In this document: positions 1 through 64,000 of the stretch, one piece after another
Layout of the letters: the number at the start of each line of letters is the position of its first letter
Numbering within the stretch: the stretch's first letter is position 1
IMG/VR virus record: IMGVR_UViG_3300005337_000002
From: a virus
DNA: 64,000 nucleotides
Direction: 5' to 3' (one strand)
Position numbers and translations under genes: made by a program
The notes under the pieces: model-generated
Database searches by the model: none
What the model was told of the DNA's origin: nothing
Seen by the model: only the letters and a program-made list of their open reading frames with translations

Positions 1-129
1 CGGCTGCAAGGCCGCTATCTGGGCCCGCAATTCCTGAATGCGCTGTTGGGCGGCTTGCGTGGCCGCACCAAAGCCCATGGTTTCCATGCGCAGGGTCGCG
101 GTCAAAGTCCCAATATTGACGTCTGCCAC
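1..129 (-). CDS. Tape measure protein N-terminus (partial)
   Basis: GTG at 127-129 after AGGA; reads (M)ADVNIGTLTATLRMETMGFGAATQAAQQRIQELRAQ; lies downstream of tail chaperones. Confidence 0.65.
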   Translation of the reverse strand, partial: MADVNIGTLTATLRMETMGFGAATQAAQQRIQELRAQIAALQP

Positions 130-170
130 TGTCCTACGTCCTTCCGTGTGTCAGCGATGTCTTCGCTGTG

Positions 171-500
171 CTAGGGCCACGGGACCGCATGCCCACTGTC
201 CAGGAGGGCTTGATTCACGTCAACGCCGGTGTGCGTCGTCAGCACGCCCAGATAGCGCCCGTAGTTATCCGTGCGATCCTTGATCGTCACCAGCGTCACG
301 GGCGCCGGGAGTGGTCCGAGCAGCGATGCCAGATAGTCGCGGGCGATCTTGCCTTCGGGCGTCGCGAGTTCTGGGGCATTGAGATGGGCCAGCCGAAGCC
401 GCATCCCGCGCCACCAGAGCGAGAACCCGCAATCGCAGTCTAAAAGAACTGTATCAGCATCGACTATTCGTGTGACGAGGGCGCTATAGGTATACAGCAC
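171..500 (-). CDS. Thermonuclease (SNase-like) protein
   Basis: RIVDADT, RLAHLNAPE, DNYGRYLG, VNQALLDSGHA match SNase motifs. Confidence 0.85.
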   Translation of the reverse strand: MLYTYSALVTRIVDADTVLLDCDCGFSLWWRGMRLRLAHLNAPELATPEGKIARDYLASLLGPLPAPVTLVTIKDRTDNYGRYLGVLTTHTGVDVNQALLDSGHAVPWP

Positions 501-883
501 TACGCCTTCTCCCCGTTGTAGGGGATATAGCCGGTCCGGGGCACCTCGGGGAGGCTGTTCCAGAACTCCGCAAACTGCGTCATCCGGTCCTTCAGCGTGT
601 CCACATCAGGCTCCACGTGCGCCGGCGTCGGCGCATAGCCAAACCAACTGCGTACCTCGTCCCAGGTAAAGGGGTCGCGGCGGTGCTCACTATCGCGGTG
701 CACGTTCATCGTCACTTGCAGGAGGAGCAGCAGCGGGGCCTCCCGGCGTTCCTGCTGGGCGAGCTGCGCGGCCTTGAGCAGATGCGCCTCGCGAAAGGTG
801 AGCCGCCAGAACTCCGTCTCGCTTAGACCAAGGACGGTGCGGTCATAGGCCCAACAGGCGTCCCAGTCGATGCGGCCAAAGGG
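500..883 (-). CDS. Tail assembly chaperone T segment (-1 frameshift extension)
   Basis: LGLSETEFWRLTFRE typical of gpT; entered through slippery CCCTTTG at 877-883. Confidence 0.7.
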   Translation of the reverse strand, partial: PFGRIDWDACWAYDRTVLGLSETEFWRLTFREAHLLKAAQLAQQERREAPLLLLLQVTMNVHRDSEHRRDPFTWDEVRSWFGYAPTPAHVEPDVDTLKDRMTQFAEFWNSLPEVPRTGYIPYNGEKA

Positions 884-1278
884 TCCGGGTCTGTCCCGCC
901 CCCTTGCGGTGTCGGGTCGCTCGGTGCGGGCGGACTCGCCGCTTGCCAGGCTTGCATCAGGGCAATGGCGAACGGGACGAGATCGCCCGGCGTCATGTAC
1001 GGGAGTGCCTCTTCCACCTCGGCATAGGTCAAGGACGGATCCTCGGCCAGCAAGCCCTGCCACACGAGGACGCTGATGTCCGTCACACTGAGCGCGGCCA
1101 CATCGCCGTCCGCCAGATTCTGCGCCAGACGCACCATGGCGGAAAAGAACGTGCGCTCCTTGCCCCAGTGGCGCGACAAGGCTAACTCACTCTGCCGCAC
1201 GGCCCGCCGGTCAAAGAGCAGGTGGCGCTCGCGGTCGAGGGTGACCGGGACGGGCTCAATAATGCGGGGGATGTCCAT
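823..1278 (-). CDS. Tail assembly chaperone gpG-like
   Basis: Between tail tube and tape measure; overlaps the -1 frame ORF. Confidence 0.75.
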   Translation of the reverse strand: MDIPRIIEPVPVTLDRERHLLFDRRAVRQSELALSRHWGKERTFFSAMVRLAQNLADGDVAALSVTDISVLVWQGLLAEDPSLTYAEVEEALPYMTPGDLVPFAIALMQAWQAASPPAPSDPTPQGGGTDPDPLAASTGTPVGPMTAPSLV

Positions 1279-1317
1279 AGGAGATACCTTTACGATACGG
1301 ACGAGAAAGATACAGTT

Positions 1318-1722
1318 CTATGCGAACGCCATGGCCTCATCGGGAGACAAAATGAATCGCAAAGGCAAAGCTCCCTCGACCGGCGCATTCGGCATGCTGA
1401 AATCGCTCACAAAGGCATTAAAGGTCCACGTCGGATTCCCGGTAACTGGAAGTACTATCGTGATCGCGAGTGACGTTCCAGCAAGGGCTGCAGTCAGCAA
1501 GGCTTGATGCTGGGCATTACCTGGGACCCAGTTAGCATCAACAGTAATAGGCTTTCCACGCTTAAGAGTAGGTATACTAACGCCCCAGCCGCCGCCATCA
1601 TGGCTCGTCACATCAGTCAATCCAGTACTAAATCCAACATCCGTAATATTTCGCACCTCCGGCACGGTCGTCCCCGCAACCTTCAAAAGCGTGCCGTTTG
1701 CAGACTTGGCAAGTGTTGTCAT
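1318..1722 (-). CDS. Tail tube (major tail) protein, lambda gpV-like
   Basis: EVRNITD, DVTSHD, WTFNAFVSDF pattern; position upstream of chaperones. Confidence 0.8.
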   Translation of the reverse strand: MTTLAKSANGTLLKVAGTTVPEVRNITDVGFSTGLTDVTSHDGGGWGVSIPTLKRGKPITVDANWVPGNAQHQALLTAALAGTSLAITIVLPVTGNPTWTFNAFVSDFSMPNAPVEGALPLRFILSPDEAMAFA

Positions 1723-1742
1723 GCCCTATCCCTTTCTCATAG

Positions 1743-2405
1743 TTAGGACGGCGACCAGGTCATCTGGCCGTCAATGGCAATCGTCACAATGGATTGCAGT
1801 GGCCCGATGGGCATATTGGTACTATGTTCACTTACCCAGCCGCGAAAGGCACAGATCGCATGCGGCGTGCCGGGGGCAATGAGCAGCCACGGCTTGCTGA
1901 CCCCGCCAAAGGCGACGAAGAGCAGCCCGGTGAGTTTGTCATGGGTGGCATGTAAGGGCACCAGGTTGATCTCAACCCGCATCGCCTTGCCACGCTTGAT
2001 AATGGGGATTGACACGCCGAAGCCGCTGGTGCTATCGTGCGGAGAGACATCCACCATTTCGACCACAAACCCGGCATCTTGGATATTGCGCACTTCCGCA
2101 ATAGTCGTATAGGTGCTATCGAGCGTCAGCGTGCCCCCCGAGGTATAGGCGGCATTGCCGACCGAGCCCCGGAGCTTCAGATGGGTCGCATCGACGCGCT
2201 CGACAATCCAGATGCCATTCGCCGCGGTCAGGCCGACCACGCCCGTGATGGTGCCATGGGAGGCCACGGCAATCCCGTGCGGGGTCGAGGTGGTAATAAC
2301 GATGGGGGTTGCATTTGTCCCAGCACTAATGGTTAGCGGCGCAAGAGGCACATCATTGCCCAGTTGAAGCGCCATCCCGAAGGCTGAACGGGCCTGAGTC
2401 GTCAT
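1743..2405 (-). CDS. Tail tube paralog with inserted beta domain (E1 FCCH-like)
   Basis: EVRNIQD, DVSPHD, AFRGWVSE match the adjacent gene; insert TNATPIVITTSTPHG..ANGIWIV..YTSGG. Confidence 0.7.
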   Translation of the reverse strand: MTTQARSAFGMALQLGNDVPLAPLTISAGTNATPIVITTSTPHGIAVASHGTITGVVGLTAANGIWIVERVDATHLKLRGSVGNAAYTSGGTLTLDSTYTTIAEVRNIQDAGFVVEMVDVSPHDSTSGFGVSIPIIKRGKAMRVEINLVPLHATHDKLTGLLFVAFGGVSKPWLLIAPGTPHAICAFRGWVSEHSTNMPIGPLQSIVTIAIDGQMTWSPS

Positions 2406-2731
2406 GCTGCAGACCCTTTCTCGCTCTCGCTACTGCGGACGGGCTCCGGCGCTTTGGGTGCGGCCGCTGGCGCTGGGGGCCGTACCGGCGGCTTGGGTGC
2501 TGCGGGGGGTGGGGCCCGGTGTTCCGCCCGCTGGGCCGCGCGGTGGGCACGGGCCTGGGCTGCCGCATCCTCGTCAGCGGGTTCTTCCTCGGCCGGCAGC
2601 GTGACGTCATGCCGCTGTTGCATGTGCTGGGCAAAGAGGGCGCGATCGGTCGCCCAGTGGTCGCAGAACTCACACTGGAAGCGTTCGATGCCCTCCACTG
2701 TCTCGGTATGGTAGTGCAAGGATTCACTCAT
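2402..2731 (-). CDS. C2H2 zinc-finger protein with Pro/Ala-rich tail
   Basis: FQCEFC-x12-HMQQRH; start taken at MSESLHY. Confidence 0.6.
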   Translation of the reverse strand: MSESLHYHTETVEGIERFQCEFCDHWATDRALFAQHMQQRHDVTLPAEEEPADEDAAAQARAHRAAQRAEHRAPPPAAPKPPVRPPAPAAAPKAPEPVRSSESEKGSAA

Positions 2732-2943
2732 GGCGTCGTCTCCTGAGCCGCACGGGCGTCTGCCGCGGCACGCAGGGCTCTGAGCGCGGGAATGGTCGGA
2801 CTGGGGACGAGGGGCGCACGGTGGACCGTATTGAGATGGGTCGTCAGCGCGGCAAACGTCAGGCCGCTGGCGGCATTGCAGAGCAGACAGACATAGGTCG
2901 GGGGGGTATCCCAAATCGCGAGATGGTACGTCGGCGTGGACAT
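2728..2943 (-). CDS. Small C2H2 zinc-finger protein
   Basis: YVCLLC-x12-HLNTVH; 4-nt overlap with next gene. Confidence 0.6.
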   Translation of the reverse strand: MSTPTYHLAIWDTPPTYVCLLCNAASGLTFAALTTHLNTVHRAPLVPSPTIPALRALRAAADARAAQETTP

Positions 2944-2962
2944 GGCGCACCCGCCCAGAGCG

Positions 2963-3010
2963 AAAAAAAAGACCCGCGCTCAGTGCCTCGACTGCACTGA
3001 CCTGGGTCTC
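2963..3010 (-). terminator. Intrinsic terminator
   Basis: GACCC..TCAGTGC-loop-GCACTGA..GGGTC followed by T8 on minus strand. Confidence 0.7.
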
Positions 3011-3066
3011 GCCGCTCGTGAGCCCGTGCTCCTGCTGCGTGATGCCAGAGAGAGATGATGGCTGGA

Positions 3067-3095
3067 AGCATGACAGAGTTTGCGGGCGGCGTCAA
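3067..3095 (-). promoter_or_regulatory. Sigma70-like promoter
   Basis: TTGACG-17 bp-CATGCT on minus strand. Confidence 0.45.
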
Positions 3096-3111
3096 GGACC
3101 CGCGTTCGTCG

Positions 3112-3483
3112 CTACGGGTACCGCCAACTCGCAAAGCTCCGCCGATGGGGGCCCCGCCGCTGGCGCAAGCCTGCAATGGTGGCAGTGACGGTGTTGGACA
3201 CGACACTTTCATTGCCGCCCGCATCCACGGCGGTCGCCCGCCAACAATACTGAATGCCCGCGCCCACCGTGACATCGGTATAGGTCTGGACGGTGAGCAG
3301 CACGGGGGTGCGCAGCACATACGCCCCGGTACACCAGGGCTGCCGGTAGATGCGATAGCCGACGGCCGTGATCCCGCCACTCACATAATCCCACCAGAGC
3401 GTTTGCGACGCGGTGGCAGCGCTGAGCGTGGGAGCCGCAAGGCAGAGGACGAGGAGCACACCCAGACTGCGTCGGTATCTCAT
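3112..3483 (-). CDS. Fibronectin type III-like protein with signal peptide
   Basis: Basic then hydrophobic N-terminus; GYRIYR..YTD..YCWRATAVD.GNES. Confidence 0.7.
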   Translation of the reverse strand: MRYRRSLGVLLVLCLAAPTLSAATASQTLWWDYVSGGITAVGYRIYRQPWCTGAYVLRTPVLLTVQTYTDVTVGAGIQYCWRATAVDAGGNESVVSNTVTATIAGLRQRRGPHRRSFASWRYP

Positions 3484-3812
3484 GCCAGTGCCGCCATAAT
3501 CTTCAGGAGAAAATACCCATCATCGGGAAAGATGGCGATGAGCCCATCGTTCCACGCCACGTACCACTCCCCTTCATACACCCCGGGCGGTAAGGCTTGC
3601 GGGGCCGGCCAGGTATAGCGGACGGTCATCGCTGCGGGACTGACGATCTCCACCGGCGTATAGGCCAGGAGCGTGCCACTGGGCGTGCGGAGGCGCAAGG
3701 TCACGGTCGCGGCCCCCAGGTCTCGCGTATTGAGCGGCCCCCCGGCCAGCGTCGCGTCCAGCGTCGGGGCCGTGGCGCCTACCTTCATCACAAAGTCATA
3801 GTCCGTCGCCAT
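3480..3812 (-). CDS. BppU N-terminal-like structural protein
   Basis: GATAPTLDATL..DLGAATV..VRYTW..GVYEGEW..FP. Confidence 0.6.
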   Translation of the reverse strand: MATDYDFVMKVGATAPTLDATLAGGPLNTRDLGAATVTLRLRTPSGTLLAYTPVEIVSPAAMTVRYTWPAPQALPPGVYEGEWYVAWNDGLIAIFPDDGYFLLKIMAALA

Positions 3813-3815
3813 GCG

Positions 3816-5861
3816 TTAGGCCTCCACATCGGCAAGCGTGGGAATCTCCTGGATATCGGCGCGGGCCGGCCGCCGCTCGCCAAACTGACTGCGCAGCGGG
3901 CCATGCACGACGCCCGCCGAGGCGACATGCATCGTCACCTGGGTCTGCGTCTGCCCGGCGCCGGTCACGAGGGAACTGGCGCAGAGCGTCACCTGGCTCC
4001 CGGTCATGCCCTGACTCGGGCCGTCCGCGTTGGCCGTGAGGGCCGCACTGGCTGCTTCACGCAGCAGGGCGTCGAGGATGGCATGCGCGAGCATCTGGGG
4101 CACCGCGGCCACGGCGCCGTGCTGCGCGCTGAGACTACTTGCCAGTGCGTCGGCCATCGCCTGGGCCACCGCCGGACGCGCCAGCGTACTCGTGGCCAGC
4201 GCACTCGCGAGGGCCTGGGCTCCGCCTGCGGCCTGGAGGAGGTCCGTCGCCACGGTCCCGACGAGCGCCTGCGTGCTCCCGGTCCCTGGCGTCAGGTTTG
4301 TGGCGACCGTGGGCACGCTACTGGCCTGGGTCAGTGCGGGGCGGAGGGCCTGACTACTCGCGAGCACCGTCGCGATCGCGGCTTGCACGCCCGCAGTGGC
4401 GATAATACTGCTGGCGATCGTGCTGGCCAACCCCTGTACACTACTACTGCTCGCACGACTGGCATTGCCGACTGGACTCGCGAAACCCTGGAGCGTGCCT
4501 GCCGCCTGGACAAGCGCATTCCCGATGACGAGGGCGACGGCCTGCTGGACGCCCGTGCTCGTCACAAGACTACTCGCGAGCATCGCCGCCCCGGCACCGC
4601 TGCTGACGCTGGCCGCATACGTCTGCGCGGTCGGATTCCCGGTCACCTGACTACTGGCGCCCTGGGCGCTGCTGCTCACGGCCTTGAGCGAACTTGCTAT
4701 CGCGGTTGTCAGCGCCTGTGCCACCCCTGCGGCACTGAGGAGCGAACTGGTGAGCCGCGCACTCACGGCTTGCACGGCGCCCGCTGCACTGACGACCTGG
4801 TTGCCGATGGGACTGGCGGTCGCCCCACTGGCCCCGGCGGCGGTCGGCAGCAGTTGGGCCAGGATGCTCAGGATCACGCTGGCCTGCGTCGTCGCGAGTG
4901 TTTGGAGCGCCTGACTGAGGAGCGCGCTCATCCCCGCCTGCGCACTGCCCGCCCCTTGGACTGAGGCTAGCGTCGCCAGGGCTGTCGCGACGGCCTGTCC
5001 CGTGGCGGTCACAAGCGACGAGGTCAGGCGGGCGGCCGTCCCCTGACTGACCCCGAGTCCACTCGCGATGGCACTCATCAGTTGCGTGCTTGCGGCGCTG
5101 ACCGCGCCTGACGCTGTGGGGAGCATATTCGTGGCAACCTGGGCGCTCGCGAGGGCCGTCGCCGTGGCAATGACGCTGAGGAGTGCGCTGGCGATGAGGG
5201 TCGCTTGTCCCTGACTGGCGCCCGTTGTTGCCTGTAAAGAACTGGCGAGTTGCGTGGTGCTCGTCTGGACCGCCCCGCTTCCCGTCGTCACCGCGTTCAT
5301 CAGCTGGGCACTGGTCGCTTGCGCTGCGCCACTCCCGCTGCGGAGACTACTGGCGAGGAGCGATGCCAGGCCGCTACTGGTGGCTGCGCCACTGCCGAGG
5401 GCACTGAGGAGCAGCGCGGCCTGGGCTTGCGTCACCCCGGCGGCCGCGAGGACTGCGCTCATGAGGGCACTGCTGGCCGCCTGGCTCTGACCAGTTACGG
5501 GTGCCAGCGCACTCGCGAGGACGACCGCGAGGGCCTGGGTTGTGACGCTGCGCGCCAGGAGGGAACTTGCGACGGCTGCCGCTGCGGCGCTACTGGCCCC
5601 GGTGGCCGTACTGAGGATGTTGGTCGGCACGAGCAGGGTGGCCAGCGCCGTGGTGAGTCCTGTGGCTGCCTGCAGGGAGCTGGCGAGGAGCGCCGCCGTG
5701 GTCGTGGCCGCGCCACTGCCACTGCTGAGCGCACTGGCCAGGAGCGACGCGGCCGCGCTGGCTGTCCCGCTGACTGCCACGGTGGCCACGGTGGGCGTGA
5801 GGAGCGGGGCAAGATGCGCCCTGGGCTGCTGCGGCGGCGGGGGCGGATAAAAGATCGCCAT
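3816..5861 (-). CDS. Ala/Ser/Thr-rich repetitive fibre-like protein
   Basis: 681 aa, ~18-aa degenerate repeats, almost no charged residues. Confidence 0.7.
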   Translation of the reverse strand: MAIFYPPPPPQQPRAHLAPLLTPTVATVAVSGTASAAASLLASALSSGSGAATTTAALLASSLQAATGLTTALATLLVPTNILSTATGASSAAAAAVASSLLARSVTTQALAVVLASALAPVTGQSQAASSALMSAVLAAAGVTQAQAALLLSALGSGAATSSGLASLLASSLRSGSGAAQATSAQLMNAVTTGSGAVQTSTTQLASSLQATTGASQGQATLIASALLSVIATATALASAQVATNMLPTASGAVSAASTQLMSAIASGLGVSQGTAARLTSSLVTATGQAVATALATLASVQGAGSAQAGMSALLSQALQTLATTQASVILSILAQLLPTAAGASGATASPIGNQVVSAAGAVQAVSARLTSSLLSAAGVAQALTTAIASSLKAVSSSAQGASSQVTGNPTAQTYAASVSSGAGAAMLASSLVTSTGVQQAVALVIGNALVQAAGTLQGFASPVGNASRASSSSVQGLASTIASSIIATAGVQAAIATVLASSQALRPALTQASSVPTVATNLTPGTGSTQALVGTVATDLLQAAGGAQALASALATSTLARPAVAQAMADALASSLSAQHGAVAAVPQMLAHAILDALLREAASAALTANADGPSQGMTGSQVTLCASSLVTGAGQTQTQVTMHVASAGVVHGPLRSQFGERRPARADIQEIPTLADVEA

Positions 5862-5864
5862 GGG

Positions 5865-6041
5865 TTAGGGCTTGGGCGTCTGGAGCAGCGGGGCGGCCTG
5901 CGGGTGCCCCTGCACGCCACTCTGGAGATGTAGGGCATGATACTCGACAAACGCCGCGGCACACTGCGAACAGATATACTGCCCTGAGGGGAACTTGACG
6001 ATCTGGTGCACGCCCTGGAGGCACAGCGCGGGGATGGCCAT
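5865..6041 (-). CDS. Small zinc-finger-like protein
   Basis: YICSQC..HALH; GAGG RBS before MAIPAL. Confidence 0.5.
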   Translation of the reverse strand: MAIPALCLQGVHQIVKFPSGQYICSQCAAAFVEYHALHLQSGVQGHPQAAPLLQTPKP

Positions 6042-6055
6042 GGGTCCTGCCTCCT

Positions 6056-6718
6056 CTATTGCGGCGTCAGGAGGGTCTGACACCACGCGACAAAGGCGCC
6101 GACCGTCTCGCGTTCCTCATCCGTCCCGTCAAAGGCGTCGGCGGCCAGCGTCATCGCGTGCAGCATCGGCGGCGTGAGCAGGCGCGCCACGATCTGTTCT
6201 TTCACCGCCTGACTCTCATCAGGGCTCACGTCGCGCTCGGGATTCGCCTCGTCCCACGCATCAATCGCCGCGTCGACGCTGTCGCCGACGGCCATATTGG
6301 CACAACCGACACAGGTGACGCTACAGGCGGGGTCCCGCCAACTCATCTCCGCCACCTGGCGTTCGCCCGCACAGCGGCTACAGGGGTTCGTCGGGATATC
6401 GTGATAGACCGGTTCGGCCATAGGATGCTCCTTGAGAAAGAGTGGGGGCGGAGACACATGGACAAACAGTTCATAGAGATAATCGCCATAGTCAATGGCC
6501 GCTGGTCCCTGCAGATGCAATACCTTATTGGTTGTGGCCGCAAAGAGCAACGCATCGGTAATGAGGTCGCGATAGGATTCACCGTAGAGTCCACTATAGC
6601 GTGCTGCGCACTGTAGGACCTCGCCGATCTCGTCCGACGACAATACCTGCTCGGGCGTCTGATGAAAGGCCGGTGCCGTGCCTGCGGTATAGGCATGCCA
6701 CAATGCAGGCTCAGCCAT
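6056..6718 (-). CDS. Hypothetical protein with C-terminal Lar-like zinc ribbon (internal start at 6421)
   Basis: PCSRC..CVGC..AAIDAW; AAGGAG before internal MAEPVYH. Confidence 0.5.
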   Translation of the reverse strand: MAEPALWHAYTAGTAPAFHQTPEQVLSSDEIGEVLQCAARYSGLYGESYRDLITDALLFAATTNKVLHLQGPAAIDYGDYLYELFVHVSPPPLFLKEHPMAEPVYHDIPTNPCSRCAGERQVAEMSWRDPACSVTCVGCANMAVGDSVDAAIDAWDEANPERDVSPDESQAVKEQIVARLLTPPMLHAMTLAADAFDGTDEERETVGAFVAWCQTLLTPQ

Positions 6719-7145
6719 GGGCAGGCTCCTTCTCCTCCTCAGCGTCCGCCGGGGGAAAGCGCAGGTCATGGAGACCCGCAGACTGGACGAGTTGTACGTC
6801 AATATCGTCATCAAAATCGGGACTGAGCCGCGTGACGAGCCATGCCTGCAACTCCACGAGGAACGCCCCGAGGTCTATTACGCAACTATGCAGGTCGACG
6901 GCGAGGCTAATATAGGGGATCGCGCCTTCCTGACGGCGGGAGCCCGGCGTGCGGACCCGCAGCATATTCCACCGGCTTCGGCAGGCGTCTGCCGTGGCGG
7001 CACTTGCCGTCAGTCTGCACTTGGGGCACTGTGCTTGATAGGCGACGGCGTGTTCACGCCAAGCAATATAGACCACCGTCGGCGGTGTGTGACACAGGGG
7101 ACACCGCTGAAAGTCCTCATGCGAGAGGAGAAGCGGTTCGGCCAT
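6711..7145 (-). CDS. Lar-like zinc ribbon protein
   Basis: CPLC..CPKC..RWN. Confidence 0.5.
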   Translation of the reverse strand: MAEPLLLSHEDFQRCPLCHTPPTVVYIAWREHAVAYQAQCPKCRLTASAATADACRSRWNMLRVRTPGSRRQEGAIPYISLAVDLHSCVIDLGAFLVELQAWLVTRLSPDFDDDIDVQLVQSAGLHDLRFPPADAEEEKEPAHG

Positions 7146-7273
7146 TGGACACGTCCTTTCCTCTTGCTTGCACATCTGTCCTCGCGTATACTCGGCATCC
7201 GACAGTGAAACCCCCAGCGCCGTGCAACCGGCCTGGGGGATGGCACCTCTACTACTGAACAGGAGTAGCGTCG

Positions 7274-7939
7274 ATGCAGTATATATCTACCATTCTGAAG
7301 CCTACAACTCAAGATCTGACGGGCGAAAAGTTTGAACGGTTGATTGTTATAGGCTTTCGAGGCTATACGACCGCCGGGCATGCGGCATGGATTTGTGACT
7401 GCGCCTGCGGCAACGTTGTTGTCTGTCTTGCAAATAATCTCAGAAGCGGCAACTCGAAATCGTGCGGCTGTTGGAAAGAAGACTTTCCAGGACATCTTAC
7501 GCACGGGAAAAGCGCGACGCCAGAGTATCGTATTTGGAATACGATGATTCAGCGCTGCACAAATCCTAAGCAAAAATCGTATGCAGACTACGGGGCACGA
7601 GGCATACAAGTATGTGAGCGTTGGGCACATTCCTTTGAGGCTTTCTATGCTGATATGGGACCACGGCCTACGAAGGATCATACCATAGAACGTCGTTCAA
7701 ATACGGGTCATTATGAGCCTGACAATTGCGCATGGGAAACTCGTAAAGTTCAGAATAGAAACAAAAGTAACAATACCATGCTCACGCATAATGGCGTTAC
7801 GCAATGTGCGGCATCATGGGAAGAGGATACAGGCATCAAACGGCAAACCATCTTATATCGCAAGCATAACGGATGGTCTGATGCTGATGCCCTTACAATG
7901 CCAGTTGGACAATTTGGATACCGTCGTCATCGTCAATAG
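7274..7939 (+). CDS. Free-standing HNH-type homing endonuclease-like protein
   Basis: DLTGEKFERL, WICDCACG, SKSCGC, YRIWNTMIQRC, TIERRSNTGHYEPDNCAW; AT-richer, opposite strand. Confidence 0.8.
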   Translation: MQYISTILKPTTQDLTGEKFERLIVIGFRGYTTAGHAAWICDCACGNVVVCLANNLRSGNSKSCGCWKEDFPGHLTHGKSATPEYRIWNTMIQRCTNPKQKSYADYGARGIQVCERWAHSFEAFYADMGPRPTKDHTIERRSNTGHYEPDNCAWETRKVQNRNKSNNTMLTHNGVTQCAASWEEDTGIKRQTILYRKHNGWSDADALTMPVGQFGYRRHRQ

Positions 7940-7952
7940 ATACCTAAATAGA

Positions 7953-8765
7953 CTAGGCGTTTGTGATCGAGTACGTCACTGCGAGCGTGCCACTAGTACT
8001 GACTGAAAGAGCACTAAATGAATCATGCGACAGGAGAAAGGGCCAGCTATTGGTCGTGGTCGTCACGATCATGCCCACTTCCACATAGCTTCTTGGTGCG
8101 CCAGCTGTTACGGTATAGGTCACAGTATACGTACCTGTTGCGCCTGCCCCTGAGACGGCGTTCACTGTAAGAGCCGCTGATTCGGTGGGTGTCTGCATCG
8201 CAACGTCAGCAACCGTGGCCGCTGTCGCCCCGGTCCCTGCCCACCCCACCTTACTGGTGATGCCGCCACCGAGCACGGTAATCGTCATTGAGCGCGGGGT
8301 ATTCGCCGTGTCATTGATCGTCGTGGCCTGGCCGAAGAGGCCCACCTGGACCATCTTGGCAAAGTTATTGACGAGGAGATTGGCCGGCCCTTCGCGCATA
8401 CCAATGAGGGTCTTGTCGCAGGCGCACCCGCCGGGGATGCCCCAGTGATCGCGATTATGGCACGGCTCATAGGCACGTACGGTGAGGTCCATACGAAACG
8501 CGTTGCAATCGATCTTCGGCTCGCTGACCCCCTCGATCCACTGCCCCGTGCGCGTATCCTTAAACCGCACCCGGGCCGGTGCCACGACCGGCGGGGCTAG
8601 CACGGACGTGAGCCCGCCATAGTCCACGCCGCGCCGGGCATAGCCTTGTTTCCGCAGCAGGTAGTCCCGCGTGAGGGCGGCAAATTCGTGCGCGTCCAGT
8701 TGCTCGGCCAACAGAGTCGGAAGCAGAAACGGGGTCATCGGGCTTGTCTCAACGGCGCTGGGCAT
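7953..8765 (-). CDS. Putative virion structural protein
   Basis: NLLVN, GTGATAATVAD, YVEVG, LAVTYSIT pattern seen in tail proteins. Confidence 0.55.
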   Translation of the reverse strand: MPSAVETSPMTPFLLPTLLAEQLDAHEFAALTRDYLLRKQGYARRGVDYGGLTSVLAPPVVAPARVRFKDTRTGQWIEGVSEPKIDCNAFRMDLTVRAYEPCHNRDHWGIPGGCACDKTLIGMREGPANLLVNNFAKMVQVGLFGQATTINDTANTPRSMTITVLGGGITSKVGWAGTGATAATVADVAMQTPTESAALTVNAVSGAGATGTYTVTYTVTAGAPRSYVEVGMIVTTTTNSWPFLLSHDSFSALSVSTSGTLAVTYSITNA

Positions 8766-8809
8766 GGCCAGGCTCCTTGTTGGTTAGAATGGTTATGGGC
8801 TACTTCAGC

Positions 8810-9310
8810 CTAGCCACCTTCGACATACGTCACCATGCACGTCCAGCCGGTGAGCAGGATCGGCGCCACTGGCAGATGCACGCCAAAGCCCGCCGCGGCG
8901 CCGGCTTCACACTCAATGCGCTCGTCCGGGGTGGCGACCCACTGCCAGCCATTGAGCACATTGAAGGTATCGGCGATGATCACCGTTTTCGCCCCGGCAC
9001 CTTCGGCCGAGGCATTGACACCCGCGGTGCCCGCCGCACCGGTCGTGCCGCCCGCAATCTGCGAGGCCGGGGCGCCAATGACATGCGGGGCGGGCGTGGC
9101 CGAGACGAGGGTCGGAAAGGCGGTCACCTGGCTACTGAGTTGAATCGCCTGCATGGCACTGGCCGGCGGTACAATCGTGGTCCGCTGCGAGACGAGCACC
9201 CGCAGAATTTCAAAACCGCAGGTCGCACTCGGGTTCAGAAAAGCCAGCGTGACCGCCTGGTTGGCGACCGTGACCCCGCTACAATTCAGCGTATAGACAC
9301 GACGAGCCAT
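8810..9310 (-). CDS. Hypothetical beta-rich structural protein
   Basis: AAGGAA RBS; within late operon. Confidence 0.55.
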   Translation of the reverse strand: MARRVYTLNCSGVTVANQAVTLAFLNPSATCGFEILRVLVSQRTTIVPPASAMQAIQLSSQVTAFPTLVSATPAPHVIGAPASQIAGGTTGAAGTAGVNASAEGAGAKTVIIADTFNVLNGWQWVATPDERIECEAGAAAGFGVHLPVAPILLTGWTCMVTYVEGG

Positions 9311-9474
9311 CGCATTCCTTACTGCGCCAGGAGCGGCGCGACATGGGCATCCTGGCCACTATGCGCCCAGAGGAGCAGGCTCCCGGCGGGGTCCGTCCAC
9401 TCCGTGACCGTCCAGAAATCGTTCCACAGCGCCACCGTCATACTCCGTCTCCTTGTCATGTATGCATAGAAATA

Positions 9475-9996
9475 CTAGGCCGATGTGTAATACATAAGAT
9501 TCAGCCGTATATCTGTTACGCCGACGCCTAATCGTGCCTTAAACGCCGTATTGGCCGGAAGTTTGTACGGGGGATCAAAATCGAACGTGTAGCCACCCCC
9601 ACTCGCCGCTAGCGGCATGGAGTCCACCACTGTGCCATCCCCTGCCCCATCCGTGCCGCCTTCTACGAGGTCAATGCGGCTGAGCGTCGCGGATGTGTTC
9701 CCCACCTTGATGCGCGTAATGTGCAGCGACAGCCCGGCCCCGGGCGCAGCCAATACGGCGGCATTGGTAGTCGCCGTGAGCGTTACCGTCTTTGGTCCCA
9801 CCACATCGGCATTGCGCACCTGGGGCGGCATGTACGGGCTCGTGACAAAACGCCCCAACAGATCAAAGAACGCATCGACCCGGTCGGCGGTGGCGACAGC
9901 GGTCGGGACACCACTGGTGGCCTTGCCCCCAATTTTGAGCGGCTTCCCCGCGTCCGCCGTATCATGCGCCACCGCGCCTTCAATCGGGAGTGGCAT
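9475..9996 (-). CDS. Hypothetical structural protein
   Basis: Coupled to upstream ORF; beta-rich. Confidence 0.55.
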   Translation of the reverse strand: MPLPIEGAVAHDTADAGKPLKIGGKATSGVPTAVATADRVDAFFDLLGRFVTSPYMPPQVRNADVVGPKTVTLTATTNAAVLAAPGAGLSLHITRIKVGNTSATLSRIDLVEGGTDGAGDGTVVDSMPLAASGGGYTFDFDPPYKLPANTAFKARLGVGVTDIRLNLMYYTSA

Positions 9997-10364
9997 TAGA
10001 TCGACTCCTCAACCCAGTACGAGACCATCACATCCAGGGCGCCGCCGGTGGGTGCCTCACAGGTAATACGGAGATCTTCATTGAAATCCCCGCGCCCGAT
10101 AATGCCGCCCCCGCCAGAACGGTGGGCTTGTTGGCCCGGTGGAATGCCCGAATGACGCAGCAAGACGCCAACGCCGGTCGGCGTCGAGGGCGTCCCAAAC
10201 CCTATCGTCACGGCGACTTGATTGACCGTGACGGCGCCTCCCACCGTGACCGTGATATCCGTCGCGATAAGCTGCTGGGTGGACGAAGCTGGCACAATCA
10301 ACGTGTCCGCCTGCGCCGCCGTGTACTGGACCGCCAGTGTTTGGAGATTGGGGAAATACGTCAT
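9996..10364 (-). CDS. Hypothetical structural protein
   Basis: Coupled ORF in late operon. Confidence 0.55.
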   Translation of the reverse strand: MTYFPNLQTLAVQYTAAQADTLIVPASSTQQLIATDITVTVGGAVTVNQVAVTIGFGTPSTPTGVGVLLRHSGIPPGQQAHRSGGGGIIGRGDFNEDLRITCEAPTGGALDVMVSYWVEESI

Positions 10365-10372
10365 GGTGGTCT

Positions 10373-10930
10373 CTATGCGAGAATGTCAAAAAATTCAATA
10401 ATATAACTGACAGTACCTACGGTACTACTGGTGATATTGCGCACGGTAATCCCCTGATTCTGCCGCAACGTCAGTCCACGCTGGCCTTCACGCCGTTGGT
10501 AAATAATCTCGCTGGCGTCATCCGTCGCGCCACTCAGGACAATACCAGTCGCCGCGAGGGCCATCTCTTCCGAGGTGGCAAACGAGCGCAAAATGGTATG
10601 TGCTTCCGTCACACTGGTGCTATTGGTATCCGCGGTAATCCCGGCCGACAAGGTATCGGCGGTGTCATCGGCAAAGATGGTGACGCCCGTGCCTGCGGTG
10701 CGAGCGGTAATCCGCGCCAGGTACTGCTCCAGCAAAATGCCGGTGACGATGCCCACTTGCCAGTTGAAACGCCAGACATGCGTGACCACCACCTTGCGCG
10801 TTGTACTGGTGTTAAAGAGCGTGGCCATGTACTTGTTAGCACCCGGCACGATGCGATCAAACACCGCATAGTACGTCGGGAAGGACCCCGGCAAGGAAAG
10901 AACGCTCGCCCCGCCACGTCGATCAGCCAT
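10373..10930 (-). CDS. Hypothetical structural protein
   Basis: ORF in late operon, beta-rich. Confidence 0.55.
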   Translation of the reverse strand: MADRRGGASVLSLPGSFPTYYAVFDRIVPGANKYMATLFNTSTTRKVVVTHVWRFNWQVGIVTGILLEQYLARITARTAGTGVTIFADDTADTLSAGITADTNSTSVTEAHTILRSFATSEEMALAATGIVLSGATDDASEIIYQRREGQRGLTLRQNQGITVRNITSSTVGTVSYIIEFFDILA

Positions 10931-10935
10931 AGTAC

Positions 10936-11328
10936 CTAGTCGTCCTTCGCTATACGTGTGTCAGGAGCACTCACACGACAGGGCTCTAGCAGCACAAAGC
11001 GCGCATCATCCGTATACTGGGCCTTGACCAGGAGTTGTACGAACTGAGGTTCTTGCCAGGGCAAGGCACCCAGAAAAGCGAGAAACGCCGCAAGATCAAA
11101 CGCATGAAAGGCTCCAGCATAGAGCGGCTTGGTAAACGCCTTTTCACTGCGGATGACGGCCTGCATATCGGTACTGAACTGGCCATGGCCCTGGGCAACT
11201 AACCACGCATTAATGGTATCGAGGAGCGGATACTGCCACGTATCCTCGTCGTCTTCATAATGATCCTCATACCCAAACGTCAGTAAAATCTGTGTCACGT
11301 TGGACATGCAGAGACTCCCTCGTTGCAT
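10936..11328 (-). CDS. Hypothetical protein
   Basis: Fills the gap between operon genes. Confidence 0.5.
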   Translation of the reverse strand: MQRGSLCMSNVTQILLTFGYEDHYEDDEDTWQYPLLDTINAWLVAQGHGQFSTDMQAVIRSEKAFTKPLYAGAFHAFDLAAFLAFLGALPWQEPQFVQLLVKAQYTDDARFVLLEPCRVSAPDTRIAKDD

Positions 11329-11336
11329 GGAAAACG

Positions 11337-11813
11337 CTACGTCAGTTCCTCATCAAAGAAAAAGAGTACTGCAACGTCTGAATCATCGACTACCCCGAGG
11401 TTGGTCACAATCACGCGAAACCCATCGAGCCCTGCCGTAGCCGAGTAGGGCACGGTGATAAAGCCCGCATGGGGTGGACGAAACTCCCAGTACCCCACGT
11501 TGGTAATGCCGAGCCCTTTAATGGTGGACGGCGTACCGTTCGCGACGGTATACACTTCGGCCCGAAACGGAGCCGCACAGATGACATCCACGCCCCAGAG
11601 GCGCCCGGTCGTCGCCGACGTGAGCTGTGCACTGTCGAGCGTCACACTGGCCCCGGTGGCGAGACTGGCCGAGGTGGCGTAGGTAATCTGCGGCGAGGTC
11701 AGGCCAATTTCCACATGCTGCCGCTGCACCGTGTCCGCACCAATCACGAGCTGGCGCGTCGAGGTTTTTTTGCCCGATGAATCGGGAGGGACCTGAATGT
11801 ACGATAACGGCAT
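11337..11813 (-). CDS. Hypothetical structural protein
   Basis: YIQVPPDSSGKK N-terminus; late operon. Confidence 0.55.
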   Translation of the reverse strand: MPLSYIQVPPDSSGKKTSTRQLVIGADTVQRQHVEIGLTSPQITYATSASLATGASVTLDSAQLTSATTGRLWGVDVICAAPFRAEVYTVANGTPSTIKGLGITNVGYWEFRPPHAGFITVPYSATAGLDGFRVIVTNLGVVDDSDVAVLFFFDEELT

Positions 11814-11826
11814 AGTCTATTTCTTT

Positions 11827-12183
11827 TTAGCGTACAGCGCCATAGAAGCGATAACTCTGCTGCCAGGCCGTCAGTTGCTCGGTCACAAACGCAGGCGCCT
11901 GGTTTTGCAGCAACGTCTGGAGTTGGGCGGCCGTGATCGTCGGGGCCGCGTCAATCAGGACCTCGAATTCCAGGAGGGTGCCCGCCCGGATCTGCGCCTG
12001 CTCCGCCGCGGTAATCTGCCCAGGGTCCGTGCCTTCCACCATCGCCGTGCGGCCACTGCGCCCCGTCACCAGGAAGACGGTACTCCAGGGAATCCCCGCC
12101 GCATTATTCCCCGCCGGCGTGGCGGTATGGAGCAAACAGCGGAAGCGCCCCTCGGTATATTCGAGCACATGCACTTGTGACAC
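11827..12183 (-). CDS. Hypothetical protein
   Basis: AGGAG RBS and GTG start. Confidence 0.55.
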   Translation of the reverse strand: MSQVHVLEYTEGRFRCLLHTATPAGNNAAGIPWSTVFLVTGRSGRTAMVEGTDPGQITAAEQAQIRAGTLLEFEVLIDAAPTITAAQLQTLLQNQAPAFVTEQLTAWQQSYRFYGAVR

Positions 12184-12332
12184 GTGATGCTCCTAGACGC
12201 CCACACCACTGAGGGCCAGGGAGCCCAACGGGGGCCCCGCCACCGCGATCACCGGGAGGTCTTGCCACCAGTACGCCGTCTGGGGAGGAAAACAAAAGCC
12301 ACGCCCGAGTCGCATGATACGTCCTTTCTGGA

Positions 12333-12833
12333 CTAGCTCGCAATCTTGAAGTAGCAATAACAGTTCAGGGCCGCAGGCGCCGTCACCCGTATGCGTGTGG
12401 AGTTGCCGATATTGCACACGGGCTCCATGCCGAGCGGAAACTGTTTAATAAACGGCTGACTGAGCCCGGTAATAAACTGCGGCGCATCGAGGTTGCGCAC
12501 GCTCGTAATGGTCCCTTCGGCGGTGGACGTATAGCCCGTGCCGGTGGTACTGAGCGTCATCACGGTCGCGGCGACGGCGGCCAGGTCGCTCACTTTGGTG
12601 ATATCGGCCTCGACGGACGCCGTCACGGTCGCAAAGACCGTACCGGTTTCGATGAGTTCCACGACAATCGGGGTGGCCAGGGCTGCCCCATTAAAACTAA
12701 TGCCCCATTCGACAATCCGCAGGAGCACCAGGGGGCGGAGTTGGAGCATGGTCTTGATGGCCGTTCCCGTCGTCACGGCGGCAAAGGCGGCGGTCGTTTG
12801 CATCGGGCCATTGCCCACGAGATAGAGGGACAT
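12333..12833 (-). CDS. Hypothetical structural protein
   Basis: AAGGAG RBS; beta-rich. Confidence 0.55.
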   Translation of the reverse strand: MSLYLVGNGPMQTTAAFAAVTTGTAIKTMLQLRPLVLLRIVEWGISFNGAALATPIVVELIETGTVFATVTASVEADITKVSDLAAVAATVMTLSTTGTGYTSTAEGTITSVRNLDAPQFITGLSQPFIKQFPLGMEPVCNIGNSTRIRVTAPAALNCYCYFKIAS

Positions 12834-12842
12834 GCAGACTCC

Positions 12843-13442
12843 TTACCAATAGGCGCGGCGTTGGACGGCCATGGTCATGCCGGGATGTTCTCCGGGAGGC
12901 AGATTGACCGTAAAATCGCCCATCGCAAAATTGTCGAGCACCTGCGTGGTCGTCGCCGTAAAAAGCCCCCCATACGGCCCCCCGACCGTCGAGCCATTGA
13001 TGGCACTATCCGTCAGGTTATGCCGCAGCGTGCCATTCTGCCGCGTTTGGAGCGTGGTCCCTTGCGCTTCGAGATAGATGGTATCGCCACTCACCGGGGT
13101 CGCAAAGGTCACGCTAGAGACAATCGTCCAGGTGCCCGCGACCAGTTTCGAGAGGGCCACCGAGGTGCCCGACCACGCATCCACAAAGTAAAAATCCCCC
13201 GACCCGGTCGAGGCCATGCGCACGGTCGGCCCGCCATCGTCCGTGGCATTGTAGGTACATTGCGCCCAGTGATCGAGCGCCATGGCCCCCGCCCCCGTGT
13301 ACGCCCCGCCCGAACTCCCCGAGGTCCCCTGACAGGCATTGGAGACAATCTGCAGCGCATTGAGGCCGCCGGGCGTCGCCCAGTTGGCCCCGAGCGTCCC
13401 ACTATTGGCCCGCGTGAAGGCGTCAGTCGCGATGGTGGTCAT
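12843..13442 (-). CDS. Lectin/concanavalin-like structural protein
   Basis: DAFTRAN..LGANW start and LDNFAMGD end typical of tail-fibre lectin modules. Confidence 0.55.
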   Translation of the reverse strand: MTTIATDAFTRANSGTLGANWATPGGLNALQIVSNACQGTSGSSGGAYTGAGAMALDHWAQCTYNATDDGGPTVRMASTGSGDFYFVDAWSGTSVALSKLVAGTWTIVSSVTFATPVSGDTIYLEAQGTTLQTRQNGTLRHNLTDSAINGSTVGGPYGGLFTATTTQVLDNFAMGDFTVNLPPGEHPGMTMAVQRRAYW

Positions 13443-13445
13443 CGG

Positions 13446-15206
13446 TTAGGGCACCACGCGCAGGTTGGTCGGGGCGTTCAGGACGAGACTTTCGGCCTGC
13501 CACGCCGCGAGTTGCGCCTGGGTGAGCGCCCCCGTATAAATCCGCGCATCGCGCATCGTGCCCAGCAGATAGCCAATCGTATCGGTGCCAAACCAGACCG
13601 GGACACTATTATTGCTCATCGTCCCCGTCATCGTCCCGGACCCCGCACTCACCCCGTCAATCCAGAACGTCACCGTGGTTCCGGCCCTGGTCACCGCGAC
13701 GAGATGCTCATTGGCCAGATCCGTCAGGGTGCCGGTACTACAGAGCAAGCCCGGCGCCGAGCCCCCAAAGGCAAAGCAGAGCGTGTTCGCCTCCAGCCAG
13801 AAGACCCAATCATAGGGGGCTTGGCCCACGGACGTTTTGGCGCACAGCCCATTGCCATTGGTCAGGTTATCGAAGTTGACGCGCATGCCAATGGTCAGAT
13901 CGCCGGTCACGCCGAACAGGGCATTGGCCGGAATCTTCACCCCATCATTGACGCCGTCAAAGAGGAGGCGCTGCGCTTGCCAGACCGGCCCGGCCGCGGG
14001 ACAGGTCGTCCCCTCGCAGAGTTGCCCGTTGAGGGCATTCCCACTGGTGTCCGCCACACTGGTCCCCGTGCCCTCCCCCATGACCAGCTTCACGAGCAGC
14101 ACGGCCCCGGGCACCGTGACCGTCTGATACGGATTGTCCACGCGCCCGGCGCCCGTCGTGGTGTCCGTGAGCGCGGTGCGCAAGGCCGCATTGGCGGTCT
14201 CCAGCGTATAGCTATAATCCGACGACGGCGTCCAGGTCGTCCCCGGATTGCGTTCCGCATAGGTCTCGGCCCCGGTCACCGACCACTGCCCGACGACTTT
14301 ACAGTTGCCACCCGGCGTGTCGGGCTCGGGCGGCACAAAGGCCGTACAGGTCATGCGCGGATAGCCGCCGGGCTGGCCATTATAGATGTCATTTTCGGAG
14401 AGCATCTGTCCGTCATCGGCGGTCTGTGACCCAATGGTGTTTTGATCAAAGTAGTTATTAAAGCTGTGCGTGCGGCAATAGCGTTGCTCGGGATGGCGCA
14501 CATAGCTGTGGTTATACCAGTTATGGTGCAGGGTGACGCGGGTATTCAGATGATCGGTGGCCCCAAAATCCGGGCCACACAGAATATAGCGGTCGTTCGT
14601 GCCCGCCTTGATGAGTTGCGACCAAGAAATGGTGATGTCGCGCGACGCCGCGTCGGTCTCGCCCCCCCATCCCCCGATGGAGACGGCGGTGTTGACGCCA
14701 TCCGTGTTGTCGGAGAGGGTGACATGGTCTATCCAGATGGTCTGCGAGCCCCCGAGAAAGCGCAAGGACCAGGTATGCACCCCAATGAACGCGACGTTGT
14801 GGATAATCCAATTATGAACCGCACTGAGTTGGAAGGCCGAGTCGGCACTGGCGATGACAATATTGGCCCCCCGCCCATCAATGGTCTTGTCGTGATTATT
14901 ATTAAAGCCTTGCATGGCGAGCGTCGAGGCCAGATTGATCGTGCCCGACACCGAAAAGATAATCCACTGCGGCCCACTGCGCGTCACACAATCGCGCAGA
15001 CTATTCGCCCCCGCATCATTCAAAGTGCTCACGGTACACAACGAGCCGCCCGCCCCGCCCGTGGCAAGGCGGCCATACCCGACCCGGTAGTTGAGCAACC
15101 CTTCGCGCCAGAGCTCATTCGAGGGCAAGGTCGCCTGGGCCACCGACGCCAGAAGGCCCCACACGACCAGCACGCCCAGTACCCTGCGTCCCACGTTTCC
15201 TCGCAT
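13446..15206 (-). CDS. Pectate lyase (PL1-like) plus LamG domain protein with signal peptide
   Basis: GYGRLATGG, SLRDCV, DKTIDGRG, IWIDHV, ITISWS, VTLHHN, HSFNNY; C-terminal FDGVND..HLVAVT..DARIY. Confidence 0.8.
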   Translation of the reverse strand: MRGNVGRRVLGVLVVWGLLASVAQATLPSNELWREGLLNYRVGYGRLATGGAGGSLCTVSTLNDAGANSLRDCVTRSGPQWIIFSVSGTINLASTLAMQGFNNNHDKTIDGRGANIVIASADSAFQLSAVHNWIIHNVAFIGVHTWSLRFLGGSQTIWIDHVTLSDNTDGVNTAVSIGGWGGETDAASRDITISWSQLIKAGTNDRYILCGPDFGATDHLNTRVTLHHNWYNHSYVRHPEQRYCRTHSFNNYFDQNTIGSQTADDGQMLSENDIYNGQPGGYPRMTCTAFVPPEPDTPGGNCKVVGQWSVTGAETYAERNPGTTWTPSSDYSYTLETANAALRTALTDTTTGAGRVDNPYQTVTVPGAVLLVKLVMGEGTGTSVADTSGNALNGQLCEGTTCPAAGPVWQAQRLLFDGVNDGVKIPANALFGVTGDLTIGMRVNFDNLTNGNGLCAKTSVGQAPYDWVFWLEANTLCFAFGGSAPGLLCSTGTLTDLANEHLVAVTRAGTTVTFWIDGVSAGSGTMTGTMSNNSVPVWFGTDTIGYLLGTMRDARIYTGALTQAQLAAWQAESLVLNAPTNLRVVP

Positions 15207-15378
15207 CAACCTCTCCTGTGTGCAGCGCTTGACTGCATGTGATACACTCCGCTTCGTTGCGGCAGTAGCTGGGCTATGGAGCAGGATGCCACCCCTGTGG
15301 AGACTGCACACATCGAAGGCGCTGTCGGGCGGGAGCAGTGGGCCACGCCATGCGTGCCGCGCTGCTCCATGTCCCGCC

Positions 15379-15978
15379 TCACAAAAGCACCCCATTGAAG
15401 TTGTAGGGGCGTTCCCCAAACGTATCCGCCAAATTTTTCAAGATGACCCGCACGGTCGTACTGGCCGTGAGCCCTGCCGTACTGATCCCAAAACTGTCGG
15501 CGGTACTCATCAGCGCGGTCCGCACGGCCAGCGGCAAACTGCCAAAGGTCGTATTGAGGGTCACGCCGCCGGTGAACATCGAGGGCGGGACGGTGCCCGT
15601 TTGCCGCGCATAGATGCCGCCAAACCGCTGCAAAAAACTGAACATGCCCAGCACGCTCCGCACCACCCCCAGCCAGGTATCGGCGGTCGTCACCCACAAG
15701 GCCGGGATATGCAAAGCTTCGAGGGCCGTGCGCACGGCCGTCACTTGGCCACTCGTGAGCTGCGGCGCCAGATCAAAGGGCAACGCCGTCACGTCGGGCT
15801 GCGCACTCACGCTCGCATCGTCGGAGACACTGAGGTCGGCGCCGACCACCATGACCGGCTCAAAGCCATAATCCATCGCGGACCAGTCACTCAGCGTCTC
15901 AAAATACTTCGGGCGCCGTGCATCATCACGCCCGCTGCCCGTGCCAATCACCGGCACAATATACAAGCGAAACGCCAT
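15379..15978 (-). CDS. Hypothetical phage protein
   Basis: GAGGA RBS; YIVPVIGTGSGRDDARRPKY. Confidence 0.55.
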   Translation of the reverse strand: MAFRLYIVPVIGTGSGRDDARRPKYFETLSDWSAMDYGFEPVMVVGADLSVSDDASVSAQPDVTALPFDLAPQLTSGQVTAVRTALEALHIPALWVTTADTWLGVVRSVLGMFSFLQRFGGIYARQTGTVPPSMFTGGVTLNTTFGSLPLAVRTALMSTADSFGISTAGLTASTTVRVILKNLADTFGERPYNFNGVLL

Positions 15979-15988
15979 CCCGAGGTCC

Positions 15989-16579
15989 TCATGGCGTACA
16001 GGCCACGTTACTGTAGGGGCCAACCTGTCCCCCCAGTGTCATCGCCAGCCGGTAGTGATACGGCACACCCGCCACCACCTGCGTATCCGTCCAGGTGCGA
16101 TCCGTCGCGGCAATACTTGCGACAGGCGCCATCGTGCAGGCATCGGCACACAGGGCTGCGCTACAGCGTTCCATCTGAAACGCGTCGCCCTGCGTGTTGC
16201 TATCGTCCCACGCCAGGGTCCATTGCGGGGCCTGGGCCATGACGGTGATCGTCAGACTATCGCTGCCGGTATTCCCGGCGGCATCATGGGCCGTCACCGT
16301 GACTTGCGTGGTCCCCACCGCCAGCGTCAGTCCGAAGGACCAACTGGTGGTCCCGGTCGCCGTCCCACTCCCGCCCTGATTCGTGCGCCACGTCACTTGG
16401 GTCACCCCGCCCCCCGGGTCGGCGGCCGTGCCGCCGAGCGTGACACTCGTCGCGGTCGTGGTATAGGTCGTGCTCGTCGTGGGCGCCGTAATCTGGAGCG
16501 TGGGCGCTTTATGATCGGCCGCATGGGCAGAGCAGGTCATCATGCCCACCAGCAGGAGCCAGAGCCATCCTCGCATCAC
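15989..16579 (-). CDS. Ig-like plus FN3 protein with signal peptide
   Basis: PTLQITAP, GTAAD, VTAHDAAGN, YHYRL..YSN. Confidence 0.7.
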   Translation of the reverse strand: MMRGWLWLLLVGMMTCSAHAADHKAPTLQITAPTTSTTYTTTATSVTLGGTAADPGGGVTQVTWRTNQGGSGTATGTTSWSFGLTLAVGTTQVTVTAHDAAGNTGSDSLTITVMAQAPQWTLAWDDSNTQGDAFQMERCSAALCADACTMAPVASIAATDRTWTDTQVVAGVPYHYRLAMTLGGQVGPYSNVACTP

Positions 16580-16595
16580 CGCCTCCTCGTGTGCG

Positions 16596-17015
16596 CTAGC
16601 CGAGTGCCTTCATGACGCGCACGGTAAAGACCATATAGGGCCGCACCTGCTCATCGGTCCGCAGCAGCCACGGGGACTGCAGCGGACTCACGCTGAGATA
16701 GGCCAGGCCGCTGAGGGTCTGATTACTCACACTGCCCAGCGCGGTCCACGCCTGGATCGCCCGGGCCATCGCGGACTGAAACCCATAGGGCGTGCCGCGC
16801 ACCAGCACTTGCACCAGCGGTTGCTCGACCGACGCCGGAAACCCATCCTGCACCCGCAGCGGCGGAAGCCCAGGCACGGGAATGAGCGCCAGGACCGCAT
16901 CCCGAATCAGGATCTCGGGCGTGTCCTGCGGAATGCCGTAGAGAAAGAGATCGACGGCCAGCGTGCCGAGCCCCTGCGCTGCCAGATAGGTGAGGAGATC
17001 ATTGAGCACGGGCAT
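16596..17015 (-). CDS. Tail terminator / minor capsid family protein
   Basis: EQPLVQVLVRG..QSP..DEQVRP; follows gp10-like gene. Confidence 0.7.
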   Translation of the reverse strand: MPVLNDLLTYLAAQGLGTLAVDLFLYGIPQDTPEILIRDAVLALIPVPGLPPLRVQDGFPASVEQPLVQVLVRGTPYGFQSAMARAIQAWTALGSVSNQTLSGLAYLSVSPLQSPWLLRTDEQVRPYMVFTVRVMKALG

Positions 17016-17018
17016 GGC

Positions 17019-17288
17019 TTACCCCTCGGGGTCGGGGGCGCGAAAGCGTCGGCGCGTCGTCACTTCCAGATCGGGCTGCACGAAGCCATCGCGCACACTC
17101 ACGTCGACGGTCAACTGCGCAAAGGTATTACGGCGACACAGCTCGCTATAGTGCTGCTCCAAGACGGCGCGGACAAAGGCGCGCATCGCCACATTTTTCG
17201 GGTGCTCCAGGAGGCTCTGCCGCGCGGCGTCACTGAGCGCGGGCAGGGGGCGGCCATAGAGGTCGGTATGCCCCCGCGATTGCGCCAT
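17019..17288 (-). CDS. Small hypothetical protein
   Basis: Start taken at MAQSRGH after GGAGG. Confidence 0.45.
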   Translation of the reverse strand: MAQSRGHTDLYGRPLPALSDAARQSLLEHPKNVAMRAFVRAVLEQHYSELCRRNTFAQLTVDVSVRDGFVQPDLEVTTRRRFRAPDPEG

Positions 17289-17292
17289 CGGC

Positions 17293-17685
17293 TCAGCCTC
17301 CGAGTGCCTGACGAATGGCGGCGGCAATCCGCTCGGCCATGCCGTCTGTTGCGGCATACAACGGCCCGCTTAAAAAATGGTGCGTTCCATGCGGATGAAA
17401 CGTATCGGTTCGTTCGTGAACAACCAGAGCATATGGAGCTATGCCATTTTGACCATAGGTGATATGCAGTGGCGCATCGGCATCCCGCGCACTGCCCTCC
17501 AGTTCGACCTGCCCTGTACTCTTGAGTAAACCAGTTTTGACAGGGACGAGTTCCTGGCTTGCCGCGAGGATCGCGAGCGCCTCCACGTAGCGGGCGTCGG
17601 CGGCTGCGGCCCGGATGCGTTCCGGGAGCCGGTTCATAGCCCGGACCAACTCGGTCGCCCCTTTGACGTCCATCATCACGTTCAT
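17293..17685 (-). CDS. HK97 gp10-like neck protein
   Basis: SQELVPVKTGLLKST..YALVVHE..HFL. Confidence 0.8.
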   Translation of the reverse strand: MNVMMDVKGATELVRAMNRLPERIRAAAADARYVEALAILAASQELVPVKTGLLKSTGQVELEGSARDADAPLHITYGQNGIAPYALVVHERTDTFHPHGTHHFLSGPLYAATDGMAERIAAAIRQALGG

Positions 17686-18000
17686 TTAGATATACACCTC
17701 GTAGTGATCGAGCACGCTGGCCTCGTCGCGAGCCGGGTAGATCAGCAGCAGCGGCGGGCTCGTGCCATCCGGCAACGTCAAGCGATCATGCGGGCTGATG
17801 CCTGGGGTTGGCTCGAGAAAGATCTTGGCGCGACTCACGCGCTCTTCGCCCGTGCCAATGGTGATGCGCTGTGGGCGCCACTGCACCCGCGCGGGACGCG
17901 TGAACGGCGGGCCATAGGTCGGGGCTCCTTCCAGGTCTTGACTGACATAGACCCGCTGCGTGATCGTCTCGCCGAGCATCTCGCGTAGAGCTGGATCCAT
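17686..18000 (-). CDS. Head closure / head-tail adaptor
   Basis: Size and synteny in neck module. Confidence 0.7.
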   Translation of the reverse strand: MDPALREMLGETITQRVYVSQDLEGAPTYGPPFTRPARVQWRPQRITIGTGEERVSRAKIFLEPTPGISPHDRLTLPDGTSPPLLLIYPARDEASVLDHYEVYI

Positions 18001-18015
18001 TGGCCTCTCTCCCTT

Positions 18016-18360
18016 CTACACCACCCACAGGCGTGCGGGGCGTTCGGTGCCGCTGAGGAGGAGCCCGGTCGGATCGAGGGCGGCGACCATCTGCCCATAG
18101 CGCGTACTGAGCAGGCCCGTTCCGATACTCTTGCGGTCATACGAGATCCGCGTATCGCCGATTTGCTTACTGACGACGCCCGGACTGCTGAGTTCCATCA
18201 GGTGTGCCGTCAGCAAGACTTCGAGCATCGCGAGCGTCTCTTCCCCCACCCCCTGCGTGAGGAGGGCCTGATCCACCAACAGATGCGCCACTGCGATAAA
18301 CGGCACCGGGTCGACCGTCGAGGGCCGGAGCGCCAGGACCTCAGTCGGAAAGGCACGCAT
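18016..18360 (-). CDS. Head-tail connector (DUF4054-like)
   Basis: LLTAHL..KQIGD.RISY..STRYGQ..LDPTG. Confidence 0.75.
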   Translation of the reverse strand: MRAFPTEVLALRPSTVDPVPFIAVAHLLVDQALLTQGVGEETLAMLEVLLTAHLMELSSPGVVSKQIGDTRISYDRKSIGTGLLSTRYGQMVAALDPTGLLLSGTERPARLWVV

Positions 18361-18375
18361 ACCACCCCCTCGCGT

Positions 18376-19056
18376 CTAGCGACGGCGCTGGGGCTGTTGG
18401 ACATGACTCCCCTGGTGGTGCGTCGTCTCGTCGTGCGCGTCCTTGCTCTCACTGGCCTTCTCAGGCGCTGCACTGGCCTTAGGCGCCTCAGTGGGAGGCT
18501 CCTCAGCTGGCAGGATCACATGCTGGGGCATGATCGCCGGGCCAGACACGTCGCCCGGGTCCGTGCCCTGGATCGAGGGAAAGGCTTCGTACGTGCCCGC
18601 CTTGATCGTCGGGAAATCGCTATGGACGGCGGGGCCACTGACGACGTGTGCCCGAAGCTCTTTACGGTCGGCGGCCTGCTTCTTCACCGCTTCCGCCCGC
18701 ACATGCGCTTCTTTCGCCATTGCCTCGGCATCCTTCGCTTGCTGTTCGGCCTGGGCGACCGCCGCCTCGGCTTGGCGCATCGCTTGGGCAGCATCGGCTT
18801 CTTCGCGGGCCGCCATCGCGGCGGCTTCCTGCTCGCGTAAGAGTTGGAGTTGATCGTCAGGGACATGCTGGAAGCGATCCGGAAACGCCTGCAGTTCCTC
18901 GGGCCGCACATCATCGAGCAGCGTCCCTGGCTCAACTTTCAGCATCGGACCAGGCTGGCGCACGATATTGGGACTCCCGTCTGCACGTAGACCCATCTGG
19001 AGATCAATGGTTGAGGCCCGAAAAATGTGTTTACCTTCAACCTTGTAAGTTGGCAT
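18376..19056 (-). CDS. Hypothetical head-associated protein, coiled coil
   Basis: Between capsid and connector. Confidence 0.55.
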   Translation of the reverse strand: MPTYKVEGKHIFRASTIDLQMGLRADGSPNIVRQPGPMLKVEPGTLLDDVRPEELQAFPDRFQHVPDDQLQLLREQEAAAMAAREEADAAQAMRQAEAAVAQAEQQAKDAEAMAKEAHVRAEAVKKQAADRKELRAHVVSGPAVHSDFPTIKAGTYEAFPSIQGTDPGDVSGPAIMPQHVILPAEEPPTEAPKASAAPEKASESKDAHDETTHHQGSHVQQPQRRR

Positions 19057-19223
19057 TAAACTATGTCCTTTCGGTATATGATTGTGCGTGACATCTGCCG
19101 CACAATCTGCTATACTCAGCACGGTTTCGGGTTAGGGCAGTCGCGAGCCCTCGATCATAAGTCTCATGCCGCAGCGTGAGAGCCTGAGACCACATCATTC
19201 CACACCGCTGCGGAGGTTGCCTC

Positions 19224-19931
19224 ATGGACAAGTATTGCCCCTCGTGTGAACAGACCCTCGACGCTGCGACACACTTTTATGCTAATAAGGCCCAGCCGAG
19301 TGGCTATAGTCCCTACTGCAAACAATGCACGCTGGCAAAGAACAAAACACCGGAGGCTCGTACAAAGGCCGCTGCGCGCATGCGCGCCTGGAATGCCAAG
19401 CATCGCGAGCAGATTAACGCGAATGCGGTTGAGGCCTACCATGAGCTGCAAGAGCGCCGCCAGACTGACCCAGAGTTGGATGAGCATCTTCGCGCCTTGT
19501 CGCGTGCCAAGAGCGCTCGACATCGGGAGTCCAATCCTGAGGGCACCAAGGAAAGCCTGCGCAAATATCAGGCGAACAATAAGCCCAAGATTAATGCGCG
19601 GCGCCGTGCCAGCTATGCCGAAGACCCCACACGCATTAAAAGCGAAGCGGCAAAGCGCTATGCGACACGCAAGGGCAATCCTGATGACGGCACGTTGACG
19701 CCGGAAGCTTGGGAAATGATCAAGGCTGCCTACGATTATCGCTGCGTCTACTGTCCGCTGGATTGTCGCTGGTGCAAGAACAAAACGCATGTACTCACTC
19801 GCGATCATATCACGCCCGTTGTGAAAGGCGGTCCAAACAGCGTGCAGAATGTTGTCCCTGCGTGCCGTAGCTGCAATGGACGAAAGCAGGATGGGCCTGC
19901 TCCCTTTCTGATACAACCTCTGCTACTATGA
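19224..19931 (+). CDS. HNH homing endonuclease
   Basis: CPSC..YCKQC; CVYC..TRDHITPVVKGG.N..NVVPACRSCN. Confidence 0.85.
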   Translation: MDKYCPSCEQTLDAATHFYANKAQPSGYSPYCKQCTLAKNKTPEARTKAAARMRAWNAKHREQINANAVEAYHELQERRQTDPELDEHLRALSRAKSARHRESNPEGTKESLRKYQANNKPKINARRRASYAEDPTRIKSEAAKRYATRKGNPDDGTLTPEAWEMIKAAYDYRCVYCPLDCRWCKNKTHVLTRDHITPVVKGGPNSVQNVVPACRSCNGRKQDGPAPFLIQPLLL

Positions 19932-19944
19932 AACAATATAGTTC

Positions 19945-20940
19945 TCACAGTCCCGACATATGGGCTATTCCTGATCGTCCCGCAGCGTCCGATTTGATAC
20001 GGGGTATTTCGGCACATAATACTTTATATTGGACTACCAGCCCCCCCTTCGTCTCCCATTCCACCGGCACAATGTCTTGCCCGATGGCCAGATCGACGAC
20101 ATCGCTCGTCATGTTGATGAGCACGGCCTGCCCCGCGGTGACATAACTCGACGCCTTGATACTGCCGGGGCCGAAGCCGGGGAGCCGCATAATACTCTCG
20201 ACAATGGCCTGCGAGGTATTGGCGTTCAGGGCAAACGTCTGGATGTACTGCGCGGGGTTCAGGTAGAGGCGATACGGCCCGTAGAAGTTATCCCCTTGCA
20301 GCGCGGCCACCATCGCCAGCACATTGGGATACACGTTCGTCGCGGTCGCCCACGTCGCCCCCCCAGACACGACGTTGCGGCTGGCATGCGTGAGGACGCC
20401 CGGAATGGACAACCCGCGCTGCACGACGGCACTGCCGAGGAAGAAGATTTCCTCAAGCTTCTCCGCGACTTTGCGGGTGGCCGTGTCAATATGGGTCGTG
20501 TCAAGCGCGCCCCCATTGCGCCGCGTGGCGGCCAGCGACCGGGCATCGATGCGAAAGCCCTTCGAAATAATCGGCACCGGCACGCCGACCAGCGGAAAAT
20601 TCAGGCGATCTTCTTCATCGTCCGTTTCCACCGCCATGTTGACGTTGGCGTCGGTCATGTCACTCACTTGCTCGTACTGCGAAATGAGCACGCCGAGCCC
20701 GCCCAGTTGCGTCGTGAGCCCGAGGGCTTGCAAGTCGGCAATGGCGTTCATGACGTTCGCGGAAATCTGAATGACGCGCCGATCCAAGAGTTCCCACTCG
20801 TCCTTATGCAGGAGGGTGTTGGTCCGCAAGGCCTGGACCTGGAGATTATTTTCGAGGAGCCGGGCGGGCATCGACTTGTAAAACGCCCCCAGGTTCTCAA
20901 TTTCCACGATGTCATTATCGAGCATCAGTTGCTTCGGCAT
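19945..20940 (-). CDS. Major capsid protein (HK97 fold, linocin/encapsulin-like family)
   Basis: DEWELLD, VPVPIISKGF, VAEKLE, YGPYRLY, PRIKSD; between decoration and neck genes. Confidence 0.85.
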   Translation of the reverse strand: MPKQLMLDNDIVEIENLGAFYKSMPARLLENNLQVQALRTNTLLHKDEWELLDRRVIQISANVMNAIADLQALGLTTQLGGLGVLISQYEQVSDMTDANVNMAVETDDEEDRLNFPLVGVPVPIISKGFRIDARSLAATRRNGGALDTTHIDTATRKVAEKLEEIFFLGSAVVQRGLSIPGVLTHASRNVVSGGATWATATNVYPNVLAMVAALQGDNFYGPYRLYLNPAQYIQTFALNANTSQAIVESIMRLPGFGPGSIKASSYVTAGQAVLINMTSDVVDLAIGQDIVPVEWETKGGLVVQYKVLCAEIPRIKSDAAGRSGIAHMSGL

Positions 20941-20999
20941 CGGCCTGGTGTCCTTTCAGCCCCACGAGACCCTGGGGGCGTGCAGATGATGGGTGGGGG

Positions 21000-21494
21000 C
21001 TAAATGGCGTAGACGCGAATGCGCGCCGGCGTCGCACCTGCCGAGTTATTGACGGATTCGGCCGCGCGCGCGACCACACAGTTCGTGGCAATGGTATAGG
21101 TCGCGGTGCCACCTTCACTACTGGCTTGCGCCGTATATTTCTTGAGCGTCCCGTCCCCGTTGCTGACCAACTCATCCCCCGTCACGATGGCGGCGGCCGA
21201 TTGCGGGACCAGGGCATAGATGAGATCGCCGGGGCGGGCCTGCATCCAGCGGACGGTTTCGCCAGCTTGATAGGCCACATCGACGGGGGCACTCGCGGAG
21301 GAGCGGTCCGGGACCAACATTTCCCGGGCAAACCACGGGGCTGCTTCTCCACTCGCGGTCGCATGGACTTGCAGCTTCCCCGCATTGCCGCCTGAGCCAA
21401 ACTCCAAGAGATGGCCGGGGAGAATACCTGCCGCTGCAGCGACACGTTCTTGCGGAATTGAGGGCATTCCAGCTAATAGTACGGTGTTAGGCAA
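21000..21494 (-). CDS. Head decoration/cement protein
   Basis: ILPGHLLE..YQAGETV..LVSNGDGTLK; directly before capsid gene. Confidence 0.7.
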   Translation of the reverse strand: MPNTVLLAGMPSIPQERVAAAAGILPGHLLEFGSGGNAGKLQVHATASGEAAPWFAREMLVPDRSSASAPVDVAYQAGETVRWMQARPGDLIYALVPQSAAAIVTGDELVSNGDGTLKKYTAQASSEGGTATYTIATNCVVARAAESVNNSAGATPARIRVYAI

Positions 21495-21521
21495 AATAGT
21501 CTCCTTTGCATCAAAAAAGCG

Positions 21522-23408
21522 TTAACCCAATGCCGGACGCAGACCTAATTGCCGTTGGCGCTCGACTACCGCTTCCATCGTCTTCGGCAGGGGCGGGGCA
21601 GTCTGCTGATCGTCGGCATCATCCGTATCGACCAGGCGCAAGACCGGGGCACGCCGCCCATGATAGGTCGTCCCATCGCGCAACTCTTGCGGCGTCCGCT
21701 CTTGGCCGGGGACGACTTCCCCACTCATCACCACCAGCTTTTCGAGCCGCTTGATGTCCCACTGCTGCAACTCGGCTTCGCTGAAGGGGTTCTGCGTATT
21801 GGCAATGAGCAGGTTGATCGCTTGCTGCTTGCGGTGATCGTAATCCTCGGCGGCCAGGCGCATCATTTCGCGCAAGTGCGGCGGCATCGTGTCGATGGCT
21901 TCACTCAGCGTGGTCGGCTCATGGTGCTCGACGGGCACATGGCGCGGCAGTTGTTCGAGGCGAATCAGCGTCGCTTCGTCCATCAGCTCCAGGCGATGCC
22001 GGTCATCTTCCGTCCAGCCCGTTTGCGCGCTGTTGGCAATGAGGCGATTGACGTGGGTCTTGATAATCACGCTCGGGGGCGTGGTTGCTGCCATAGCCAT
22101 ATAGCCGGTCTCCTCTGGGGTGTCAGCCGTGGTGTGGGTGCCAGGCACCGGGATGAAACTCGTGTCTTGCTGGACCTCGTCGATGTCCGGCAAGAGCGTG
22201 ATGACCTCATTGGCGACGGTCCAGTAGCGCCGACACAGGGCGCCGCCGCAGTGATAGACAAAGAACTGATTGACCGCATCGACGGATTCGACCCACATCG
22301 GCATCTGGTGCTGCCCGGCTTCGCGCACGAGACAGGCTTGCAAGGCTTGCCGCAGGTCCTGGTCGGTCTGATGCGTGGTGAGCGCCGCCTCCTGTGCGGC
22401 GGGGTCCTCCTCCTCTTCCTCGGCAGGCACCGTCACAGGTGTTCCCTGCTCGCGCTCCTCGTCCTCCTCAGGTTCAGGGACGCTCGGGGGCGTTTCATGG
22501 GTCACGAGATCGCGGACCACACGCCAGAGGCGTTGCAGGCGGGGGACAGAAGGGTCAGCATCCATCGTCACTTCCTCATGGGGACAGGTGCAGTGTGTGG
22601 GATCATCACAGCCACAGGCTTGCGTCGCATCATGGTGCAGGCGCGGCGCCCCACAGCCCCCGCCTTCACTCGACCAGCTACACGCGCCGAGACTATTGGG
22701 CAGCAGGGCCAGATGATCGGGCTCAATGACCGTGTGGATTTCGGCATAGGGGGTGCCGAGAAAGACGCCGGCCTGTTGCACGCCAACGCTAAAGAAGCCG
22801 GTCGAGACTTCGAGGGGCTCTTGCCGCTGCAGCATCTCATAGGCTTGCAGGGCTTCCCCGCCCAGCGCTTCGACGCGGGTCGTATCCAGCCAGATGTCGG
22901 CTTGCAGACTGCGCACCGCATGGCCCGCGCGATAGCCCGTGCCCAGGCGACACTGGCTCAGATGACCGATGCAGAACTGCTCCAGAACGGCGGGATCTTG
23001 CGCACTGAGCGGGAGCCCAGCGACATCGCGGGGATGACCGATGGTCACGGGAATAAACTCCCAGGCATCCGGGATCAGGGCTTCTTCGACAATCAGGCCA
23101 TCATTGAGCACGCCACAGACAATGAGCACCGCAGGGGCGGTGAGGAAGGGAGCATCGGCGAGGGTCATGGCAATCGGGGGGACGACGAGGGCGGTATTGA
23201 CGGTGAGACGTTGTTTGGTCGCGAGGGCGGGCGGGCCAACTGCGCCCGATGCCTTGCGGATCGCCTCGCCTTCACAGGCCTTGGTGTCCTTGTTCTTTTT
23301 CATACAGGCGTTGTATGAGGACCTCGCCACAGCTGCCCACATTCTGGCCTGCTTGTCACTAAGACCTTTTTTGTGCTTTCTTGCCATCTTCGTATCGAAC
23401 GGCGGCAT
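21522..23408 (-). CDS. Prohead protease/scaffold (DUF2213-like) with N-terminal extension
   Basis: GVLN, PVTIGHP, EVSTG, PDHLALLP..GACS..GCG. Confidence 0.75.
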   Translation of the reverse strand: MPPFDTKMARKHKKGLSDKQARMWAAVARSSYNACMKKNKDTKACEGEAIRKASGAVGPPALATKQRLTVNTALVVPPIAMTLADAPFLTAPAVLIVCGVLNDGLIVEEALIPDAWEFIPVTIGHPRDVAGLPLSAQDPAVLEQFCIGHLSQCRLGTGYRAGHAVRSLQADIWLDTTRVEALGGEALQAYEMLQRQEPLEVSTGFFSVGVQQAGVFLGTPYAEIHTVIEPDHLALLPNSLGACSWSSEGGGCGAPRLHHDATQACGCDDPTHCTCPHEEVTMDADPSVPRLQRLWRVVRDLVTHETPPSVPEPEEDEEREQGTPVTVPAEEEEEDPAAQEAALTTHQTDQDLRQALQACLVREAGQHQMPMWVESVDAVNQFFVYHCGGALCRRYWTVANEVITLLPDIDEVQQDTSFIPVPGTHTTADTPEETGYMAMAATTPPSVIIKTHVNRLIANSAQTGWTEDDRHRLELMDEATLIRLEQLPRHVPVEHHEPTTLSEAIDTMPPHLREMMRLAAEDYDHRKQQAINLLIANTQNPFSEAELQQWDIKRLEKLVVMSGEVVPGQERTPQELRDGTTYHGRRAPVLRLVDTDDADDQQTAPPLPKTMEAVVERQRQLGLRPALG

Positions 23409-23433
23409 AGATCGCTGCTTTCTGCGTGACGAC

Positions 23434-23473
23434 AAAAAAAAGAGCCGCACCCCCTGGAGAAGGGGTGCGGCTC
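23434..23473 (-). terminator. Intrinsic terminator upstream of head genes
   Basis: 12-bp stem GAGCCGCACCCC/GGGGTGCGGCTC followed by T-run. Confidence 0.8.
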
Positions 23474-23579
23474 AGGCAACGCTGGAGGCCGATCATCTCG
23501 TATGAGCGATGTACTATGTCAGAATGAACCGATAGAATGATGCAAGGATTGTGCCAGAGAACCGTGGCACGTCGTCAGA

Positions 23580-23609
23580 AGTATTGGGAAGAATGGAACG
23601 ATTTGTCAA
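23580..23609 (-). promoter_or_regulatory. Sigma70-like late promoter
   Basis: TTGACA-18 bp-AATACT on minus strand. Confidence 0.5.
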
Positions 23610-23911
23610 GGAGTATTTTTGGGGCGCGGATGCAGGGCGGCTCGGGTGCCCCCCGCATCCTGAATCGTGACCGGGCCCTGGAGGCGCTGCGACCGCGGAA
23701 GGTGGGATGGGGTACCGGCGGGCCGCGCGGGGGCCGGCACATGGAGCGCCGCGTCGAGGGCCGTCGCGTCAATCCGCCAGTTGGCGCCGATTTTGACCCC
23801 GGCGAGTTGCTGCGTCCGGAGCCAGTTGCGGACGGTTCGAGGATGCACCCGGAGGAGCGCCGCCACTTCGAGCGGCGTGAGCCAGGCCGGAGGATCGGCA
23901 GCGTGCCCCAT
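23606..23911 (-). CDS. Excisionase-like HTH protein
   Basis: WLTPLEVAALLRVHPRTVRNWL..LAGVKIGANWRI. Confidence 0.8.
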   Translation of the reverse strand: MGHAADPPAWLTPLEVAALLRVHPRTVRNWLRTQQLAGVKIGANWRIDATALDAALHVPAPARPAGTPSHLPRSQRLQGPVTIQDAGGTRAALHPRPKNTP

Positions 23912-24147
23912 CAGATCTCCTTCCGCGCGGCAAGGCAGGTCACCGGCAAAAACATCCGTCCGTCCGCAATGACCGCAATGGCGTGGCAAAATCCGTCACA
24001 GTGAAACCACCCACGCCAGCATATCCCGACGCTATGACAGATCGGGCACGTCCCTCCATCAAGCGCATACCAATAGCGGGCAGTTGTTTCTTGCCACCAG
24101 CCGGGTGCATTCGGGATCTGAAAGGCGGTTGGTACGCGGAGGATCAT
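23911..24147 (-). CDS. Small zinc-ribbon protein
   Basis: CPIC..CDGFC; coupled to neighbours. Confidence 0.4.
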   Translation of the reverse strand: MILRVPTAFQIPNAPGWWQETTARYWYALDGGTCPICHSVGICWRGWFHCDGFCHAIAVIADGRMFLPVTCLAARKEI

Positions 24148-24353
24148 GCCGGCCTCCATTCCTGCCACTGCGCCTGCGGCGCCTGATTATCGAACACCAG
24201 CGTGCCGTCGATCCAGACTTCCAGGCGATAGGCCCGCGGGCTATGGGCCTCGCCACTCCAGTCGTGCACGCCTTCTTCTTCAAACCAGTAGAGGTCCGTG
24301 ATGACCTCGCGGACGCCCGTCTCGAGGTCCGTCGCATAGAGGGTGAGGGTCAT
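24144..24353 (-). CDS. Hypothetical protein
   Basis: ATGA-type overlaps on both sides. Confidence 0.5.
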   Translation of the reverse strand: MTLTLYATDLETGVREVITDLYWFEEEGVHDWSGEAHSPRAYRLEVWIDGTLVFDNQAPQAQWQEWRPA

Positions 24354-24664
24354 GGTGTCGCCAGGGCGGCTTCGAGCGACGCCTTGTGCTGCTGCAAGGC
24401 CGCGCGCTTCTCTTCCTCGGGGGCGAGTCGCGCCAGTTCGCCCGTCACCCGCGCCAACTCATGGGCCTGCGCATCGCGTTTGAGGTCGCGGATGCGGCGG
24501 TCGAGCGCCAGGGCCTTGTCCGTCACCCAGGGCGGCGGCGTGAGATCCTGCTGCGTATACTCGGTGTGCAGTAAACGGAGTTCGGCTCGCACCGCGATAC
24601 AGTCATGCAGCGCAAGGGATGTGAGGGCCTGGCCCTTGTACTCTCGGATGCTAATGCCGAGCAT
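24350..24664 (-). CDS. Small coiled-coil protein coupled to TROVE-like gene
   Basis: Start MLGISIRE overlaps the upstream gene end; helical charged C-terminus. Confidence 0.55.
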   Translation of the reverse strand: MLGISIREYKGQALTSLALHDCIAVRAELRLLHTEYTQQDLTPPPWVTDKALALDRRIRDLKRDAQAHELARVTGELARLAPEEEKRAALQQHKASLEAALATP

Positions 24665-26165
24665 ACGATGTCTCCCTTTCTCGAAAGTGCCGTGGGACGC
24701 GGAGGGCTTGCTCCAACGTGACCAGCGGCGTCGCCATAATCTCATCCAACAAACTATAGCGTTGCGTGCGCATCGTCTGCGCGAGGCTCTCCAGGCTCAC
24801 TTGATCCACCGTCGTGAGCGGAAAGACCTGATACGGGATCCCCGCGGATTGACACGGCCCTGAGAGCCAGTCGGGGTCCTGCCCCGCAACCCGGTAGAGA
24901 TAGACCGGCACCTGCTTCTGCGCCCACGCACTATAGCGGGCATAGGCCTCCACAAAGGATGGGAGATGGCGCTCGCCCCCATCAGACACAATGCCAATCG
25001 CATCCAGCCGCCACTGCCGTTCGAGGGCTGCAGCCAGGCCACACCCAATCGACGTGCCGCCGTTCGCCGTCATCGTCTGGCCAATGGCTTGTATTGCCGC
25101 GTACGATTGCCCCGTGACCTCCCGAAAGTACGGCTCATGATTGAAGAAGCAGAGCCAGACCTGCCCGCGCGTCTGCCGGGCGACATACGCGGCCAGGCGA
25201 CAGCCCGGCTCCATCGCCGTCGTCATCGAGCCGCTGATGTCAATCAGCCACAGCCAGTTGCCCTCAATCCCCGCGGCCTGCTCGAGTTGCGCCTCCGCAA
25301 TGGTCTCCAGCTCCGCGGTGAGTCCCGCATCGTCGGCCCCGGCCTCCTGGGCTTGGCGCAGCGTTTCCCCGAGCCCCCGCTGGCGCTGCTGGGTACTGCG
25401 CGCCGTCGCGGCCTGGAGCGCCCCACGCGTCATGGCGACGGCGTCGCCGCCCCAGCGTTGGATGGCCTTCCGGCGCCTAAGAAGTTGCGCGGGGGTATAC
25501 CGATCCAGCATGGCGGCCAGGATCGCAGGTTCCTGCAACCGATGGCTCAGATACCCTTCGGCCACCAGCGCCGGAATCTCCTCCGCCCGTAGAAAGCCCG
25601 CGACCTCATCGGCCTCCCACTGGGCACACTGCTGGAGGCGCGCAAAGACACTCCCCCGCGGAGCCTGCCCGCCGAACAGCCATGCCTGCGCACGGAGATC
25701 GGGCTTCGTATGACTCAGCACATAGAGCGCCTTGAAGCGCGCCTTAAACTGGAGCGCCGTGCGGTCCCACCAGGGCTCACAGGCTTCCCGCGCCCGTAAA
25801 TAGGCATGCGTCGTCGTGCGCAGTCGCCGGCGGGCATGACTGCGCAGCCCGACGACCTTCCCAAAGGCCCAGGCCGTCACGAGATCGCGGGGACTGAGAC
25901 ACGCCAGCAAGGCCAGTGCCTGGTCCCGATAGGGGAGCGGATCACTCTGACCTGGCGCGGCGAGTGTCAGTACTGGCAAGGCAGTCTGGACATCGCGGAT
26001 CGTCCCATGCCGCCGATTCCACGCCAGCGCATGCGCCACAAACGGCGCGTGGGTCGCGAGGGCCTGGCGCGCAGGCGCGATGTATGTCTCAAGCGTGCCA
26101 TGCGCGGGCGTCATCAGGTGGCTCAGAATGGCCTGCGGCGTCAAGAGTGTCGGCTGTTCCGCCAT
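24651..26165 (-). CDS. TROVE/Ro60-like protein with C-terminal vWA domain
   Basis: ~500 aa; helical N-terminus; MIDAS DISGSM, ANGGTSIG, IVSDGGE; upstream ncRNAs. Confidence 0.7.
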   Translation of the reverse strand: MAEQPTLLTPQAILSHLMTPAHGTLETYIAPARQALATHAPFVAHALAWNRRHGTIRDVQTALPVLTLAAPGQSDPLPYRDQALALLACLSPRDLVTAWAFGKVVGLRSHARRRLRTTTHAYLRAREACEPWWDRTALQFKARFKALYVLSHTKPDLRAQAWLFGGQAPRGSVFARLQQCAQWEADEVAGFLRAEEIPALVAEGYLSHRLQEPAILAAMLDRYTPAQLLRRRKAIQRWGGDAVAMTRGALQAATARSTQQRQRGLGETLRQAQEAGADDAGLTAELETIAEAQLEQAAGIEGNWLWLIDISGSMTTAMEPGCRLAAYVARQTRGQVWLCFFNHEPYFREVTGQSYAAIQAIGQTMTANGGTSIGCGLAAALERQWRLDAIGIVSDGGERHLPSFVEAYARYSAWAQKQVPVYLYRVAGQDPDWLSGPCQSAGIPYQVFPLTTVDQVSLESLAQTMRTQRYSLLDEIMATPLVTLEQALRVPRHFRERETSYARH

Positions 26166-26185
26166 AGCATCTTCCCTTCCAAACA

Positions 26186-26255
26186 GTCGCCCGCAGCAGC
26201 GCACCCGGCGTACTCACATGCTTCCGACGTGAAACCGTGTGCCGATACGAGCGAC
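26186..26255 (-). ncRNA. Putative Y-like RNA 2 (70 nt)
   Basis: GUCGCUCGUA/UGCGGGCGAC 10-bp terminal stem, internal loop, GCAC/GUGC, UUCACGU/AUGUGAG hairpin; homologous to RNA 1. Confidence 0.6.
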
Positions 26256-26276
26256 CTTCGTATGGGTGTGGAGGGT

Positions 26277-26403
26277 GCCTCGCAGCAGTCAGGCAGGGAG
26301 ATACTCGCAGGAGTATCACGGTCGGATTTGAACCGACTACCATCAGGTTAATAGCCTGAAGCTCTACCCATGAGCTACGTGAATCCTTCCTGGGATACGA
26401 GGC
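26277..26403 (-). ncRNA. Putative Y-like RNA 1 (~127 nt) with tRNA-like domain
   Basis: GCCUCGUA/UGCGAGGC terminal stem enclosing D arm, anticodon arm (loop CUAUUAA) and T arm GUCGG-UUCAAAU-CCGAC; 5-bp acceptor stem, no CCA. Confidence 0.7.
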
Positions 26404-26409
26404 GTCAAG

Positions 26410-26438
26410 AGTCTAGCAGAGCAGGAGAGAGTATGCAA
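26410..26438 (-). promoter_or_regulatory. Promoter for ncRNA-TROVE unit
   Basis: TTGCAT-17 bp-TAGACT with extended -10 TG; predicted start just upstream of RNA 1 stem. Confidence 0.6.
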
Positions 26439-26461
26439 GGGGCAAGGACGGCATGCGCGGG

Positions 26462-26683
26462 TTATTCGTGACTCGCAGCAAGTTTGGTGAGATTGACGAG
26501 ATGCGGGATGTTCTTCTTGCCCGCCGCAAGGCGCAGTTCAGTCGTGCTCAGTTCCTGGCGACAGACGTTGAAGATGATGGCGCCGTTCATGCCGGAGCGA
26601 CAGATGGCGAGGAGCAGTTCGAGATGGCGGTTCGTCAGGCCATACGATTCCAGTTCGTTCGTCAGGAGCATATTGAGGGCCAT
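26462..26683 (-). CDS. Small hypothetical protein
   Basis: GAGG RBS. Confidence 0.5.
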   Translation of the reverse strand: MALNMLLTNELESYGLTNRHLELLLAICRSGMNGAIIFNVCRQELSTTELRLAAGKKNIPHLVNLTKLAASHE

Positions 26684-26692
26684 ACGCCACCT

Positions 26693-27187
26693 CTAGCGTT
26701 GCCGCGGCTTCGTCTGTTTGTCGTACAGACTGGTGAGGCGGGCGGTCACCGCATGCGCCAGCGGATTGTCCGGCCATTTATCGGGGTGACACAGGACAAT
26801 CAACTCTTTGAGCGTCTGGGCATCAAGGGCGGGGCTGCTCGGGGCGGTCCGGGCCTGGGTGCGTGCCGCCTCAAGTTGGCGCTGGAGGCTCTGAATCAGC
26901 GTCTTCTGGACGGCATCCCGCCCTTGAAAGTCCGCCAACTGCAGCCGCGCTTGGTCCAGTTGCTCTTGCAGGATCGCGGCCTCAGGGAGACTGGCCCCAG
27001 GCCTCGGCGCGGTCCGCGTCGCCTGGGCGGTGGCACAGAACGGCTCGCCATCCGCCTCGGCATCGAGGTCGATATGAAAGAAGCCGAACGGGCGCCGGGG
27101 CGCGGCCTCCCGCTGGCGGTGAAAGAACTCCCGGAGCTTCTCACGGTCCAGGTGCGCTTGGCGGTCACGATCGGACTGGGTCGCCAT
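26693..27187 (-). CDS. Coiled-coil protein with C-terminal J-domain-like HPD motif
   Basis: KELIVLCHPDKW..TARL; AGGAG RBS. Confidence 0.6.
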   Translation of the reverse strand: MATQSDRDRQAHLDREKLREFFHRQREAAPRRPFGFFHIDLDAEADGEPFCATAQATRTAPRPGASLPEAAILQEQLDQARLQLADFQGRDAVQKTLIQSLQRQLEAARTQARTAPSSPALDAQTLKELIVLCHPDKWPDNPLAHAVTARLTSLYDKQTKPRQR

Positions 27188-27196
27188 GGGATTCTC

Positions 27197-28105
27197 CTAT
27201 GCGATGCCTGCGACAAGACTCGTGCTGCAGACACAGCGGCAATTCGGGTGGACGCTGGGAAAGAGGACGGGACCGATCGGGGTTTGAAAGGCCTCGTCCA
27301 GACCCACGCCGTCCGGATTCAGGGCGGGAATGGCCGCACAGATCGCGCAGGCATCCTCGACCACATACCAGTATCGGCGCACCGCGCTCGCACTGATCGG
27401 CCCGCCCTGGGTCGCCTGGCGCGTCGCAAAGTACAGGCCCGCATTGGCAAAGGTCACGCCCTCACTGGTCGCGATCTGTTGCGCTCGCGCTCGCAGCGCC
27501 TGAGAGGTCGCCTGGGCGAGGATCTGCTGGACCTGGCGCACATGCTTGCCCTGGCGCTCCAACCGTCCCTGGAGGAGGGTGAGCGTCTGCTGCTGGCGCG
27601 GGGTGAGCCCAAACGTGTCGCGGATGGCCCGGGTCCGCACGATGAGTGACGCCCCCGCCTCCTGGCCCTCGCGCACGACCTGCGGCACGGTGCGCAGCGT
27701 GGTGGCAGTGATGTCGCGCACCTGCGTGCCCACATACTGCGTCAGCCACTGCTCGACGTCTGGCGTGCCGGCGACAAAGAGGAGCCGCTGTCCAAAGAGC
27801 GCGGTCAGACTGGGAAAGCTGGCCTGGACGCCCTCCACGAGGATCCGTGCGCCCAGGGTCAGCAGATCCCGTCGGGCCGGGCTCGTCACCGCCTGATCCC
27901 AGATCAGCCCCGCCAGGGCACTGATGGCGAGCAGGTTCGGGCTCTCCAGCGCGTCAGGCACCTCGCGGGAGGCATGCAGGCGCGTCCGGGCGTCGCGGAA
28001 CCACTGATACCACTGCGGCCAGAGCGTCTCGCGTGCCCCATCGGCGACGGCGAGCAGGCGCTTCGTCAGGAGCGGGCGTCGGGTCTGCCGTTGGAGCACA
28101 CTCAT
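27197..28105 (-). CDS. Minor head protein (Mu gpF / SPP1 gp7-like)
   Basis: RAQQIATSE, CAIC, HPNCRC; follows portal. Confidence 0.8.
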   Translation of the reverse strand: MSVLQRQTRRPLLTKRLLAVADGARETLWPQWYQWFRDARTRLHASREVPDALESPNLLAISALAGLIWDQAVTSPARRDLLTLGARILVEGVQASFPSLTALFGQRLLFVAGTPDVEQWLTQYVGTQVRDITATTLRTVPQVVREGQEAGASLIVRTRAIRDTFGLTPRQQQTLTLLQGRLERQGKHVRQVQQILAQATSQALRARAQQIATSEGVTFANAGLYFATRQATQGGPISASAVRRYWYVVEDACAICAAIPALNPDGVGLDEAFQTPIGPVLFPSVHPNCRCVCSTSLVAGIA

Positions 28106-29544
28106 GCGGCGGCCGCGCCTGTTCCTGGAGGTTGATCTGCAGCAGGTACGGTCCCTGGGAGTGCCGGCGGGGTGAGTGTCTCATCCACCGGCGCCACTTC
28201 GACCAGCGTCCCCAGTTCCGGCACCTCGGGCAAGCCCACATGCAGCACCCGAAATTCTTCGCGGGTGACCACACTATCCGCCATGCCCGGGCCGGCATAG
28301 GCCGTAAACGCACTCGCCCAGTCTTTCGCAATGGCGGCCCGCTCGGCTTCGCTCAGCGTATGCAATGCCCCCCAGTCCACTTTGTAGGTCGGGGCCTGCC
28401 GGGTCAGGGCGCCCAGGGCCACAAGGCGATCAATCAGGGCCCGTAGCATCGCCCGCTCGGCATAGCGGACCTGGCGGCTGCCCACCCGCCGCTGATAGGC
28501 GTCGTCGTCTTGATTGCCTGCCAGCCGTCCCTCTTCCGTGCCCAGCAAGACGCGCTGGGGGATCGCCCGCGTGCCCGCAATCGATTGGATGAGGACGTTG
28601 AAGTGCTCGCGCGGATTCGCCACCGTGCCCGCCAGCGCCTGCACCTGATAGCCTTCGAGGCCCAAAAAGTCTTTGAGGCCATGCTGAAAGTTTTCGACGT
28701 CCTCTTTCATCTGCTCGCGCACGTCCGGATCCACGCGAAAGCCGTCTTGCTGCGTGATGGTGATGCGCCGCTTGGCATCGCGCCAAAACATTTCGGCACT
28801 GCCGCCGACGACTTTGAGCAGATCAACCAGTTTATTGTAGACGGCTTCCAGCACCGGCAGCCCATAGATATCGTCATCGAGGCGATATTCGCCCGGGATG
28901 TGAATGACCCGCGAGGCATGCACGATGGTGCCTTGGACGCCCTGGTTCGGGCGCCGCAGGAGATCGGTGGGGGTGGCACCGGTATGGAGGAGGTACCTGG
29001 TCGGGCGCTGGTAGTCGGGGCGACTCGCATCGCTGCCAAATTCATGAATCGTGACGTACTCTTCGCTATAGCGCTGGAGAAAGATCACATCGTCAATGCC
29101 CCGCACCCGTTCCGCTTCCAGGCTCAACACCGGCTGATTGCGGAAGCCGAGCAGCAGAATGCTATAGTGGCCCAGGTTCGCCTGAATATCCGCGAGGGGC
29201 AATTGGGTCTGGAGATCGAGCCGCTCGACCAGGCTCTTCCAGTCCTGCTCAAACCGCGTATCCTGCGCCTCTTCGTCATCTTCGCGCACGGTCGGAAACT
29301 GTGCCCAGGTATCTTCCGGGTAGGCATTGACGAGGCGTTGCGCCAGGTCATAGCGCAGATAGGCACGCTTGAAGTCCTGATAGGTGAGGTGATCTTTATA
29401 GCCGAGGACGGCCTCAATATCACGCTCGCCCCGATGCGTCGAGCCGAGGGCATGCGACAGGCCGAGGCGGGAGAACAGGTCGGCCGCATAGGCGCGGAGC
29501 CAACCGCCGGGGATCTGGGTCGTATGCCCGTTGGTCTCCGTCAT
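28102..29544 (-). CDS. Portal protein (DUF1073-like)
   Basis: LAQRLVNAYPEDTW, VHASRVIH, GGSAEMFW, IPQRVLLGTEEG. Confidence 0.85.
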   Translation of the reverse strand: MTETNGHTTQIPGGWLRAYAADLFSRLGLSHALGSTHRGERDIEAVLGYKDHLTYQDFKRAYLRYDLAQRLVNAYPEDTWAQFPTVREDDEEAQDTRFEQDWKSLVERLDLQTQLPLADIQANLGHYSILLLGFRNQPVLSLEAERVRGIDDVIFLQRYSEEYVTIHEFGSDASRPDYQRPTRYLLHTGATPTDLLRRPNQGVQGTIVHASRVIHIPGEYRLDDDIYGLPVLEAVYNKLVDLLKVVGGSAEMFWRDAKRRITITQQDGFRVDPDVREQMKEDVENFQHGLKDFLGLEGYQVQALAGTVANPREHFNVLIQSIAGTRAIPQRVLLGTEEGRLAGNQDDDAYQRRVGSRQVRYAERAMLRALIDRLVALGALTRQAPTYKVDWGALHTLSEAERAAIAKDWASAFTAYAGPGMADSVVTREEFRVLHVGLPEVPELGTLVEVAPVDETLTPPALPGTVPAADQPPGTGAAAA

Positions 29545-30041
29545 GCTGTGTCCCCCTCGCGCCCGTGCCCGAGATGGTGCCGTGCGGGATTGCCCGTGAC
29601 GATGCTGCCCGCCTTGACGTCCCGCGTCACCACGGCTCCGGCGCCAATGACCGCGCCCGCATGCACAATAATACCGGGGAGAATGACCGCATTGCACCCA
29701 ATCACGACGTCATCCTCAATCACGCACGGGGTATGGACTTCCTGGTCTTTGTGGCGCAGCTGCGGCCGTTTACAGTCCAGGATCGAGACGTTCGTGCCGA
29801 CAAACACATAGGCACCCACGACCGTCCCGGCGGCCAGCGTGGCCCCATGCTGCAGATTACAGCCGTCGCCGAGGAGGGCCCGCTGCCCGATGGAGACGGC
29901 GTCGCCGATCGTACAGCCTTTCCCCAGACTCGCCCCCGCCAGGATCACGGCATGGTGCCAGACCTTGGTGCCGTCCCCGAGATTGACGGTGTGATGGACG
30001 ACGGCGGACGGGGCAATAAAGACGTCGTAGGCCTCAGGCAT
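29541..30041 (-). CDS. Hexapeptide-repeat acyltransferase (WbpD/QdtC-like)
   Basis: LbH repeats; IGAGAVVTRDV..VTGNPAR. Confidence 0.85.
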   Translation of the reverse strand: MPEAYDVFIAPSAVVHHTVNLGDGTKVWHHAVILAGASLGKGCTIGDAVSIGQRALLGDGCNLQHGATLAAGTVVGAYVFVGTNVSILDCKRPQLRHKDQEVHTPCVIEDDVVIGCNAVILPGIIVHAGAVIGAGAVVTRDVKAGSIVTGNPARHHLGHGREGDTA

Positions 30042-30051
30042 CGGCGCATCC

Positions 30052-30765
30052 TCATGTCATGGCGTGGTATGGTTCGTCCTTGAGCACCTGGCGCTCATCC
30101 ATAAAGAGATATCCGAGGTCTTCTTGGGACCAGACGCGGACCCCATAGTTGCCTTGGGTATCTTGCGTCGGGAACACCGCCGCGGGAATACAGTGCCCAA
30201 TGCGAATATCGAGATCGACCCAGGGCTGAAACCCGGCCTTGCGGCATTTGGAGAACGCGTAGAGATCCTCGTGCGGGGCGGTGCGTTTGCCCGGCATGCA
30301 TTCATAGAACGGCATGCCGATGGTGTCGATCACCTCACGACGAATGACACAAAAAGGACCGCCATAGCTATCGACCGGTAGCAAGCCCGTCTTCCCCGCC
30401 AGTTCCCCCCAGCGGTAACTCCGAAACTCCCCGTTGGGCAACTCATGGAAGAGGGAGGGATGATAGCCACGACTGCGGAGGCATACAAGAGGAGCCACAA
30501 TGGGGACGTGATGGTCGAGGAGTTTGAGGATGAGATCCGGCTCGACAATGTGATCATCCGCGGCGATAACCAGCCACTCGTCCTCCGGTCGCATCTGCGC
30601 CACGCAACTATTGACCGCATCGGCGACCCACTGCCCGCTGACATGCACAATCTGCGTGCCCGGCGGCAGGCATTGCCCCATCGCCAGCATCGCATCAAAA
30701 AACCAGCCCCAGCGCATGAGATCACCACTGAGGACGCCAATGGTGCCGGGTGGGTGGTCAGTCAC
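30052..30765 (-). CDS. GT-A fold glycosyltransferase
   Basis: ADDH (DxD-like), FCVIRREV, HEDLYAF, VDLDIRIGH. Confidence 0.7.
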   Translation of the reverse strand: MTDHPPGTIGVLSGDLMRWGWFFDAMLAMGQCLPPGTQIVHVSGQWVADAVNSCVAQMRPEDEWLVIAADDHIVEPDLILKLLDHHVPIVAPLVCLRSRGYHPSLFHELPNGEFRSYRWGELAGKTGLLPVDSYGGPFCVIRREVIDTIGMPFYECMPGKRTAPHEDLYAFSKCRKAGFQPWVDLDIRIGHCIPAAVFPTQDTQGNYGVRVWSQEDLGYLFMDERQVLKDEPYHAMT

Positions 30766-30773
30766 GGTGTTTC

Positions 30774-31085
30774 CTACCCTTCAATCTCGACAAACGCACT
30801 TTTCTCCCCCGTCGCATATTCGGTGCGCAATTGATAGACCCAGGGCGCTTCCTCGTGCCGAAGATGGATGAAGATGCGGACTCCTGCCTCGCCATACTCT
30901 GCGGCCTGCGTCACGACCCCCAGGAGTCGCGGGCCCGCCGAGTCATAGATCGATGCGCCCCAGACTTCCGTGCGGTCCTGGCCCTCCCCGTTCGCAGGGC
31001 TGCGCCATCGGAGGAGGACATTGTGGGCGGCACTCATCTGGAGCGTGAGATCGGTCGGCGGCTGGAGGTCGAGCGCTTCAGCCAT
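30774..31085 (-). CDS. Hypothetical protein
   Basis: GGAG RBS before MAEALD. Confidence 0.45.
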   Translation of the reverse strand: MAEALDLQPPTDLTLQMSAAHNVLLRWRSPANGEGQDRTEVWGASIYDSAGPRLLGVVTQAAEYGEAGVRIFIHLRHEEAPWVYQLRTEYATGEKSAFVEIEG

Positions 31086-31308
31086 GCTGCTGCTCCAGTG
31101 CCAGCGCCTGCCGTGCCGCGCCCCACAAGCGCAGGGCACGCAAAAAGTGTGCCGGCGTCCACGGCGCCTCGCGGGTCGCCAGCTCTCGACAGGCGTGCAG
31201 AAAGAGGCGCTCGGCACGGGCGCAGACACGGGTGAGGGCCTCGACATCATTGATGGCGCAGGTCGCCGGAGGCCGTGTGTCTTCCACCCTTTCTCCTCCT
31301 CGACAGTC

Positions 31309-31800
31309 TTAGGCAAACAACGGCAAGGTATGCGTCGCTGCAGCGAGTGTAGCACAGAATGTCAAGATGCGCTCAAGGCTCGCGTGTGTCCCGTCCCAGC
31401 TGCCCGCATAGGATGGCCCGGGTCCGCGCACCGGCGCGTGAAACGACACCTGGCCCTCGTGCGGCAACTCGACGTAGAGGACCTGCGCATACCACGGCTG
31501 CGCGGCATCCTGCGCCCACCCCCAGACGAGGGGCAGGGCGGTCGGCTCGGCGAGCAGGAGCATACAGACGGCGGTGAGGGCCGCTTGCTTGCGCGCGTAG
31601 GCGAGATCGCGATAGCGGGGCCCGGTGCCGTTCCCGCTGCGCCCGCGATACTGCTTGGCACGCGCCGAGGCTTTGCAAGCGCGAAAGAGGGCAGCGGCCA
31701 GGCGCCCGTCGGGGCCGAGGGAAGCGAGCGTGGCAAGATAGCGGCGGGTTTGAGCCGCATCACTGCCGTGGTAGACCGTGGCGGCATCGAGCAGCGGCAT
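31309..31800 (-). CDS. Hypothetical phage protein
   Basis: GAAGGA RBS; VLYVELP.GQVSFH..WDG. Confidence 0.6.
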   Translation of the reverse strand: MPLLDAATVYHGSDAAQTRRYLATLASLGPDGRLAAALFRACKASARAKQYRGRSGNGTGPRYRDLAYARKQAALTAVCMLLLAEPTALPLVWGWAQDAAQPWYAQVLYVELPHEGQVSFHAPVRGPGPSYAGSWDGTHASLERILTFCATLAAATHTLPLFA

Positions 31801-31818
31801 GGTGCGTTCCTTCGCAGC

Positions 31819-32172
31819 CTACGTGCGGGATGCCCGAAACACGACATAGGAACTGTCGCGCACACACTGCATAATCGCCGGCACTTCTTCAGCAAACCGC
31901 TTCAGGGCCGCACTATCCCAGGTTTCTTTGTGGCAATAACTCGCCGTACATCCTTCCACCTTGATGGTGCGCTGAGCCGCAAGCAGGAGGGGGCGAAGTT
32001 GCGCCTGGAGCGTGTCAATGTGAAAGGTTATAGCGGAAGTCGCATCAGCGCGAGCAATTTCCAGACTGCGGATCTGGGTATCATAGGGAGCAGCAATGGC
32101 ATGTACCTGCGCATAGAGGGCCGCGAGTTCCTGGAGGGATTGCAGCATCGCGGTCTCGTCATGGGGTGTCAT
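31819..32172 (-). CDS. Gam/Gp157-like helical protein
   Basis: Helical N-terminus plus WDxxAL; paralog of 54693-55109. Confidence 0.5.
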   Translation of the reverse strand: MTPHDETAMLQSLQELAALYAQVHAIAAPYDTQIRSLEIARADATSAITFHIDTLQAQLRPLLLAAQRTIKVEGCTASYCHKETWDSAALKRFAEEVPAIMQCVRDSSYVVFRASRT

Positions 32173-32927
32173 ACCTGCACCTCCTGGGCAAGAAACACGT
32201 CAATCACGTCGGCAATCACCGCGTCGCGCCCATAATCTGCTGCGAGGGTACGTAAATTGTCTAAAGCATCGGCCATATCTTGTCGCTTTCGGGCTGTACG
32301 CGCTTCTGCATCCCGTCGCGCTTTCTCGGCGTCTTCTCGGTCGCGCTGGGCCTGCAACCACGCAAAGAAGGCATGTCGATCACTATCCAAGGCTTGTTTG
32401 GGGGTTAGGCTACACTCAGTGTCAGCACAAAAGGCATTCCACCATTTATAAAACGTTGGCCTGGGAATGTTTGTTTTTTGTATAAACTCGACAAACCAAT
32501 TATTTATCTCACTGAGACAAGGAGACATTTCTGCCAATTTAGACAAAAGCTGCCCAACCTCTGCAGCATACGCCTTCCGCTGGGCTTGGGTTAAATCCTT
32601 GCGTGCGCTATTTTCCTGTAACTCAATCAGCGCATATTCCTCATCCGTCAGCCCTGCTGGCAAGAGATAGGCCTCAATCTCTTGCCAGCCCAGTAACGCA
32701 CACGCTTCAAGACGATGCGCCCCAAAGACTAAATCGACAACCCCGTCCTGCAGATCCTCCTCCTCGTCCGAAGGCGCCTTCACCCCAATAGGCTGTAAGA
32801 GTCCATGCCGTTCAATGCTTTGCGCAATGTCTCGCACACTGGCGGTATCGACAGGGCGCCGACGGGGGCCAATACGAACAGCCGCAATGTCTACCGTGAC
32901 AAGCTCTATTCTACGATCCTCCATCAA
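32169..32927 (-). CDS. ParB N-terminal domain protein
   Basis: IAQSIERHGLLQPIGV..GAHRLEA..ENSARKDL. Confidence 0.8.
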   Translation of the reverse strand: MMEDRRIELVTVDIAAVRIGPRRRPVDTASVRDIAQSIERHGLLQPIGVKAPSDEEEDLQDGVVDLVFGAHRLEACALLGWQEIEAYLLPAGLTDEEYALIELQENSARKDLTQAQRKAYAAEVGQLLSKLAEMSPCLSEINNWFVEFIQKTNIPRPTFYKWWNAFCADTECSLTPKQALDSDRHAFFAWLQAQRDREDAEKARRDAEARTARKRQDMADALDNLRTLAADYGRDAVIADVIDVFLAQEVQV

Positions 32928-33481
32928 AACAACCCCTTATTCATGCGCGAGAACAGGTCATCTGAGGAGATAATCACCAGCAGCCGATCATTCTCTAGCG
33001 ACTTATAGTAATCCAGATAACTCTTGCTAAATCCAGGGCCATTTAAAATGACAATCGCCCGATATGGGCTGGCCAGCAAAGACTCAATGATCAGCCGCAC
33101 CTTGGCCTCTGCAGACCCGCTGACTTGCTGCCATTTACATTCAAGCAAACACCCCTCAGGATATTTCGTGGGGTGCCAGATGAGAAAATCAGGAATGAGG
33201 AGGGTGTGGGTCACAGAGCGCAACCCACTTGTGCGCCACTGATGAATAAAAAAGGGCACAGTACGGCGATCTGGGAGCTCTCGTACTTGCTGATAGCCGC
33301 ACCGTTGCAGCCGATCGAGGACCCGATACTCCAAATCTTCCCCGTTCTTATTTGCCTGGCGCCCGGGCGTCATGCCTGCGTGGCGGACGATCTGTGACTC
33401 CGGCTCGACACGTGCCTCGCGGGATTCTTGGGACATCTCATGCGCAAAGACTTCCTGGCCGACATCCTCCTCAGCAGCCAT
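32924..33481 (-). CDS. PD-(D/E)xK nuclease
   Basis: PDFL..LECKWQQVSGSAEAK. Confidence 0.75.
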   Translation of the reverse strand: MAAEEDVGQEVFAHEMSQESREARVEPESQIVRHAGMTPGRQANKNGEDLEYRVLDRLQRCGYQQVRELPDRRTVPFFIHQWRTSGLRSVTHTLLIPDFLIWHPTKYPEGCLLECKWQQVSGSAEAKVRLIIESLLASPYRAIVILNGPGFSKSYLDYYKSLENDRLLVIISSDDLFSRMNKGLF

Positions 33482-34106
33482 GCGGCACCTCCGGGAGACG
33501 CAGGGTAAACCCAACTGACGTAAAGGTCTCAAGAAACGCGGGGGTTTGCGGACAGCGCGGGGCCAGATAGAAAAAGACCTGCCCGCGGGTATTCCCGCCA
33601 ATCGCTTTCCCATCGGGTGAGGTAAAGGCAATCCGCTGCCGGGGAAAACAGAGCGCGACGGCGAGGTGGCAGAGCAGCTGAAACCACCGCGTTTCGGTAG
33701 CATTGTTGACCAGCACAATGGCTTGCGCCACATCCCCCTGCGCACAGGCCTTCGCAAGCACCTCAACGGCCTGAGTGATGAGCGGCATTCCATAGGGCGG
33801 ATTCATCCAGACATTCACCCCGGTGGGATACTGCCGTTTCTGCATGGGATTGCGCCAGGCGCGATCCAATGCAGACGTGCACGGATCAAAGTAATAGGCC
33901 GCCTGTACCACCTCATTGGCAACATGGGACGAAAAGGGGTCGAGGTCAATACTCCCCATCACTGTTCGTGCCCGCTCAATAAAGCACGCGGGAGTATACC
34001 ATTCATCGCTATCGCGTACTGGCGTGCCTGGCTGGCGCCCCACATACCCAAGATGCCTCTTATTCGCCTGCGAGCCCGCCGCAAAAGAGAGCGCCATCTG
34101 TCCCAT
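33471..34106 (-). CDS. Phage DNA N6-adenine methyltransferase (Dam-like)
   Basis: DEWYTP, IDLDPFS, WMNPPY, LVNNATETRWFQ. Confidence 0.85.
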   Translation of the reverse strand: MGQMALSFAAGSQANKRHLGYVGRQPGTPVRDSDEWYTPACFIERARTVMGSIDLDPFSSHVANEVVQAAYYFDPCTSALDRAWRNPMQKRQYPTGVNVWMNPPYGMPLITQAVEVLAKACAQGDVAQAIVLVNNATETRWFQLLCHLAVALCFPRQRIAFTSPDGKAIGGNTRGQVFFYLAPRCPQTPAFLETFTSVGFTLRLPEVPHGC

Positions 34107-34134
34107 CCTTTCTCTATCACGTCGCATAGGCTCT

Positions 34135-34290
34135 CTAGTCCTTACCAGACCTGCGTTGACGCGCACGCGTTGCCAGCCATTCATCAATGAGCCGTCGCAT
34201 CAGCTCCGCAAACTTCAGGCCCGTCTCGCGCGAGGCCTGCTGTAAGCCCACAATTTCCTGGTCCGTCAGGTAGAGGGTGACACGTTTCAT
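34135..34290 (-). CDS. Ribbon-helix-helix regulator
   Basis: MKRVTLYLT..ETGLKFAELMRRLIDEWL. Confidence 0.75.
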   Translation of the reverse strand: MKRVTLYLTDQEIVGLQQASRETGLKFAELMRRLIDEWLATRARQRRSGKD

Positions 34291-34342
34291 GTACACAAGT
34301 ATGGCAGGCGTGGGGCGAACTGGCAAGCAGAACGATGGCGCT

Positions 34343-34624
34343 TTAGTCCTGCTGCGGTATCGGGGGATGGACGAAAAAGCCCGTGGGGCCGGTCGGGCGC
34401 GTCGGAATGCCAATCCGGGCACACAGCCGCGCTTCCTGCCCCGTCACGTCCATGGTGGCACCCTGGAGCAGATTGGCGCCGAGGGGGAGCGCAAAGACGA
34501 GGGGCCGGCCGCAGGTGGCACACACCGCGCGCAGATCGAGCATGCACGCGAGACTCTCCCCGTCTTGCGTGTCGGCGAGGCGATGAATCTGCACCGTGGC
34601 GTCAAAGGTCAGGTGGTCGCACAT
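34343..34624 (-). CDS. Hypothetical zinc-binding protein
   Basis: AAGGAG RBS; CATC. Confidence 0.5.
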   Translation of the reverse strand: MCDHLTFDATVQIHRLADTQDGESLACMLDLRAVCATCGRPLVFALPLGANLLQGATMDVTGQEARLCARIGIPTRPTGPTGFFVHPPIPQQD

Positions 34625-34719
34625 GCGCGGAGGCTCCTTGTGCATGGGGCATGGTCCATGGGACGTACAAAGGTAGCCCAGCGAGGGCGACGACGCAAGG
34701 CACGGGACGCACAAGAGGT

Positions 34720-34941
34720 CTAGTCGCTGTTTTTGCGCAGCACGACCTCACCGGTGTCCAGCACGACGAGTGCCACATGCCCGGCCAGCGCCAGATCGAG
34801 CATCGCCTGTTCGGTGCGAATGCCGTTGGCCCAGGCGAGGACATGCCGGGCATCTTCCTCCGTAAACGGGCTTCCCGCTCTCGCCAGTGCCAAGGTCAGT
34901 TGGATCGCTTCGGTCTTCGTGACCAACTGTGCAGGGACCAT
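34720..34941 (-). CDS. Hypothetical protein
   Basis: GAGG RBS. Confidence 0.45.
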   Translation of the reverse strand: MVPAQLVTKTEAIQLTLALARAGSPFTEEDARHVLAWANGIRTEQAMLDLALAGHVALVVLDTGEVVLRKNSD

Positions 34942-34943
34942 CC

Positions 34944-35375
34944 TCACTTCCCTTCTGTCTTCGGTTGTGTTCTTTCCCGCTGCCGCTGGATGGCGGGCAG
35001 CCATTGCGCATAGAGCTGCGCATAGGCCCCCTTGGGCATCTGTCTCCGGAGTCGACGCGACAGATCCCCGAACGACCGTAGCGTCGTATCGGTCCCCAAC
35101 ACCCATCCCATCGGGTACCACCCCCAGGCGAGCGCGACGCCTGCGCGGCACAAGGCATCCTCCAGGCGCGCACAGCGCTTGTGCAGATACCAGTAGTCAC
35201 CGGCGGCCAGGCCCTTCCCCGGCGCCGGTCGCCGGTCAAAGGTGAAGTTGACGGCCTCTACCGTCCGCTGGCCCAGGGTGAAAATGTCTACCGGTGCGCG
35301 ACAACAGCTACAGACCAGGGCCGTCGTCGGTTCCCAGCGCACGTTCATACCGCTCCGTAAGGTCAAGAGTGCCAT
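34944..35375 (-). CDS. Hypothetical protein
   Basis: GAGGGAG RBS; CSCC..HKRC. Confidence 0.5.
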   Translation of the reverse strand: MALLTLRSGMNVRWEPTTALVCSCCRAPVDIFTLGQRTVEAVNFTFDRRPAPGKGLAAGDYWYLHKRCARLEDALCRAGVALAWGWYPMGWVLGTDTTLRSFGDLSRRLRRQMPKGAYAQLYAQWLPAIQRQRERTQPKTEGK

Positions 35376-35414
35376 AGGTCTCCCTCATGTGTAAGACGCG
35401 CGTCTTTTTTATCT

Positions 35415-35727
35415 CGCGCAAGACGGCTTCACATGCCTATGCGCGCGCGTGAAGAAGTCTTATGCGCGCGCAAGACGGCTTCACACGCGCGCGCATGTGT
35501 GAAGTGATCTACGCGCAGTAGGCGATCCGCAGGGTGTGTCTATACTGTCTAGCTGTACAGTTGAATGTTTAACGTGTCTGACACGAGACAGCACGCGAGC
35601 ACTGTCTATGATTTACAGTTGAGCTAGACACTGTGACACTCAGACATGATAGACACCTCATCCCTGCTCCCCCCTTCTTTTCCTGTCTATGATTTACAGT
35701 TGAGCTAGACACTGTGACACTCAGACA
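35415..35727. repeat. Direct repeats, putative replication origin
   Basis: 45-bp perfect repeat at 35602-35646 and 35683-35727; 19-bp repeat at 35415-35433 and 35467-35485; non-coding, downstream of replication genes. Confidence 0.75.
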
Positions 35728-35741
35728 GCATAGACGTGGGT

Positions 35742-36263
35742 TTACGCTACTCCTGTCAGAGAAAAGACAACAGTTCTGCCGCGACGAGCACATGTGACAG
35801 TGCCGCTGTTTTCCAACTGGGTAAAGATCGTCTTAATGTCCTTGGCACTTGCGCCAAAGAGATGCCGTTGGATGCTGCGCACAGTGAAACTTTGCTCTTT
35901 CTTGAGTAACGCGAGCATCCGCTCTTCAAGCGTTGCCACCGCTCGTATCGGAATAATGCGGGGCATGCGTTGCCCTTGCCCAAGTGCAGGGACAGCGGGG
36001 GATACGCTTACGGCAGGCCACTGTTCCAAGACTTCTTGGGAAAGCTCAAACCATTCACCCCGTGCGTGAAATCCCGCATAGCGAGATTTTAATACTTGCT
36101 CCATCGTATCCATATCCTTTACCAGTTCTGCATATAAGAGTCGCACAGGGAAAGGCATCCCTGAGCCAAGTTGCTGGATACGGCGCGATACATGCGTCGT
36201 TTTTCCAACCTTGATATAGCATGTACCAACAGCATGCACGATATAGACATAGCCCGCTTGCAT
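35742..36263 (-). CDS. GIY-YIG (T5orf172/MUG113-like) nuclease with C-terminal winged helix
   Basis: GYVYIV..YIKVG.T..RR..E..RGEWF. Confidence 0.8.
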   Translation of the reverse strand: MQAGYVYIVHAVGTCYIKVGKTTHVSRRIQQLGSGMPFPVRLLYAELVKDMDTMEQVLKSRYAGFHARGEWFELSQEVLEQWPAVSVSPAVPALGQGQRMPRIIPIRAVATLEERMLALLKKEQSFTVRSIQRHLFGASAKDIKTIFTQLENSGTVTCARRGRTVVFSLTGVA

Positions 36264-37933
36264 TAGTCCTCCTCTAGCGTTTCCTCATCAGGGGGCGCAT
36301 CGAGGGGCAACATATAGAGCGCCGTCCTGCCTTTGGGAATCATGATAATGCGCCCGACCGCGACCATCGCGTCGAGCAGATGTTTGAGATCACGGGACAT
36401 ACACCGAAACAGATGCCGCTGAATCTCGCGGGCGGTCATGGCGCCACAACTGCTGAGGAGATTCTCGATCTTCTCTTCCCAGATCTGCTCGCGCGAGAGC
36501 GGCTCACTGGCAGCGGCCAGGGCGAGCAGATGGTGCAGCATCGTCCGCCAGGACTCGGTGATCTGCTGCGCATAGGCCCAGTGGCGCATGGCAATCTGCG
36601 GCGCGTCCTGGAGCGACGCGAGGAGGATGGCAATCCGGAGGGCTTTCGCATGGAAGCGACCATAGCACGCACTGAGATCCGCCTCGACCTGCTTCTCAAT
36701 GATGAGCGTCGTGAGGGCACGGTTATACGTGTTGTAGGCCGCGCGCACCTCTGCGGGGAATCCAAGGACCTGGGGGGCAAAGGCTGGGCGCTGAATCCGC
36801 CACCGGCTTGCCCCTTTATGGGTGGTGTCCGCTGCCGGCACAATGGTACAGGCAGGCTCGCCGAGGCGCAGATGCCAGGCATGCAACGTCCGCACGAGAT
36901 CGCTGGGGAGGTCATCGAGTCCTGCCGGTTGCTCGGCCAGTGAGGGCTGCTCATCCAGGCAGGGTGTGATAAAGGCAAACCGCGGCCAAAACCCGTCATG
37001 CCACCAGGGACTTCCCGGGCGCATGTACGGGGCCAGATCGGTGGCCGTGGCACTACACAAGAGCGCGAGGGCTGGGTCCGTCACGCGTTCGAGCCCGCGC
37101 AAGAGGGTTTCGGTCCCAAAGTCCTCACTGCCGTCATCCAGGACACGCAAGATGCCGTGAAACTCGGCCATGACACTGTCGTGCCGCCGCATTTGGCCGA
37201 GCATGCTGCCCCACTCTTCGTAATACCACCCCCGCTGCCCCGCAAACGCGAGATCGTGCCGGCGCGTTTCCTGCTCAGAGCGGTCCATCCCTCCATAGTC
37301 CTCGTCAACGTAGCCACTCATGCGACGGATGAGGGCCTGGGGCGTAATCCGATCCGGGGTCAAGAAAAACTGACACCCGGCTTGCTTGAGCCCCTTGCGC
37401 GCAATGTGGGCTGTCGTGGTCTTCGTGTAGAGTGTGGACGGGGCCACCAGGGCGAGAAATAACATGGGAAATTCCGGTTTGCCGAGATGGACGCAAATCC
37501 GGCGGGCGGCAATGGTCGAAAGGAGCCACAGGCCGACCGCCTGATGAAACCCGGCTGCGGCCCGCGGCGCCCAGTGGCGCGAGTGGGCACAGTACAACTC
37601 TAGCCAGGGTGCGGCGTCGGCACCAAGCGCCGCATCGAGCCGGGCCTCAGCAGGTAACGCAGGGGTCAGGGGGGGTGCCGCATAGGGGAAGGCCCCGGCA
37701 ATCGTTGCCTCCAGCACCGCCCCGCTCTGGGCCGCCTGTTGCCACCCCGCTCTGAGCACGAAGGTATCCACGCCCTGTTTTTTGGCACTGGCAAGCAGGG
37801 GGCCGAGTCGGTACGGATCATCGAGAAACGGTGCCATGTAGGGCGCAATCGTCTTGTCATGCCAATAATGCGGATCGGCGCCCTGCACGAGCGTGGCATA
37901 AATCTGTTCCTGGTACAGCGTATAGTCAGCCAT
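36263..37933 (-). CDS. DUF3987/YfjI-like replication protein with C-terminal winged helix
   Basis: LALVAPSTLYTKTT, ITPQAL, DGFWPRF; coupled to primase gene. Confidence 0.7.
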   Translation of the reverse strand: MADYTLYQEQIYATLVQGADPHYWHDKTIAPYMAPFLDDPYRLGPLLASAKKQGVDTFVLRAGWQQAAQSGAVLEATIAGAFPYAAPPLTPALPAEARLDAALGADAAPWLELYCAHSRHWAPRAAAGFHQAVGLWLLSTIAARRICVHLGKPEFPMLFLALVAPSTLYTKTTTAHIARKGLKQAGCQFFLTPDRITPQALIRRMSGYVDEDYGGMDRSEQETRRHDLAFAGQRGWYYEEWGSMLGQMRRHDSVMAEFHGILRVLDDGSEDFGTETLLRGLERVTDPALALLCSATATDLAPYMRPGSPWWHDGFWPRFAFITPCLDEQPSLAEQPAGLDDLPSDLVRTLHAWHLRLGEPACTIVPAADTTHKGASRWRIQRPAFAPQVLGFPAEVRAAYNTYNRALTTLIIEKQVEADLSACYGRFHAKALRIAILLASLQDAPQIAMRHWAYAQQITESWRTMLHHLLALAAASEPLSREQIWEEKIENLLSSCGAMTAREIQRHLFRCMSRDLKHLLDAMVAVGRIIMIPKGRTALYMLPLDAPPDEETLEED

Positions 37934-38782
37934 TTAGCCTCCATATTCCGAGGCGAGCTGTGCCCAGAAGGCGCTCGGATTGAGGCGGGCCGTGACGAGG
38001 GCCTTGGTCAATGCGGCACGAATCGGCGGGGATGCCTGGGCTAAGGCCCAGACCTGAGCACGGGCTGGCACGCACGTCTCGATCCACGTAGGATCCTGCG
38101 CGATTCTTTCCGTCAGCAGCACCACCGCCTTGGCATCCTGCGATGGCTCGTCCCTGGACTGTCGCCCGTGCGTGCTGACGCGCGGTTCTCTGGGTGCGTC
38201 AGGCGGCACGGGCGGATAGGGGCATGCTGTCTCAGGATAGAGCACCTGCCAGACGACCGCTGGACTCATGCCGTGTTGATGGAATTGCTGTTCGACCCAG
38301 AGCCACTGCAGGGGATCTGTGGCTGCCTGTCGTAGCACGGCCACCAATCCATCGAGGTTCAGCATGTTCACATCGTCTACCACAAAGTCCACGGCGAAGC
38401 GCAGATCGACGGGATCGGCTGCGCCAGCAGGCGGCATGCGCATCGCCGGTGGGCGCTGGGGTTTCCGTTGGGGCACCGGTCCCGTATCTGCGAAGAGATC
38501 CCGTTCATGGATCGCGATGGCTGCACAGATCGCGTGGTACGTACAGCCGGCCCAACAGCGCAGCAGGACCCTGTCTCCTTCCCCACGCAGCGACAGCGAG
38601 GGCGAGGTATCGTCATGGGCCGGGCAGCGGACGTGCCACTCACGCCCCACGAGCCGCCCCCCGCCACAGCGGCGCACAATGGCGTCGATCCGGTCCTGGG
38701 TCGTACCGGTGAGACAGGGGGACGCGCCGGGTGCCCGGGCGGGCCAGGGCGTGTGGTGTTCTGGTGGGTTTTCTGGTATCAT
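37934..38782 (-). CDS. Primase zinc-binding domain protein
   Basis: CPAHDDTSPSLS..LLRCWAGC. Confidence 0.75.
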   Translation of the reverse strand: MIPENPPEHHTPWPARAPGASPCLTGTTQDRIDAIVRRCGGGRLVGREWHVRCPAHDDTSPSLSLRGEGDRVLLRCWAGCTYHAICAAIAIHERDLFADTGPVPQRKPQRPPAMRMPPAGAADPVDLRFAVDFVVDDVNMLNLDGLVAVLRQAATDPLQWLWVEQQFHQHGMSPAVVWQVLYPETACPYPPVPPDAPREPRVSTHGRQSRDEPSQDAKAVVLLTERIAQDPTWIETCVPARAQVWALAQASPPIRAALTKALVTARLNPSAFWAQLASEYGG

Positions 38783-38887
38783 GTGGTCGAGCCTTTCTGT
38801 CTAGATATTTGGATCATGTTGACACCATGATTGCGGTCTGTACAGCCTGCGGGATTAGCCACAATCCCGCAGGCACGGTTGTTCCTC

Positions 38888-39175
38888 CTACCAGTCTTCC
38901 ACGTCCACCATAACTTTTGCGAGTCGTGTATTCCCATCATCGTGCTTCTCCTCTAGCCGTGCGCGCTTAGCCTGTCGGCCCAACAACAAGTCGGTGCTGA
39001 CCCCTAACACCTCCGCAATGGCTTTAATCCGTGAGGCGCGGGGATCGGGCGTGGTCCCGGCCTCAATCTTGTTGAGCGTATTGATACTCACATGGATGCG
39101 GCGCGCAAGTTCCGATTGCGACATCCCATACCAGAGTCGCACCCGTCGTATCCGTTGTCCCAGCGCTTCTGCCAT
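38888..39175 (-). CDS. XRE-family HTH regulator
   Basis: LGQRIRRVR..MSQSELA..KIEAG..LGVSTDLLLG. Confidence 0.85.
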   Translation of the reverse strand: MAEALGQRIRRVRLWYGMSQSELARRIHVSINTLNKIEAGTTPDPRASRIKAIAEVLGVSTDLLLGRQAKRARLEEKHDDGNTRLAKVMVDVEDW

Positions 39176-39215
39176 CGATTCGTCTCCTCTAGAGTGTGAT
39201 ACAAGCCTTCGATAT

Positions 39216-39294
39216 AAGTATAGACATTTTTTACAAGAATGTACATTCTTTTCTCTTTTTTTGCTTACATATTTACAATAAAATGTATATACTT
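39216..39294. promoter_or_regulatory. Divergent promoter/operator region 1
   Basis: Perfect palindrome AAGAATGTACATTCTT at 39235-39250; 15-bp inverted repeat (1 mismatch) at 39216-39230 and 39280-39294; TATACT -10. Confidence 0.65.
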
Positions 39295-39380
39295 GAGACA
39301 TAAGAAAGGCGGAAGGAGCTACTTGCCTGCAGTACCTTCCGCCTCCGGTGTCCCGAACCCCTTGTGCAAGGAGTCAGACC

Positions 39381-39661
39381 ATGCAGACGCTACCACAGAC
39401 CGCACCGCACCGCACCGCAAGCCGGCCACAGCGTACTATGCCCTACTCGACGAGGATCATGGCGTGCTCGCGCAACTGGACGATGGCGTGATCTCTTTCC
39501 TCAACGACGTGATGGATACGCTGATGGTCCTGGAGCCGCAGATGTGTCCCTGGGTCACGATTCTTGGCGAGGTGGGCGTAGCGGATCTCGCACTGGCACA
39601 GGATACGATCCGTGGAGGATACGTCACGATTGCCTCTACACGCTCGCAGGAGGTGCGATAA
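39381..39661 (+). pseudogene. Hypothetical gene frameshifted by (CCGCA)4 repeat
   Basis: AAGGAG-ATG joins the long downstream frame only with 3 repeat units. Confidence 0.6.
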
Positions 39662-39885
39662 TGTATGCGCTTATTGGCTATGGAGACCAGATACTCGGTC
39701 AGCGACCTCGCACGCGGCTGGCCCGTCTAGACGACGGTCCGCTTGTGACGTGGGATGGCCTGGGGTGGGTCCTGCACCCCTCTCCCCGTGCGACCCTCAC
39801 GGTCTATGCAACCTGGGACCGGTGCCCTGACGACGTACAGGTGCGCCATCTCCAGCGGTTGCTACCCGTCATGCCTCCTGCGTAA
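39661..39885 (+). CDS. Hypothetical protein
   Basis: AGGAGG RBS; TAATG coupling. Confidence 0.5.
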   Translation: MYALIGYGDQILGQRPRTRLARLDDGPLVTWDGLGWVLHPSPRATLTVYATWDRCPDDVQVRHLQRLLPVMPPA

Positions 39886-40019
39886 GCCTGCTGCATGTCC
39901 TGCGACGGATGAGTGTTGTGCGCTCATCCGTCGCTCCTGTGTGCCTCTCTTGCGCCCTAGGATCAATGCTGAGCGTGGCAGGTGCCTTCCTAGGGGGTAG
40001 AGACGTTTGACGCTTCTAT

Positions 40020-40052
40020 GCGCTCCTCGGCGGTCTCAGGGCGCTTTTTTTT
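40020..40052 (+). terminator. Intrinsic terminator
   Basis: GCGCTC..GGGCGC followed by T8. Confidence 0.55.
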
Positions 40053-40077
40053 GCCTCTCGCATACCCGCCATCCTGT

Positions 40078-41469
40078 CTACCAGGTGCCCGCTCGTTTCC
40101 CATCGTTCAAGATCAACTCCGTGTAGAGCCAGACGAGGGCGTCCATGCGATTCGGCGAGGCCATGCCGGGGACCCAGGACGTCATCTCGGCTTCGAGGTC
40201 CGTAAAGACGCCGACATGATGAATCCGCTGCTGCTCGTACTCGGTCGCAATCGGTTCGGCGCGGGTCTGCTTCCCCCGACTGGCATGGACGGTTTTGTAA
40301 TGGACGGTCGCGGTCGCCCGCACGCCCTCCCGGTGCATCTCCCGCGCCACAAACTGCACCACGGTGCCAATCCACTCCCCGCCGTTATTCACTTCGGCAA
40401 TGAGGACATCGGCCTCCAACTCATCATAGAGGGCAATAGCCTGGCGCGCACAGGCTGCGGGGGTTCCACGCATCGAGGCATCCCGCAATACATAACCATG
40501 GCCGTTCGCCGCGATCCCACCGGCAATCATGCCCATCTCGTCGGCCGTCGGTTGCGAGGTGGCTGAAGGATCAAGGGCAATGGCCACGCGCCGCAAGGGC
40601 GGGAGAAACGTCCCAGGTCCGACGCGGGTACAATCCAGCATCACATGCGTCCACAGGGCACCCGGCACGTCTTCGGTGTCTTCCGCCAAAATCTCCTGGC
40701 GATGCGCGAGGACTGTCATGTCCCCCGTAATCTCATCGAGCGCGGTCTCGGAAATGTACGGATTGGCATGACTCGTGAAGTGAAAGGCTTCCCATCGTCC
40801 CGTCGTGTCCGCCTGCGCGGCTTTGTACAGTTTGGCCGTATAGCGTTTGTCACGGGCTTTCGACATCGAGGCGGTTTGGATCGAGGGCGGGGTATACACA
40901 AAGATCGCATCCCCATCATTGTCCAGCAACATCGGGGCCCCAACGACGCCCCAGGCATCTTCCGACATGAGCTGGTGTTCATCGAGAATCAGTATGTCAG
41001 CATAATCCCCGCGTAAGGTGTCGGCGTTCCAGGCAGTCTTCGCGCGGATACGCGTTTCGGTCCCGGGTATTTCGATGAGATGGCGCGTCTCATTTTTGAG
41101 GAGATATTTGGCATCAATCGCGGGCGCCAGTGCCCGCTTCACCTCAAACCAGAAACGATCCACCTGTTCCTGCGTGGGGACGGCATAGAGGATGCGTCGT
41201 CCGTCGAGAAATTTCTCGAGGGCAATCCGTGCGACCCCCACCGTTTTGCCCCCGCGTCGTCCTGCCCGAATGACTTTGCGTTTGGCCGACGATTGGATAA
41301 AGCGCGCTTGCTCGGCATGCGGGATGCGTAACAGCGTCCGCACCTGGGCATGCCAGGGTGGTGGGGCATGGGGATCTGTCTGGGCTTGCTGTGCCTTGCG
41401 ATGGGCGACGCGCAACCCCGCCATGCCCATCAGGGTGGGGTCCGCCAAGCGCGGATCAAGGGTCGGCAC
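40078..41469 (-). CDS. terL: Terminase large subunit
   Basis: Walker A AGRRGGKT, Walker B ILDE, LRG, ALDP nuclease motif, SPNRMDALVW. Confidence 0.92.
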   Translation of the reverse strand: MPTLDPRLADPTLMGMAGLRVAHRKAQQAQTDPHAPPPWHAQVRTLLRIPHAEQARFIQSSAKRKVIRAGRRGGKTVGVARIALEKFLDGRRILYAVPTQEQVDRFWFEVKRALAPAIDAKYLLKNETRHLIEIPGTETRIRAKTAWNADTLRGDYADILILDEHQLMSEDAWGVVGAPMLLDNDGDAIFVYTPPSIQTASMSKARDKRYTAKLYKAAQADTTGRWEAFHFTSHANPYISETALDEITGDMTVLAHRQEILAEDTEDVPGALWTHVMLDCTRVGPGTFLPPLRRVAIALDPSATSQPTADEMGMIAGGIAANGHGYVLRDASMRGTPAACARQAIALYDELEADVLIAEVNNGGEWIGTVVQFVAREMHREGVRATATVHYKTVHASRGKQTRAEPIATEYEQQRIHHVGVFTDLEAEMTSWVPGMASPNRMDALVWLYTELILNDGKRAGTW

Positions 41470-41992
41470 GGTCCGCCTCGGTGAGCAGGAGTTGGGCTTC
41501 CGCCAGGACCTCTTCGACGGTCAGGCCCAGCGCCTCGGCGACCTTCTGGGCCGTCTGCTGGATCGTGACCTTGAGGTCGACGCGGTCTTTGCGGCCCCAT
41601 TGGTCGGGCTTTGAACGCTCAAGATGCCACGCGTCCGCCTGCCAATCGGGTGGGGCAATACGTTCCTCGACACTCGTACTGCCGTCGCGATGGGTTGTCG
41701 TCTTGCGGTAGACGACGGCGCCGCCGCGTCCGGCCTGTTCAATGCGCGCCACGCGCCGCACGGTATCCGTCGCAATCGCTTTTTGGACAGCGGCATGGAA
41801 GCCCTTATAGGGTTCCGTGGCGGGTCGAGGATGCTCCCCCGCGCCACGATTGACCCATTCCAGCACCGTCGCGCGTGCGATCCCCGCAAATTGCGCGGCT
41901 TCGACTAGCGAGACGCCCGCACCCACGGCGTTCACAATCGCCTGCTGTATTTCTTGAGTGAGTTTGGTGACTCGACCGTTCTGGCGTGCCAT
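41456..41992 (-). CDS. Terminase small subunit (HTH)
   Basis: TKLTQEI..AAQFAGI..WQADAWHLER; overlaps terL start. Confidence 0.75.
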   Translation of the reverse strand: MARQNGRVTKLTQEIQQAIVNAVGAGVSLVEAAQFAGIARATVLEWVNRGAGEHPRPATEPYKGFHAAVQKAIATDTVRRVARIEQAGRGGAVVYRKTTTHRDGSTSVEERIAPPDWQADAWHLERSKPDQWGRKDRVDLKVTIQQTAQKVAEALGLTVEEVLAEAQLLLTEADRADP

Positions 41993-42123
41993 GGTGCTCC
42001 CCTGCCCTCCTCGCGCGCATATACATGCTAGTGCGTGCAAAATCCGCTTGGCGACTCGTGTTGCCCACATGAGTATGGGTCATCTTCTCGACTCATCCCA
42101 TCTTCAGGCTTTGCTACCTGCGC

Positions 42124-43038
42124 TCATGCCTCCGTGAGCGGGATCCCCTGCGCCTTGAGGACCGCCCGCAATTCCGGGCTCTTGACCGCCCCATGTTGCC
42201 GCAGCGTGAGCCCATAGTCATCCACCGCCGGCAACGCCGCGAGGTCGATCCCCGGCTTCAGTTGCAAGTGTTGGTCAAACATGCGCCACCGGTCTTTGAC
42301 GACGTGTTGCGGGCGGTGAAAGCGACGCTTGGTCTCGACCAACCCTGGCCAGATGCGCTCCAGCGAGCGGGCCATGCGCAAGCGGCCATCCCCCTGGTAG
42401 AGATCCGCCGTATTCCCCCCGGCGACCTGCATCGTCGTGATCTTGTCGACCATGAAGGCGTTCACCAGCACGGTGCACCAGCCATCCGTCAGGACACGCA
42501 GGCAGAAATCCGTGTCATCATTGTAGCGCTGGCGCCACCCATATGGTAGAGAATTTAGTACTAATGAGCAGGAGTAGATGTGGACATTCAGCCAGTAGGG
42601 TGGGACTGACTTGAGGTCAGCGACGAACATCTTGTAGGCCAGCCCGGCCAGCGCGATGTTCTGATAGCGGTCCACAAAGTCTTCACAGACGCGCAAGGCA
42701 ATCCCCGCCTTACACGGGAGGCGTCGCCCCTTCCAGCGGCGATAGAAGATGCGCATGTTGTCATCGAGTTGCCAGTGGCGGGCTGCCCCGGTCGCCGTGG
42801 CATGCGCTTTGATCCAGTTGCGGGCATAGAGGAGCCCCCCGTTGTTCCGATCCAGGAGGAGCAGGGCGGCGGTGGGAAAGGCCGCGCGATAGGCCTCGGC
42901 TTCTTGCGGCTCCACGACCAGGGAGAAGGGGACGCCATCGAGCAGGAGCCGTCGCATCGTAGATTGGCCAAACTGGCTGCGGCCTTTCGAGGGAATATAC
43001 ACGGGATACCGGGGGAGGACGGCGCCTGATGGTCTCAT
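42124..43038 (-). CDS. TET/JBP-associated (GREB1-like) DNA glycosyltransferase
   Basis: YPVYIPSKGR, VVEPQE, RNWI, HWQLDDN, YSCSL, YNDDTD, GGNT. Confidence 0.75.
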   Translation of the reverse strand: MRPSGAVLPRYPVYIPSKGRSQFGQSTMRRLLLDGVPFSLVVEPQEAEAYRAAFPTAALLLLDRNNGGLLYARNWIKAHATATGAARHWQLDDNMRIFYRRWKGRRLPCKAGIALRVCEDFVDRYQNIALAGLAYKMFVADLKSVPPYWLNVHIYSCSLVLNSLPYGWRQRYNDDTDFCLRVLTDGWCTVLVNAFMVDKITTMQVAGGNTADLYQGDGRLRMARSLERIWPGLVETKRRFHRPQHVVKDRWRMFDQHLQLKPGIDLAALPAVDDYGLTLRQHGAVKSPELRAVLKAQGIPLTEA

Positions 43039-43862
43039 GCGGGGGAGGCCTTGCGCCAATAGGCTGGGCGCTGGTTCCAACACTTCGTCGCGATTTTGAC
43101 ATAGCCGTGCTGGCGGAGGCAACTGTTGAAAGCCCGCGAGGCGCTCGCCCCAGGCACGCGCGTGCCCCCGACCTCATAGGTCTCGAAATGCCCGATGGAC
43201 GGGGCGGTGAAGGTATTGGCGATCAGCAACGCCCGTGGCTGACACTGCGTGAGGAGCGTGACGAGATGGTCCACCGGGGCGGGAATGTGCTCAAAATACT
43301 CGCTGGCAAAGACGACATCGACCGGGGACGGAAGCAGGGGAATCTCCGGCACGACCTGGAAGCCAAACTGGCGTCCCATGCGTTCCGCCACCCGTGTTTG
43401 GGTGAGCCCGGGAAAATTGGTGGCCCAGAGGTCGCAGTGCGGCCAGAGCTGGCGGAGCGCGGCGGTCGTGTAGCCGATCCCGCAGCCGAGGTCCACGACG
43501 CGTGTCACCGGGGCGAGGTGCGCGGCAATCCCGGCAGGCGGACAGAGTTTGGCCGGCAGGAGTTGGGCCAGATATTTGCGGGAATAGACGACCCAGCAGG
43601 CCCAGAGTTCCGCGAGATAATAGTCGGCGTCATAGACGGCCCAGCATGGGGTGCCCTGGCGGAGGGAGGCATACCATTGCGCCTGGAGCCGTTGACCGGG
43701 CTCCGTTGCCAGGCGCCCCTGCCCGCTGCTGCGCAGATAGGCAATGGTCTGCAGTGCGAGGTGCCGCACCGTCGTCACGTCGCGCACGCCCACCGCGGCA
43801 CAGTCCTCGAGAAAATGCGCGAATTGCGGCTGCCACTCACCGGTCAGCAGTGTCGGGATCAT
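43035..43862 (-). CDS. Class I SAM-dependent methyltransferase
   Basis: VVDLGCGIG, FASEYFEH. Confidence 0.75.
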   Translation of the reverse strand: MIPTLLTGEWQPQFAHFLEDCAAVGVRDVTTVRHLALQTIAYLRSSGQGRLATEPGQRLQAQWYASLRQGTPCWAVYDADYYLAELWACWVVYSRKYLAQLLPAKLCPPAGIAAHLAPVTRVVDLGCGIGYTTAALRQLWPHCDLWATNFPGLTQTRVAERMGRQFGFQVVPEIPLLPSPVDVVFASEYFEHIPAPVDHLVTLLTQCQPRALLIANTFTAPSIGHFETYEVGGTRVPGASASRAFNSCLRQHGYVKIATKCWNQRPAYWRKASPA

Positions 43863-44568
43863 CCTGCTCCTCTTCCTCAAATTGCAGGCCCATCACATCT
43901 TCGTGCACTTTGGGCGGCCACCAGCAGGAGACGGACGGTCGGTCGGCGTCCGGTGGGGCGAGGCCCAGCTGCGCGGCCAGGGCGCCCCGATCCTCGGGCG
44001 AGCGGCAACTGATCAGCAAGCGCCAGCAGGTTTTACCCTCGGCGTCATACTCGGGCAGGCCGACCCACTGACTCGCGTGGTCTTTCTCCTGGATCTCGCT
44101 GGCCGGGCGCGTGGCATACACGAGGCCCGCCAGCATCGTGGCGTCGAACCCAGTGCCCAGCAGTCCCTCGATATCCTGACTGGCGTGCAACTCCCGTAAC
44201 AACTCGGTGAGCGCCCGATCGTCCTTGAAGGCCAGCCGCGCCACTTCGTTATCCCCGACGAGCACCTTGAGGGCCTCGGGATCGTTCGAGGCGAAGGGGA
44301 GCCGCCGCACCGGGCCATGCGTCAGGCCGAGTTGCATCGCGGCCTTCACGACCCCGTGGCCCGCGAGGATCGTGTCATCGGCGGTGATGACGACGTTCTT
44401 ATACCACCCGTGCTGTTGCAGGCTATGCCGCAGGTGGGCCAACTCATCGTCGGGATGATCCTGGTAATTGCGTGGATGGGGATGGAGGGACGCCAGGGGC
44501 ACGATTTCCAGGGGGAGTGTGTCGAGTGCCGGCGCTGTGGTGCTGGGGGCGCGTGTTGATGAGGCCAT
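43837..44568 (-). CDS. ParB-N domain protein linked to DNA modification
   Basis: LHPHPRNY, ILAGHG, GDNE, WVGLPEY. Confidence 0.75.
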   Translation of the reverse strand: MASSTRAPSTTAPALDTLPLEIVPLASLHPHPRNYQDHPDDELAHLRHSLQQHGWYKNVVITADDTILAGHGVVKAAMQLGLTHGPVRRLPFASNDPEALKVLVGDNEVARLAFKDDRALTELLRELHASQDIEGLLGTGFDATMLAGLVYATRPASEIQEKDHASQWVGLPEYDAEGKTCWRLLISCRSPEDRGALAAQLGLAPPDADRPSVSCWWPPKVHEDVMGLQFEEEEQDDPDTADR

Positions 44569-44698
44569 ACAACTCCTTCTGCGCCTCGCCCATGCCAGGG
44601 GTGCCGTGTTCCATGAGACCGTATCGTTCACAGCGAGACGTGTCGTGAGTGTACACAGGAGCATGACCGCGGGTCAAGGGGTGGGCGCTGATGCGACC

Positions 44699-44926
44699 TC
44701 AGGACCCCTCATCCCCATAGATGTCCGCCAGCCAATCCAGCGTACACCCGAGGGCACGCGCCAGGGCCCGCATGGTGAAAATGCCGGGGTTTTTATGGAT
44801 CCCCCGCTCGATCCGCCAGATCGTCTGGTATTGCAGGCCCGTCTTCCCGGCGATGTCTTGCGTCGAGAGCTGGCGCTGCGCCCGCAGCCCGGCGACCCGC
44901 TTCCCCAAGCGTTGTGCGCTGTCCAT
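44699..44926 (-). CDS. XRE-family HTH regulator
   Basis: LGKRVAGLR..IWRIERG..LARALGCTLDWL. Confidence 0.85.
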   Translation of the reverse strand: MDSAQRLGKRVAGLRAQRQLSTQDIAGKTGLQYQTIWRIERGIHKNPGIFTMRALARALGCTLDWLADIYGDEGS

Positions 44927-44990
44927 CAGGACCCCTTTTCTTCTAATTCACTCTAGAGAGAAAATACTGAGAAGTATTCTACCATGATTC

Positions 44991-45049
44991 TGAACTAAAA
45001 TTCAATTTCGGTGTTTACATTCTGCATGCAATGCCTTATACTTAGTTCA
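44991..45049 (+). promoter_or_regulatory. Divergent promoter/operator region 2
   Basis: TTTACA(45014)-17 bp-TATACT(45037) flanked by inverted TGAACTAA/TTAGTTCA. Confidence 0.65.
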
Positions 45050-45082
45050 AGTACGACGGAGCATAACAAACCAAGGGAAGGA

Positions 45083-46447
45083 ATGATCATGGCAACGAAG
45101 AGTGACGCCGCCACCGTGGCCCGTGAAAGGCGACGGTCGAGATATCATGCGGCCGCATCTCTAGAGATCGTGCGACGTATCGCGAAGCGTCTGAACATTA
45201 CGGTGGCGATGCACACCGAGCGATCCGAAGCCCATCCGATGGGTTGTATCGTGATTGACTGCCTTGCCGATGATGTCACGGCCCTTGAGCATGAGATCAA
45301 CGCGCATGCGAAGCTAGCGACGGTCCCCATTGCCTTTGTGCCGCGGGTGTCCGATGACGTTCGCTATGCAGACAGTGCTGCGGATGCTCAGGAAGATCTC
45401 CAGGCCCAGGTGGAACCAGAACGCCAGAGTGCCCCAGCGGCCCTGGACACCTGTGCGCATACGACCGTCCGCCGCTTGGATGCGCGTGACTTTGGCTTTC
45501 AGTGTGTGGACTGTGCCGCGAAGCTGAGTCACGATGCGATCCCTGATGTGTGCACGATCCTCCCAGTCCACACGACCGAGATCATCTCACAGACAGAGGA
45601 GGATATGCCCCAGGGAGATTCCGAGATCCAGGATGCCCTTCCGCAGGAGACGTCACTGTTGCAACGTGCCATCCCTCCACCGCAGTCCGCACATTCGATC
45701 AGTTGGACGACCTGCTTTGTCTGCCAGACCGGCAAAGCCGCAGTCCACTCCAACGGGCGCTGCCAGGAATGCTATGAGTTCTTTCGCCACACCGGCACGG
45801 ATCGGAGCCCAGCGGAGATCGCGGCGACACAGGGCCTCCCGGTGAGGGAGATTATGGGCAAGGGGCTGCTGAAAGAGGGGAGGGATACCACGCCGCCCAT
45901 CGCTGCTCATGGCAGCCCAATGACCACACAGAGTACGAATCGAGAAGCCCAGTTGAGTGGCGCAGATCTCCAAGCAATCCTCGCGGCCCAGCGCGGGGCG
46001 ACGGCTGTGACAGCGCCGAGCAGTCCTGAAGATAGTGCGTCCGGTGTCGTGCTCGACAGCCCCCAAGCATCCCGCAGTGCTCGTATACAGTTTCTCTACG
46101 ACCTCGTTGCCCAGGGGGATGCGGTAATCCAGCAGGCACTCGATCAACAGACGGTTATCGTGCACCTCCCCGGGGAGAGCCCGCACCGCCGCGCATCAGT
46201 TTCCCGTGCGCGGCCGACGAGCCCGACACCCGCCGCCGTGCCCAAGGAGGGGAGTGCGATCAGTCGACTCCTGGCGCAGATTGCCCCCGAGGTGCAAGCC
46301 CAGATGCGCACTGACCGCGCCGCCGGGATGTCCTTCGTGGCCATTGACCTGAAATACGGCTATGCCGATGCGAAGGCCACGCGGGGACGCATGTCCTGGA
46401 CCGTGTGTAAGTCTGCCGAGACACCCTCAGCGCAGGAGGAGGATTAA
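45083..46447 (+). CDS. Hypothetical multi-domain protein with zinc-binding motifs
   Basis: GGAAGG RBS; CVDC, CFVC..CQECY. Confidence 0.6.
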   Translation: MIMATKSDAATVARERRRSRYHAAASLEIVRRIAKRLNITVAMHTERSEAHPMGCIVIDCLADDVTALEHEINAHAKLATVPIAFVPRVSDDVRYADSAADAQEDLQAQVEPERQSAPAALDTCAHTTVRRLDARDFGFQCVDCAAKLSHDAIPDVCTILPVHTTEIISQTEEDMPQGDSEIQDALPQETSLLQRAIPPPQSAHSISWTTCFVCQTGKAAVHSNGRCQECYEFFRHTGTDRSPAEIAATQGLPVREIMGKGLLKEGRDTTPPIAAHGSPMTTQSTNREAQLSGADLQAILAAQRGATAVTAPSSPEDSASGVVLDSPQASRSARIQFLYDLVAQGDAVIQQALDQQTVIVHLPGESPHRRASVSRARPTSPTPAAVPKEGSAISRLLAQIAPEVQAQMRTDRAAGMSFVAIDLKYGYADAKATRGRMSWTVCKSAETPSAQEED

Positions 46448-46448
46448 C

Positions 46449-46694
46449 GTGACGTTTGCGACGACACTCCCCCTCACCATTCTCACGATCACGCCGACGA
46501 CCGTGCTGGCCCATGTCGCCCAGACGACGCTGCTGCGCCAGCACGAGTTGCCGACACTGACCCATGCGGGCCGCACCTGGGTCCCCTTCACGATGCGGCT
46601 CCGCGATGCGCAGACTGCGGCCTTTCACGGGCGCCGGGCGGGCTACGAGATCGAGTATCGCCCGCTACGGTTGGGGGCATGTGCGCCTCAGTAA
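46449..46694 (+). CDS. Hypothetical protein
   Basis: GGAGGA RBS, GTG start. Confidence 0.45.
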   Translation: MTFATTLPLTILTITPTTVLAHVAQTTLLRQHELPTLTHAGRTWVPFTMRLRDAQTAAFHGRRAGYEIEYRPLRLGACAPQ

Positions 46695-47119
46695 TCTATC
46701 CCATCCTCCTCGTGGGACAGGCACCGGGTGATCCCGCCTGTCCCCGGTCGCAGGGGCGGAGCACGCAGCGCTTCCTCCGCCTGCTCGGCCTTACCCCTAC
46801 TGCCTATCAGCGTCTTTTTCACTGGCAGAACCTTCTCGACAGCTTTCCCGGGAAGGCGGGGAAGGGCGATGCCTTCCCCCTGGCTGCAGCCTGTGTGGTG
46901 GCGATGACCTTTCCCCTGGCCCCGGTGACGCTCCTCCTGGGCCAGCGGGTCGCCCAAGCGTTTCACTTGCCACCCGTCTATTTCCAGTGGCACGCCGTGC
47001 GCGGGTGTCAGGTGGCCGTGATCCCGCATCCCTCGGGGATCAATCACTGGTGGAATACGCCAGCGCATCGTGAGACGTTCACCAGGTTCATGCGTGCGCT
47101 GCTTCCCGACATTTCTTAA
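46679..47119 (+). CDS. Uracil-DNA glycosylase superfamily protein
   Basis: LLVGQAPG, LLLG.RVA.AF, IPHPSGIN.WWN. Confidence 0.75.
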   Translation: MCASVIYPILLVGQAPGDPACPRSQGRSTQRFLRLLGLTPTAYQRLFHWQNLLDSFPGKAGKGDAFPLAAACVVAMTFPLAPVTLLLGQRVAQAFHLPPVYFQWHAVRGCQVAVIPHPSGINHWWNTPAHRETFTRFMRALLPDIS

Positions 47120-47176
47120 TCATGGGTATTGTCTGCGCCTACCCACCCGCTGATGGAGGCGTAAGACACAGATATC

Positions 47177-47497
47177 TTACGCCTGGCTCTTGGCATGCGA
47201 ACGACGGCGGCGGGGCGCCGCGAGGACTGCATCGAGGGCGGCATGCCTGGCCTTGGATTGCCCCGCGAGACAGCGGCGACATTGCTGGGCGACCGAGCGC
47301 GGCGAGACGAGATCTTCGAGCCACTGGTCACCGTCACGGGCCAGCGGGCGGATGCCACAATAGGCGGTGTCCGCACCGGACGGGAGCAGGTGGTAGGAGA
47401 GACTGCGGGACGTGCGGACATAGTGCAGGGTGCGGGGTGTGGGCATGGGGGGTCTCCTCAGAAAGCGGGGCGGCACAAGACCGCCACTGGGGATCAT
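47177..47497 (-). CDS. Hypothetical protein
   Basis: YH..YCG..CRRC; true start may be MPTPRT. Confidence 0.4.
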   Translation of the reverse strand: MIPSGGLVPPRFLRRPPMPTPRTLHYVRTSRSLSYHLLPSGADTAYCGIRPLARDGDQWLEDLVSPRSVAQQCRRCLAGQSKARHAALDAVLAAPRRRRSHAKSQA

Positions 47498-48258
47498 TCA
47501 CACGTGTACTTGTGGGGCGGTGCGGGGGTTGGAGCAGCAAGGTCGTCGGGGAACTGGCGCCAGGTATAGAATGAATCGTCCTGTTCTCTTAAGGAGCAGC
47601 CTTTTTCATTTTGGTAGTGGCTACTCTGCTTGAAAAAGAACGGAATATTTTGCCCTATGCATTGATCGCGAATATTCCGTGCCCACTGATGCGGCATGGG
47701 GCGATGATGCCGTCCGCTCTCTCCGCCAACGACGATCCACGAAATGTCAGTGAGATCCATTATCCCCAAATCTTCCAGCAGTGGCTCGAGGCTCAGAAAC
47801 TTGACCCGCGCACCACACTGCCGCAGCGTATCGAGTCGATGGAGCGCCTTCCGGTCCCCAATCGTTGTGCCCTGCCAAATATTGTCTGTCCAGGGGCCGG
47901 GCCACGTTGCTGCCCGCTCCGGACGTTTTGTCAACACGAGAAACTGATGTTGCGGCAGATCATTCATCACCGCAAACATCCGTGCCAGATAGTCATCAGG
48001 CACCAGCGGGTGAAAGGCGTCACTCATGGAATTGACAAAAATACGGGCTGGGGCTTTGAGTGCATACGGCTCCCGCAGCTTGTGGGGTTTCAACTGCACA
48101 TTGGCCGAGGCATTCTTGGCCGTCCACGGCAAGGGCGTCAGCCCGAACCGCAGGCTAATGGCTTCAGCATAGCAGGATCGGCATGCTTGGTCTAGCTTGG
48201 AACAGCCCAAAACGGCATTCCATGTGTGCGTTGCCCAGGAAATTAGGGTTTCTTGCAT
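47494..48258 (-). CDS. Phage Gp37/Gp68 (DUF5131) radical-SAM-like protein
   Basis: TWN..GC.K..C..CYA, FVNSMSD, LTKRP, LSLEPLL, VGGESG, PFFFKQ. Confidence 0.9.
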   Translation of the reverse strand: MQETLISWATHTWNAVLGCSKLDQACRSCYAEAISLRFGLTPLPWTAKNASANVQLKPHKLREPYALKAPARIFVNSMSDAFHPLVPDDYLARMFAVMNDLPQHQFLVLTKRPERAATWPGPWTDNIWQGTTIGDRKALHRLDTLRQCGARVKFLSLEPLLEDLGIMDLTDISWIVVGGESGRHHRPMPHQWARNIRDQCIGQNIPFFFKQSSHYQNEKGCSLREQDDSFYTWRQFPDDLAAPTPAPPHKYTCE

Positions 48259-48434
48259 AGGAGAGTTTTTCCTCTTCGCGCATGGCCGAGGATATAGGTC
48301 CTTGGGCGCTTCCACTTGTCATACTTTTCGGTGGACTGTCCACATCCGCAGGCGCACAGAATCATTGTTTGTTGTCGAAGCGGGAGACTTCCCGGTGGCC
48401 CGTAGATGCCTTGCAGGCGCCGGACGATCTTTCC

Positions 48435-48977
48435 TTACTTTGCCAGGAATGACAAGGCGACCTTGAGGGCACCTGCTTTGTGTGCCGGGAGCGTTTGCGC
48501 GATCTCTGCGACCGTTGCTGCCCCAGCGAGTACGGCACGTTCTGCGGCATCGCGCAGCCAGGCATCTTGCGGATTATGCCCAGAGACATAGTCTCGGGGT
48601 CTGCCACTGCCATCATAGCGCAAAAAGCGTGCTCCGCAGCCACACAAACATGTCACCTCGCTATTCGGCTCATCAGGATGTTGTAAGTTTGACCCAGGTT
48701 TCCGATGGAAAAATCGATGTGCTGCGCCCGATGCAGCGACAATCAAATTGCCTGGGGTATTATCGCCTTTTCGCTCATTATCATGATGGACTTGCTCCTT
48801 GGATGTGAGCGGATGGTCGATTTGCTCCTGCGCAATGAGCCGATGCTCATAGGCATAGCCACGTACATCCGCGAGTGGATGATCTTTGCCCACGAGAATG
48901 AGGACGTAGCCTCGCGGGTCAACCGTGCGTCCGCCTTTCCAACTCGGGCTATTTGCCCCGCTCCGGTCTTTCGGCAT
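48435..48977 (-). CDS. HNH endonuclease
   Basis: WKGGR, YEHRL, VHH.N..DN...NL, CLCGCG. Confidence 0.8.
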   Translation of the reverse strand: MPKDRSGANSPSWKGGRTVDPRGYVLILVGKDHPLADVRGYAYEHRLIAQEQIDHPLTSKEQVHHDNERKGDNTPGNLIVAASGAAHRFFHRKPGSNLQHPDEPNSEVTCLCGCGARFLRYDGSGRPRDYVSGHNPQDAWLRDAAERAVLAGAATVAEIAQTLPAHKAGALKVALSFLAK

Positions 48978-49138
48978 GCTTCTCCCTTTCTTTCTGTCCC
49001 GGAAAAGACATCTGCAAGGATGGGAACCACGCATGATATGTGCCCAATAGTTGCCTTGCAGTCGAAGGTCATTTCGAGACATACTTCTTCCCTGTCTCGA
49101 CGTGTCTCTCGCGTCACAGACACCCTGCCGCTGAGGGC

Positions 49139-49453
49139 CTAGCGTCCAACCAGTTCCTCAGCGGCGCCCGCATACTCGCTTTCGTCGTCCGCCCCTGCTT
49201 CGTAGACACGATCCTCTGTGCGCATCCCGAGCAGGATATCCGTCGAGACATGAAACGCATCAGCTAGGCGACGAATCATTTCATGATCAATGAATTTCCG
49301 TTCCCCGTGCAGAATTTTCCAAAGGAGTGTCGGGGAGAGTGAGGCACGATGTGCCAGCTCCGCATTCGTCCACCCTTTGAGGAGCTGTAACTCCTCAATT
49401 TTCTTCACAATATCCCATTTCTGTAATGTCCGCGCTGGATAGCGAGTCCGCAT
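49139..49453 (-). CDS. XRE-family HTH regulator
   Basis: WTNAELA..WKILHGER..LADAFHVSTDILLG. Confidence 0.8.
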   Translation of the reverse strand: MRTRYPARTLQKWDIVKKIEELQLLKGWTNAELAHRASLSPTLLWKILHGERKFIDHEMIRRLADAFHVSTDILLGMRTEDRVYEAGADDESEYAGAAEELVGR

Positions 49454-49542
49454 CAGAACCTCCTTTCCTACTAGACTATAGACCATTTTTCTATTCTAGT
49501 AAAGTTTTTTATCTTTTCTACGATTAAAATGCTATTTTACTA

Positions 49543-49571
49543 TATACATTTTTTCTATTATAGAGTATAAT
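49543..49571 (+). promoter_or_regulatory. Promoter of early operon (divergent region 3)
   Basis: TATACA-17 bp-TATAAT in a very AT-rich gap with repeated TTTTTCTATT. Confidence 0.65.
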
Positions 49572-49779
49572 CTCTCTAGATTAGGAAACAGACTGACAAC
49601 TGAAGAGCCCGGACCCGAGATAGGGTGTCAGACACCCAGGCGCAGTGGAGGCTAGAAGGGGACGGGCAGGCAGCAGGGCGCAACGAGGCACACCCCCCTC
49701 TACGCTGACCGAATCAAACGCCCCACTGAAGGAGCATCAAGCGCGAGAATCTCAGCGACGACGACCGATGAGAGACAAC

Positions 49780-49853
49780 GGTGTAATGCAACCAGCGGCG
49801 CAGATTCCCACGTAGCGCGACTCTCCATGGTGGAGAGGAATGCAGAGGACACC
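49780..49853 (+). ncRNA. Degenerate twister ribozyme, P1 type
   Basis: P1 GGUG/CACC, UAA, P2 UGCA/UGCA, L4 UCCCACGU, P5 CUCUCCA/UGGAGAG, GAGGA; several deviations from consensus. Confidence 0.5.
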
Positions 49854-49873
49854 CATCTGAGAAGGAATGCCCC

Positions 49874-50068
49874 ATGATTCGCATTGAAACGATCACGTAT
49901 GAAGCCGCCCATGGGCACAAACCCCGGCAATCCCGGCAGTATCGCACTAGTCCCTGGGCCTTCCAGATTGACCTGGACCCGACACCAGTATTCATCACAG
50001 CGTCGTATGCGGACGCGGTGAAACAGGCCAAGACCCGGGCGCAGTACAGTATTACCGTCCTCCCCTAA
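49874..50068 (+). CDS. Small early protein
   Basis: GAAGGA RBS. Confidence 0.55.
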   Translation: MIRIETITYEAAHGHKPRQSRQYRTSPWAFQIDLDPTPVFITASYADAVKQAKTRAQYSITVLP

Positions 50069-50249
50069 GCGGACACACACAGGAGACAGCGTCATGGCAA
50101 AGTTTGGACATGTGAAGGGGACGAAGAAAGAGACGAAGCGGGCGAGTGACTGGTACCGCCAGATTGAAGAAGCGACGATCCGCCAGGTGGAAGCGCAGTG
50201 GCAGGCCCGGCAGGTACAAGGTAGCACGCAACAGACAAAGGACTGAGCC

Positions 50250-50660
50250 TTGACACCGACGATCCGAGACCGCGCCAAAAACGGCGGGCAGGGCATGCGA
50301 TGGATTCGCCATGAAAAGCGGTTAGCGTTGTACCTTAGGGACGGATTGGCCTGTGCCTATTGCGGCTATGGCATTGAGGACGGCGCACAGTTGACGCTCG
50401 ACCATCTCCATCCGCATAGTACGGGTGGCAGCAATGACGCCACGAACCTCGTCACCTGCTGCATGCGCTGTAATAGTAGTCGCGGCAATCGGGATTATCG
50501 GCAGTTTGCGGAAGCCGTTGCGGCCTATGTCAATCATGACGTGACCGCTGCGGCGATTCTTGCGCACATTGCGACGACTGTGCAGCGTCCGTTTGATGTG
50601 GCCGCGGCGAAGGCGCTCATTGCCCAGCGCGGCAGTTTTGCACAAGCCTTACACAACTAG
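50250..50660 (+). CDS. HNH endonuclease
   Basis: RDGLACAYCG..TLDHL.P..GG.N..NLVTCC.RCN. Confidence 0.85.
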   Translation: MTPTIRDRAKNGGQGMRWIRHEKRLALYLRDGLACAYCGYGIEDGAQLTLDHLHPHSTGGSNDATNLVTCCMRCNSSRGNRDYRQFAEAVAAYVNHDVTAAAILAHIATTVQRPFDVAAAKALIAQRGSFAQALHN

Positions 50661-51800
50661 TGGTCTCTTTTATCATGCGTTAACACTTGGAGGATTGATT
50701 CATGATGACGACAACGGGTGCTTTTCGTGTATCGACACATGATCTCGTGCGCACTGAGCGCGCTGAATGGTGTGCAGAGGCCAGTTCTTTACGATTTCCG
50801 GTTGGGCGCTGGCCGATGAAACTGCTCCTCACGGACGTCGAAGGCCCAGATATTCTCTTGCGGCATGTCCGGGCCGAACAGAGCGGGGCCGTGCATCTCT
50901 ATGAGAGTGTTGACACGGCGGCGACGATGATCCTGACCATATTTAATGACTAAGCCTCTTCGAGAAAGGACATAGGTATGCGGATTGAGATCATCTACGG
51001 ACAGTCACTGAACAACGGGGCGAAGGCTGTCCCCTGCATCGATTGTCGCACCGAGGAGCGTTCCATAGTGGATGCCGCCGCGGTCCTCGTGTTTGGCCGG
51101 ACGCGCATCCCGCTCTGCGTCCGACACCTCCTCCTCATGGAACGCAACCTCTGCGTGCAGTTAGCGCGGCTCTGTGGTGATCCATCGACCCAGCGGGCCT
51201 AAGCGTGCGCGGGCAGGTTCACAGGGACCTGTCCAGCCTGAGACAACAGGCACGTTCTCTCCGAGAGCGTGGGCGTCAGGGCTTTGCGTAGAAAGGATGT
51301 TCCGTATGGCGAAGTCTCACGGTATGCATGCCTGTCATCAGCGCTATCGCGTGATTGTGACCCTCGAACATCACGGCTGTTCCTGGCAGGCGAGTTACCT
51401 CAGTGACAGTATCCCTGATGGGGAAGCGATCACGGCGTTGGCGTCCGTGTGGTTTGTCGAAATCTTTGATCGCCAGACGCAGACGTTTGTGGAATAACCC
51501 GCATGCCTTGGGACGAGGATCAGGGCACGCAAGGAAACGCATGAACTATAGTAACGAAATCCAGTGCCTCTTATTACAAGAACTCGGCGAGTTGCCCCAA
51601 GGCCGCTTGCGCAAGAAAGTGATGCAACTCGCGGCTGATCGTGGGGAGACCTTTGACAAGCACGCCTATCTTGGCGCTCTCGATGATCTCATCCACCTTC
51701 GTCGCATCAGGCCAGACGACGGAAACTGGGTGTTACTACGACGAAGCTCGTCATGAGCGCGCCAATCTGACCCTTGCGCCCTGGGATGAGGACCAGGGCG

Positions 51801-51854
51801 GGTGTCTGTGGCTGTGTGGCCACACTGAGGAGTCCATACCAAGGACGAAACACC
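51801..51854 (+). ncRNA. Hammerhead ribozyme, type III
   Basis: GGUGUC, stem I UGUGGC/GCCACA, CUGAGGA, stem II GUCC/GGAC, GAAACACC; full core, intergenic. Confidence 0.92.
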
Positions 51855-53537
51855 GAGACCCGCACTGCCTGAGAAAGGACCCGCATGCATCATCCCTTTG
51901 TGGCCGCTACGCTGCTCACCGCGGCGCTCACGGTGGCCGCCGTGCCGCCGGGGCAGACCGCCCCGTTGACTCCGCTTCGCACCAGCCCCTTTGCTGACTT
52001 GTGTACCGCGACCACGTATACCGCAAGCGGCATCATGGCCTGTACCCATATGGTCAATCGCTATCGCCTCACGAAGCAGGGGCACTTCAGCGTCGAATCC
52101 TGTCAGACCGCGCGGGAGGCCCGCACTTGGTTTTTAGAGGCGCTGGACGATCTGGGCTACCGGATCTTTAACGCCGTGAGCGCGGTGGAATGCGCACTCA
52201 TCGGGGAGGCACGCCGCCCATGACCACGCACGACATGGCCCGCTGGTTAGAGCACGATGGCAAGGTCGTCACCATTGATACCTATAGGCATATCTTGAAA
52301 GTGAGCGTCTACGAGGCGATCTACCCCTACACACATATGGTCTGCCGCGTGATGGCCGAACCGCTCGACAAGCAGAGCGCATGGTATCGCGGCATCAAGC
52401 AGCAACTCGGCGATGACTGGTCGACCGATGTGCTGGGGAGCGATGCAGACGTCACCGTGAGTGTGATGCAGCAGGTCGAGTGGTAAAGCAAGCTAGGGGG
52501 AAGGCCGCCCTTCCCTCAGGAGATGTCTATGAATACAGTCATCTGCCCAGAATGTCGCTCAACCAATGTTCACCCTGACGACCCCACTGATCACAATATA
52601 GACTGTCACGATTGCGGTATATGGTGGGAGCCGGATCATCCCACCAATCAACTCGACTCCCCCTATTTTGGCAAGACGTTGCCCTCCAGAGAGGAATGAG
52701 ATCATGGCCGACATGACGGTCGCAACGACGATCCTAGAGCAACTCGGCGGACGGCGTTTTCTCGCCATGACCGGGGCGACGCATCTCGCCGCAGCGGGGA
52801 CTGCCCTCCTCTTTACGCTACCCTCGACGCCGCATTTTGTGTGCAAGGGCATCAATCTTGTGCGCGTGACGTTGACGCCGATGGACACGTATACCGTGGA
52901 GTTTTGGAAGCGCACACGACGAGGCGTCCAGGACGTTGCGCGCTGCGAGGATATTTACGCCGAGAACCTCCAAGAGTGCTTTACCCGCGAAACAGGTTTA
53001 GCGACACGACTGTAACTTTAAAGGAGCATCTCATGGTCCGTAAACCACTTGAGCACAGTATTCGTCCGTGGATAGAAAGCGACTTCGGCCACTCCGGCTT
53101 TTTGCTCACGATCCGTGAACCGTACACCGGCCAGCATGGTCAGGGCTTTTTCCTCGAGGAGGATGCAGCGGTGCGGGCGTGGCAGCACGCGCTGCACCGC
53201 TATAACAGTGGCGAGAATCCCCTCGAATATCTGGACACGCCCTTTGTCGCTCTTCCCTAACGCAGCACGGGCAGGATGGGATCCTGCCCTTCTTTCCTTC
53301 TGAGGAGCACCGCATGCTGTCACCTCTTATCGAGTATGCCCAGCAGTGGCACCGCGATCATGACAACAATTTTGCCCTCGCCTGCGCGGATGAGAACAGC
53401 ATCGAGGAATTAGAGGAGGCGCTCCAGCACGACGCGTACGGGTGCGATATTGCACTGTGGCATCTCGCCGGCGCCGAGGAATGGCGTGCGGGGGTGCAAG
53501 CCGCACTGGCCGAACTCCGCGTCACTGACGCCTAAAT

Positions 53538-53607
53538 GCAGAGTGCGCCGGGGGAGCCCGGCGTAATGCAGCTCCTAGCGTAGGGCTGGGACTCGTCACA
53601 AGCCGAG
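53538..53607 (+). ncRNA. Twister ribozyme, circularly permuted (P5 type)
   Basis: GCAGAGUG, P1 CGCCGGG/CCCGGCG, UAAUGCAGC, P3 UCCUAGC/GCUGGGA, P4 CUCG-UCACAAGC-CGAG; both pseudoknots can pair. Confidence 0.88.
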
Positions 53608-54692
53608 ATACGTAGAGAGGAGGTGCCCACGACCTACTAATCTGACACGTTTTAGTAGATGGTTGACATGTCGTTGCTGACACGAGGAGAAGGACGGTGT
53701 GATGGGCAAGAAACGCTATGTGAGTCGCTGCGCCTGTGGCGAAGTCGCCATGCGCTACCGTGAACCGCATCATGGCGGGCTGCATTTTTCGGAGGGCCGC
53801 TGTCCCTCCTGCCAGACTATGCGCGTCTTTCATCTCGTCTTTCCCCCAGACACGCCACGGAATAGAGCGAAGGCGTCACTGTATGAGCGGGGACACCGCA
53901 CTTACTAATCATCAGAAGGAGATGCTGATGGAGGACCAGCTTTCCCTCTTCGGCTCTCCCGCAGAGCCCGAGGGCATTGAGTATGATCGGGACTTCATTC
54001 TCACGAACCCCATTCCTGCCTTCTGTGCACGGGGCGGCTCTTCCCATTGTCGGCAGACGCAACAGCACCAGACCTCTGAGAGGATCCATGCTCCCTCGCT
54101 GCGCAACGTACACTGCTTTTGGTGCTGGGGACCGATGCGCCCGCTCAATCCTGTTACCTATCGTGCGCGACTCGCAACCCTCTGGCAGCATGTCGTGCCT
54201 CAGTCATCCACCTCATAGCGAAGGAGAAGCCTATGCAAACCCTTGTAGGGCATACGTCGAAAACCACGGCGTATGTCTACGATGAGATCGATGCGGTCAC
54301 TGGCGCCCGCCGCCAGCGACGAGCCTGGCTCGAATACAATCCAACCCGGGGCTATCGGATGGTGACCGAGGTCGCCAATCCTCGGAAGCGCGGCGTCCCG
54401 TGGCGCCGCCTGCCGCGTCGAGATGAACCCTACCACGACCTCGCGGTACTGGTTGTCGATGACGCTGGCCACGTGCACCTCAGTGCCTTGGAGGTCCCGC
54501 TCACGAAGAGCATTGTCGAGATTGATGCCTGGGCGACGCTGCATGCCGCTGGATTGCAAGGTGAGCATGATCAACTGCTGCTGGCAGCGTATCGGACGTA
54601 TGCACGCATGCGCGAGGCCCAACAGCAGGCGACCACATCTACTGTCTAGATGGTACAACCCTTTGGGTTGGCATGGATAAGGAGAGCGAACG

Positions 54693-55109
54693 ATGGGCAA
54701 ACGTCTTGAAAGCCTGCTCGACGCCTATACCGCCAAGCGTCAGGAATACGACGCGTTCCAGCTGCACTGTGCCGCGCAGACCGCCGAGATCCTCGCCGCC
54801 ATCCCTGTCGAGTTGCGTGAGGCCTTAGCAAAAGTTGATGCCGCCCGTGACGCTGGGGCACGTCAGTTCCAGGCCGATATTGATGCCCTCGCGGCCACGC
54901 TCAAGTCTGCGGTGGGTGCGGCGGGACATGCCGTCAAAGGGACGGACTACCAGGTCGTCTATAGTCGTGGGCGGGTCAGCTGGGATACGCGGGCGCTGGA
55001 AGGGTACGCCGCTGCGCATGAGGAACTGTATCAGTTTCGCCTGGAAAGCGAACCGACCGTGAGTATTCGCGCCGTTGCGAAGCAACCCCATTATACAGAG
55101 CAGAGGTAG
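54693..55109 (+). CDS. Gam/Gp157-like protein
   Basis: AAGGAG RBS; GRVSWDTRALEGYA..EPTVSIR. Confidence 0.55.
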   Translation: MGKRLESLLDAYTAKRQEYDAFQLHCAAQTAEILAAIPVELREALAKVDAARDAGARQFQADIDALAATLKSAVGAAGHAVKGTDYQVVYSRGRVSWDTRALEGYAAAHEELYQFRLESEPTVSIRAVAKQPHYTEQR

Positions 55110-55344
55110 CGTTGTATGGCAAATAGTCAATGTTTGCGCGGTATGCGCTGCCCGACATGTGGCAGCGTCGAACCGTTTCGTATTGAAGTCATGACGACAG
55201 TGGTTGTTTGGGATGCCGAAACTGAACCCCTCGATCCTCGGGCCACACCTACATGGGACGCTTCGAGTTACTGTAAATGTATGCAGTGCGACATGGAAGG
55301 CTTAGTCTGTGACTTTCGTATCGAGAACACCTAGGAGACACACT

Positions 55345-55785
55345 ATGGCTGCACGTACCACGTCCCGCCGACGCATGACCCCCGAGCAACAAACCGCCTT
55401 TGAGGCCCGCCGCGACCAGATGCAAACCCTTGCCAAGACCATTGCCGCCATGAGTGGCGCCGACCGGCAGGCCCTGGCAGCGTCGGTGGGCACGATCCTC
55501 ACCTGCGAGCAGCGCCCGCTCAGCCCGCACAATACCTGTATGCTCGCGCACCAGCGCCCGGATGCCACGGTCGTGGGCGGGTTTCAACAATGGAAACGGC
55601 TGGGGCGGGCCGTCCGCAAGGGCGAGAAGGGGAGTTATATCTGGGTGCCGCTGGCCGCGGGTACGCAAGAGCCCGGCCCCGAGGGGGAAGAGGACGCGGC
55701 GACACGGCAGCGTTTTCGCCTCGTGGCCGTGTTCGATGTCAGTCAAACCGACGAAGACACACAGGAGGAGTCCCATGGGGCATGA
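55345..55785 (+). CDS. ArdC-like N-terminal ssDNA-binding (anti-restriction) protein
   Basis: LSPHN, QRPDAT.VGGFQQW..GRAVRKGEKG.YIWVP, VFDVSQT. Confidence 0.8.
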   Translation: MAARTTSRRRMTPEQQTAFEARRDQMQTLAKTIAAMSGADRQALAASVGTILTCEQRPLSPHNTCMLAHQRPDATVVGGFQQWKRLGRAVRKGEKGSYIWVPLAAGTQEPGPEGEEDAATRQRFRLVAVFDVSQTDEDTQEESHGA

Positions 55786-57429
55786 CATGACCTTTGACCG
55801 CACGACCGCCGCGAAAGGGCGCAATGGCTGGTTTATCCTTGACCACGGGGATGTCGTGGTCGGGCAGGATGCGAGTTGGCTTGAGTTATGCTCGAAGCGC
55901 GTCGGAAGCGCTGCTCCTATTAGCGTGCGCTTTGCCCATCCGGCAGATATGCACCAGTTGGGCGCAGCGTTGCTCACGGCTGCTGCGCAATGGGGAGCCC
56001 TGCGCAACCCGTCAAGCGCTCCCCAGATGGCGCCGTGCTCGCCTTCTCCCTGTCCGCAATGTGGCGGGAAGGACTTGTGGATCCGCGTCACGCAGCGCGC
56101 CGAGCAGAAAATTACGCTGTATGGCCCTCGTGTCGGGGACTATCGCTACGACGTCAGCCACGAGGATGTGCAGGATACGACCTATCACGCCGCGACCTGT
56201 CGTGCCTGTGCGTATGTCTGGACACTTGAACAGGCATCGCCCTCACAAGGAGATCACTAGATCATGACGCACAAGGAACGCGCCTGGCAGATTCTTGAAG
56301 AGGCCTTGCAGCAGAGTACACAGCCCGACCAGCACCGCCCAGACGATCACGAGGCCCTCTTGGCAACCGTGGTTGAGCAGTACATTGAGGATGAGGGCAT
56401 CAGTCTTTTCGTGACGTACCCAGGACTACATGAGGTGTTAAGTCTCATCTTTGCCGCAGAGATTCAGGAGGAGCGGCAGCGAGAGATGGAAGAAGAAACG
56501 CTAGAGTATATACACACTGAGGAGCATGCCTAATGGCACAGAGCAAGATCACCCTTGACCAAATTACTGAGGCGATTAAGTCCGGTGAATATCTGGGCTT
56601 TTGTCTCGCCTGCGGGGCGATGCAGGATGGTGTCGAGCCGGATGCCCGCCGCTATGTCTGTGATGCCTGTAACGAGCCGCGCGTCTACGGTGCGGAAGAA
56701 TGTTTACTCATGGTGATGGGCTAGGAGGAACGATGTCGCAACCAGACAAGCTCGAACTGACGAGTGAGCCGACATTAACGCTGGAGCAGGATGCCTTACT
56801 GCGGAAACTCTATCGTCGTGGCGGGATCGTCGTATCCGCTGACGATCACCATATTCTGCATGCCCTCGTGCGGGCGGGGTGGGTTGGTAAACGCTCGCCC
56901 GCACGTATGGGACAGCAGGTCACGCACTTCGTCACGCTGAAGGGCGCGCGCTACTGTGCCCAAGGCAGCATAACGATGCGTGCACCACTTCTGGAAATCG
57001 TAGACGCCGCGCATGCGGCCCATCATGATCCGACGCGGCCGTGCGAGCGGGACTGTCCGCTCTGTCAGGTCGAACGGGCTGAGCAGCATGAGGAGTATAG
57101 CTAAGATGCAGTGTGCACACTGTGGAGGACAGACATTTGAGGTCGGTGGTCCGATCACGATTTGGCGGGACCAGACCATTCGATTTACGGATGCTCTCGG
57201 CAATTATACCGTTGAGCATGATGAGCTTGGCGAGACGACGGAGACGCATGATTGGGAGGAGGCGCGCTGTGCAGACTGTGGGCACGCTCTTCCCGTCGGC
57301 ATGCTCTTTGGATCCGCACCGCAGGACAGCTAGGAGCATGACTTCCTAGCTGTCCGCATATCACGAGTGCCGGACGCTTCTCACACGAGGGGCGTCCGGT
57401 GCCTGGCAAAGCACCAAGGAGTATACCCT

Positions 57430-58371
57430 ATGGCGAAAGCCCGCCAACCGATCCTCCGTCCCGGCGAGCATCATCTTCGTGAAATGGAGCGCCTGCTACG
57501 CCGTCTGGGCGAGCGTCATCAACTCTGGACCGCCTTTGAAGATTTCGTGGCGATGAGTGCGTTCAGCATCAGCAATGCCATTGATCCGCGCGCCTATACC
57601 GAGCGTGAAGCTGCTTATATGCAGATCGTCAAGCGCTATAGTACGGACGAGGTTCAGCAGTTTCCCATGATCTTCAGTCAACTCGTTCTGGCACTAGAGG
57701 CCGAGCCGCAGGATTATCTCGGACGTCTCTTTCACGCGCTGGAGTTACATAACAAGTGGCGGGGGCAATACTTCTCGCCGTGGAGTCTCTGTGTCTGTAT
57801 GGCGCAGATGACCGTGCATGATGCGAAGGAGCTTCTCGCGACCCAGCCGTTTCTCACGGCCTGTGAACCGTGCGCCGGCAGTGGCGCGATGGTCCTTGCA
57901 CTCGCAGAAGCCTTGCGCGACCACGAGATCAATTACCAACAGTATCTCCATGTTACCGCGATTGACATTGATCTTCGCTGCGTGCACATGGCGTACGTGC
58001 AAATGAGCCTGCTCCATATTCCAGGGATCGTCTTGCACGGGGATTCACTGCTGGGAGAGACCTGGAGTACGTGGGCAACCCCCGCGCATATCCTGGGCTT
58101 CTGGGCCGAGAAACTTGCTCATCAGCAACAGATTCCTGCACCAGAGACGTCAGCCGCTCTTCTGCCTGCCCCACTTGATACAACGGGTGAGGTTATCGAG
58201 TCGGTTGACGATATTCCGCTCCCAGTCATGACGACAACTGTTGCCTCAGTCACAGACGAGTTGCTCACCATGATCGCTATGGCGCGCCAGCCTATCCCTT
58301 TCCCTGCTGTCCCAGCGAAGCCATCACCCCCGCCTTCCGTCACAGTTGGAACCCAGCTCACACTGTGGTAG
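57430..58371 (+). CDS. N6 DNA methyltransferase-like protein of leading-region type
   Basis: DYLG.LF..GQYFSP, EPCAGSGAM, AIDID..CVHMAY.Q.SL. Confidence 0.8.
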   Translation: MAKARQPILRPGEHHLREMERLLRRLGERHQLWTAFEDFVAMSAFSISNAIDPRAYTEREAAYMQIVKRYSTDEVQQFPMIFSQLVLALEAEPQDYLGRLFHALELHNKWRGQYFSPWSLCVCMAQMTVHDAKELLATQPFLTACEPCAGSGAMVLALAEALRDHEINYQQYLHVTAIDIDLRCVHMAYVQMSLLHIPGIVLHGDSLLGETWSTWATPAHILGFWAEKLAHQQQIPAPETSAALLPAPLDTTGEVIESVDDIPLPVMTTTVASVTDELLTMIAMARQPIPFPAVPAKPSPPPSVTVGTQLTLW

Positions 58372-58464
58372 AGAATGAGAGGAGCCTAGGGCAAGGTGAA
58401 CGAGTATAACAGCCCAAAACAGAGCTAAGGGGGCGAAGGCTCTCTTGGCTCGAAAGGACTATCT

Positions 58465-59145
58465 ATGCACATCATTCGCCTCAAAAGTGGGGAAGAGGCG
58501 CTTGTAGATGATGAAGATTATCCACGATTGGCCCAATATACATGGTATGCGTCCCCGAGTGGGAAGATCCTCTATGCAAAACGCTATAGAGGGCATACCT
58601 CTATTTTTATGCATCGTGATATTCTGGGACTGGAGGGACCACGGATTGATCATTGGAATCACAATGGTCTGGACAATCAACGTGCCAACCTCCGGCGTTG
58701 TACTCCTGGACAAAATCTACAAAATCAACGCCCGAGTCGTCAGGGGACCTCACAATACAAGGGTGTGACTTGGCATACGCTCCGTCAGAAGTGGCGTGCA
58801 ACCATTCGGATTGACGGTCGTCAAACCCATTTAGGCCTCTATGAAAGTGAAGAAGATGCTGCCCACGTCTATGACGAAGCGGCATGCGAACATTTTGGAG
58901 ACTTTGCCTGTCTCAATTTCCCTGAGAACCGTGTAAATGTTCGCAGTACCCTTCAGCAATATGCAACCTACAAAGGCGTTGAGCACCCACGTCCTGGGCG
59001 CTGGCGCGCGCGTATCCGCGTCAAAGATAAGTTGCTCCATCTTGGAACTTTTGACAGTCCAGAAGATGCGGCACAGGCCTATGATGCTGCAGCCCGCTTT
59101 TATTATGGGGTACGCGCCCGCTGCAATTTTGATCTAGAAAAATAA
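58465..59145 (+). CDS. HNH-AP2 homing endonuclease (two AP2 domains)
   Basis: MHR.I..IDH.NHNGLDN.R.NLR; SQYKGV..WRATI..HLG..AA..YD, repeated twice. Confidence 0.88.
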   Translation: MHIIRLKSGEEALVDDEDYPRLAQYTWYASPSGKILYAKRYRGHTSIFMHRDILGLEGPRIDHWNHNGLDNQRANLRRCTPGQNLQNQRPSRQGTSQYKGVTWHTLRQKWRATIRIDGRQTHLGLYESEEDAAHVYDEAACEHFGDFACLNFPENRVNVRSTLQQYATYKGVEHPRPGRWRARIRVKDKLLHLGTFDSPEDAAQAYDAAARFYYGVRARCNFDLEK

Positions 59146-59165
59146 TTCGCACTCGGCTTTCAACC

Positions 59166-59357
59166 CTAGGAGGTGCTTCGTAGCGTTGCGCATATGACCC
59201 CATTGACCCATATTTCGAGCGTGCGCGGCTTATCCTGTGGCCGAATACAAATCTTTACATCCGTCTGCTGGCGGATATTGTTATGGTCATACCACTGCAC
59301 ATGGATCAGGTCTTCCTCGCCTTGGCCACCCGTATGCAGCGTCCATTCACTCGCCAT
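59166..59357 (-). CDS. Small hypothetical protein
   Basis: Short ORF convergent with the HNH-AP2 gene. Confidence 0.4.
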   Translation of the reverse strand: MASEWTLHTGGQGEEDLIHVQWYDHNNIRQQTDVKICIRPQDKPRTLEIWVNGVICATLRSTS

Positions 59358-59374
59358 CGCGCGTCTTTCGTCGG

Positions 59375-59428
59375 TCCCAGGGCACAGAGCGGGACTCCCT
59401 CCCCTCTGTGCCCTGGGTCTTTTTTTTT
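59375..59428 (+). terminator. Strong intrinsic terminator ending the plus-strand early region
   Basis: CCCAGGGCACAGAG/CTCTGTGCCCTGGG followed by a T-run. Confidence 0.75.
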
Positions 59429-59446
59429 GGCCTGCGTTTTCCCCGT

Positions 59447-59893
59447 TTACCGCAGCACGGGCTCTCCCGCCTCGACGCCCATCGAGGACGCCATGGGGTG
59501 ATCCACATGCAAGATCACCGTCTCGGAAATCGTCTCGACCCCCTCTCCCAGGTCCGCGTCTGCTTCCATCAGCACGACACTATCCAGAAAATCATCCCCA
59601 GGCACAAGATAGGCCGTCACGTCGTCAATCGGCTCAATCGTGCAGGTGCCCTCCAGCACCGTAAACGTCACCGGGCCATCGAGCGTGGCCGGGCGTCCGG
59701 AGGGCGTCACGGGATGCTTGGCACCGACGGGCAATTTATATTCGGAGGTAATGCGAAATTCCATGGACATAGCGGACTCCTTGGCACGCAGCACCGGCAT
59801 GCCCACCACCAGTGGTAAGGCGGGGCGTGGGCGCGGATGTACGTGCAGATGCTCAATATAGACACGCTCAATATGGAGACAGGACGGATCCAT
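59447..59893 (-). CDS. Ig-like hypothetical phage protein
   Basis: Beta-rich acidic domain, G.PA.LDG, ADADLGEGV. Confidence 0.5.
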   Translation of the reverse strand: MDPSCLHIERVYIEHLHVHPRPRPALPLVVGMPVLRAKESAMSMEFRITSEYKLPVGAKHPVTPSGRPATLDGPVTFTVLEGTCTIEPIDDVTAYLVPGDDFLDSVVLMEADADLGEGVETISETVILHVDHPMASSMGVEAGEPVLR

Positions 59894-60037
59894 GCGTGTG
59901 TTCCTTTTGTCAGCGTTCACGTCTATGGTAGGCTGTTCCGTCGAGTGCCACAAGCACCGCCCAAAAAAAGTGGGTGCTCACACTTGTTACCATCACCATA
60001 ATCATGTATGATCATGCGCCAAGGAGGATGCGGCTGG

Positions 60038-60307
60038 ATGGAACCTGACCATGTCGGGAAACAGATTGCCCGGTTACGTACTGCGCAGGGCTGGAGTCAG
60101 CGCGAACTCGCCCGTCGCGCCCAGATTCCGTCCCAAACGCTCTCCTACGTGGAGCGGGGGATGCGGGCCGGCGCGCGCCTCACGGTGCGGACCTTGCACC
60201 GTCTTGCGGTGGCCTTCAATGTCTCGGTGGATGCCTTGCTCAACCGGGAAGATGCTGGCGTGTGGTGGCCCCCCAGCGGTCTGTGCGCGTACTTCACGTC
60301 TCACTGA
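60038..60307 (+). CDS. XRE-family HTH regulator
   Basis: VGKQIARLR..WSQRELA..YVERG..LAVAFNVSVDALL. Confidence 0.85.
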   Translation: MEPDHVGKQIARLRTAQGWSQRELARRAQIPSQTLSYVERGMRAGARLTVRTLHRLAVAFNVSVDALLNREDAGVWWPPSGLCAYFTSH

Positions 60308-60375
60308 AGGGCCGTCGCGTATGGCGGCGCAACGGCGGCACTCTACCACACTTTGCGTACTGAGGAAAGGGGGAA

Positions 60376-60774
60376 ATGGTGGCGGATGCGAAAACCCGGC
60401 GGCGGGAACGGTTAGAGCGCCAGCGCCAGGCCCTGGCGGAGCAGGAAGCGCGGGCGCTCGAAGCGGAACGTAGGAAGCGTGACGAGCGCACCAAGGCCAA
60501 GCGTGACCTTGCCGCCGAGTCCCGTGAGATTGATCGCCTCGACCGCGACGAACGCCGGTTGACACTGGGGATTCTCGCGGATGACGCGGGCCTCTATGGG
60601 ATTGACGAGACGCTGCTGCGCCGGGCGTTTCGCGTGCTCGGGATTCTCGATAAATGTCCGGGCGGGCTGGGGCCGGTGCTGGAAGACCTGGAAGCCCAGG
60701 CGCAGCTCGATGATACGTTTGCGCTCGATGAAGCCTCTGTCCATGGGCGACAGGGTTCGATAACCTCTGTATAA
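60376..60774 (+). CDS. Coiled-coil protein, possible mobilisation accessory (TraD/MobS-like)
   Basis: RDERRLTLGILADDAGL; first gene of tra cluster. Confidence 0.45.
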   Translation: MVADAKTRRRERLERQRQALAEQEARALEAERRKRDERTKAKRDLAAESREIDRLDRDERRLTLGILADDAGLYGIDETLLRRAFRVLGILDKCPGGLGPVLEDLEAQAQLDDTFALDEASVHGRQGSITSV

Positions 60775-60787
60775 AAGGAATGACGGA

Positions 60788-61393
60788 ATGGGACTGCTTA
60801 TCGCGATTGGCTTCTTTTTCTTGTGCGGGTGGTTACTGAGCGGCTTTCCGCTTCTTACCGTGCGCTCCCCCAAATCCCAGAACCTTCAGCGCAAGGATTT
60901 CGGCATGCTTCTCGTGCTGGGCGCCCTCGTAGGCACGAGTCTGCTGCCGGTGTCCGTGCTGCATGCTTCCACGATGAAGGGCACGCCGATTGACATTGAT
61001 GGGATTGATGATGCCGCGGCCACGGTAGACAAGCAAACCAAGAGTGGCGCAGGCTATATCTTTGCAGTCGCCGGCTGCTTCGGGGGTCTGGGCGCTCTCA
61101 TGATGGGTTATCCGATGAGTGGCGCCACGACTGCCGCGGGCAGCGTGGGAACGGTCTTTGTCTCCCGCATTATCAATTCCGCGCAGAGTACGGCGCCTGC
61201 CGCAACACCAGACCTCCTCCAGACGCTCTCGCCTGATGCCTGGTGGGCACCATTCACCGTGCCGCTGTATCTTCCCCTGCTCCTGCTCCAACTCATGCGC
61301 CAGCCGACCTTCTGGGTCTGTCTCGCCCTGGCACTGCTCCTCGTGCGTACCCTGCATCGGCGCGGGTACAGTTTGTTCGGGCAGGTGGCGTGA
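60788..61393 (+). CDS. Conjugative pilin-like membrane protein
   Basis: Several hydrophobic helices; immediately upstream of traL. Confidence 0.5.
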   Translation: MGLLIAIGFFFLCGWLLSGFPLLTVRSPKSQNLQRKDFGMLLVLGALVGTSLLPVSVLHASTMKGTPIDIDGIDDAAATVDKQTKSGAGYIFAVAGCFGGLGALMMGYPMSGATTAAGSVGTVFVSRIINSAQSTAPAATPDLLQTLSPDAWWAPFTVPLYLPLLLLQLMRQPTFWVCLALALLLVRTLHRRGYSLFGQVA

Positions 61394-61680
61394 TGTGGGT
61401 GCCCTGTCCGACTGTCCTGGATGATCCGGTGATGCTCTATGAGGTCGAGTTTGATGATCTCTGCGTGTTGCTGGCTCTCTGCTTTGTCCTGAGCCTGGTC
61501 ATCGATATTCTGGTTGCGCTGGGGCTGCTCATCGTGAGCGGCCTTGGCCTGCGCTTTGCTAAACGCGGCAAGCCCGCCGGAGCACTCCTGCACGCGCTGC
61601 ATGATCTTGCGCTGATTCCCTTACCCGGCATCATGTCACCGCGTGGACAGACCTACTCTCCGTGGGGAGACGCGGCATGA
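61393..61680 (+). CDS. traL: F-type conjugation protein TraL
   Basis: P..LDDP..E.DD, two TM helices, KRGKP.G.LLH. Confidence 0.75.
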   Translation: MWVPCPTVLDDPVMLYEVEFDDLCVLLALCFVLSLVIDILVALGLLIVSGLGLRFAKRGKPAGALLHALHDLALIPLPGIMSPRGQTYSPWGDAA

Positions 61681-62288
61681 TGGGCACAACGCCTGACCGC
61701 GAGTTGGCCTATATCACGCATCTAGAGGGACAGGTCACGCGCTTGCAGTGGACGGTGGTGCTCCTGTCGCTCCCCTTGACGATCCTGGCAGGCATGGTCG
61801 GCTGGGCGTGGGTGCGTGGCCTGCCTGCGTATTTCATCCCCCCGGGCGGACCAGGGATTGTGCGCCCGGGCGTCATCCTCGACTCGGTCGCCCTCGACTT
61901 TGCCAGTGAGGCACTCGCCCATCGCTACACCTTTACCCCCGCGACGTTTGCCCAGGTACAGACTGATTTTCAGGCGCTCCTGCATCCGAGTATGTTGCCG
62001 GACTTTGAGGCACGCCGCGCCAAGGAAGTGGTACTGGTGAAGGAGTACCATCTGGGGATGCAAACGACGGTAGCGGCTAACACCGCTCGCATTGCTAGCC
62101 GGAATGGCGAGCGTATCACGGTGGCCCTGGAAGGTCGACGCATGGTCTGGATTGGCAGTAGCGTCGTGCGGGAAGAGGTCCTCACGGCTTCGCTGATACT
62201 GGCGCCCTGGCGTGTGCATGGGCAGCCGTCCGGTCTCGTGCTTGTGGGGATGAGCGTCGCTCCCCCCTTCAGCGTGTCTGGCCCCTAG
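61677..62288 (+). CDS. traE: F-type conjugation protein TraE
   Basis: N-terminal TM, IPP, TFTPAT, V.LEG.R.VWIG; synteny. Confidence 0.75.
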   Translation: MMGTTPDRELAYITHLEGQVTRLQWTVVLLSLPLTILAGMVGWAWVRGLPAYFIPPGGPGIVRPGVILDSVALDFASEALAHRYTFTPATFAQVQTDFQALLHPSMLPDFEARRAKEVVLVKEYHLGMQTTVAANTARIASRNGERITVALEGRRMVWIGSSVVREEVLTASLILAPWRVHGQPSGLVLVGMSVAPPFSVSGP

Positions 62289-62334
62289 CGGGGCTTGTGT
62301 ACTTCTGCTCTCCTCATCTGTAGGAGGTGTACCC

Positions 62335-63057
62335 TTGCGCTGTCCTCTTCTTCTCATGCTCGTCCTCTGTCTGCTTCCTCCTGTTGCCCTCGCCGCTCGT
62401 ACCGTGACGGTTACGGATGGCCCGATTGTCATCAAGCTGGAACTCCGCCAAACCACCGCCATCGTCTTCCCCGAAGCGATCCACTTTGTCTCCTTTGGGT
62501 TGACCGAACAGCAATTGTCCCCGGACTACAAAGGGGCTTACCTGTTTCTGATCCCGCTCACCGAGGATGCCATCGGTCGCGTCTTTGTTCTGGGGGAAGA
62601 GAGCGGTACGCTCTACCATCTGCGCCTCACGCAAGGCACGCCCGGGGATGACCTGGTGCGCGTGACGACCAAGACCGCGCAGCCGCCCCCGGTGCCGCTC
62701 TCCCTCGCATCGCTGCTGCGTCTCTGGCGCACGGGGCAGTCCATCCCTACACAAGCACCAGCGGAGATTCCACTGCCGAATTTTACAGATGCGCGGCTCG
62801 CCCTGGGTGAGCATCAGGCGGTGCAGGTCCAGCAGACTATCGGACTGTCGCTGGTGGTACGGAACCTGACGCCCCATCCCCTGGCGCTCGATCTCCGGGT
62901 CGGCCTGGACCAGTCAAGTCCAGGGGAGGATCGTGTCCTGCTCAGTACCTGGACCTGGCCGCCCCGCTTGACTATCAAGGCGCTGAGCGCGGACCCTGAG
63001 ATTGTGCCGCCCGAAGGGCAGACACGGCTGACCATTCTCTTCCAAGCGAGGCCGTGA
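62335..63057 (+). CDS. traK: F-type conjugation protein TraK
   Basis: Signal peptide; position between traE and traB. Confidence 0.65.
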   Translation: MRCPLLLMLVLCLLPPVALAARTVTVTDGPIVIKLELRQTTAIVFPEAIHFVSFGLTEQQLSPDYKGAYLFLIPLTEDAIGRVFVLGEESGTLYHLRLTQGTPGDDLVRVTTKTAQPPPVPLSLASLLRLWRTGQSIPTQAPAEIPLPNFTDARLALGEHQAVQVQQTIGLSLVVRNLTPHPLALDLRVGLDQSSPGEDRVLLSTWTWPPRLTIKALSADPEIVPPEGQTRLTILFQARP

Positions 63058-63060
63058 CCT

Positions 63061-64000
63061 ATGGCCCTCCATCCGGCCCTTGCGAAACTGCGGATCTTTG
63101 CCCAGCGGCATCCGGTGCTGGCCCTGTTGAGTCTCGGCGGCCTGGGTGCGGCCCTCTATTATGGGTCCGATCTGGTGGCCGGAACCCCGGCGCCTGTGCC
63201 CCGCACGAAACCGGCGCAGGCCCAGACCGTGCCAGGCCTCGGCGCCGAGCGCAGCAATCTGGAAAAGCAACTCCTGACGCTGCAGCAACAGCTGGCCACG
63301 ACGCAGCAGGAACGCAAGGAGGAGCAGCAGGTGTTACGCCAACTCCAGCAACAACTCACGCAGGGCCAGCGGGACGAGGAGCAGAAGCGCCAAGCCTTTA
63401 CGAAGCAGATGGAGGGCGTGGTGACGACCGCCCAGCAACAGATTGCGCAGGCGATCCAGGCCGCGACCCGCCAGGCGGACCAGCAGCGGAAGTCCGTGAC
63501 GCCCACTGGGGGCAGCACCGCCCGCACTCCTGCCCGTCCCGCACCCACCCTGCCTGTGCAAGCTGGGGCGCCGCCGACCCCGAAAGCGGTCATTTTGCAG
63601 CATGCACCCGGACAGGCGAGCGAGCCACGACCCCCACTTCCCCTGTCTCCAGAGACGCCCCAGCTTGCCGCCGGCTGCTTTGCGCGCATGCGGGTGATTA
63701 CCGGCGTGATGGCGACCCCGGTGGGCGGACAGGATTGGTGGCAACGCGGCTTACCTGTGCTCATGAGTGTCACCGATGCCTTTGCCTGTCCCCATCAACT
63801 CCAAGGCCCAGGGCGGGCGCCGCTGCCCACCAGTGTGCCGCTGCAAGGCTGCTTTGCCTTTGGCCGCACGAAGGCGGATCTGAGTGCCAGTCGGGCCATT
63901 ATCGCGCTGGATACCCTGAGTTGCGTCTTTCCCAGCGGCGCCTCGTTTGAGCAGCCGATTAAGGGGTATGTCACGGATGCGGACGGCACGCTGGGGTTGG
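63061..64000 (+). CDS. traB: F-type conjugation protein TraB (VirB10-like), partial
   Basis: TM, coiled coil, then ITGV.A, GCF.FG..ADLSASRA, LSCV, IKGYV.D.DG.LG; runs off window. Confidence 0.8.
   Translation, partial: MALHPALAKLRIFAQRHPVLALLSLGGLGAALYYGSDLVAGTPAPVPRTKPAQAQTVPGLGAERSNLEKQLLTLQQQLATTQQERKEEQQVLRQLQQQLTQGQRDEEQKRQAFTKQMEGVVTTAQQQIAQAIQAATRQADQQRKSVTPTGGSTARTPARPAPTLPVQAGAPPTPKAVILQHAPGQASEPRPPLPLSPETPQLAAGCFARMRVITGVMATPVGGQDWWQRGLPVLMSVTDAFACPHQLQGPGRAPLPTSVPLQGCFAFGRTKADLSASRAIIALDTLSCVFPSGASFEQPIKGYVTDADGTLGL

Follow-up and report, generated by a model that had tools for sequence, protein, structure and literature searches.

Gene content of the window

The window (the whole stretch of 64,000 nucleotides that was analysed) carries head and packaging genes of a tailed phage on the minus strand and, from about 49.5 kb to its end, a single co-oriented array on the plus strand. 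The phage genes are the following:

19945..20940, minus: major capsid-like protein, 331 aa (phrog_771 virion structural, E=1.3e-20; phrog_264 major head protein, E=2.5e-8)
27197..28105, minus: head morphogenesis protein, MuF-like (phrog_2468 and phrog_3517, E about 1e-14)
28102..29697, minus: portal (PF06381 Phage_portal_3, E=1.6e-28, 99.9 bits)
40078..41469, minus: large terminase, TerL (PF17289 Terminase_6C, plus a weak PF03354 match)
41456..42070, minus: putative small terminase (by position only, directly upstream of TerL; weak HTH match)

The best matches of TerL, at 49-62% identity, come from 21 IMG/VR phage contigs, and the putative small terminase is 46% identical to the gene directly upstream of TerL in a related contig (G001). 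The genome of the window (IMG/VR record G000) also encodes a tape measure, a GpJ-like tip protein and an S74 fibre, phage-type replication and recombination proteins (DUF3987 primase-helicase-like, SWIM/Rad52-like and Gp3-like), a hypermodification gene, homing endonucleases, a ribozyme and a ParB_N-domain protein. An earlier sequence-only reading had placed phage head and tail genes within 49874-64000. The head genes are indeed in the same window, but outside those coordinates (19945-41469), and the tail genes are on the same contig, upstream of the window.

The plus-strand array begins with early genes:

49475..49571, both strands: promoter-like sites in divergent orientation where the rightward early array starts and GC falls to 0.54 (TATACA-17-TATAAT, 10/12, on plus; two sites on minus; consensus matches only)
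50250..50660, plus: HNH endonuclease (PF01844 and PF14279, E about 1e-11)
53537..53607, plus: twister-P5 self-cleaving ribozyme (Rfam RF02684, 50.7 bits against a gathering score of 37.6)
55309..55785, plus: protein with an ArdC N-terminal domain, ssDNA-binding and anti-restriction (PF08401, 35 bits against a cut-off of 22.6)
57367..58371, plus: methyltransferase-like protein (phrog_5696, function unknown, E=1.9e-72; PF02384 N6_Mtase, E=0.001, below the cut-off)
58465..59145, plus: HNH-AP2 homing-type endonuclease (PF00847 AP2, E=3e-16; phrog_99 HNH endonuclease, E=1.7e-51)
59447..59953, minus: conserved ORF, divergent from the tra operon (47% identity to a gene of the related contig G002; no Pfam match)

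A Pfam search of the ORFs at 59.2-59.9 kb gave no match. The HNH-AP2 gene had been correctly recognised near tra. The Ig-like gene reported less than 2 kb from tra was not confirmed: the gene at 57367-58371 is methyltransferase-like, and Big_2 found no match genome-wide.

The array continues into an 18-kb tra operon, encoding an HTH regulator, a pilin-like protein, TraL/E/K/B/V/C, a TraG_N-like protein, TraU and a VirD4-type coupling ATPase (T4CP):

60008..60307, plus: Cro/CI-type HTH regulator, head of the operon (PF01381 HTH_3, E=8e-12)
60788..61393, plus: pilin-like protein, probable start Met40 (signal-peptide-like start, hydrophobic stretches; three segments scored)
61243..61680, plus: TraL-like protein, true start probably near 61400 (TIGR02762 TraL, E=0.01, below the cut-off)
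61662..62288, plus: TraE (PF05309 TraE on the L027 and L046 orthologues; 23-43% identity; one TM segment)
62335..63057, plus: TraK, VirB9-like (42% identity to an L046 gene with PF23536 TraK_C; signal peptide)
63061..64000, plus, running on to 64314 past the window: TraB/VirB10 (PF03743 TrbI, E=9.7e-14)
contig C1, after TraB: TraV-like lipoprotein
contig C1 43456-46290: TraC/VirB4
contig C1 38983-40479: TraG_N-like protein (weak, 23 bits against a cut-off of 36)
contig C1 36768-38093: TraU
contig C1 33322-35142: T4CP, VirD4-type
contig C1 32098-32970: Integrase_1/Phage_int_SAM_2 recombinase, directly after the T4CP

A promoter-like site (a consensus match) lies at 59984-60012 by the HTH gene, which occupies the same operon position in L027 and L045. 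The TrbI, TraC P-loop, TraU and T4CP matches lie above the Pfam cut-offs; the TraL, pilin and TraV calls are based only on weak scores, on the annotation of orthologues or on features of the sequence. The putative pilin had no family match and is 31-44% identical to the gene before TraL in relatives. At the TraL position, the gene of the relatives has a weak PF07178 TraL match and shows no sequence match to the TraL-like protein of G000. TraW, TraF, TraH, TraN and TrbC were not recognisable in the G000 copy. A methyltransferase gene and a 299-aa low-GC3 ORF are also located inside the operon.

A 141.5-kb phage genome with an integral tra operon

The record of the window is an IMG/VR virus of the direct-terminal-repeat class, 100% complete according to CheckV, in which a 99-bp exact overlap of the contig ends gives a circle of 141,499 bp. 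An identical TraC is also found on a 141,640-bp contig (141,499 + 141); the two records, which differ in overlap length, imply the same circle. GC amounts to 0.58-0.63 across all modules, with tetranucleotide correlations of 0.77-0.93. Outside the tra operon all genes are phage-like or ORFans, and about 100 ORFs of the genome have no family match. No compositional break, no att repeat and no direct repeat of at least 14 bp flanking tra was found in G000. Plasmid Rep, ParA, cargo genes and a classical integrase were sought there and not found; a temperate or plasmid lifestyle is not established. The window is thus part of one complete, circularly assembled genome of an uncultured tailed phage, and the F-like type IV secretion system (T4SS) operon is an integral and conserved part of it.

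Two more IMG/VR phage contigs, G001 and G002 (99 and 123 kb), combine a related tra operon with head and tail genes. G001 and G000 also have in common the tape measure, the 1871-aa tip protein and fibres; the TerL, portal, scaffold and capsid genes of G001 are its own. With G002 the fibres are in common, and a capsid gene is present there. In four metagenome contigs (L027, L045, L047 and P0021), tra adjoins RecT, RusA, T5orf172, MT-A70, GIY-YIG and beta-helix genes.

The sequence-only reading stands in part. Phage and tra genes were described on one stretch, and they share one circular contig of uniform composition; the ArdC/methyltransferase region and pilin-traL-traE-traK-traB form one co-oriented array; tyrosine and serine integrase families gave no match in the window, no host gene separates the two parts there, and no repeat flanks tra. 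An Integrase_1-type recombinase is nevertheless present just outside the window. Of the genes for which extension of the contig had been proposed, traC and the coupling protein were found, but a relaxase was not. Relatives with the same linkage had also been called for, and six other independent contigs carry it.

Two explanations would deny the phage its operon. A prophage in or beside a conjugative plasmid or an ICE, their junction having escaped notice (the alternative offered by the earlier reading), or an assembly chimera, could be argued from the shared repeats that can join elements in metagenome assemblies, from TerL relatives that lack tra and are ordinary phages with sizes, judged by CheckV completeness, of about 40-80 kb, and from TraC relatives without visible phage genes. 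This is effectively refuted: a chimera or hidden junction is very unlikely because no att repeat or compositional break was found, a plasmid backbone (Rep, ParA, relaxase, cargo) is absent, and the linkage recurs in six contigs from other samples. Tail and tra have, moreover, diverged similarly (in G001, the tip protein is 50% and TraC 43% identical), and the two records agree on one circle. It is also highly improbable that G000 is a conjugation-derived plasmid with domesticated virion genes, such as a GTA-like or tailocin-like device. The recombinase typical of small plasmids, the ParB_N-domain protein and the circular assembly would fit such an origin, but the packaging and head set is complete (TerL, portal, MuF-like, capsid), the replication and recombination proteins are of phage type, the hypermodification gene, homing endonucleases and ribozyme are present, and Rep, ParA and relaxase are not.

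Relaxase loss and maintenance of the channel

The uncultured relatives L042, L043, L044 and L046, with an MPF-F-like T4SS, represent MOBH-type conjugative elements in the comparison; SXT/R391 ICEs and IncA/C plasmids belong to this class. The gene order is the same as in the phage copy (pilin-like, TraL, TraE, TraK, TraB, TraV, TraC, ..., TraG_N-like, TraU, ..., T4CP). In the six closest plasmid/ICE-type relatives, all of which encode a TraI_2 relaxase, the relaxase, its downstream partner and the ParB genes sit between TraU and the coupling protein. In contrast, the MOBH relaxase, the partner gene and the ParB module (ParB_N and HTH_17 genes) are absent from all seven phage-linked copies. The phage copy has gained a BamE-like lipoprotein, usually has Integrase_1 after the T4CP, and lies in a tailed-phage genome.

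A six-frame search of G000 with PF03432, PF07514 and PF08751 (MOBP/Q, MOBH and MOBF relaxases) gave no match, nor did PF07514 in G001 and G002. The relaxases of the relatives, used in tblastn and as an HMM built from them, found nothing in G000, G001, G002, L027 or L045 (positive controls E<1e-220). No relaxase, Rep or Par family was detected among about 180 ORFs scanned, and no non-coding similarity to the relatives marked a shared oriT. The tra operon descends from a MOBH-type conjugative element lineage, and its relaxosome and partition genes are gone in the phage-linked copies. Self-conjugation is not encoded in any recognisable form in G000, although a relaxase of an unfamiliar family could be present among its many ORFans. 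Of the proposed hybrid moving by virion and by conjugation, the shared replicon is therefore retained, but conjugative movement is not supported as encoded.

The MPF genes and T4CP show 40-59% identity to both phage-linked and relaxase-bearing relatives (58-59% for the G000 T4CP against the T4CPs of the latter) and are all intact in G000, G001, G002, L027 and L045. The T4CP retains intact Walker A and B motifs and TraC an intact Walker A, and ATPase motifs are conserved clade-wide. The dN/dS of TraC is 0.05 against a contig with 93% DNA identity (178 synonymous and 32 non-synonymous differences) and 0.09 against a second contig. Judged from these sequence comparisons, the channel and coupling ATPase are kept under strong purifying selection. 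The T4CP is split in L047 and TraU was not called in P0021, and therefore some phage-linked members may be decaying.

Possible uses of the channel

A mating-pair-formation apparatus and coupling ATPase without a relaxase are what genomes usually show when such a system has been exapted to a role other than conjugation. The explanation preferred here, with middling confidence, is a phage lineage in which a mating channel has been domesticated without its relaxase and would be used relaxase-independently rather than for classical self-conjugation, the latter being set aside because a recognisable nicking enzyme is not encoded in G000. What the virus does with the channel is probably not textbook conjugation. 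The phage would build a working mating-type channel in its host, and its use would depend on the coupling protein and not on a relaxase. Phage proteins or nucleoprotein might then be delivered into neighbouring cells upon contact. Anti-restriction factors would be one example, among them the ArdC-like protein whose gene lies just upstream of tra. To our knowledge, protein delivery by an F-type T4SS is without precedent. In arrangement, the ArdC-like and co-oriented anti-restriction genes resemble the leading region of conjugative plasmids, a resemblance that suits DNA transfer no less than phage early genes.

A dual-route element, spreading in virions and also conjugating through a T4SS of its own, with either a nicking enzyme of an unrecognised family or the relaxase of a co-resident element of the related MOBH lineage acting in trans, is a possible but rather unlikely alternative. 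It could explain why a T4CP with intact ATPase motifs, a DNA-binding all-alpha domain match and close similarity to those of relaxase-bearing relatives is kept, and it would suit the leading-region-like ArdC and methyltransferase genes. An Integrase_1-type tyrosine recombinase adjoins the T4CP in 5/7 phage-linked copies, but its homologues (44-49% identity) on many small, mostly non-mobilizable plasmids fit multimer resolution or integration better than the function of a relaxase. On the TraC tree there are at least two changes of the relaxase state, suggesting that the relaxase is dispensable in a phage setting rather than replaced; the failed relaxase and oriT searches also count against this route. 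A non-functional remnant, captured by recombination and decaying after relaxase loss, is improbable. The lost relaxosome and ParB genes, the defects in L047 and P0021, and selfish genes within the operon (the methyltransferase gene and low-GC3 ORF in G000, an IS605-family gene in P0021, an intein-like LAGLIDADG insert in P0028) would agree with decay. However, the five intact gene sets, the low dN/dS and the conserved ATPase motifs argue otherwise, and a useless 18-kb insert is costly where the capsid limits the genome.

The virus has retained an apparently complete bacterial mating channel, conserved and under selection, but without the enzyme by which DNA transfer is normally initiated. The protein-translocating T4SSs (VirB/VirD4, Dot/Icm) likewise combine an MPF apparatus and coupling ATPase without a relaxase. 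Known examples are of the MPF-T or MPF-I type and come from bacterial pathogens or symbionts; none is known to be F-like or virus-encoded, and the G000 system is both.

No paper was found that describes this phage-T4SS system. Like the phage-plasmids (P1, N15 and SSU5 groups), G000 assembles as a circle and combines a complete virion module with some genes of plasmid type (Integrase_1, ParB_N). Known phage-plasmids travel as virions, and what defines them is plasmid genes for replication or partition (Pfeifer et al. 2021, PMC7969092; PMC12282955); conjugation and virion transfer are treated as alternative strategies in a review of them (PMC12282955); G000, in contrast, has a whole T4SS and no Rep or ParA was found in it. 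In Streptococcus phage-ICE tandems (PMC13651849) and prophage-bearing conjugative megaplasmids (PMC12934698), phage and conjugative functions also travel together. Those are accretions in which both elements are complete and separable and bring integrases or att sites of their own, whereas the T4SS of G000 is a relaxase-free module with no detectable junction. Escherichia coli p1002-1, a 'conjugative phage-plasmid', is described as a fusion of a known conjugative plasmid and a known phage-plasmid (SegMantX preprint, 10.1101/2025.03.14.643293). Phage and conjugation genes share one replicon there as well; G000, without a plasmid parent backbone or relaxase, instead belongs to a diverged phage-linked lineage whose members share 43-56% identity in TraC.

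The replicon and its phage genes

The window is the minus strand of nucleotides 46842-110841 of C1, the contig of the genome studied here (G000). C1 is a single contig of 141,598 bp, whose first 99 bases are identical to its last 99, so that it closes to a circle of 141,499 bp. IMG/VR classes the record under direct terminal repeats, and CheckV puts its completeness at 100%. Records at JGI, Logan and ENA show an identical TraC protein on three contigs of up to 141,640 bp. That maximum equals 141,499 + 141, and that of C1 equals 141,499 + 99; by this arithmetic, two assemblies with different k-mer overlaps appear to have arrived at the same circle.

About 180 ORFs were scanned on G000; about 100 ORFs matched no family. 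Outside the 18-kb tra operon, its content is phage-like or ORFan. The Caudoviricetes hallmark trio (large terminase, portal and HK97-type major capsid) is present, as is a tail module of tape measure, tip/baseplate and fibres.

Phage structural genes of G000 (window positions; the last four lie upstream of the window on the same contig)
19945-20940: capsid-like protein (phrog_771/phrog_264)
27197-28105: MuF-like head morphogenesis protein
28102-29697: portal (PF06381)
40078-41469, - strand: TerL (PF17289, weak PF03354)
upstream: tape measure, 1110 aa (PF20155 TMP_3 and an SLT domain)
upstream: tip protein, 1871 aa (GpJ FNIII-A below the cut-off, 24 bits vs 27)
upstream: fibre (Peptidase_S74)
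upstream: several beta-helix and LamG proteins

Other phage-like genes encode a DUF3987 primase-helicase-like protein, a PD-(D/E)XK nuclease, a ParB_N-domain protein, a PolB-type exonuclease and a SWIM/Rad52-like protein. The TerL is 49-62% identical to its matches in 21 IMG/VR contigs, and TraC is absent from 11 IMG/VR contigs carrying TerL relatives. Three TerL-relative contigs (47-52% GC, estimated genomes of ~40-47 kb) have only TerL and one small gene in common with G000. Since they share almost nothing else, the packaging gene is a mosaic acquisition, and as such it is uninformative on the linkage between phage and tra genes.

That linkage had been described in the sequence-only reading, which also considered a prophage nested with an ICE or plasmid across an unseen junction. 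The linkage is genuine and conserved; the nesting found no support. GC lies at 0.58-0.63 in each module and tetranucleotide profiles correlate at 0.77-0.93, so that composition is uniform around the circle. No direct repeat of at least 14 bp was found flanking the tra operon, and the classical tyrosine and serine recombinase models (PF00589, PF00239) have no match in G000. Host genes are absent from the circular assembly, and no att site was found despite an Integrase_1 recombinase.

Relatives with the same linkage were recovered with a TraC alignment. They comprise two further IMG/VR phage contigs, G001 (98,897 bp) and G002 (122,663 bp), and four contigs of other samples (L027, 134 kb; L045, 66 kb; L047; and that of the TraC homologue P0021), which makes six contigs besides C1. 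The whole tra operon, Integrase_1, the tape measure, the 1871-aa tip protein (50% identity), the fibres, a putative small terminase and a Gp3-like gene are common to G001 and G000. The TerL, portal, scaffold and capsid of G001 are of a different type from those of G000. The tra operon, Integrase_1 and fibres recur in G002, where a capsid gene and a phage primase were also identified. The tra and tail genes are co-oriented in G001 and G002 and divergent in G000. In the other four contigs the same operon stands beside phage-type genes (RecT, RusA, T5orf172, MT-A70, GIY-YIG or beta-helix). Because relatives repeat the linkage, the association is old, has outlived rearrangement and replacement of the head module, and is not a chimera of one assembly. 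A chimera, or a nested pair of prophage and plasmid/ICE, is hardly credible.

Other databases held little of this kind. Matches to TraC among INPHARED phages show only 22-24% identity, and those to the portal among PLSDB plasmids only 23-29%. A scan of IMG/VR with the single TraC protein gave no match. Most contigs from the metagenome scan are shorter than 6 kb and say little about linkage. The scan of GTDB genomes with the TraC alignment was empty, and so pointed to no host.

The early array and the tra operon

A co-oriented array on the + strand begins near 49.5 kb, at a divergent promoter-like region of low GC, and continues to the end of the window. As had been read from the sequence alone, an ArdC/methyltransferase early region and an HNH-AP2 gene lie in this array upstream of tra. 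A phage-style Ig-like gene, also placed near tra in that reading, was not found, and Big_2 has no match anywhere in the genome. The operon continues beyond the window along C1.

Features of the early array and tra operon (window positions unless C1 is stated; + strand within the window)
early array, +: HNH endonuclease
53537-53607, +: twister-P5 self-cleaving ribozyme, among small early-array genes (Rfam RF02684, 50.7 bits; the one ribozyme here to exceed the Rfam gathering score)
55309-55785, +: ArdC N-domain ORF
57367-58371, +: methyltransferase-like gene
after the methyltransferase-like gene, +: HNH-AP2 endonuclease
59984-60012: promoter-like site ahead of the HTH gene (consensus match)
60008-60307, +: Cro/CI-type HTH regulator, heading the tra operon
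beyond the window, in order: TraV-like lipoprotein; TraC/VirB4 (859 aa); 3-TM protein; 430-aa Cys-rich secreted protein; TraG_N-like protein; TraU; three small ORFs; 606-aa VirD4-type coupling protein (T4CP); BamE-like lipoprotein
C1:32098-32970 (14098-14970, +, of the flanking locus L002): 290-aa Integrase_1/Phage_int_SAM_2 recombinase, after the BamE-like gene, on the strand opposite to the operon

The proposed cluster pilin-traL-traE-traK-traB held up in part. TraB matches TrbI directly (PF03743), TraK is supported through a 42% identical orthologue carrying PF23536, and TraE through orthologues carrying PF05309. The TraL match is weak (E=0.01, below the cut-off), and the pilin call is based on a signal peptide and hydrophobic stretches alone. 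TraV was called from its position, its lipobox and a syntenic PF09676 gene in L042, a relative of plasmid/ICE type. Direct matches were obtained for TraC (PF19044 at 64.5 bits, with close homologues carrying PF11130 TraC_F_IV), TraU (PF06834, 84.8 bits) and the T4CP (PF10412, PF12696 and PF02534, all above their cut-offs). The TraG_N-like protein reaches 23 bits against a cut-off of 36, and the profile of the 430-aa Cys-rich protein has no match in the PDB. TraW, TraF, TraH, TraN and TrbC have no Pfam or NCBIfam match in G000, so that the set of an F-type type IV secretion system (T4SS) is only partly recognised.

The two ATPases of the channel appear to be maintained. The Walker A (GTTRSGKS) and Walker B (VLIDE) motifs of the T4CP are kept across the clade; in TraC the Walker A motif (GTSGAGKT) is kept and a D-E pair is invariant in the alignment. 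Between TraC and its counterpart on a 4-kb contig of another sample (93% DNA identity), 178 differences are synonymous and 32 non-synonymous, which corresponds to a dN/dS of 0.05; a second contig gives 0.09. These ratios show that strong purifying selection has acted on TraC recently in this element.

Two genes of low GC3 interrupt the operon, at C1:38234-38968 and C1:41749-42648 (71874-72608 and 68194-69093 when the window numbering is extended). One encodes a DNA methyltransferase of the adenine/N4 type; the other is a 299-aa ORF, also found at the same place in G002. Selfish inserts occur in relatives as well: the TraC homologue P0028 contains a LAGLIDADG insert, and the P0021 contig an IS605-family gene. 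When L051, the relative at 93% identity, is compared with C1 (extended window 63676-67747), the 441-nt TraV-like gene shows 1 difference, against ~210 in TraC. This uneven divergence suggests recent recombination inside the operon.

The relaxase and the role of the channel

In six relatives (P0003, P0010, P0018, P0042, P0044 and P0057; P0042 on a contig of 7.98 Mb), the stretch between TraU and the T4CP includes a gene for a TraI_2 (MOBH) relaxase (376-415 aa), in most cases with ParB_N and HTH_17 genes nearby. In all seven phage-linked copies the relaxase is absent, and so are its downstream partner and the ParB/HTH_17 genes. A six-frame search of G000 for MOBH, MOBP/Q and MOBF relaxases (PF07514, PF03432 and PF08751) gave no match; PF07514 likewise has none in G001 or G002. 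Searches by tblastn and HMM built from the relaxases of the relatives found nothing in G000, G001, G002, L027 or L045 (controls at E<1e-220), and no relaxase is among the ~180 scanned ORFs of G000. The mating-pair-formation genes and the T4CP are each common to both kinds of relative, at 40-59% identity. The oriT search gave no non-coding similarity to the relaxase-bearing relatives, and only generic inverted repeats were seen (59376-59417).

Six of the relaxase-less copies group in a single clade of the TraC tree (SH-aLRT 99). P0021, the seventh, adjoins the relaxase-bearing P0018, and the relaxase state changes at least twice. A single clade of all seven is marginally rejected by the AU test (p=0.038). 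A prediction of a single loss at the base of a TraC clade failed: P0018, which lies inside the clade, carries TraI_2.

Two candidate proteins were rejected. Close homologues of the Integrase_1 protein, considered as a TcpM-like enzyme, are common on small, mostly non-mobilizable plasmids, and it has no PDB sequence match. The 240-aa protein w99899, considered as relaxase or Rep, is one of the proteins that G000, G001 and G002 share beyond those of the tra operon and the tail/fibre set; in the ESM Atlas it falls among viral SWIM/Rad52-like proteins. As an observation in its own right, homologues of Integrase_1/Phage_int_SAM_2 (44-49% identical) occur on 241 PLSDB plasmids, many of them small and non-mobilizable, from Glaesserella, Vibrio, Rhizobium, Acinetobacter and Burkholderia. 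The protein may be a widespread, little-studied plasmid enzyme of resolution or integration.

The F-like channel and coupling ATPase of the phage genome G000 are intact and under selection, and the genome has no recognisable relaxosome. Extension along C1 had brought in TraC, the T4CP and Integrase_1, and neither a relaxase nor att sites. Of the hybrid moving by virion and by conjugation that had been proposed, the anatomy stands and self-conjugation does not: the T4CP of a self-transmissible element is there, and no recognisable relaxase is encoded. A T4SS with mating apparatus and T4CP in the absence of a relaxase is the usual sign of a turn to a non-conjugative role. From the gene content, we infer a phage carrying an exapted T4SS.

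The favoured explanation, to which about even odds are given, is that phage proteins or nucleoprotein are delivered to neighbouring cells by a route that needs the T4CP and no relaxase. It is preferred because a relaxase-less apparatus is typical of exaptation and because the relaxase state changes at least twice. The phage would express the tra operon, headed by the Cro/CI-type HTH gene, and pilus and channel would be built in a diderm host, to which the lipoproteins, signal peptides and BamE-like protein point. The products of the ArdC-like and methyltransferase genes just upstream may be cargo or co-workers. More tentatively, a lineage of large tailed phages may have adopted the F-like channel and coupling ATPase, dropped the relaxase and turned the apparatus to contact-dependent delivery to neighbours. 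The cargo would then be anti-defence or takeover proteins preparing neighbours for infection, or the viral genome by a relaxase-independent route.

A dual route, in which the element spreads by virions and by conjugation with a hidden or borrowed relaxase, has real support in the retained T4CP and in a gene array that resembles a leading region; given the empty relaxase searches, it is judged unlikely. Some phage-linked members may be decaying, as the T4CP of L047 is split and no TraU was called on the P0021 contig; set beside the conserved motifs and low dN/dS of TraC, a non-functional remnant is nevertheless improbable in G000. A plasmid with a domesticated virion would fit the plasmid-type genes, namely the ParB_N-domain gene next to the PD-(D/E)XK nuclease and an Integrase_1 recombinase that resembles enzymes of small plasmids. 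Neither ParA (AAA_31) nor Rep families are among the scanned ORFs, and this origin is very improbable.

By sequence and gene order, the MOBH/F-like conjugative lineage (L042-L046) is closest to the operon. G000 differs from phage-plasmids in that no Rep or ParA was found, and from an integrated prophage or ICE with att junctions in being circular, without host genes or flanking repeat. Textbooks treat virion transfer and conjugation as alternatives of different elements. A 2025 review of plasmid mobility also presents them as alternative strategies (PMC12282955). The "conjugative phage-plasmid" of E. coli is described as a fusion of two still recognisable elements (10.1101/2025.03.14.643293); beyond that replicon, the term was found only in passing in one preprint. 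Phage-ICE tandems (PMC13651849) and prophage-carrying megaplasmids (PMC12934698) are accretions of separable elements. The literature searched gave no account of a phage lineage whose T4SS is F-like and relaxase-free.

Here, a complete phage genome retains the whole mating channel under strong purifying selection, as do relatives in other samples, and the relaxase that defines conjugation is missing from every phage-linked copy: a natural example, in a virus, of a T4SS that has changed its job. If delivery is its role, two things would be seen for the first time: a T4SS that is encoded by a virus and has its own function, and an F-type system that has been exapted. Moving the phage genome would provide a second route of spread, capsid-free and receptor-independent; moving proteins would let phages act on cells still uninfected. 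Either outcome would alter the modelling of host range and of gene flow. Such elements would be misfiled by classifiers that sort sequences into virus or plasmid, and by MOB-based mobility typing.

Further genes of the genome

A TET-associated glycosyltransferase gene (TAGT; 42124-43122, - strand; PF20691, E=9e-43) adjoins the terminase genes, and 46679-47119 (+) encodes a protein with a weak match to the UDG superfamily. Together they suggest hypermodified phage DNA; no TET/JBP gene was identified in G000. A tRNA-Asn lies at 26314-26384. A 175-aa protein (L002:2928-3455, +; C1:20928-21455) matches the PHAX RNA-binding domain (PF10258, E=1e-19), an odd find in a phage, since the domain is known from adaptors of snRNA export in eukaryotes. 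The region separating the tra operon from the tail genes encodes a NADAR-domain protein (13757-14290, -, of the other flanking locus, L001), a Lar-like restriction-alleviation protein (L002:1486-1986, +) and a 459-aa Gp3-like (RDF-like) protein (L001:695-2074, -), which are probably anti-defence or replication accessories.

Follow-up and report, generated by a model that had tools for sequence, protein, structure and literature searches.

A predicted type III hammerhead ribozyme in an intergenic spacer of an uncultured phage

Does the transcript of an uncultured phage cut itself in the spacer between two of its small genes, and what would such a cut do to the message? The question is raised by positions 51801–51854 of a 64,000-nucleotide stretch of phage DNA (the window), which a preliminary description had read as a canonical type III hammerhead ribozyme. 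The window belongs to a 141,598-bp record that has direct terminal repeats and is rated complete. The phage encodes a portal protein, a large terminase, and a primase, and its relatives are very distant: the best matches to the portal protein, from Halorubrum and Brevundimonas phages, are 29–33% identical. These portal relatives are short fragments, none of which reaches the ribozyme region, and a megablast search of 49000–56000 against phages gave no match. The features of the region are listed in Table 1.

Table 1. Features around the predicted hammerhead ribozyme, in window coordinates.
Feature	Position	Strand	Basis or remarks
Promoter-like site, likely start of the + strand operon	49543–49571	+	10/12 matches to the sigma-70 consensus
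HNH endonuclease gene	50250–50660	+	In the small-gene array
Upstream gene (71 aa, hypothetical)	51541–51756	+	Product identical to called gene P0005 in a public protein collection
G+C-rich hairpin abutting stem III	51777–51800	+	8 bp (7 G-C), 8-nt loop, -17 to -18 kcal/mol
Type III hammerhead ribozyme	51801–51854	+	Core, stems, matches to RF00008 and R1, fold, descriptor search
Predicted cleavage site, after C17 of GUC	51806/51807	+	Alignment to RF00008 and R1
Leader (30 nt)	51855–51884	+	Shine-Dalgarno AAGGA at 51875–51879, 20 nt after the ribozyme
Strand that pairs with 51810–51819 (9/10 positions), competing with stem I	51860–51869	+	Minimum-energy fold of 51757–51900
Downstream gene (112 aa, orphan)	51885–52223	+	Called gene P0001; strong third-position G+C signal
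Twister-P5 ribozyme, predicted cut 53564/53565	53537–53607	+	RF02684, 50.7 bits (gathering score 37.6)
ArdC-N-like gene	55309–55785	+	In the small-gene array
N6-methylase-like gene	57367–58371	+	In the small-gene array; weak match

The hammerhead can be read directly in the sequence. As the preliminary description had claimed, all of the core nucleotides and three perfect stems are present in the type III arrangement: the stems have 6, 4, and 5 base pairs without a mismatch, stem III is open, and stems I and II are closed by loops. The conserved core is CUGAGGA at 51825–51831 and GAA at 51847–51849, with no deviation at all. Stem III pairs GGUGU (51801–51805) with ACACC (51850–51854) and includes the A15.1-U16.1 pair. 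The cleavage triplet GUC is G51804-U51805-C51806, whose U51805 pairs with A51850 and closes stem III. Stem I pairs 51807–51812 with 51819–51824, and a U51813-G51818 wobble is possible in addition. In stem II, GUCC (51832–51835) pairs with GGAC (51843–51846) around a 7-nt loop, and the G10.1-C11.1 pair at its base is G51832 with C51846. The preliminary description had placed the cut after C51806, which is also where both covariance models put it. Hammerhead cleavage yields 2',3'-cyclic phosphate and 5'-OH ends.

Fast cleavage by hammerheads at physiological magnesium concentrations depends on a contact that joins stem I and stem II through their loops or bulges. Loops I and II could form 4 base pairs (51814–51817 with 51836–51839), a pairing whose probability by chance we estimate at about 0.2 (1 in 5). 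Loop I (UGUGUG) is identical in hammerheads from viral contigs L022 and L072 and in one of the hammerheads of L114. Loop II, with 7 nt, is unlike the NAAA tetraloop of most of the phage type III hammerheads that we compared. Taken by itself, the 54-mer has the three-stem hammerhead fold as its minimum-energy structure, at -18.3 kcal/mol. This folding energy is unremarkable against shuffled sequences (z = -0.9); what supports the element is its core and its topology, and not its stability.

The Rfam model RF00008 (Hammerhead_3) matches 51799–51856 end to end with 37.1 bits (E = 2.4e-6 in a local search; E = 2.2e-4 over both strands of the full window with all families). Because the curated gathering threshold is 48.5 bits, which is an annotation rule and not a property of the RNA, the element is absent from the listing of a default Rfam scan. 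The preliminary description had proposed a check with the Rfam hammerhead models, and that check gave a significant match that falls under the gathering threshold. Thus, "canonical" holds for the core and the stems but not for automatic Rfam annotation. The low score can be attributed to the loops, which are unlike those of the viroid and satellite seeds; stem III is also short, at 5 bp, as compared to the seeds. Other phage type III hammerheads behave in the same way: 11 of 11, from six unrelated viral contigs, have RF00008 scores of 32–45 bits, all below the threshold. This cut-off is a conservative one where phage elements are concerned.

We also trained a covariance model, R1, on 34 type III hammerheads of phages from viral contigs, with the window's own left out. 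R1 gives the window element 59.3 bits (E of roughly 1e-13), which is inside the 50–72 bits of the training members themselves, and it has no second match in the 141.6-kb genome. Similarly, our own descriptor for type III hammerheads (core and three stems) finds 1 site in the 141.6-kb genome and 0 sites in 100 genomes simulated with a first-order Markov model. Overall, the element has every core and stem feature of a type III hammerhead and falls short of the Rfam annotation threshold. A hammerhead-like RNA was also considered near 60.8 kb and was rejected: nothing was seen in 60300–60840, and there is no R1 match there. In the rest of the genome, we found no further Rfam ribozymes at E ≤ 0.05.

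The ribozyme lies in a + strand array of small genes, which opens at an A+T-rich divergent region (A+T-rich stretch 49460–49580). The upstream gene is the last cistron before the ribozyme: its stop codon is 21 nt before the hairpin and 44 nt before the ribozyme. A longer reading of this gene, ORF 51403–51756, has a weak match to PHROG 31488. On the other side, 30 nt separate the element from the ATG at 51885, as the preliminary description had it. The downstream protein has a hydrophobic, signal-peptide-like N-terminus. It belongs to no Pfam or PHROGS family, and a protein atlas gave nothing; a set of 5.8 billion proteins contained only the protein itself (from six encoding contigs), and metagenome contigs yielded no match. 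Nor did viral contigs contain any relatives of ORFs 51403–51756 and 51885–52223. Between the two called genes, the ribozyme is on the coding strand within a spacer of 128 nt. An ORF also runs through the ribozyme, and the gene callers did not record it. Given the called genes on both sides and the third-position G+C of the downstream gene, we consider the ribozyme to be intergenic.

Several other features of the window are worth recording. Just upstream, about 340 nt (51203–51540, + strand) have no gene in the public collection, and ORF 51174–51497 is not a called product. A phage tRNA-Asn (26310–26385, - strand) has the unusual anticodon ATT, with A at position 34, and is 46% G+C in a genome that is 61% G+C. 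The - strand gene at 42124–43122 has a strong match (E = 5e-37) to PHROG 842, a beta-glucosyl-HMC-alpha-glucosyltransferase, a hint that the DNA of this phage may contain hydroxymethyl bases that are glycosylated.

The preliminary description had also noticed a strong hairpin directly before the ribozyme. This hairpin is real: its last base is the one directly before stem III, with a gap of 0 to the ribozyme, and after cleavage 6 nt would separate it from the 3' end that the cut creates. By folding energy, the 40 nt upstream of the ribozyme rank among the lowest 4% of all 40-nt stretches in the window. To see this arrangement in other phages, we compared 36 phage hammerheads, which are not all independent: 34 from viral contigs (among the matches listed), the window's own, and one from locus G001. 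In 31 of the 36, no more than 54 nt separate the hammerhead from the stop of the preceding ORF, and in 32 the following ORF begins no more than 46 nt away. A stable hairpin ends 0–1 nt before stem III in 25/36 cases; of 23,500 control positions taken from these loci, 3.2% have one. Eight further hammerheads, which were found with R1 and are not part of the model, give a similar picture (hairpin in 6/8, short leader in 7/8). The window element fits this layout, with a stop codon 44 nt upstream, a hairpin gap of 0, and an ATG 30 nt downstream. The hairpins of G+C-rich and A+T-rich phages differ in sequence, so shared ancestry of the sequence does not by itself explain the feature. Together, the counts of 25/36 and 6/8 suggest that the upstream hairpin is a general property of phage type III hammerheads. 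The earlier proposal that the hairpin would cap the new 3' end gains comparative support.

Among the matches listed, a core with the stem II sequence GUCC/GGAC is very frequent in viral contigs, and in several contigs 3–4 type III hammerheads point the same way within a few kb of one another. We noticed three other patterns in these contigs. In the A+T-rich contigs L030, L041, L053, L082, L089, L090, L092, and L114, a near-identical hairpin, GUGUCUUCAAAGACAC, with variable pair extensions, sits immediately 5' of every hammerhead, and a single contig can have as many as four copies. Among L156–L255, the Ga0307509_* contigs hold dozens of near-identical repeat copies of a hammerhead core from one metagenome; they have a constant A+T-rich 5' flank and look like a dispersed repeat family that is unrelated to the window phage. 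Also, homologs of the ArdC-N-like protein and of a 63-aa zinc-ribbon-like protein (56533–56724) are encoded 0.5–2.2 kb from hammerhead cores in unrelated viral contigs (L057:7494–7688, L063:2269–2442, and L037:2226–2486).

Only one close relative of the region came up. In a DNA pattern scan, metagenome contig Ga0068857_100001168 (L242) was syntenic and 84–97% identical over window positions 49781–55075. It keeps both the hammerhead (37.1 bits) and the Twister-P5 (42.7 bits) at syntenic positions; its twister carries changes in the loop of P1 and in the base that precedes the cut. The hammerhead, the hairpin, and the leader are 100% identical in L242 and lie within an 832-nt run without differences (51425–52256). 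Because of this identity, the comparison offers no covariation and no test of selection on the hammerhead. The genes between the ribozymes are not the same in the two phages: L242 lacks 50660–50970 and 53261–53530, has other sequence in place of 52487–52687, and carries 549 extra bases after 53913. Differences from L242 also cluster at 51312–51368, without a third-codon bias.

Another candidate came from a distant phage. Its locus, G001, is the best match (64% identity) for a neighboring gene of PHROG 9437, and roughly 11 kb from that match lies a type III hammerhead (L151:1501–1581, - strand). This hammerhead is not in a comparable position and has different stems, including a 33-nt insertion in stem II, and scores 40.4 bits with R1. 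As G001 shares only two genes with the ribozyme region, its hammerhead is not an ortholog. None of the 23 viral loci with the PHROG 9437 gene has a hammerhead within 5 kb.

The hammerhead is not the only ribozyme in the array. The Twister-P5 is on the same strand, 1.7 kb downstream, and begins one base after the stop codon at 53533–53535. In the RF02684 alignment, its closed P1 hairpin precedes the cut, so the upstream product of this ribozyme would again end in a G+C-rich hairpin. The homology to L242 begins near 53531; thus, the two phages share the twister and the sequence that follows it but have different genes before it. The 270-nt cassette at 53261–53530 (+ strand), which L242 lacks, contains a terminator-like hairpin (53269–53289) and most of a 73-aa ORF (53314–53535), and in L242 the twister directly follows the preceding gene. 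A further + strand element, at 49780–49857, resembles a P1-type twister (GGUG, UAAUGCA, ... UGCAGAGGA, CACC), with an extra hairpin at the place of P5. It is nearly unchanged in L242, where the homology starts at 49781 and the sequence just upstream is unrelated. We did not accept it as a degenerate twister, as it matches no Rfam family at E ≤ 10.

The strand downstream of the ribozyme that can pair with part of stem I changes the predicted folding. The hammerhead fold has an equilibrium share of 0.27 for the ribozyme alone; if the RNA starts at 51770, so that the upstream hairpin is included, the share is about 0.5, and it drops to about 0.02 once 51860–51869 is included as well, although equilibrium models of this kind disregard tertiary contacts and kinetics. 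The competing fold of 51757–51900 is itself no better than that of shuffled sequence (z = -0.47). In these models, the helix between 51810–51819 and 51860–51869 could lower the fraction of RNA that is cleaved.

What would the ribozyme do? We consider it likely that this type III hammerhead, in the spacer of a polycistronic phage operon, cleaves itself and so divides the transcript into independently stable units. It is an ordinary member of a very common class of phage ribozymes, and it probably cuts a long early message. We infer cleavage in vivo, and its effects on mRNA stability and translation, from the sequence, the fold, the statistics, the position, and the layout of the family. Stems I and II are local hairpins and would form as they are transcribed; stem III would close once 51850–51854 has been made, and the RNA would then be cut after C51806. 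At the 3' end of the upstream product, the 8-bp G+C-rich hairpin would be followed by six bases, the last of which would carry a 2',3'-cyclic phosphate. Termini that end in a hairpin resist 3' exonucleases, and this 3' end should resist both 3' exonucleases and polyadenylation. The downstream product would carry its 5'-OH directly on the stem I hairpin, followed by the body of the ribozyme, the leader, and gene 51885–52223, with the Shine-Dalgarno site free in the leader. The Twister-P5 would add a second cut and hence a second processing site. With two cuts, the operon transcript would be split, and the stability and translation of each unit would no longer depend on its neighbors.

5'-OH ends are poor substrates for the 5'-end-dependent activity of RNase E. 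They can also trigger decay, as by RNase J1 after cleavage by the glmS ribozyme in Firmicutes. The direction of the effect on stability in the host is a guess. In E. coli, a hammerhead in the 5' UTR increased the transcript about twofold and the protein two- to tenfold (PMC6206723). The processing of polycistronic RNA has been proposed as a role for ribozymes (PMC6765202). Perreault et al. (PMC3088659) showed that clustered prophage hammerheads cleave within native transcripts of about 2 kb, and that one set cleaves in E. coli, and proposed that long phage transcripts are processed into gene-length mRNAs.

Could the element instead be an inactive look-alike or a decayed relic, with an intact core but without working tertiary contacts, and out-competed by other folds? 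Its RF00008 score is under the gathering threshold, but this is the rule among phage type III hammerheads (11/11), and the independent phage model R1 scores it well, at 59.3 bits. Perreault et al. (PMC3088659) list inactive hammerhead-like RNAs; most of these had changes in the core, and the window element has none. The folding energy that is no better than shuffles, the atypical loop II, and the pairing with 51860–51869 that dominates at equilibrium would also suit a relic, yet the full layout is present, from the hairpin and the ribozyme to the short leader and the ATG. We therefore think it quite unlikely that the ribozyme is dead. A working ribozyme might instead reduce downstream expression, either because the 5'-OH product is degraded or because the competing helix acts as a conditional switch. 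The RNase J1 signal mentioned above would be a precedent for decay. Degradation after glmS cleavage has been described (PMC6765202), but a 5' hammerhead raises expression in E. coli (PMC6206723), and the downstream product would start with two stable hairpins and expose its Shine-Dalgarno site 20 nt past the ribozyme. As for a switch, an alternative 9-bp pairing with 51860–51869 does exist, but the fold it belongs to is no better than shuffled sequence, and no ligand-binding domain is apparent. Lowered expression seems quite unlikely.

A more elaborate possibility is that the hammerhead and the twister together excise the 1,758 nt from 51807 to 53564, and that RtcB joins the ends into circular or spliced RNA. 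Both cut sites (51806/51807 and 53564/53565) are on one strand, and by established ribozyme chemistry the ends would be 5'-OH and 2',3'-cyclic phosphate, which are the substrate of RtcB ligase. But the phage genome encodes no RtcB, a terminator-like hairpin (53269–53289) lies inside the stretch, and we saw no complementarity between the two ends. Perreault et al. (PMC3088659) raised this possibility for clustered hammerheads, and circular or spliced products were not detectable for them. We view excision and joining as extremely unlikely. Its boldest form, in which a host RtcB-type ligase would turn this five-to-six-gene RNA into a circular phage mRNA, is very improbable, given the lack of a phage RtcB and the internal terminator-like hairpin. 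In a milder variant, ribozyme-led gene cassettes might be units that are exchanged among such phages; we suggest this because both the Twister-P5 and the unconfirmed twister-like element upstream have their 5' edges a few bases from where the homology to L242 begins.

The setting of this hammerhead is known: PMC3088659 and PMC6765202 already describe phage hammerheads that are intergenic, near other ribozymes, and near anti-restriction genes. Because phage hammerheads have been described since 2011, this one alone changes little. Still, a 2019 review considered the purpose of bacterial and phage self-cleaving ribozymes to be largely unresolved (PMC6765202), and the element has modest value as a clean test case for that purpose. 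It combines a perfect core, an abutting hairpin, a ribosome-binding site 20 nt on, and a second class of ribozyme 1.7 kb on. The family-wide layout of hairpin, ribozyme, and leader predicts that the hairpin would stabilize the upstream mRNA, while the ribozyme would insulate and stabilize the downstream mRNA.

How does the element compare to known systems? It shares its core, the GUC triplet, the open stem III, and the capped stems I and II with the RF00008 hammerheads (from sTRSV, viroids, and bacteria or phages), and its stem II, GUCC/GGAC, matches the RF00008 consensus. However, it is in an operon of a double-stranded DNA phage, while the viroid and satellite type belongs to rolling-circle RNA replicons. 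The prophage hammerheads of Perreault et al. are likewise intergenic and on the sense strand, with several ribozymes per operon, and have anti-restriction neighbors (ardA there, the ArdC-N-like gene here). The partner ribozyme differs, as it is a Twister-P5 here and a second hammerhead in those clusters, and the passages that a term search of that paper returned do not mention an abutting upstream hairpin (PMC3088659).

RiboJ, which combines the sTRSV hammerhead with a hairpin in the 5' UTR, is likewise a few tens of bases before the ribosome-binding site; it removes the upstream RNA and leaves a constant 5' end, and in E. coli both the transcript and the protein become more abundant (PMC6206723). 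The extra hairpin of RiboJ is downstream of the ribozyme and exposes the ribosome-binding site (PMC6206723), whereas the one here comes before the ribozyme and would remain part of the upstream product. By analogy, the two-ribozyme arrangement would be a natural counterpart of both the RiboJ insulator and the RNase III cuts of phage T7. Dunn and Studier reportedly found that RNase III cuts the early polycistronic RNA of T7 between cistrons and leaves a stem-loop at the 3' end of the upstream mRNAs. The likeness to the T7 sites is in the outcome, and they are not of the same family. In T7, a protein enzyme of the host cuts a double-stranded stem and leaves a 5'-phosphate and a 3'-OH, while the RNA studied here is predicted to cut itself and to leave a 5'-OH and a cyclic phosphate.
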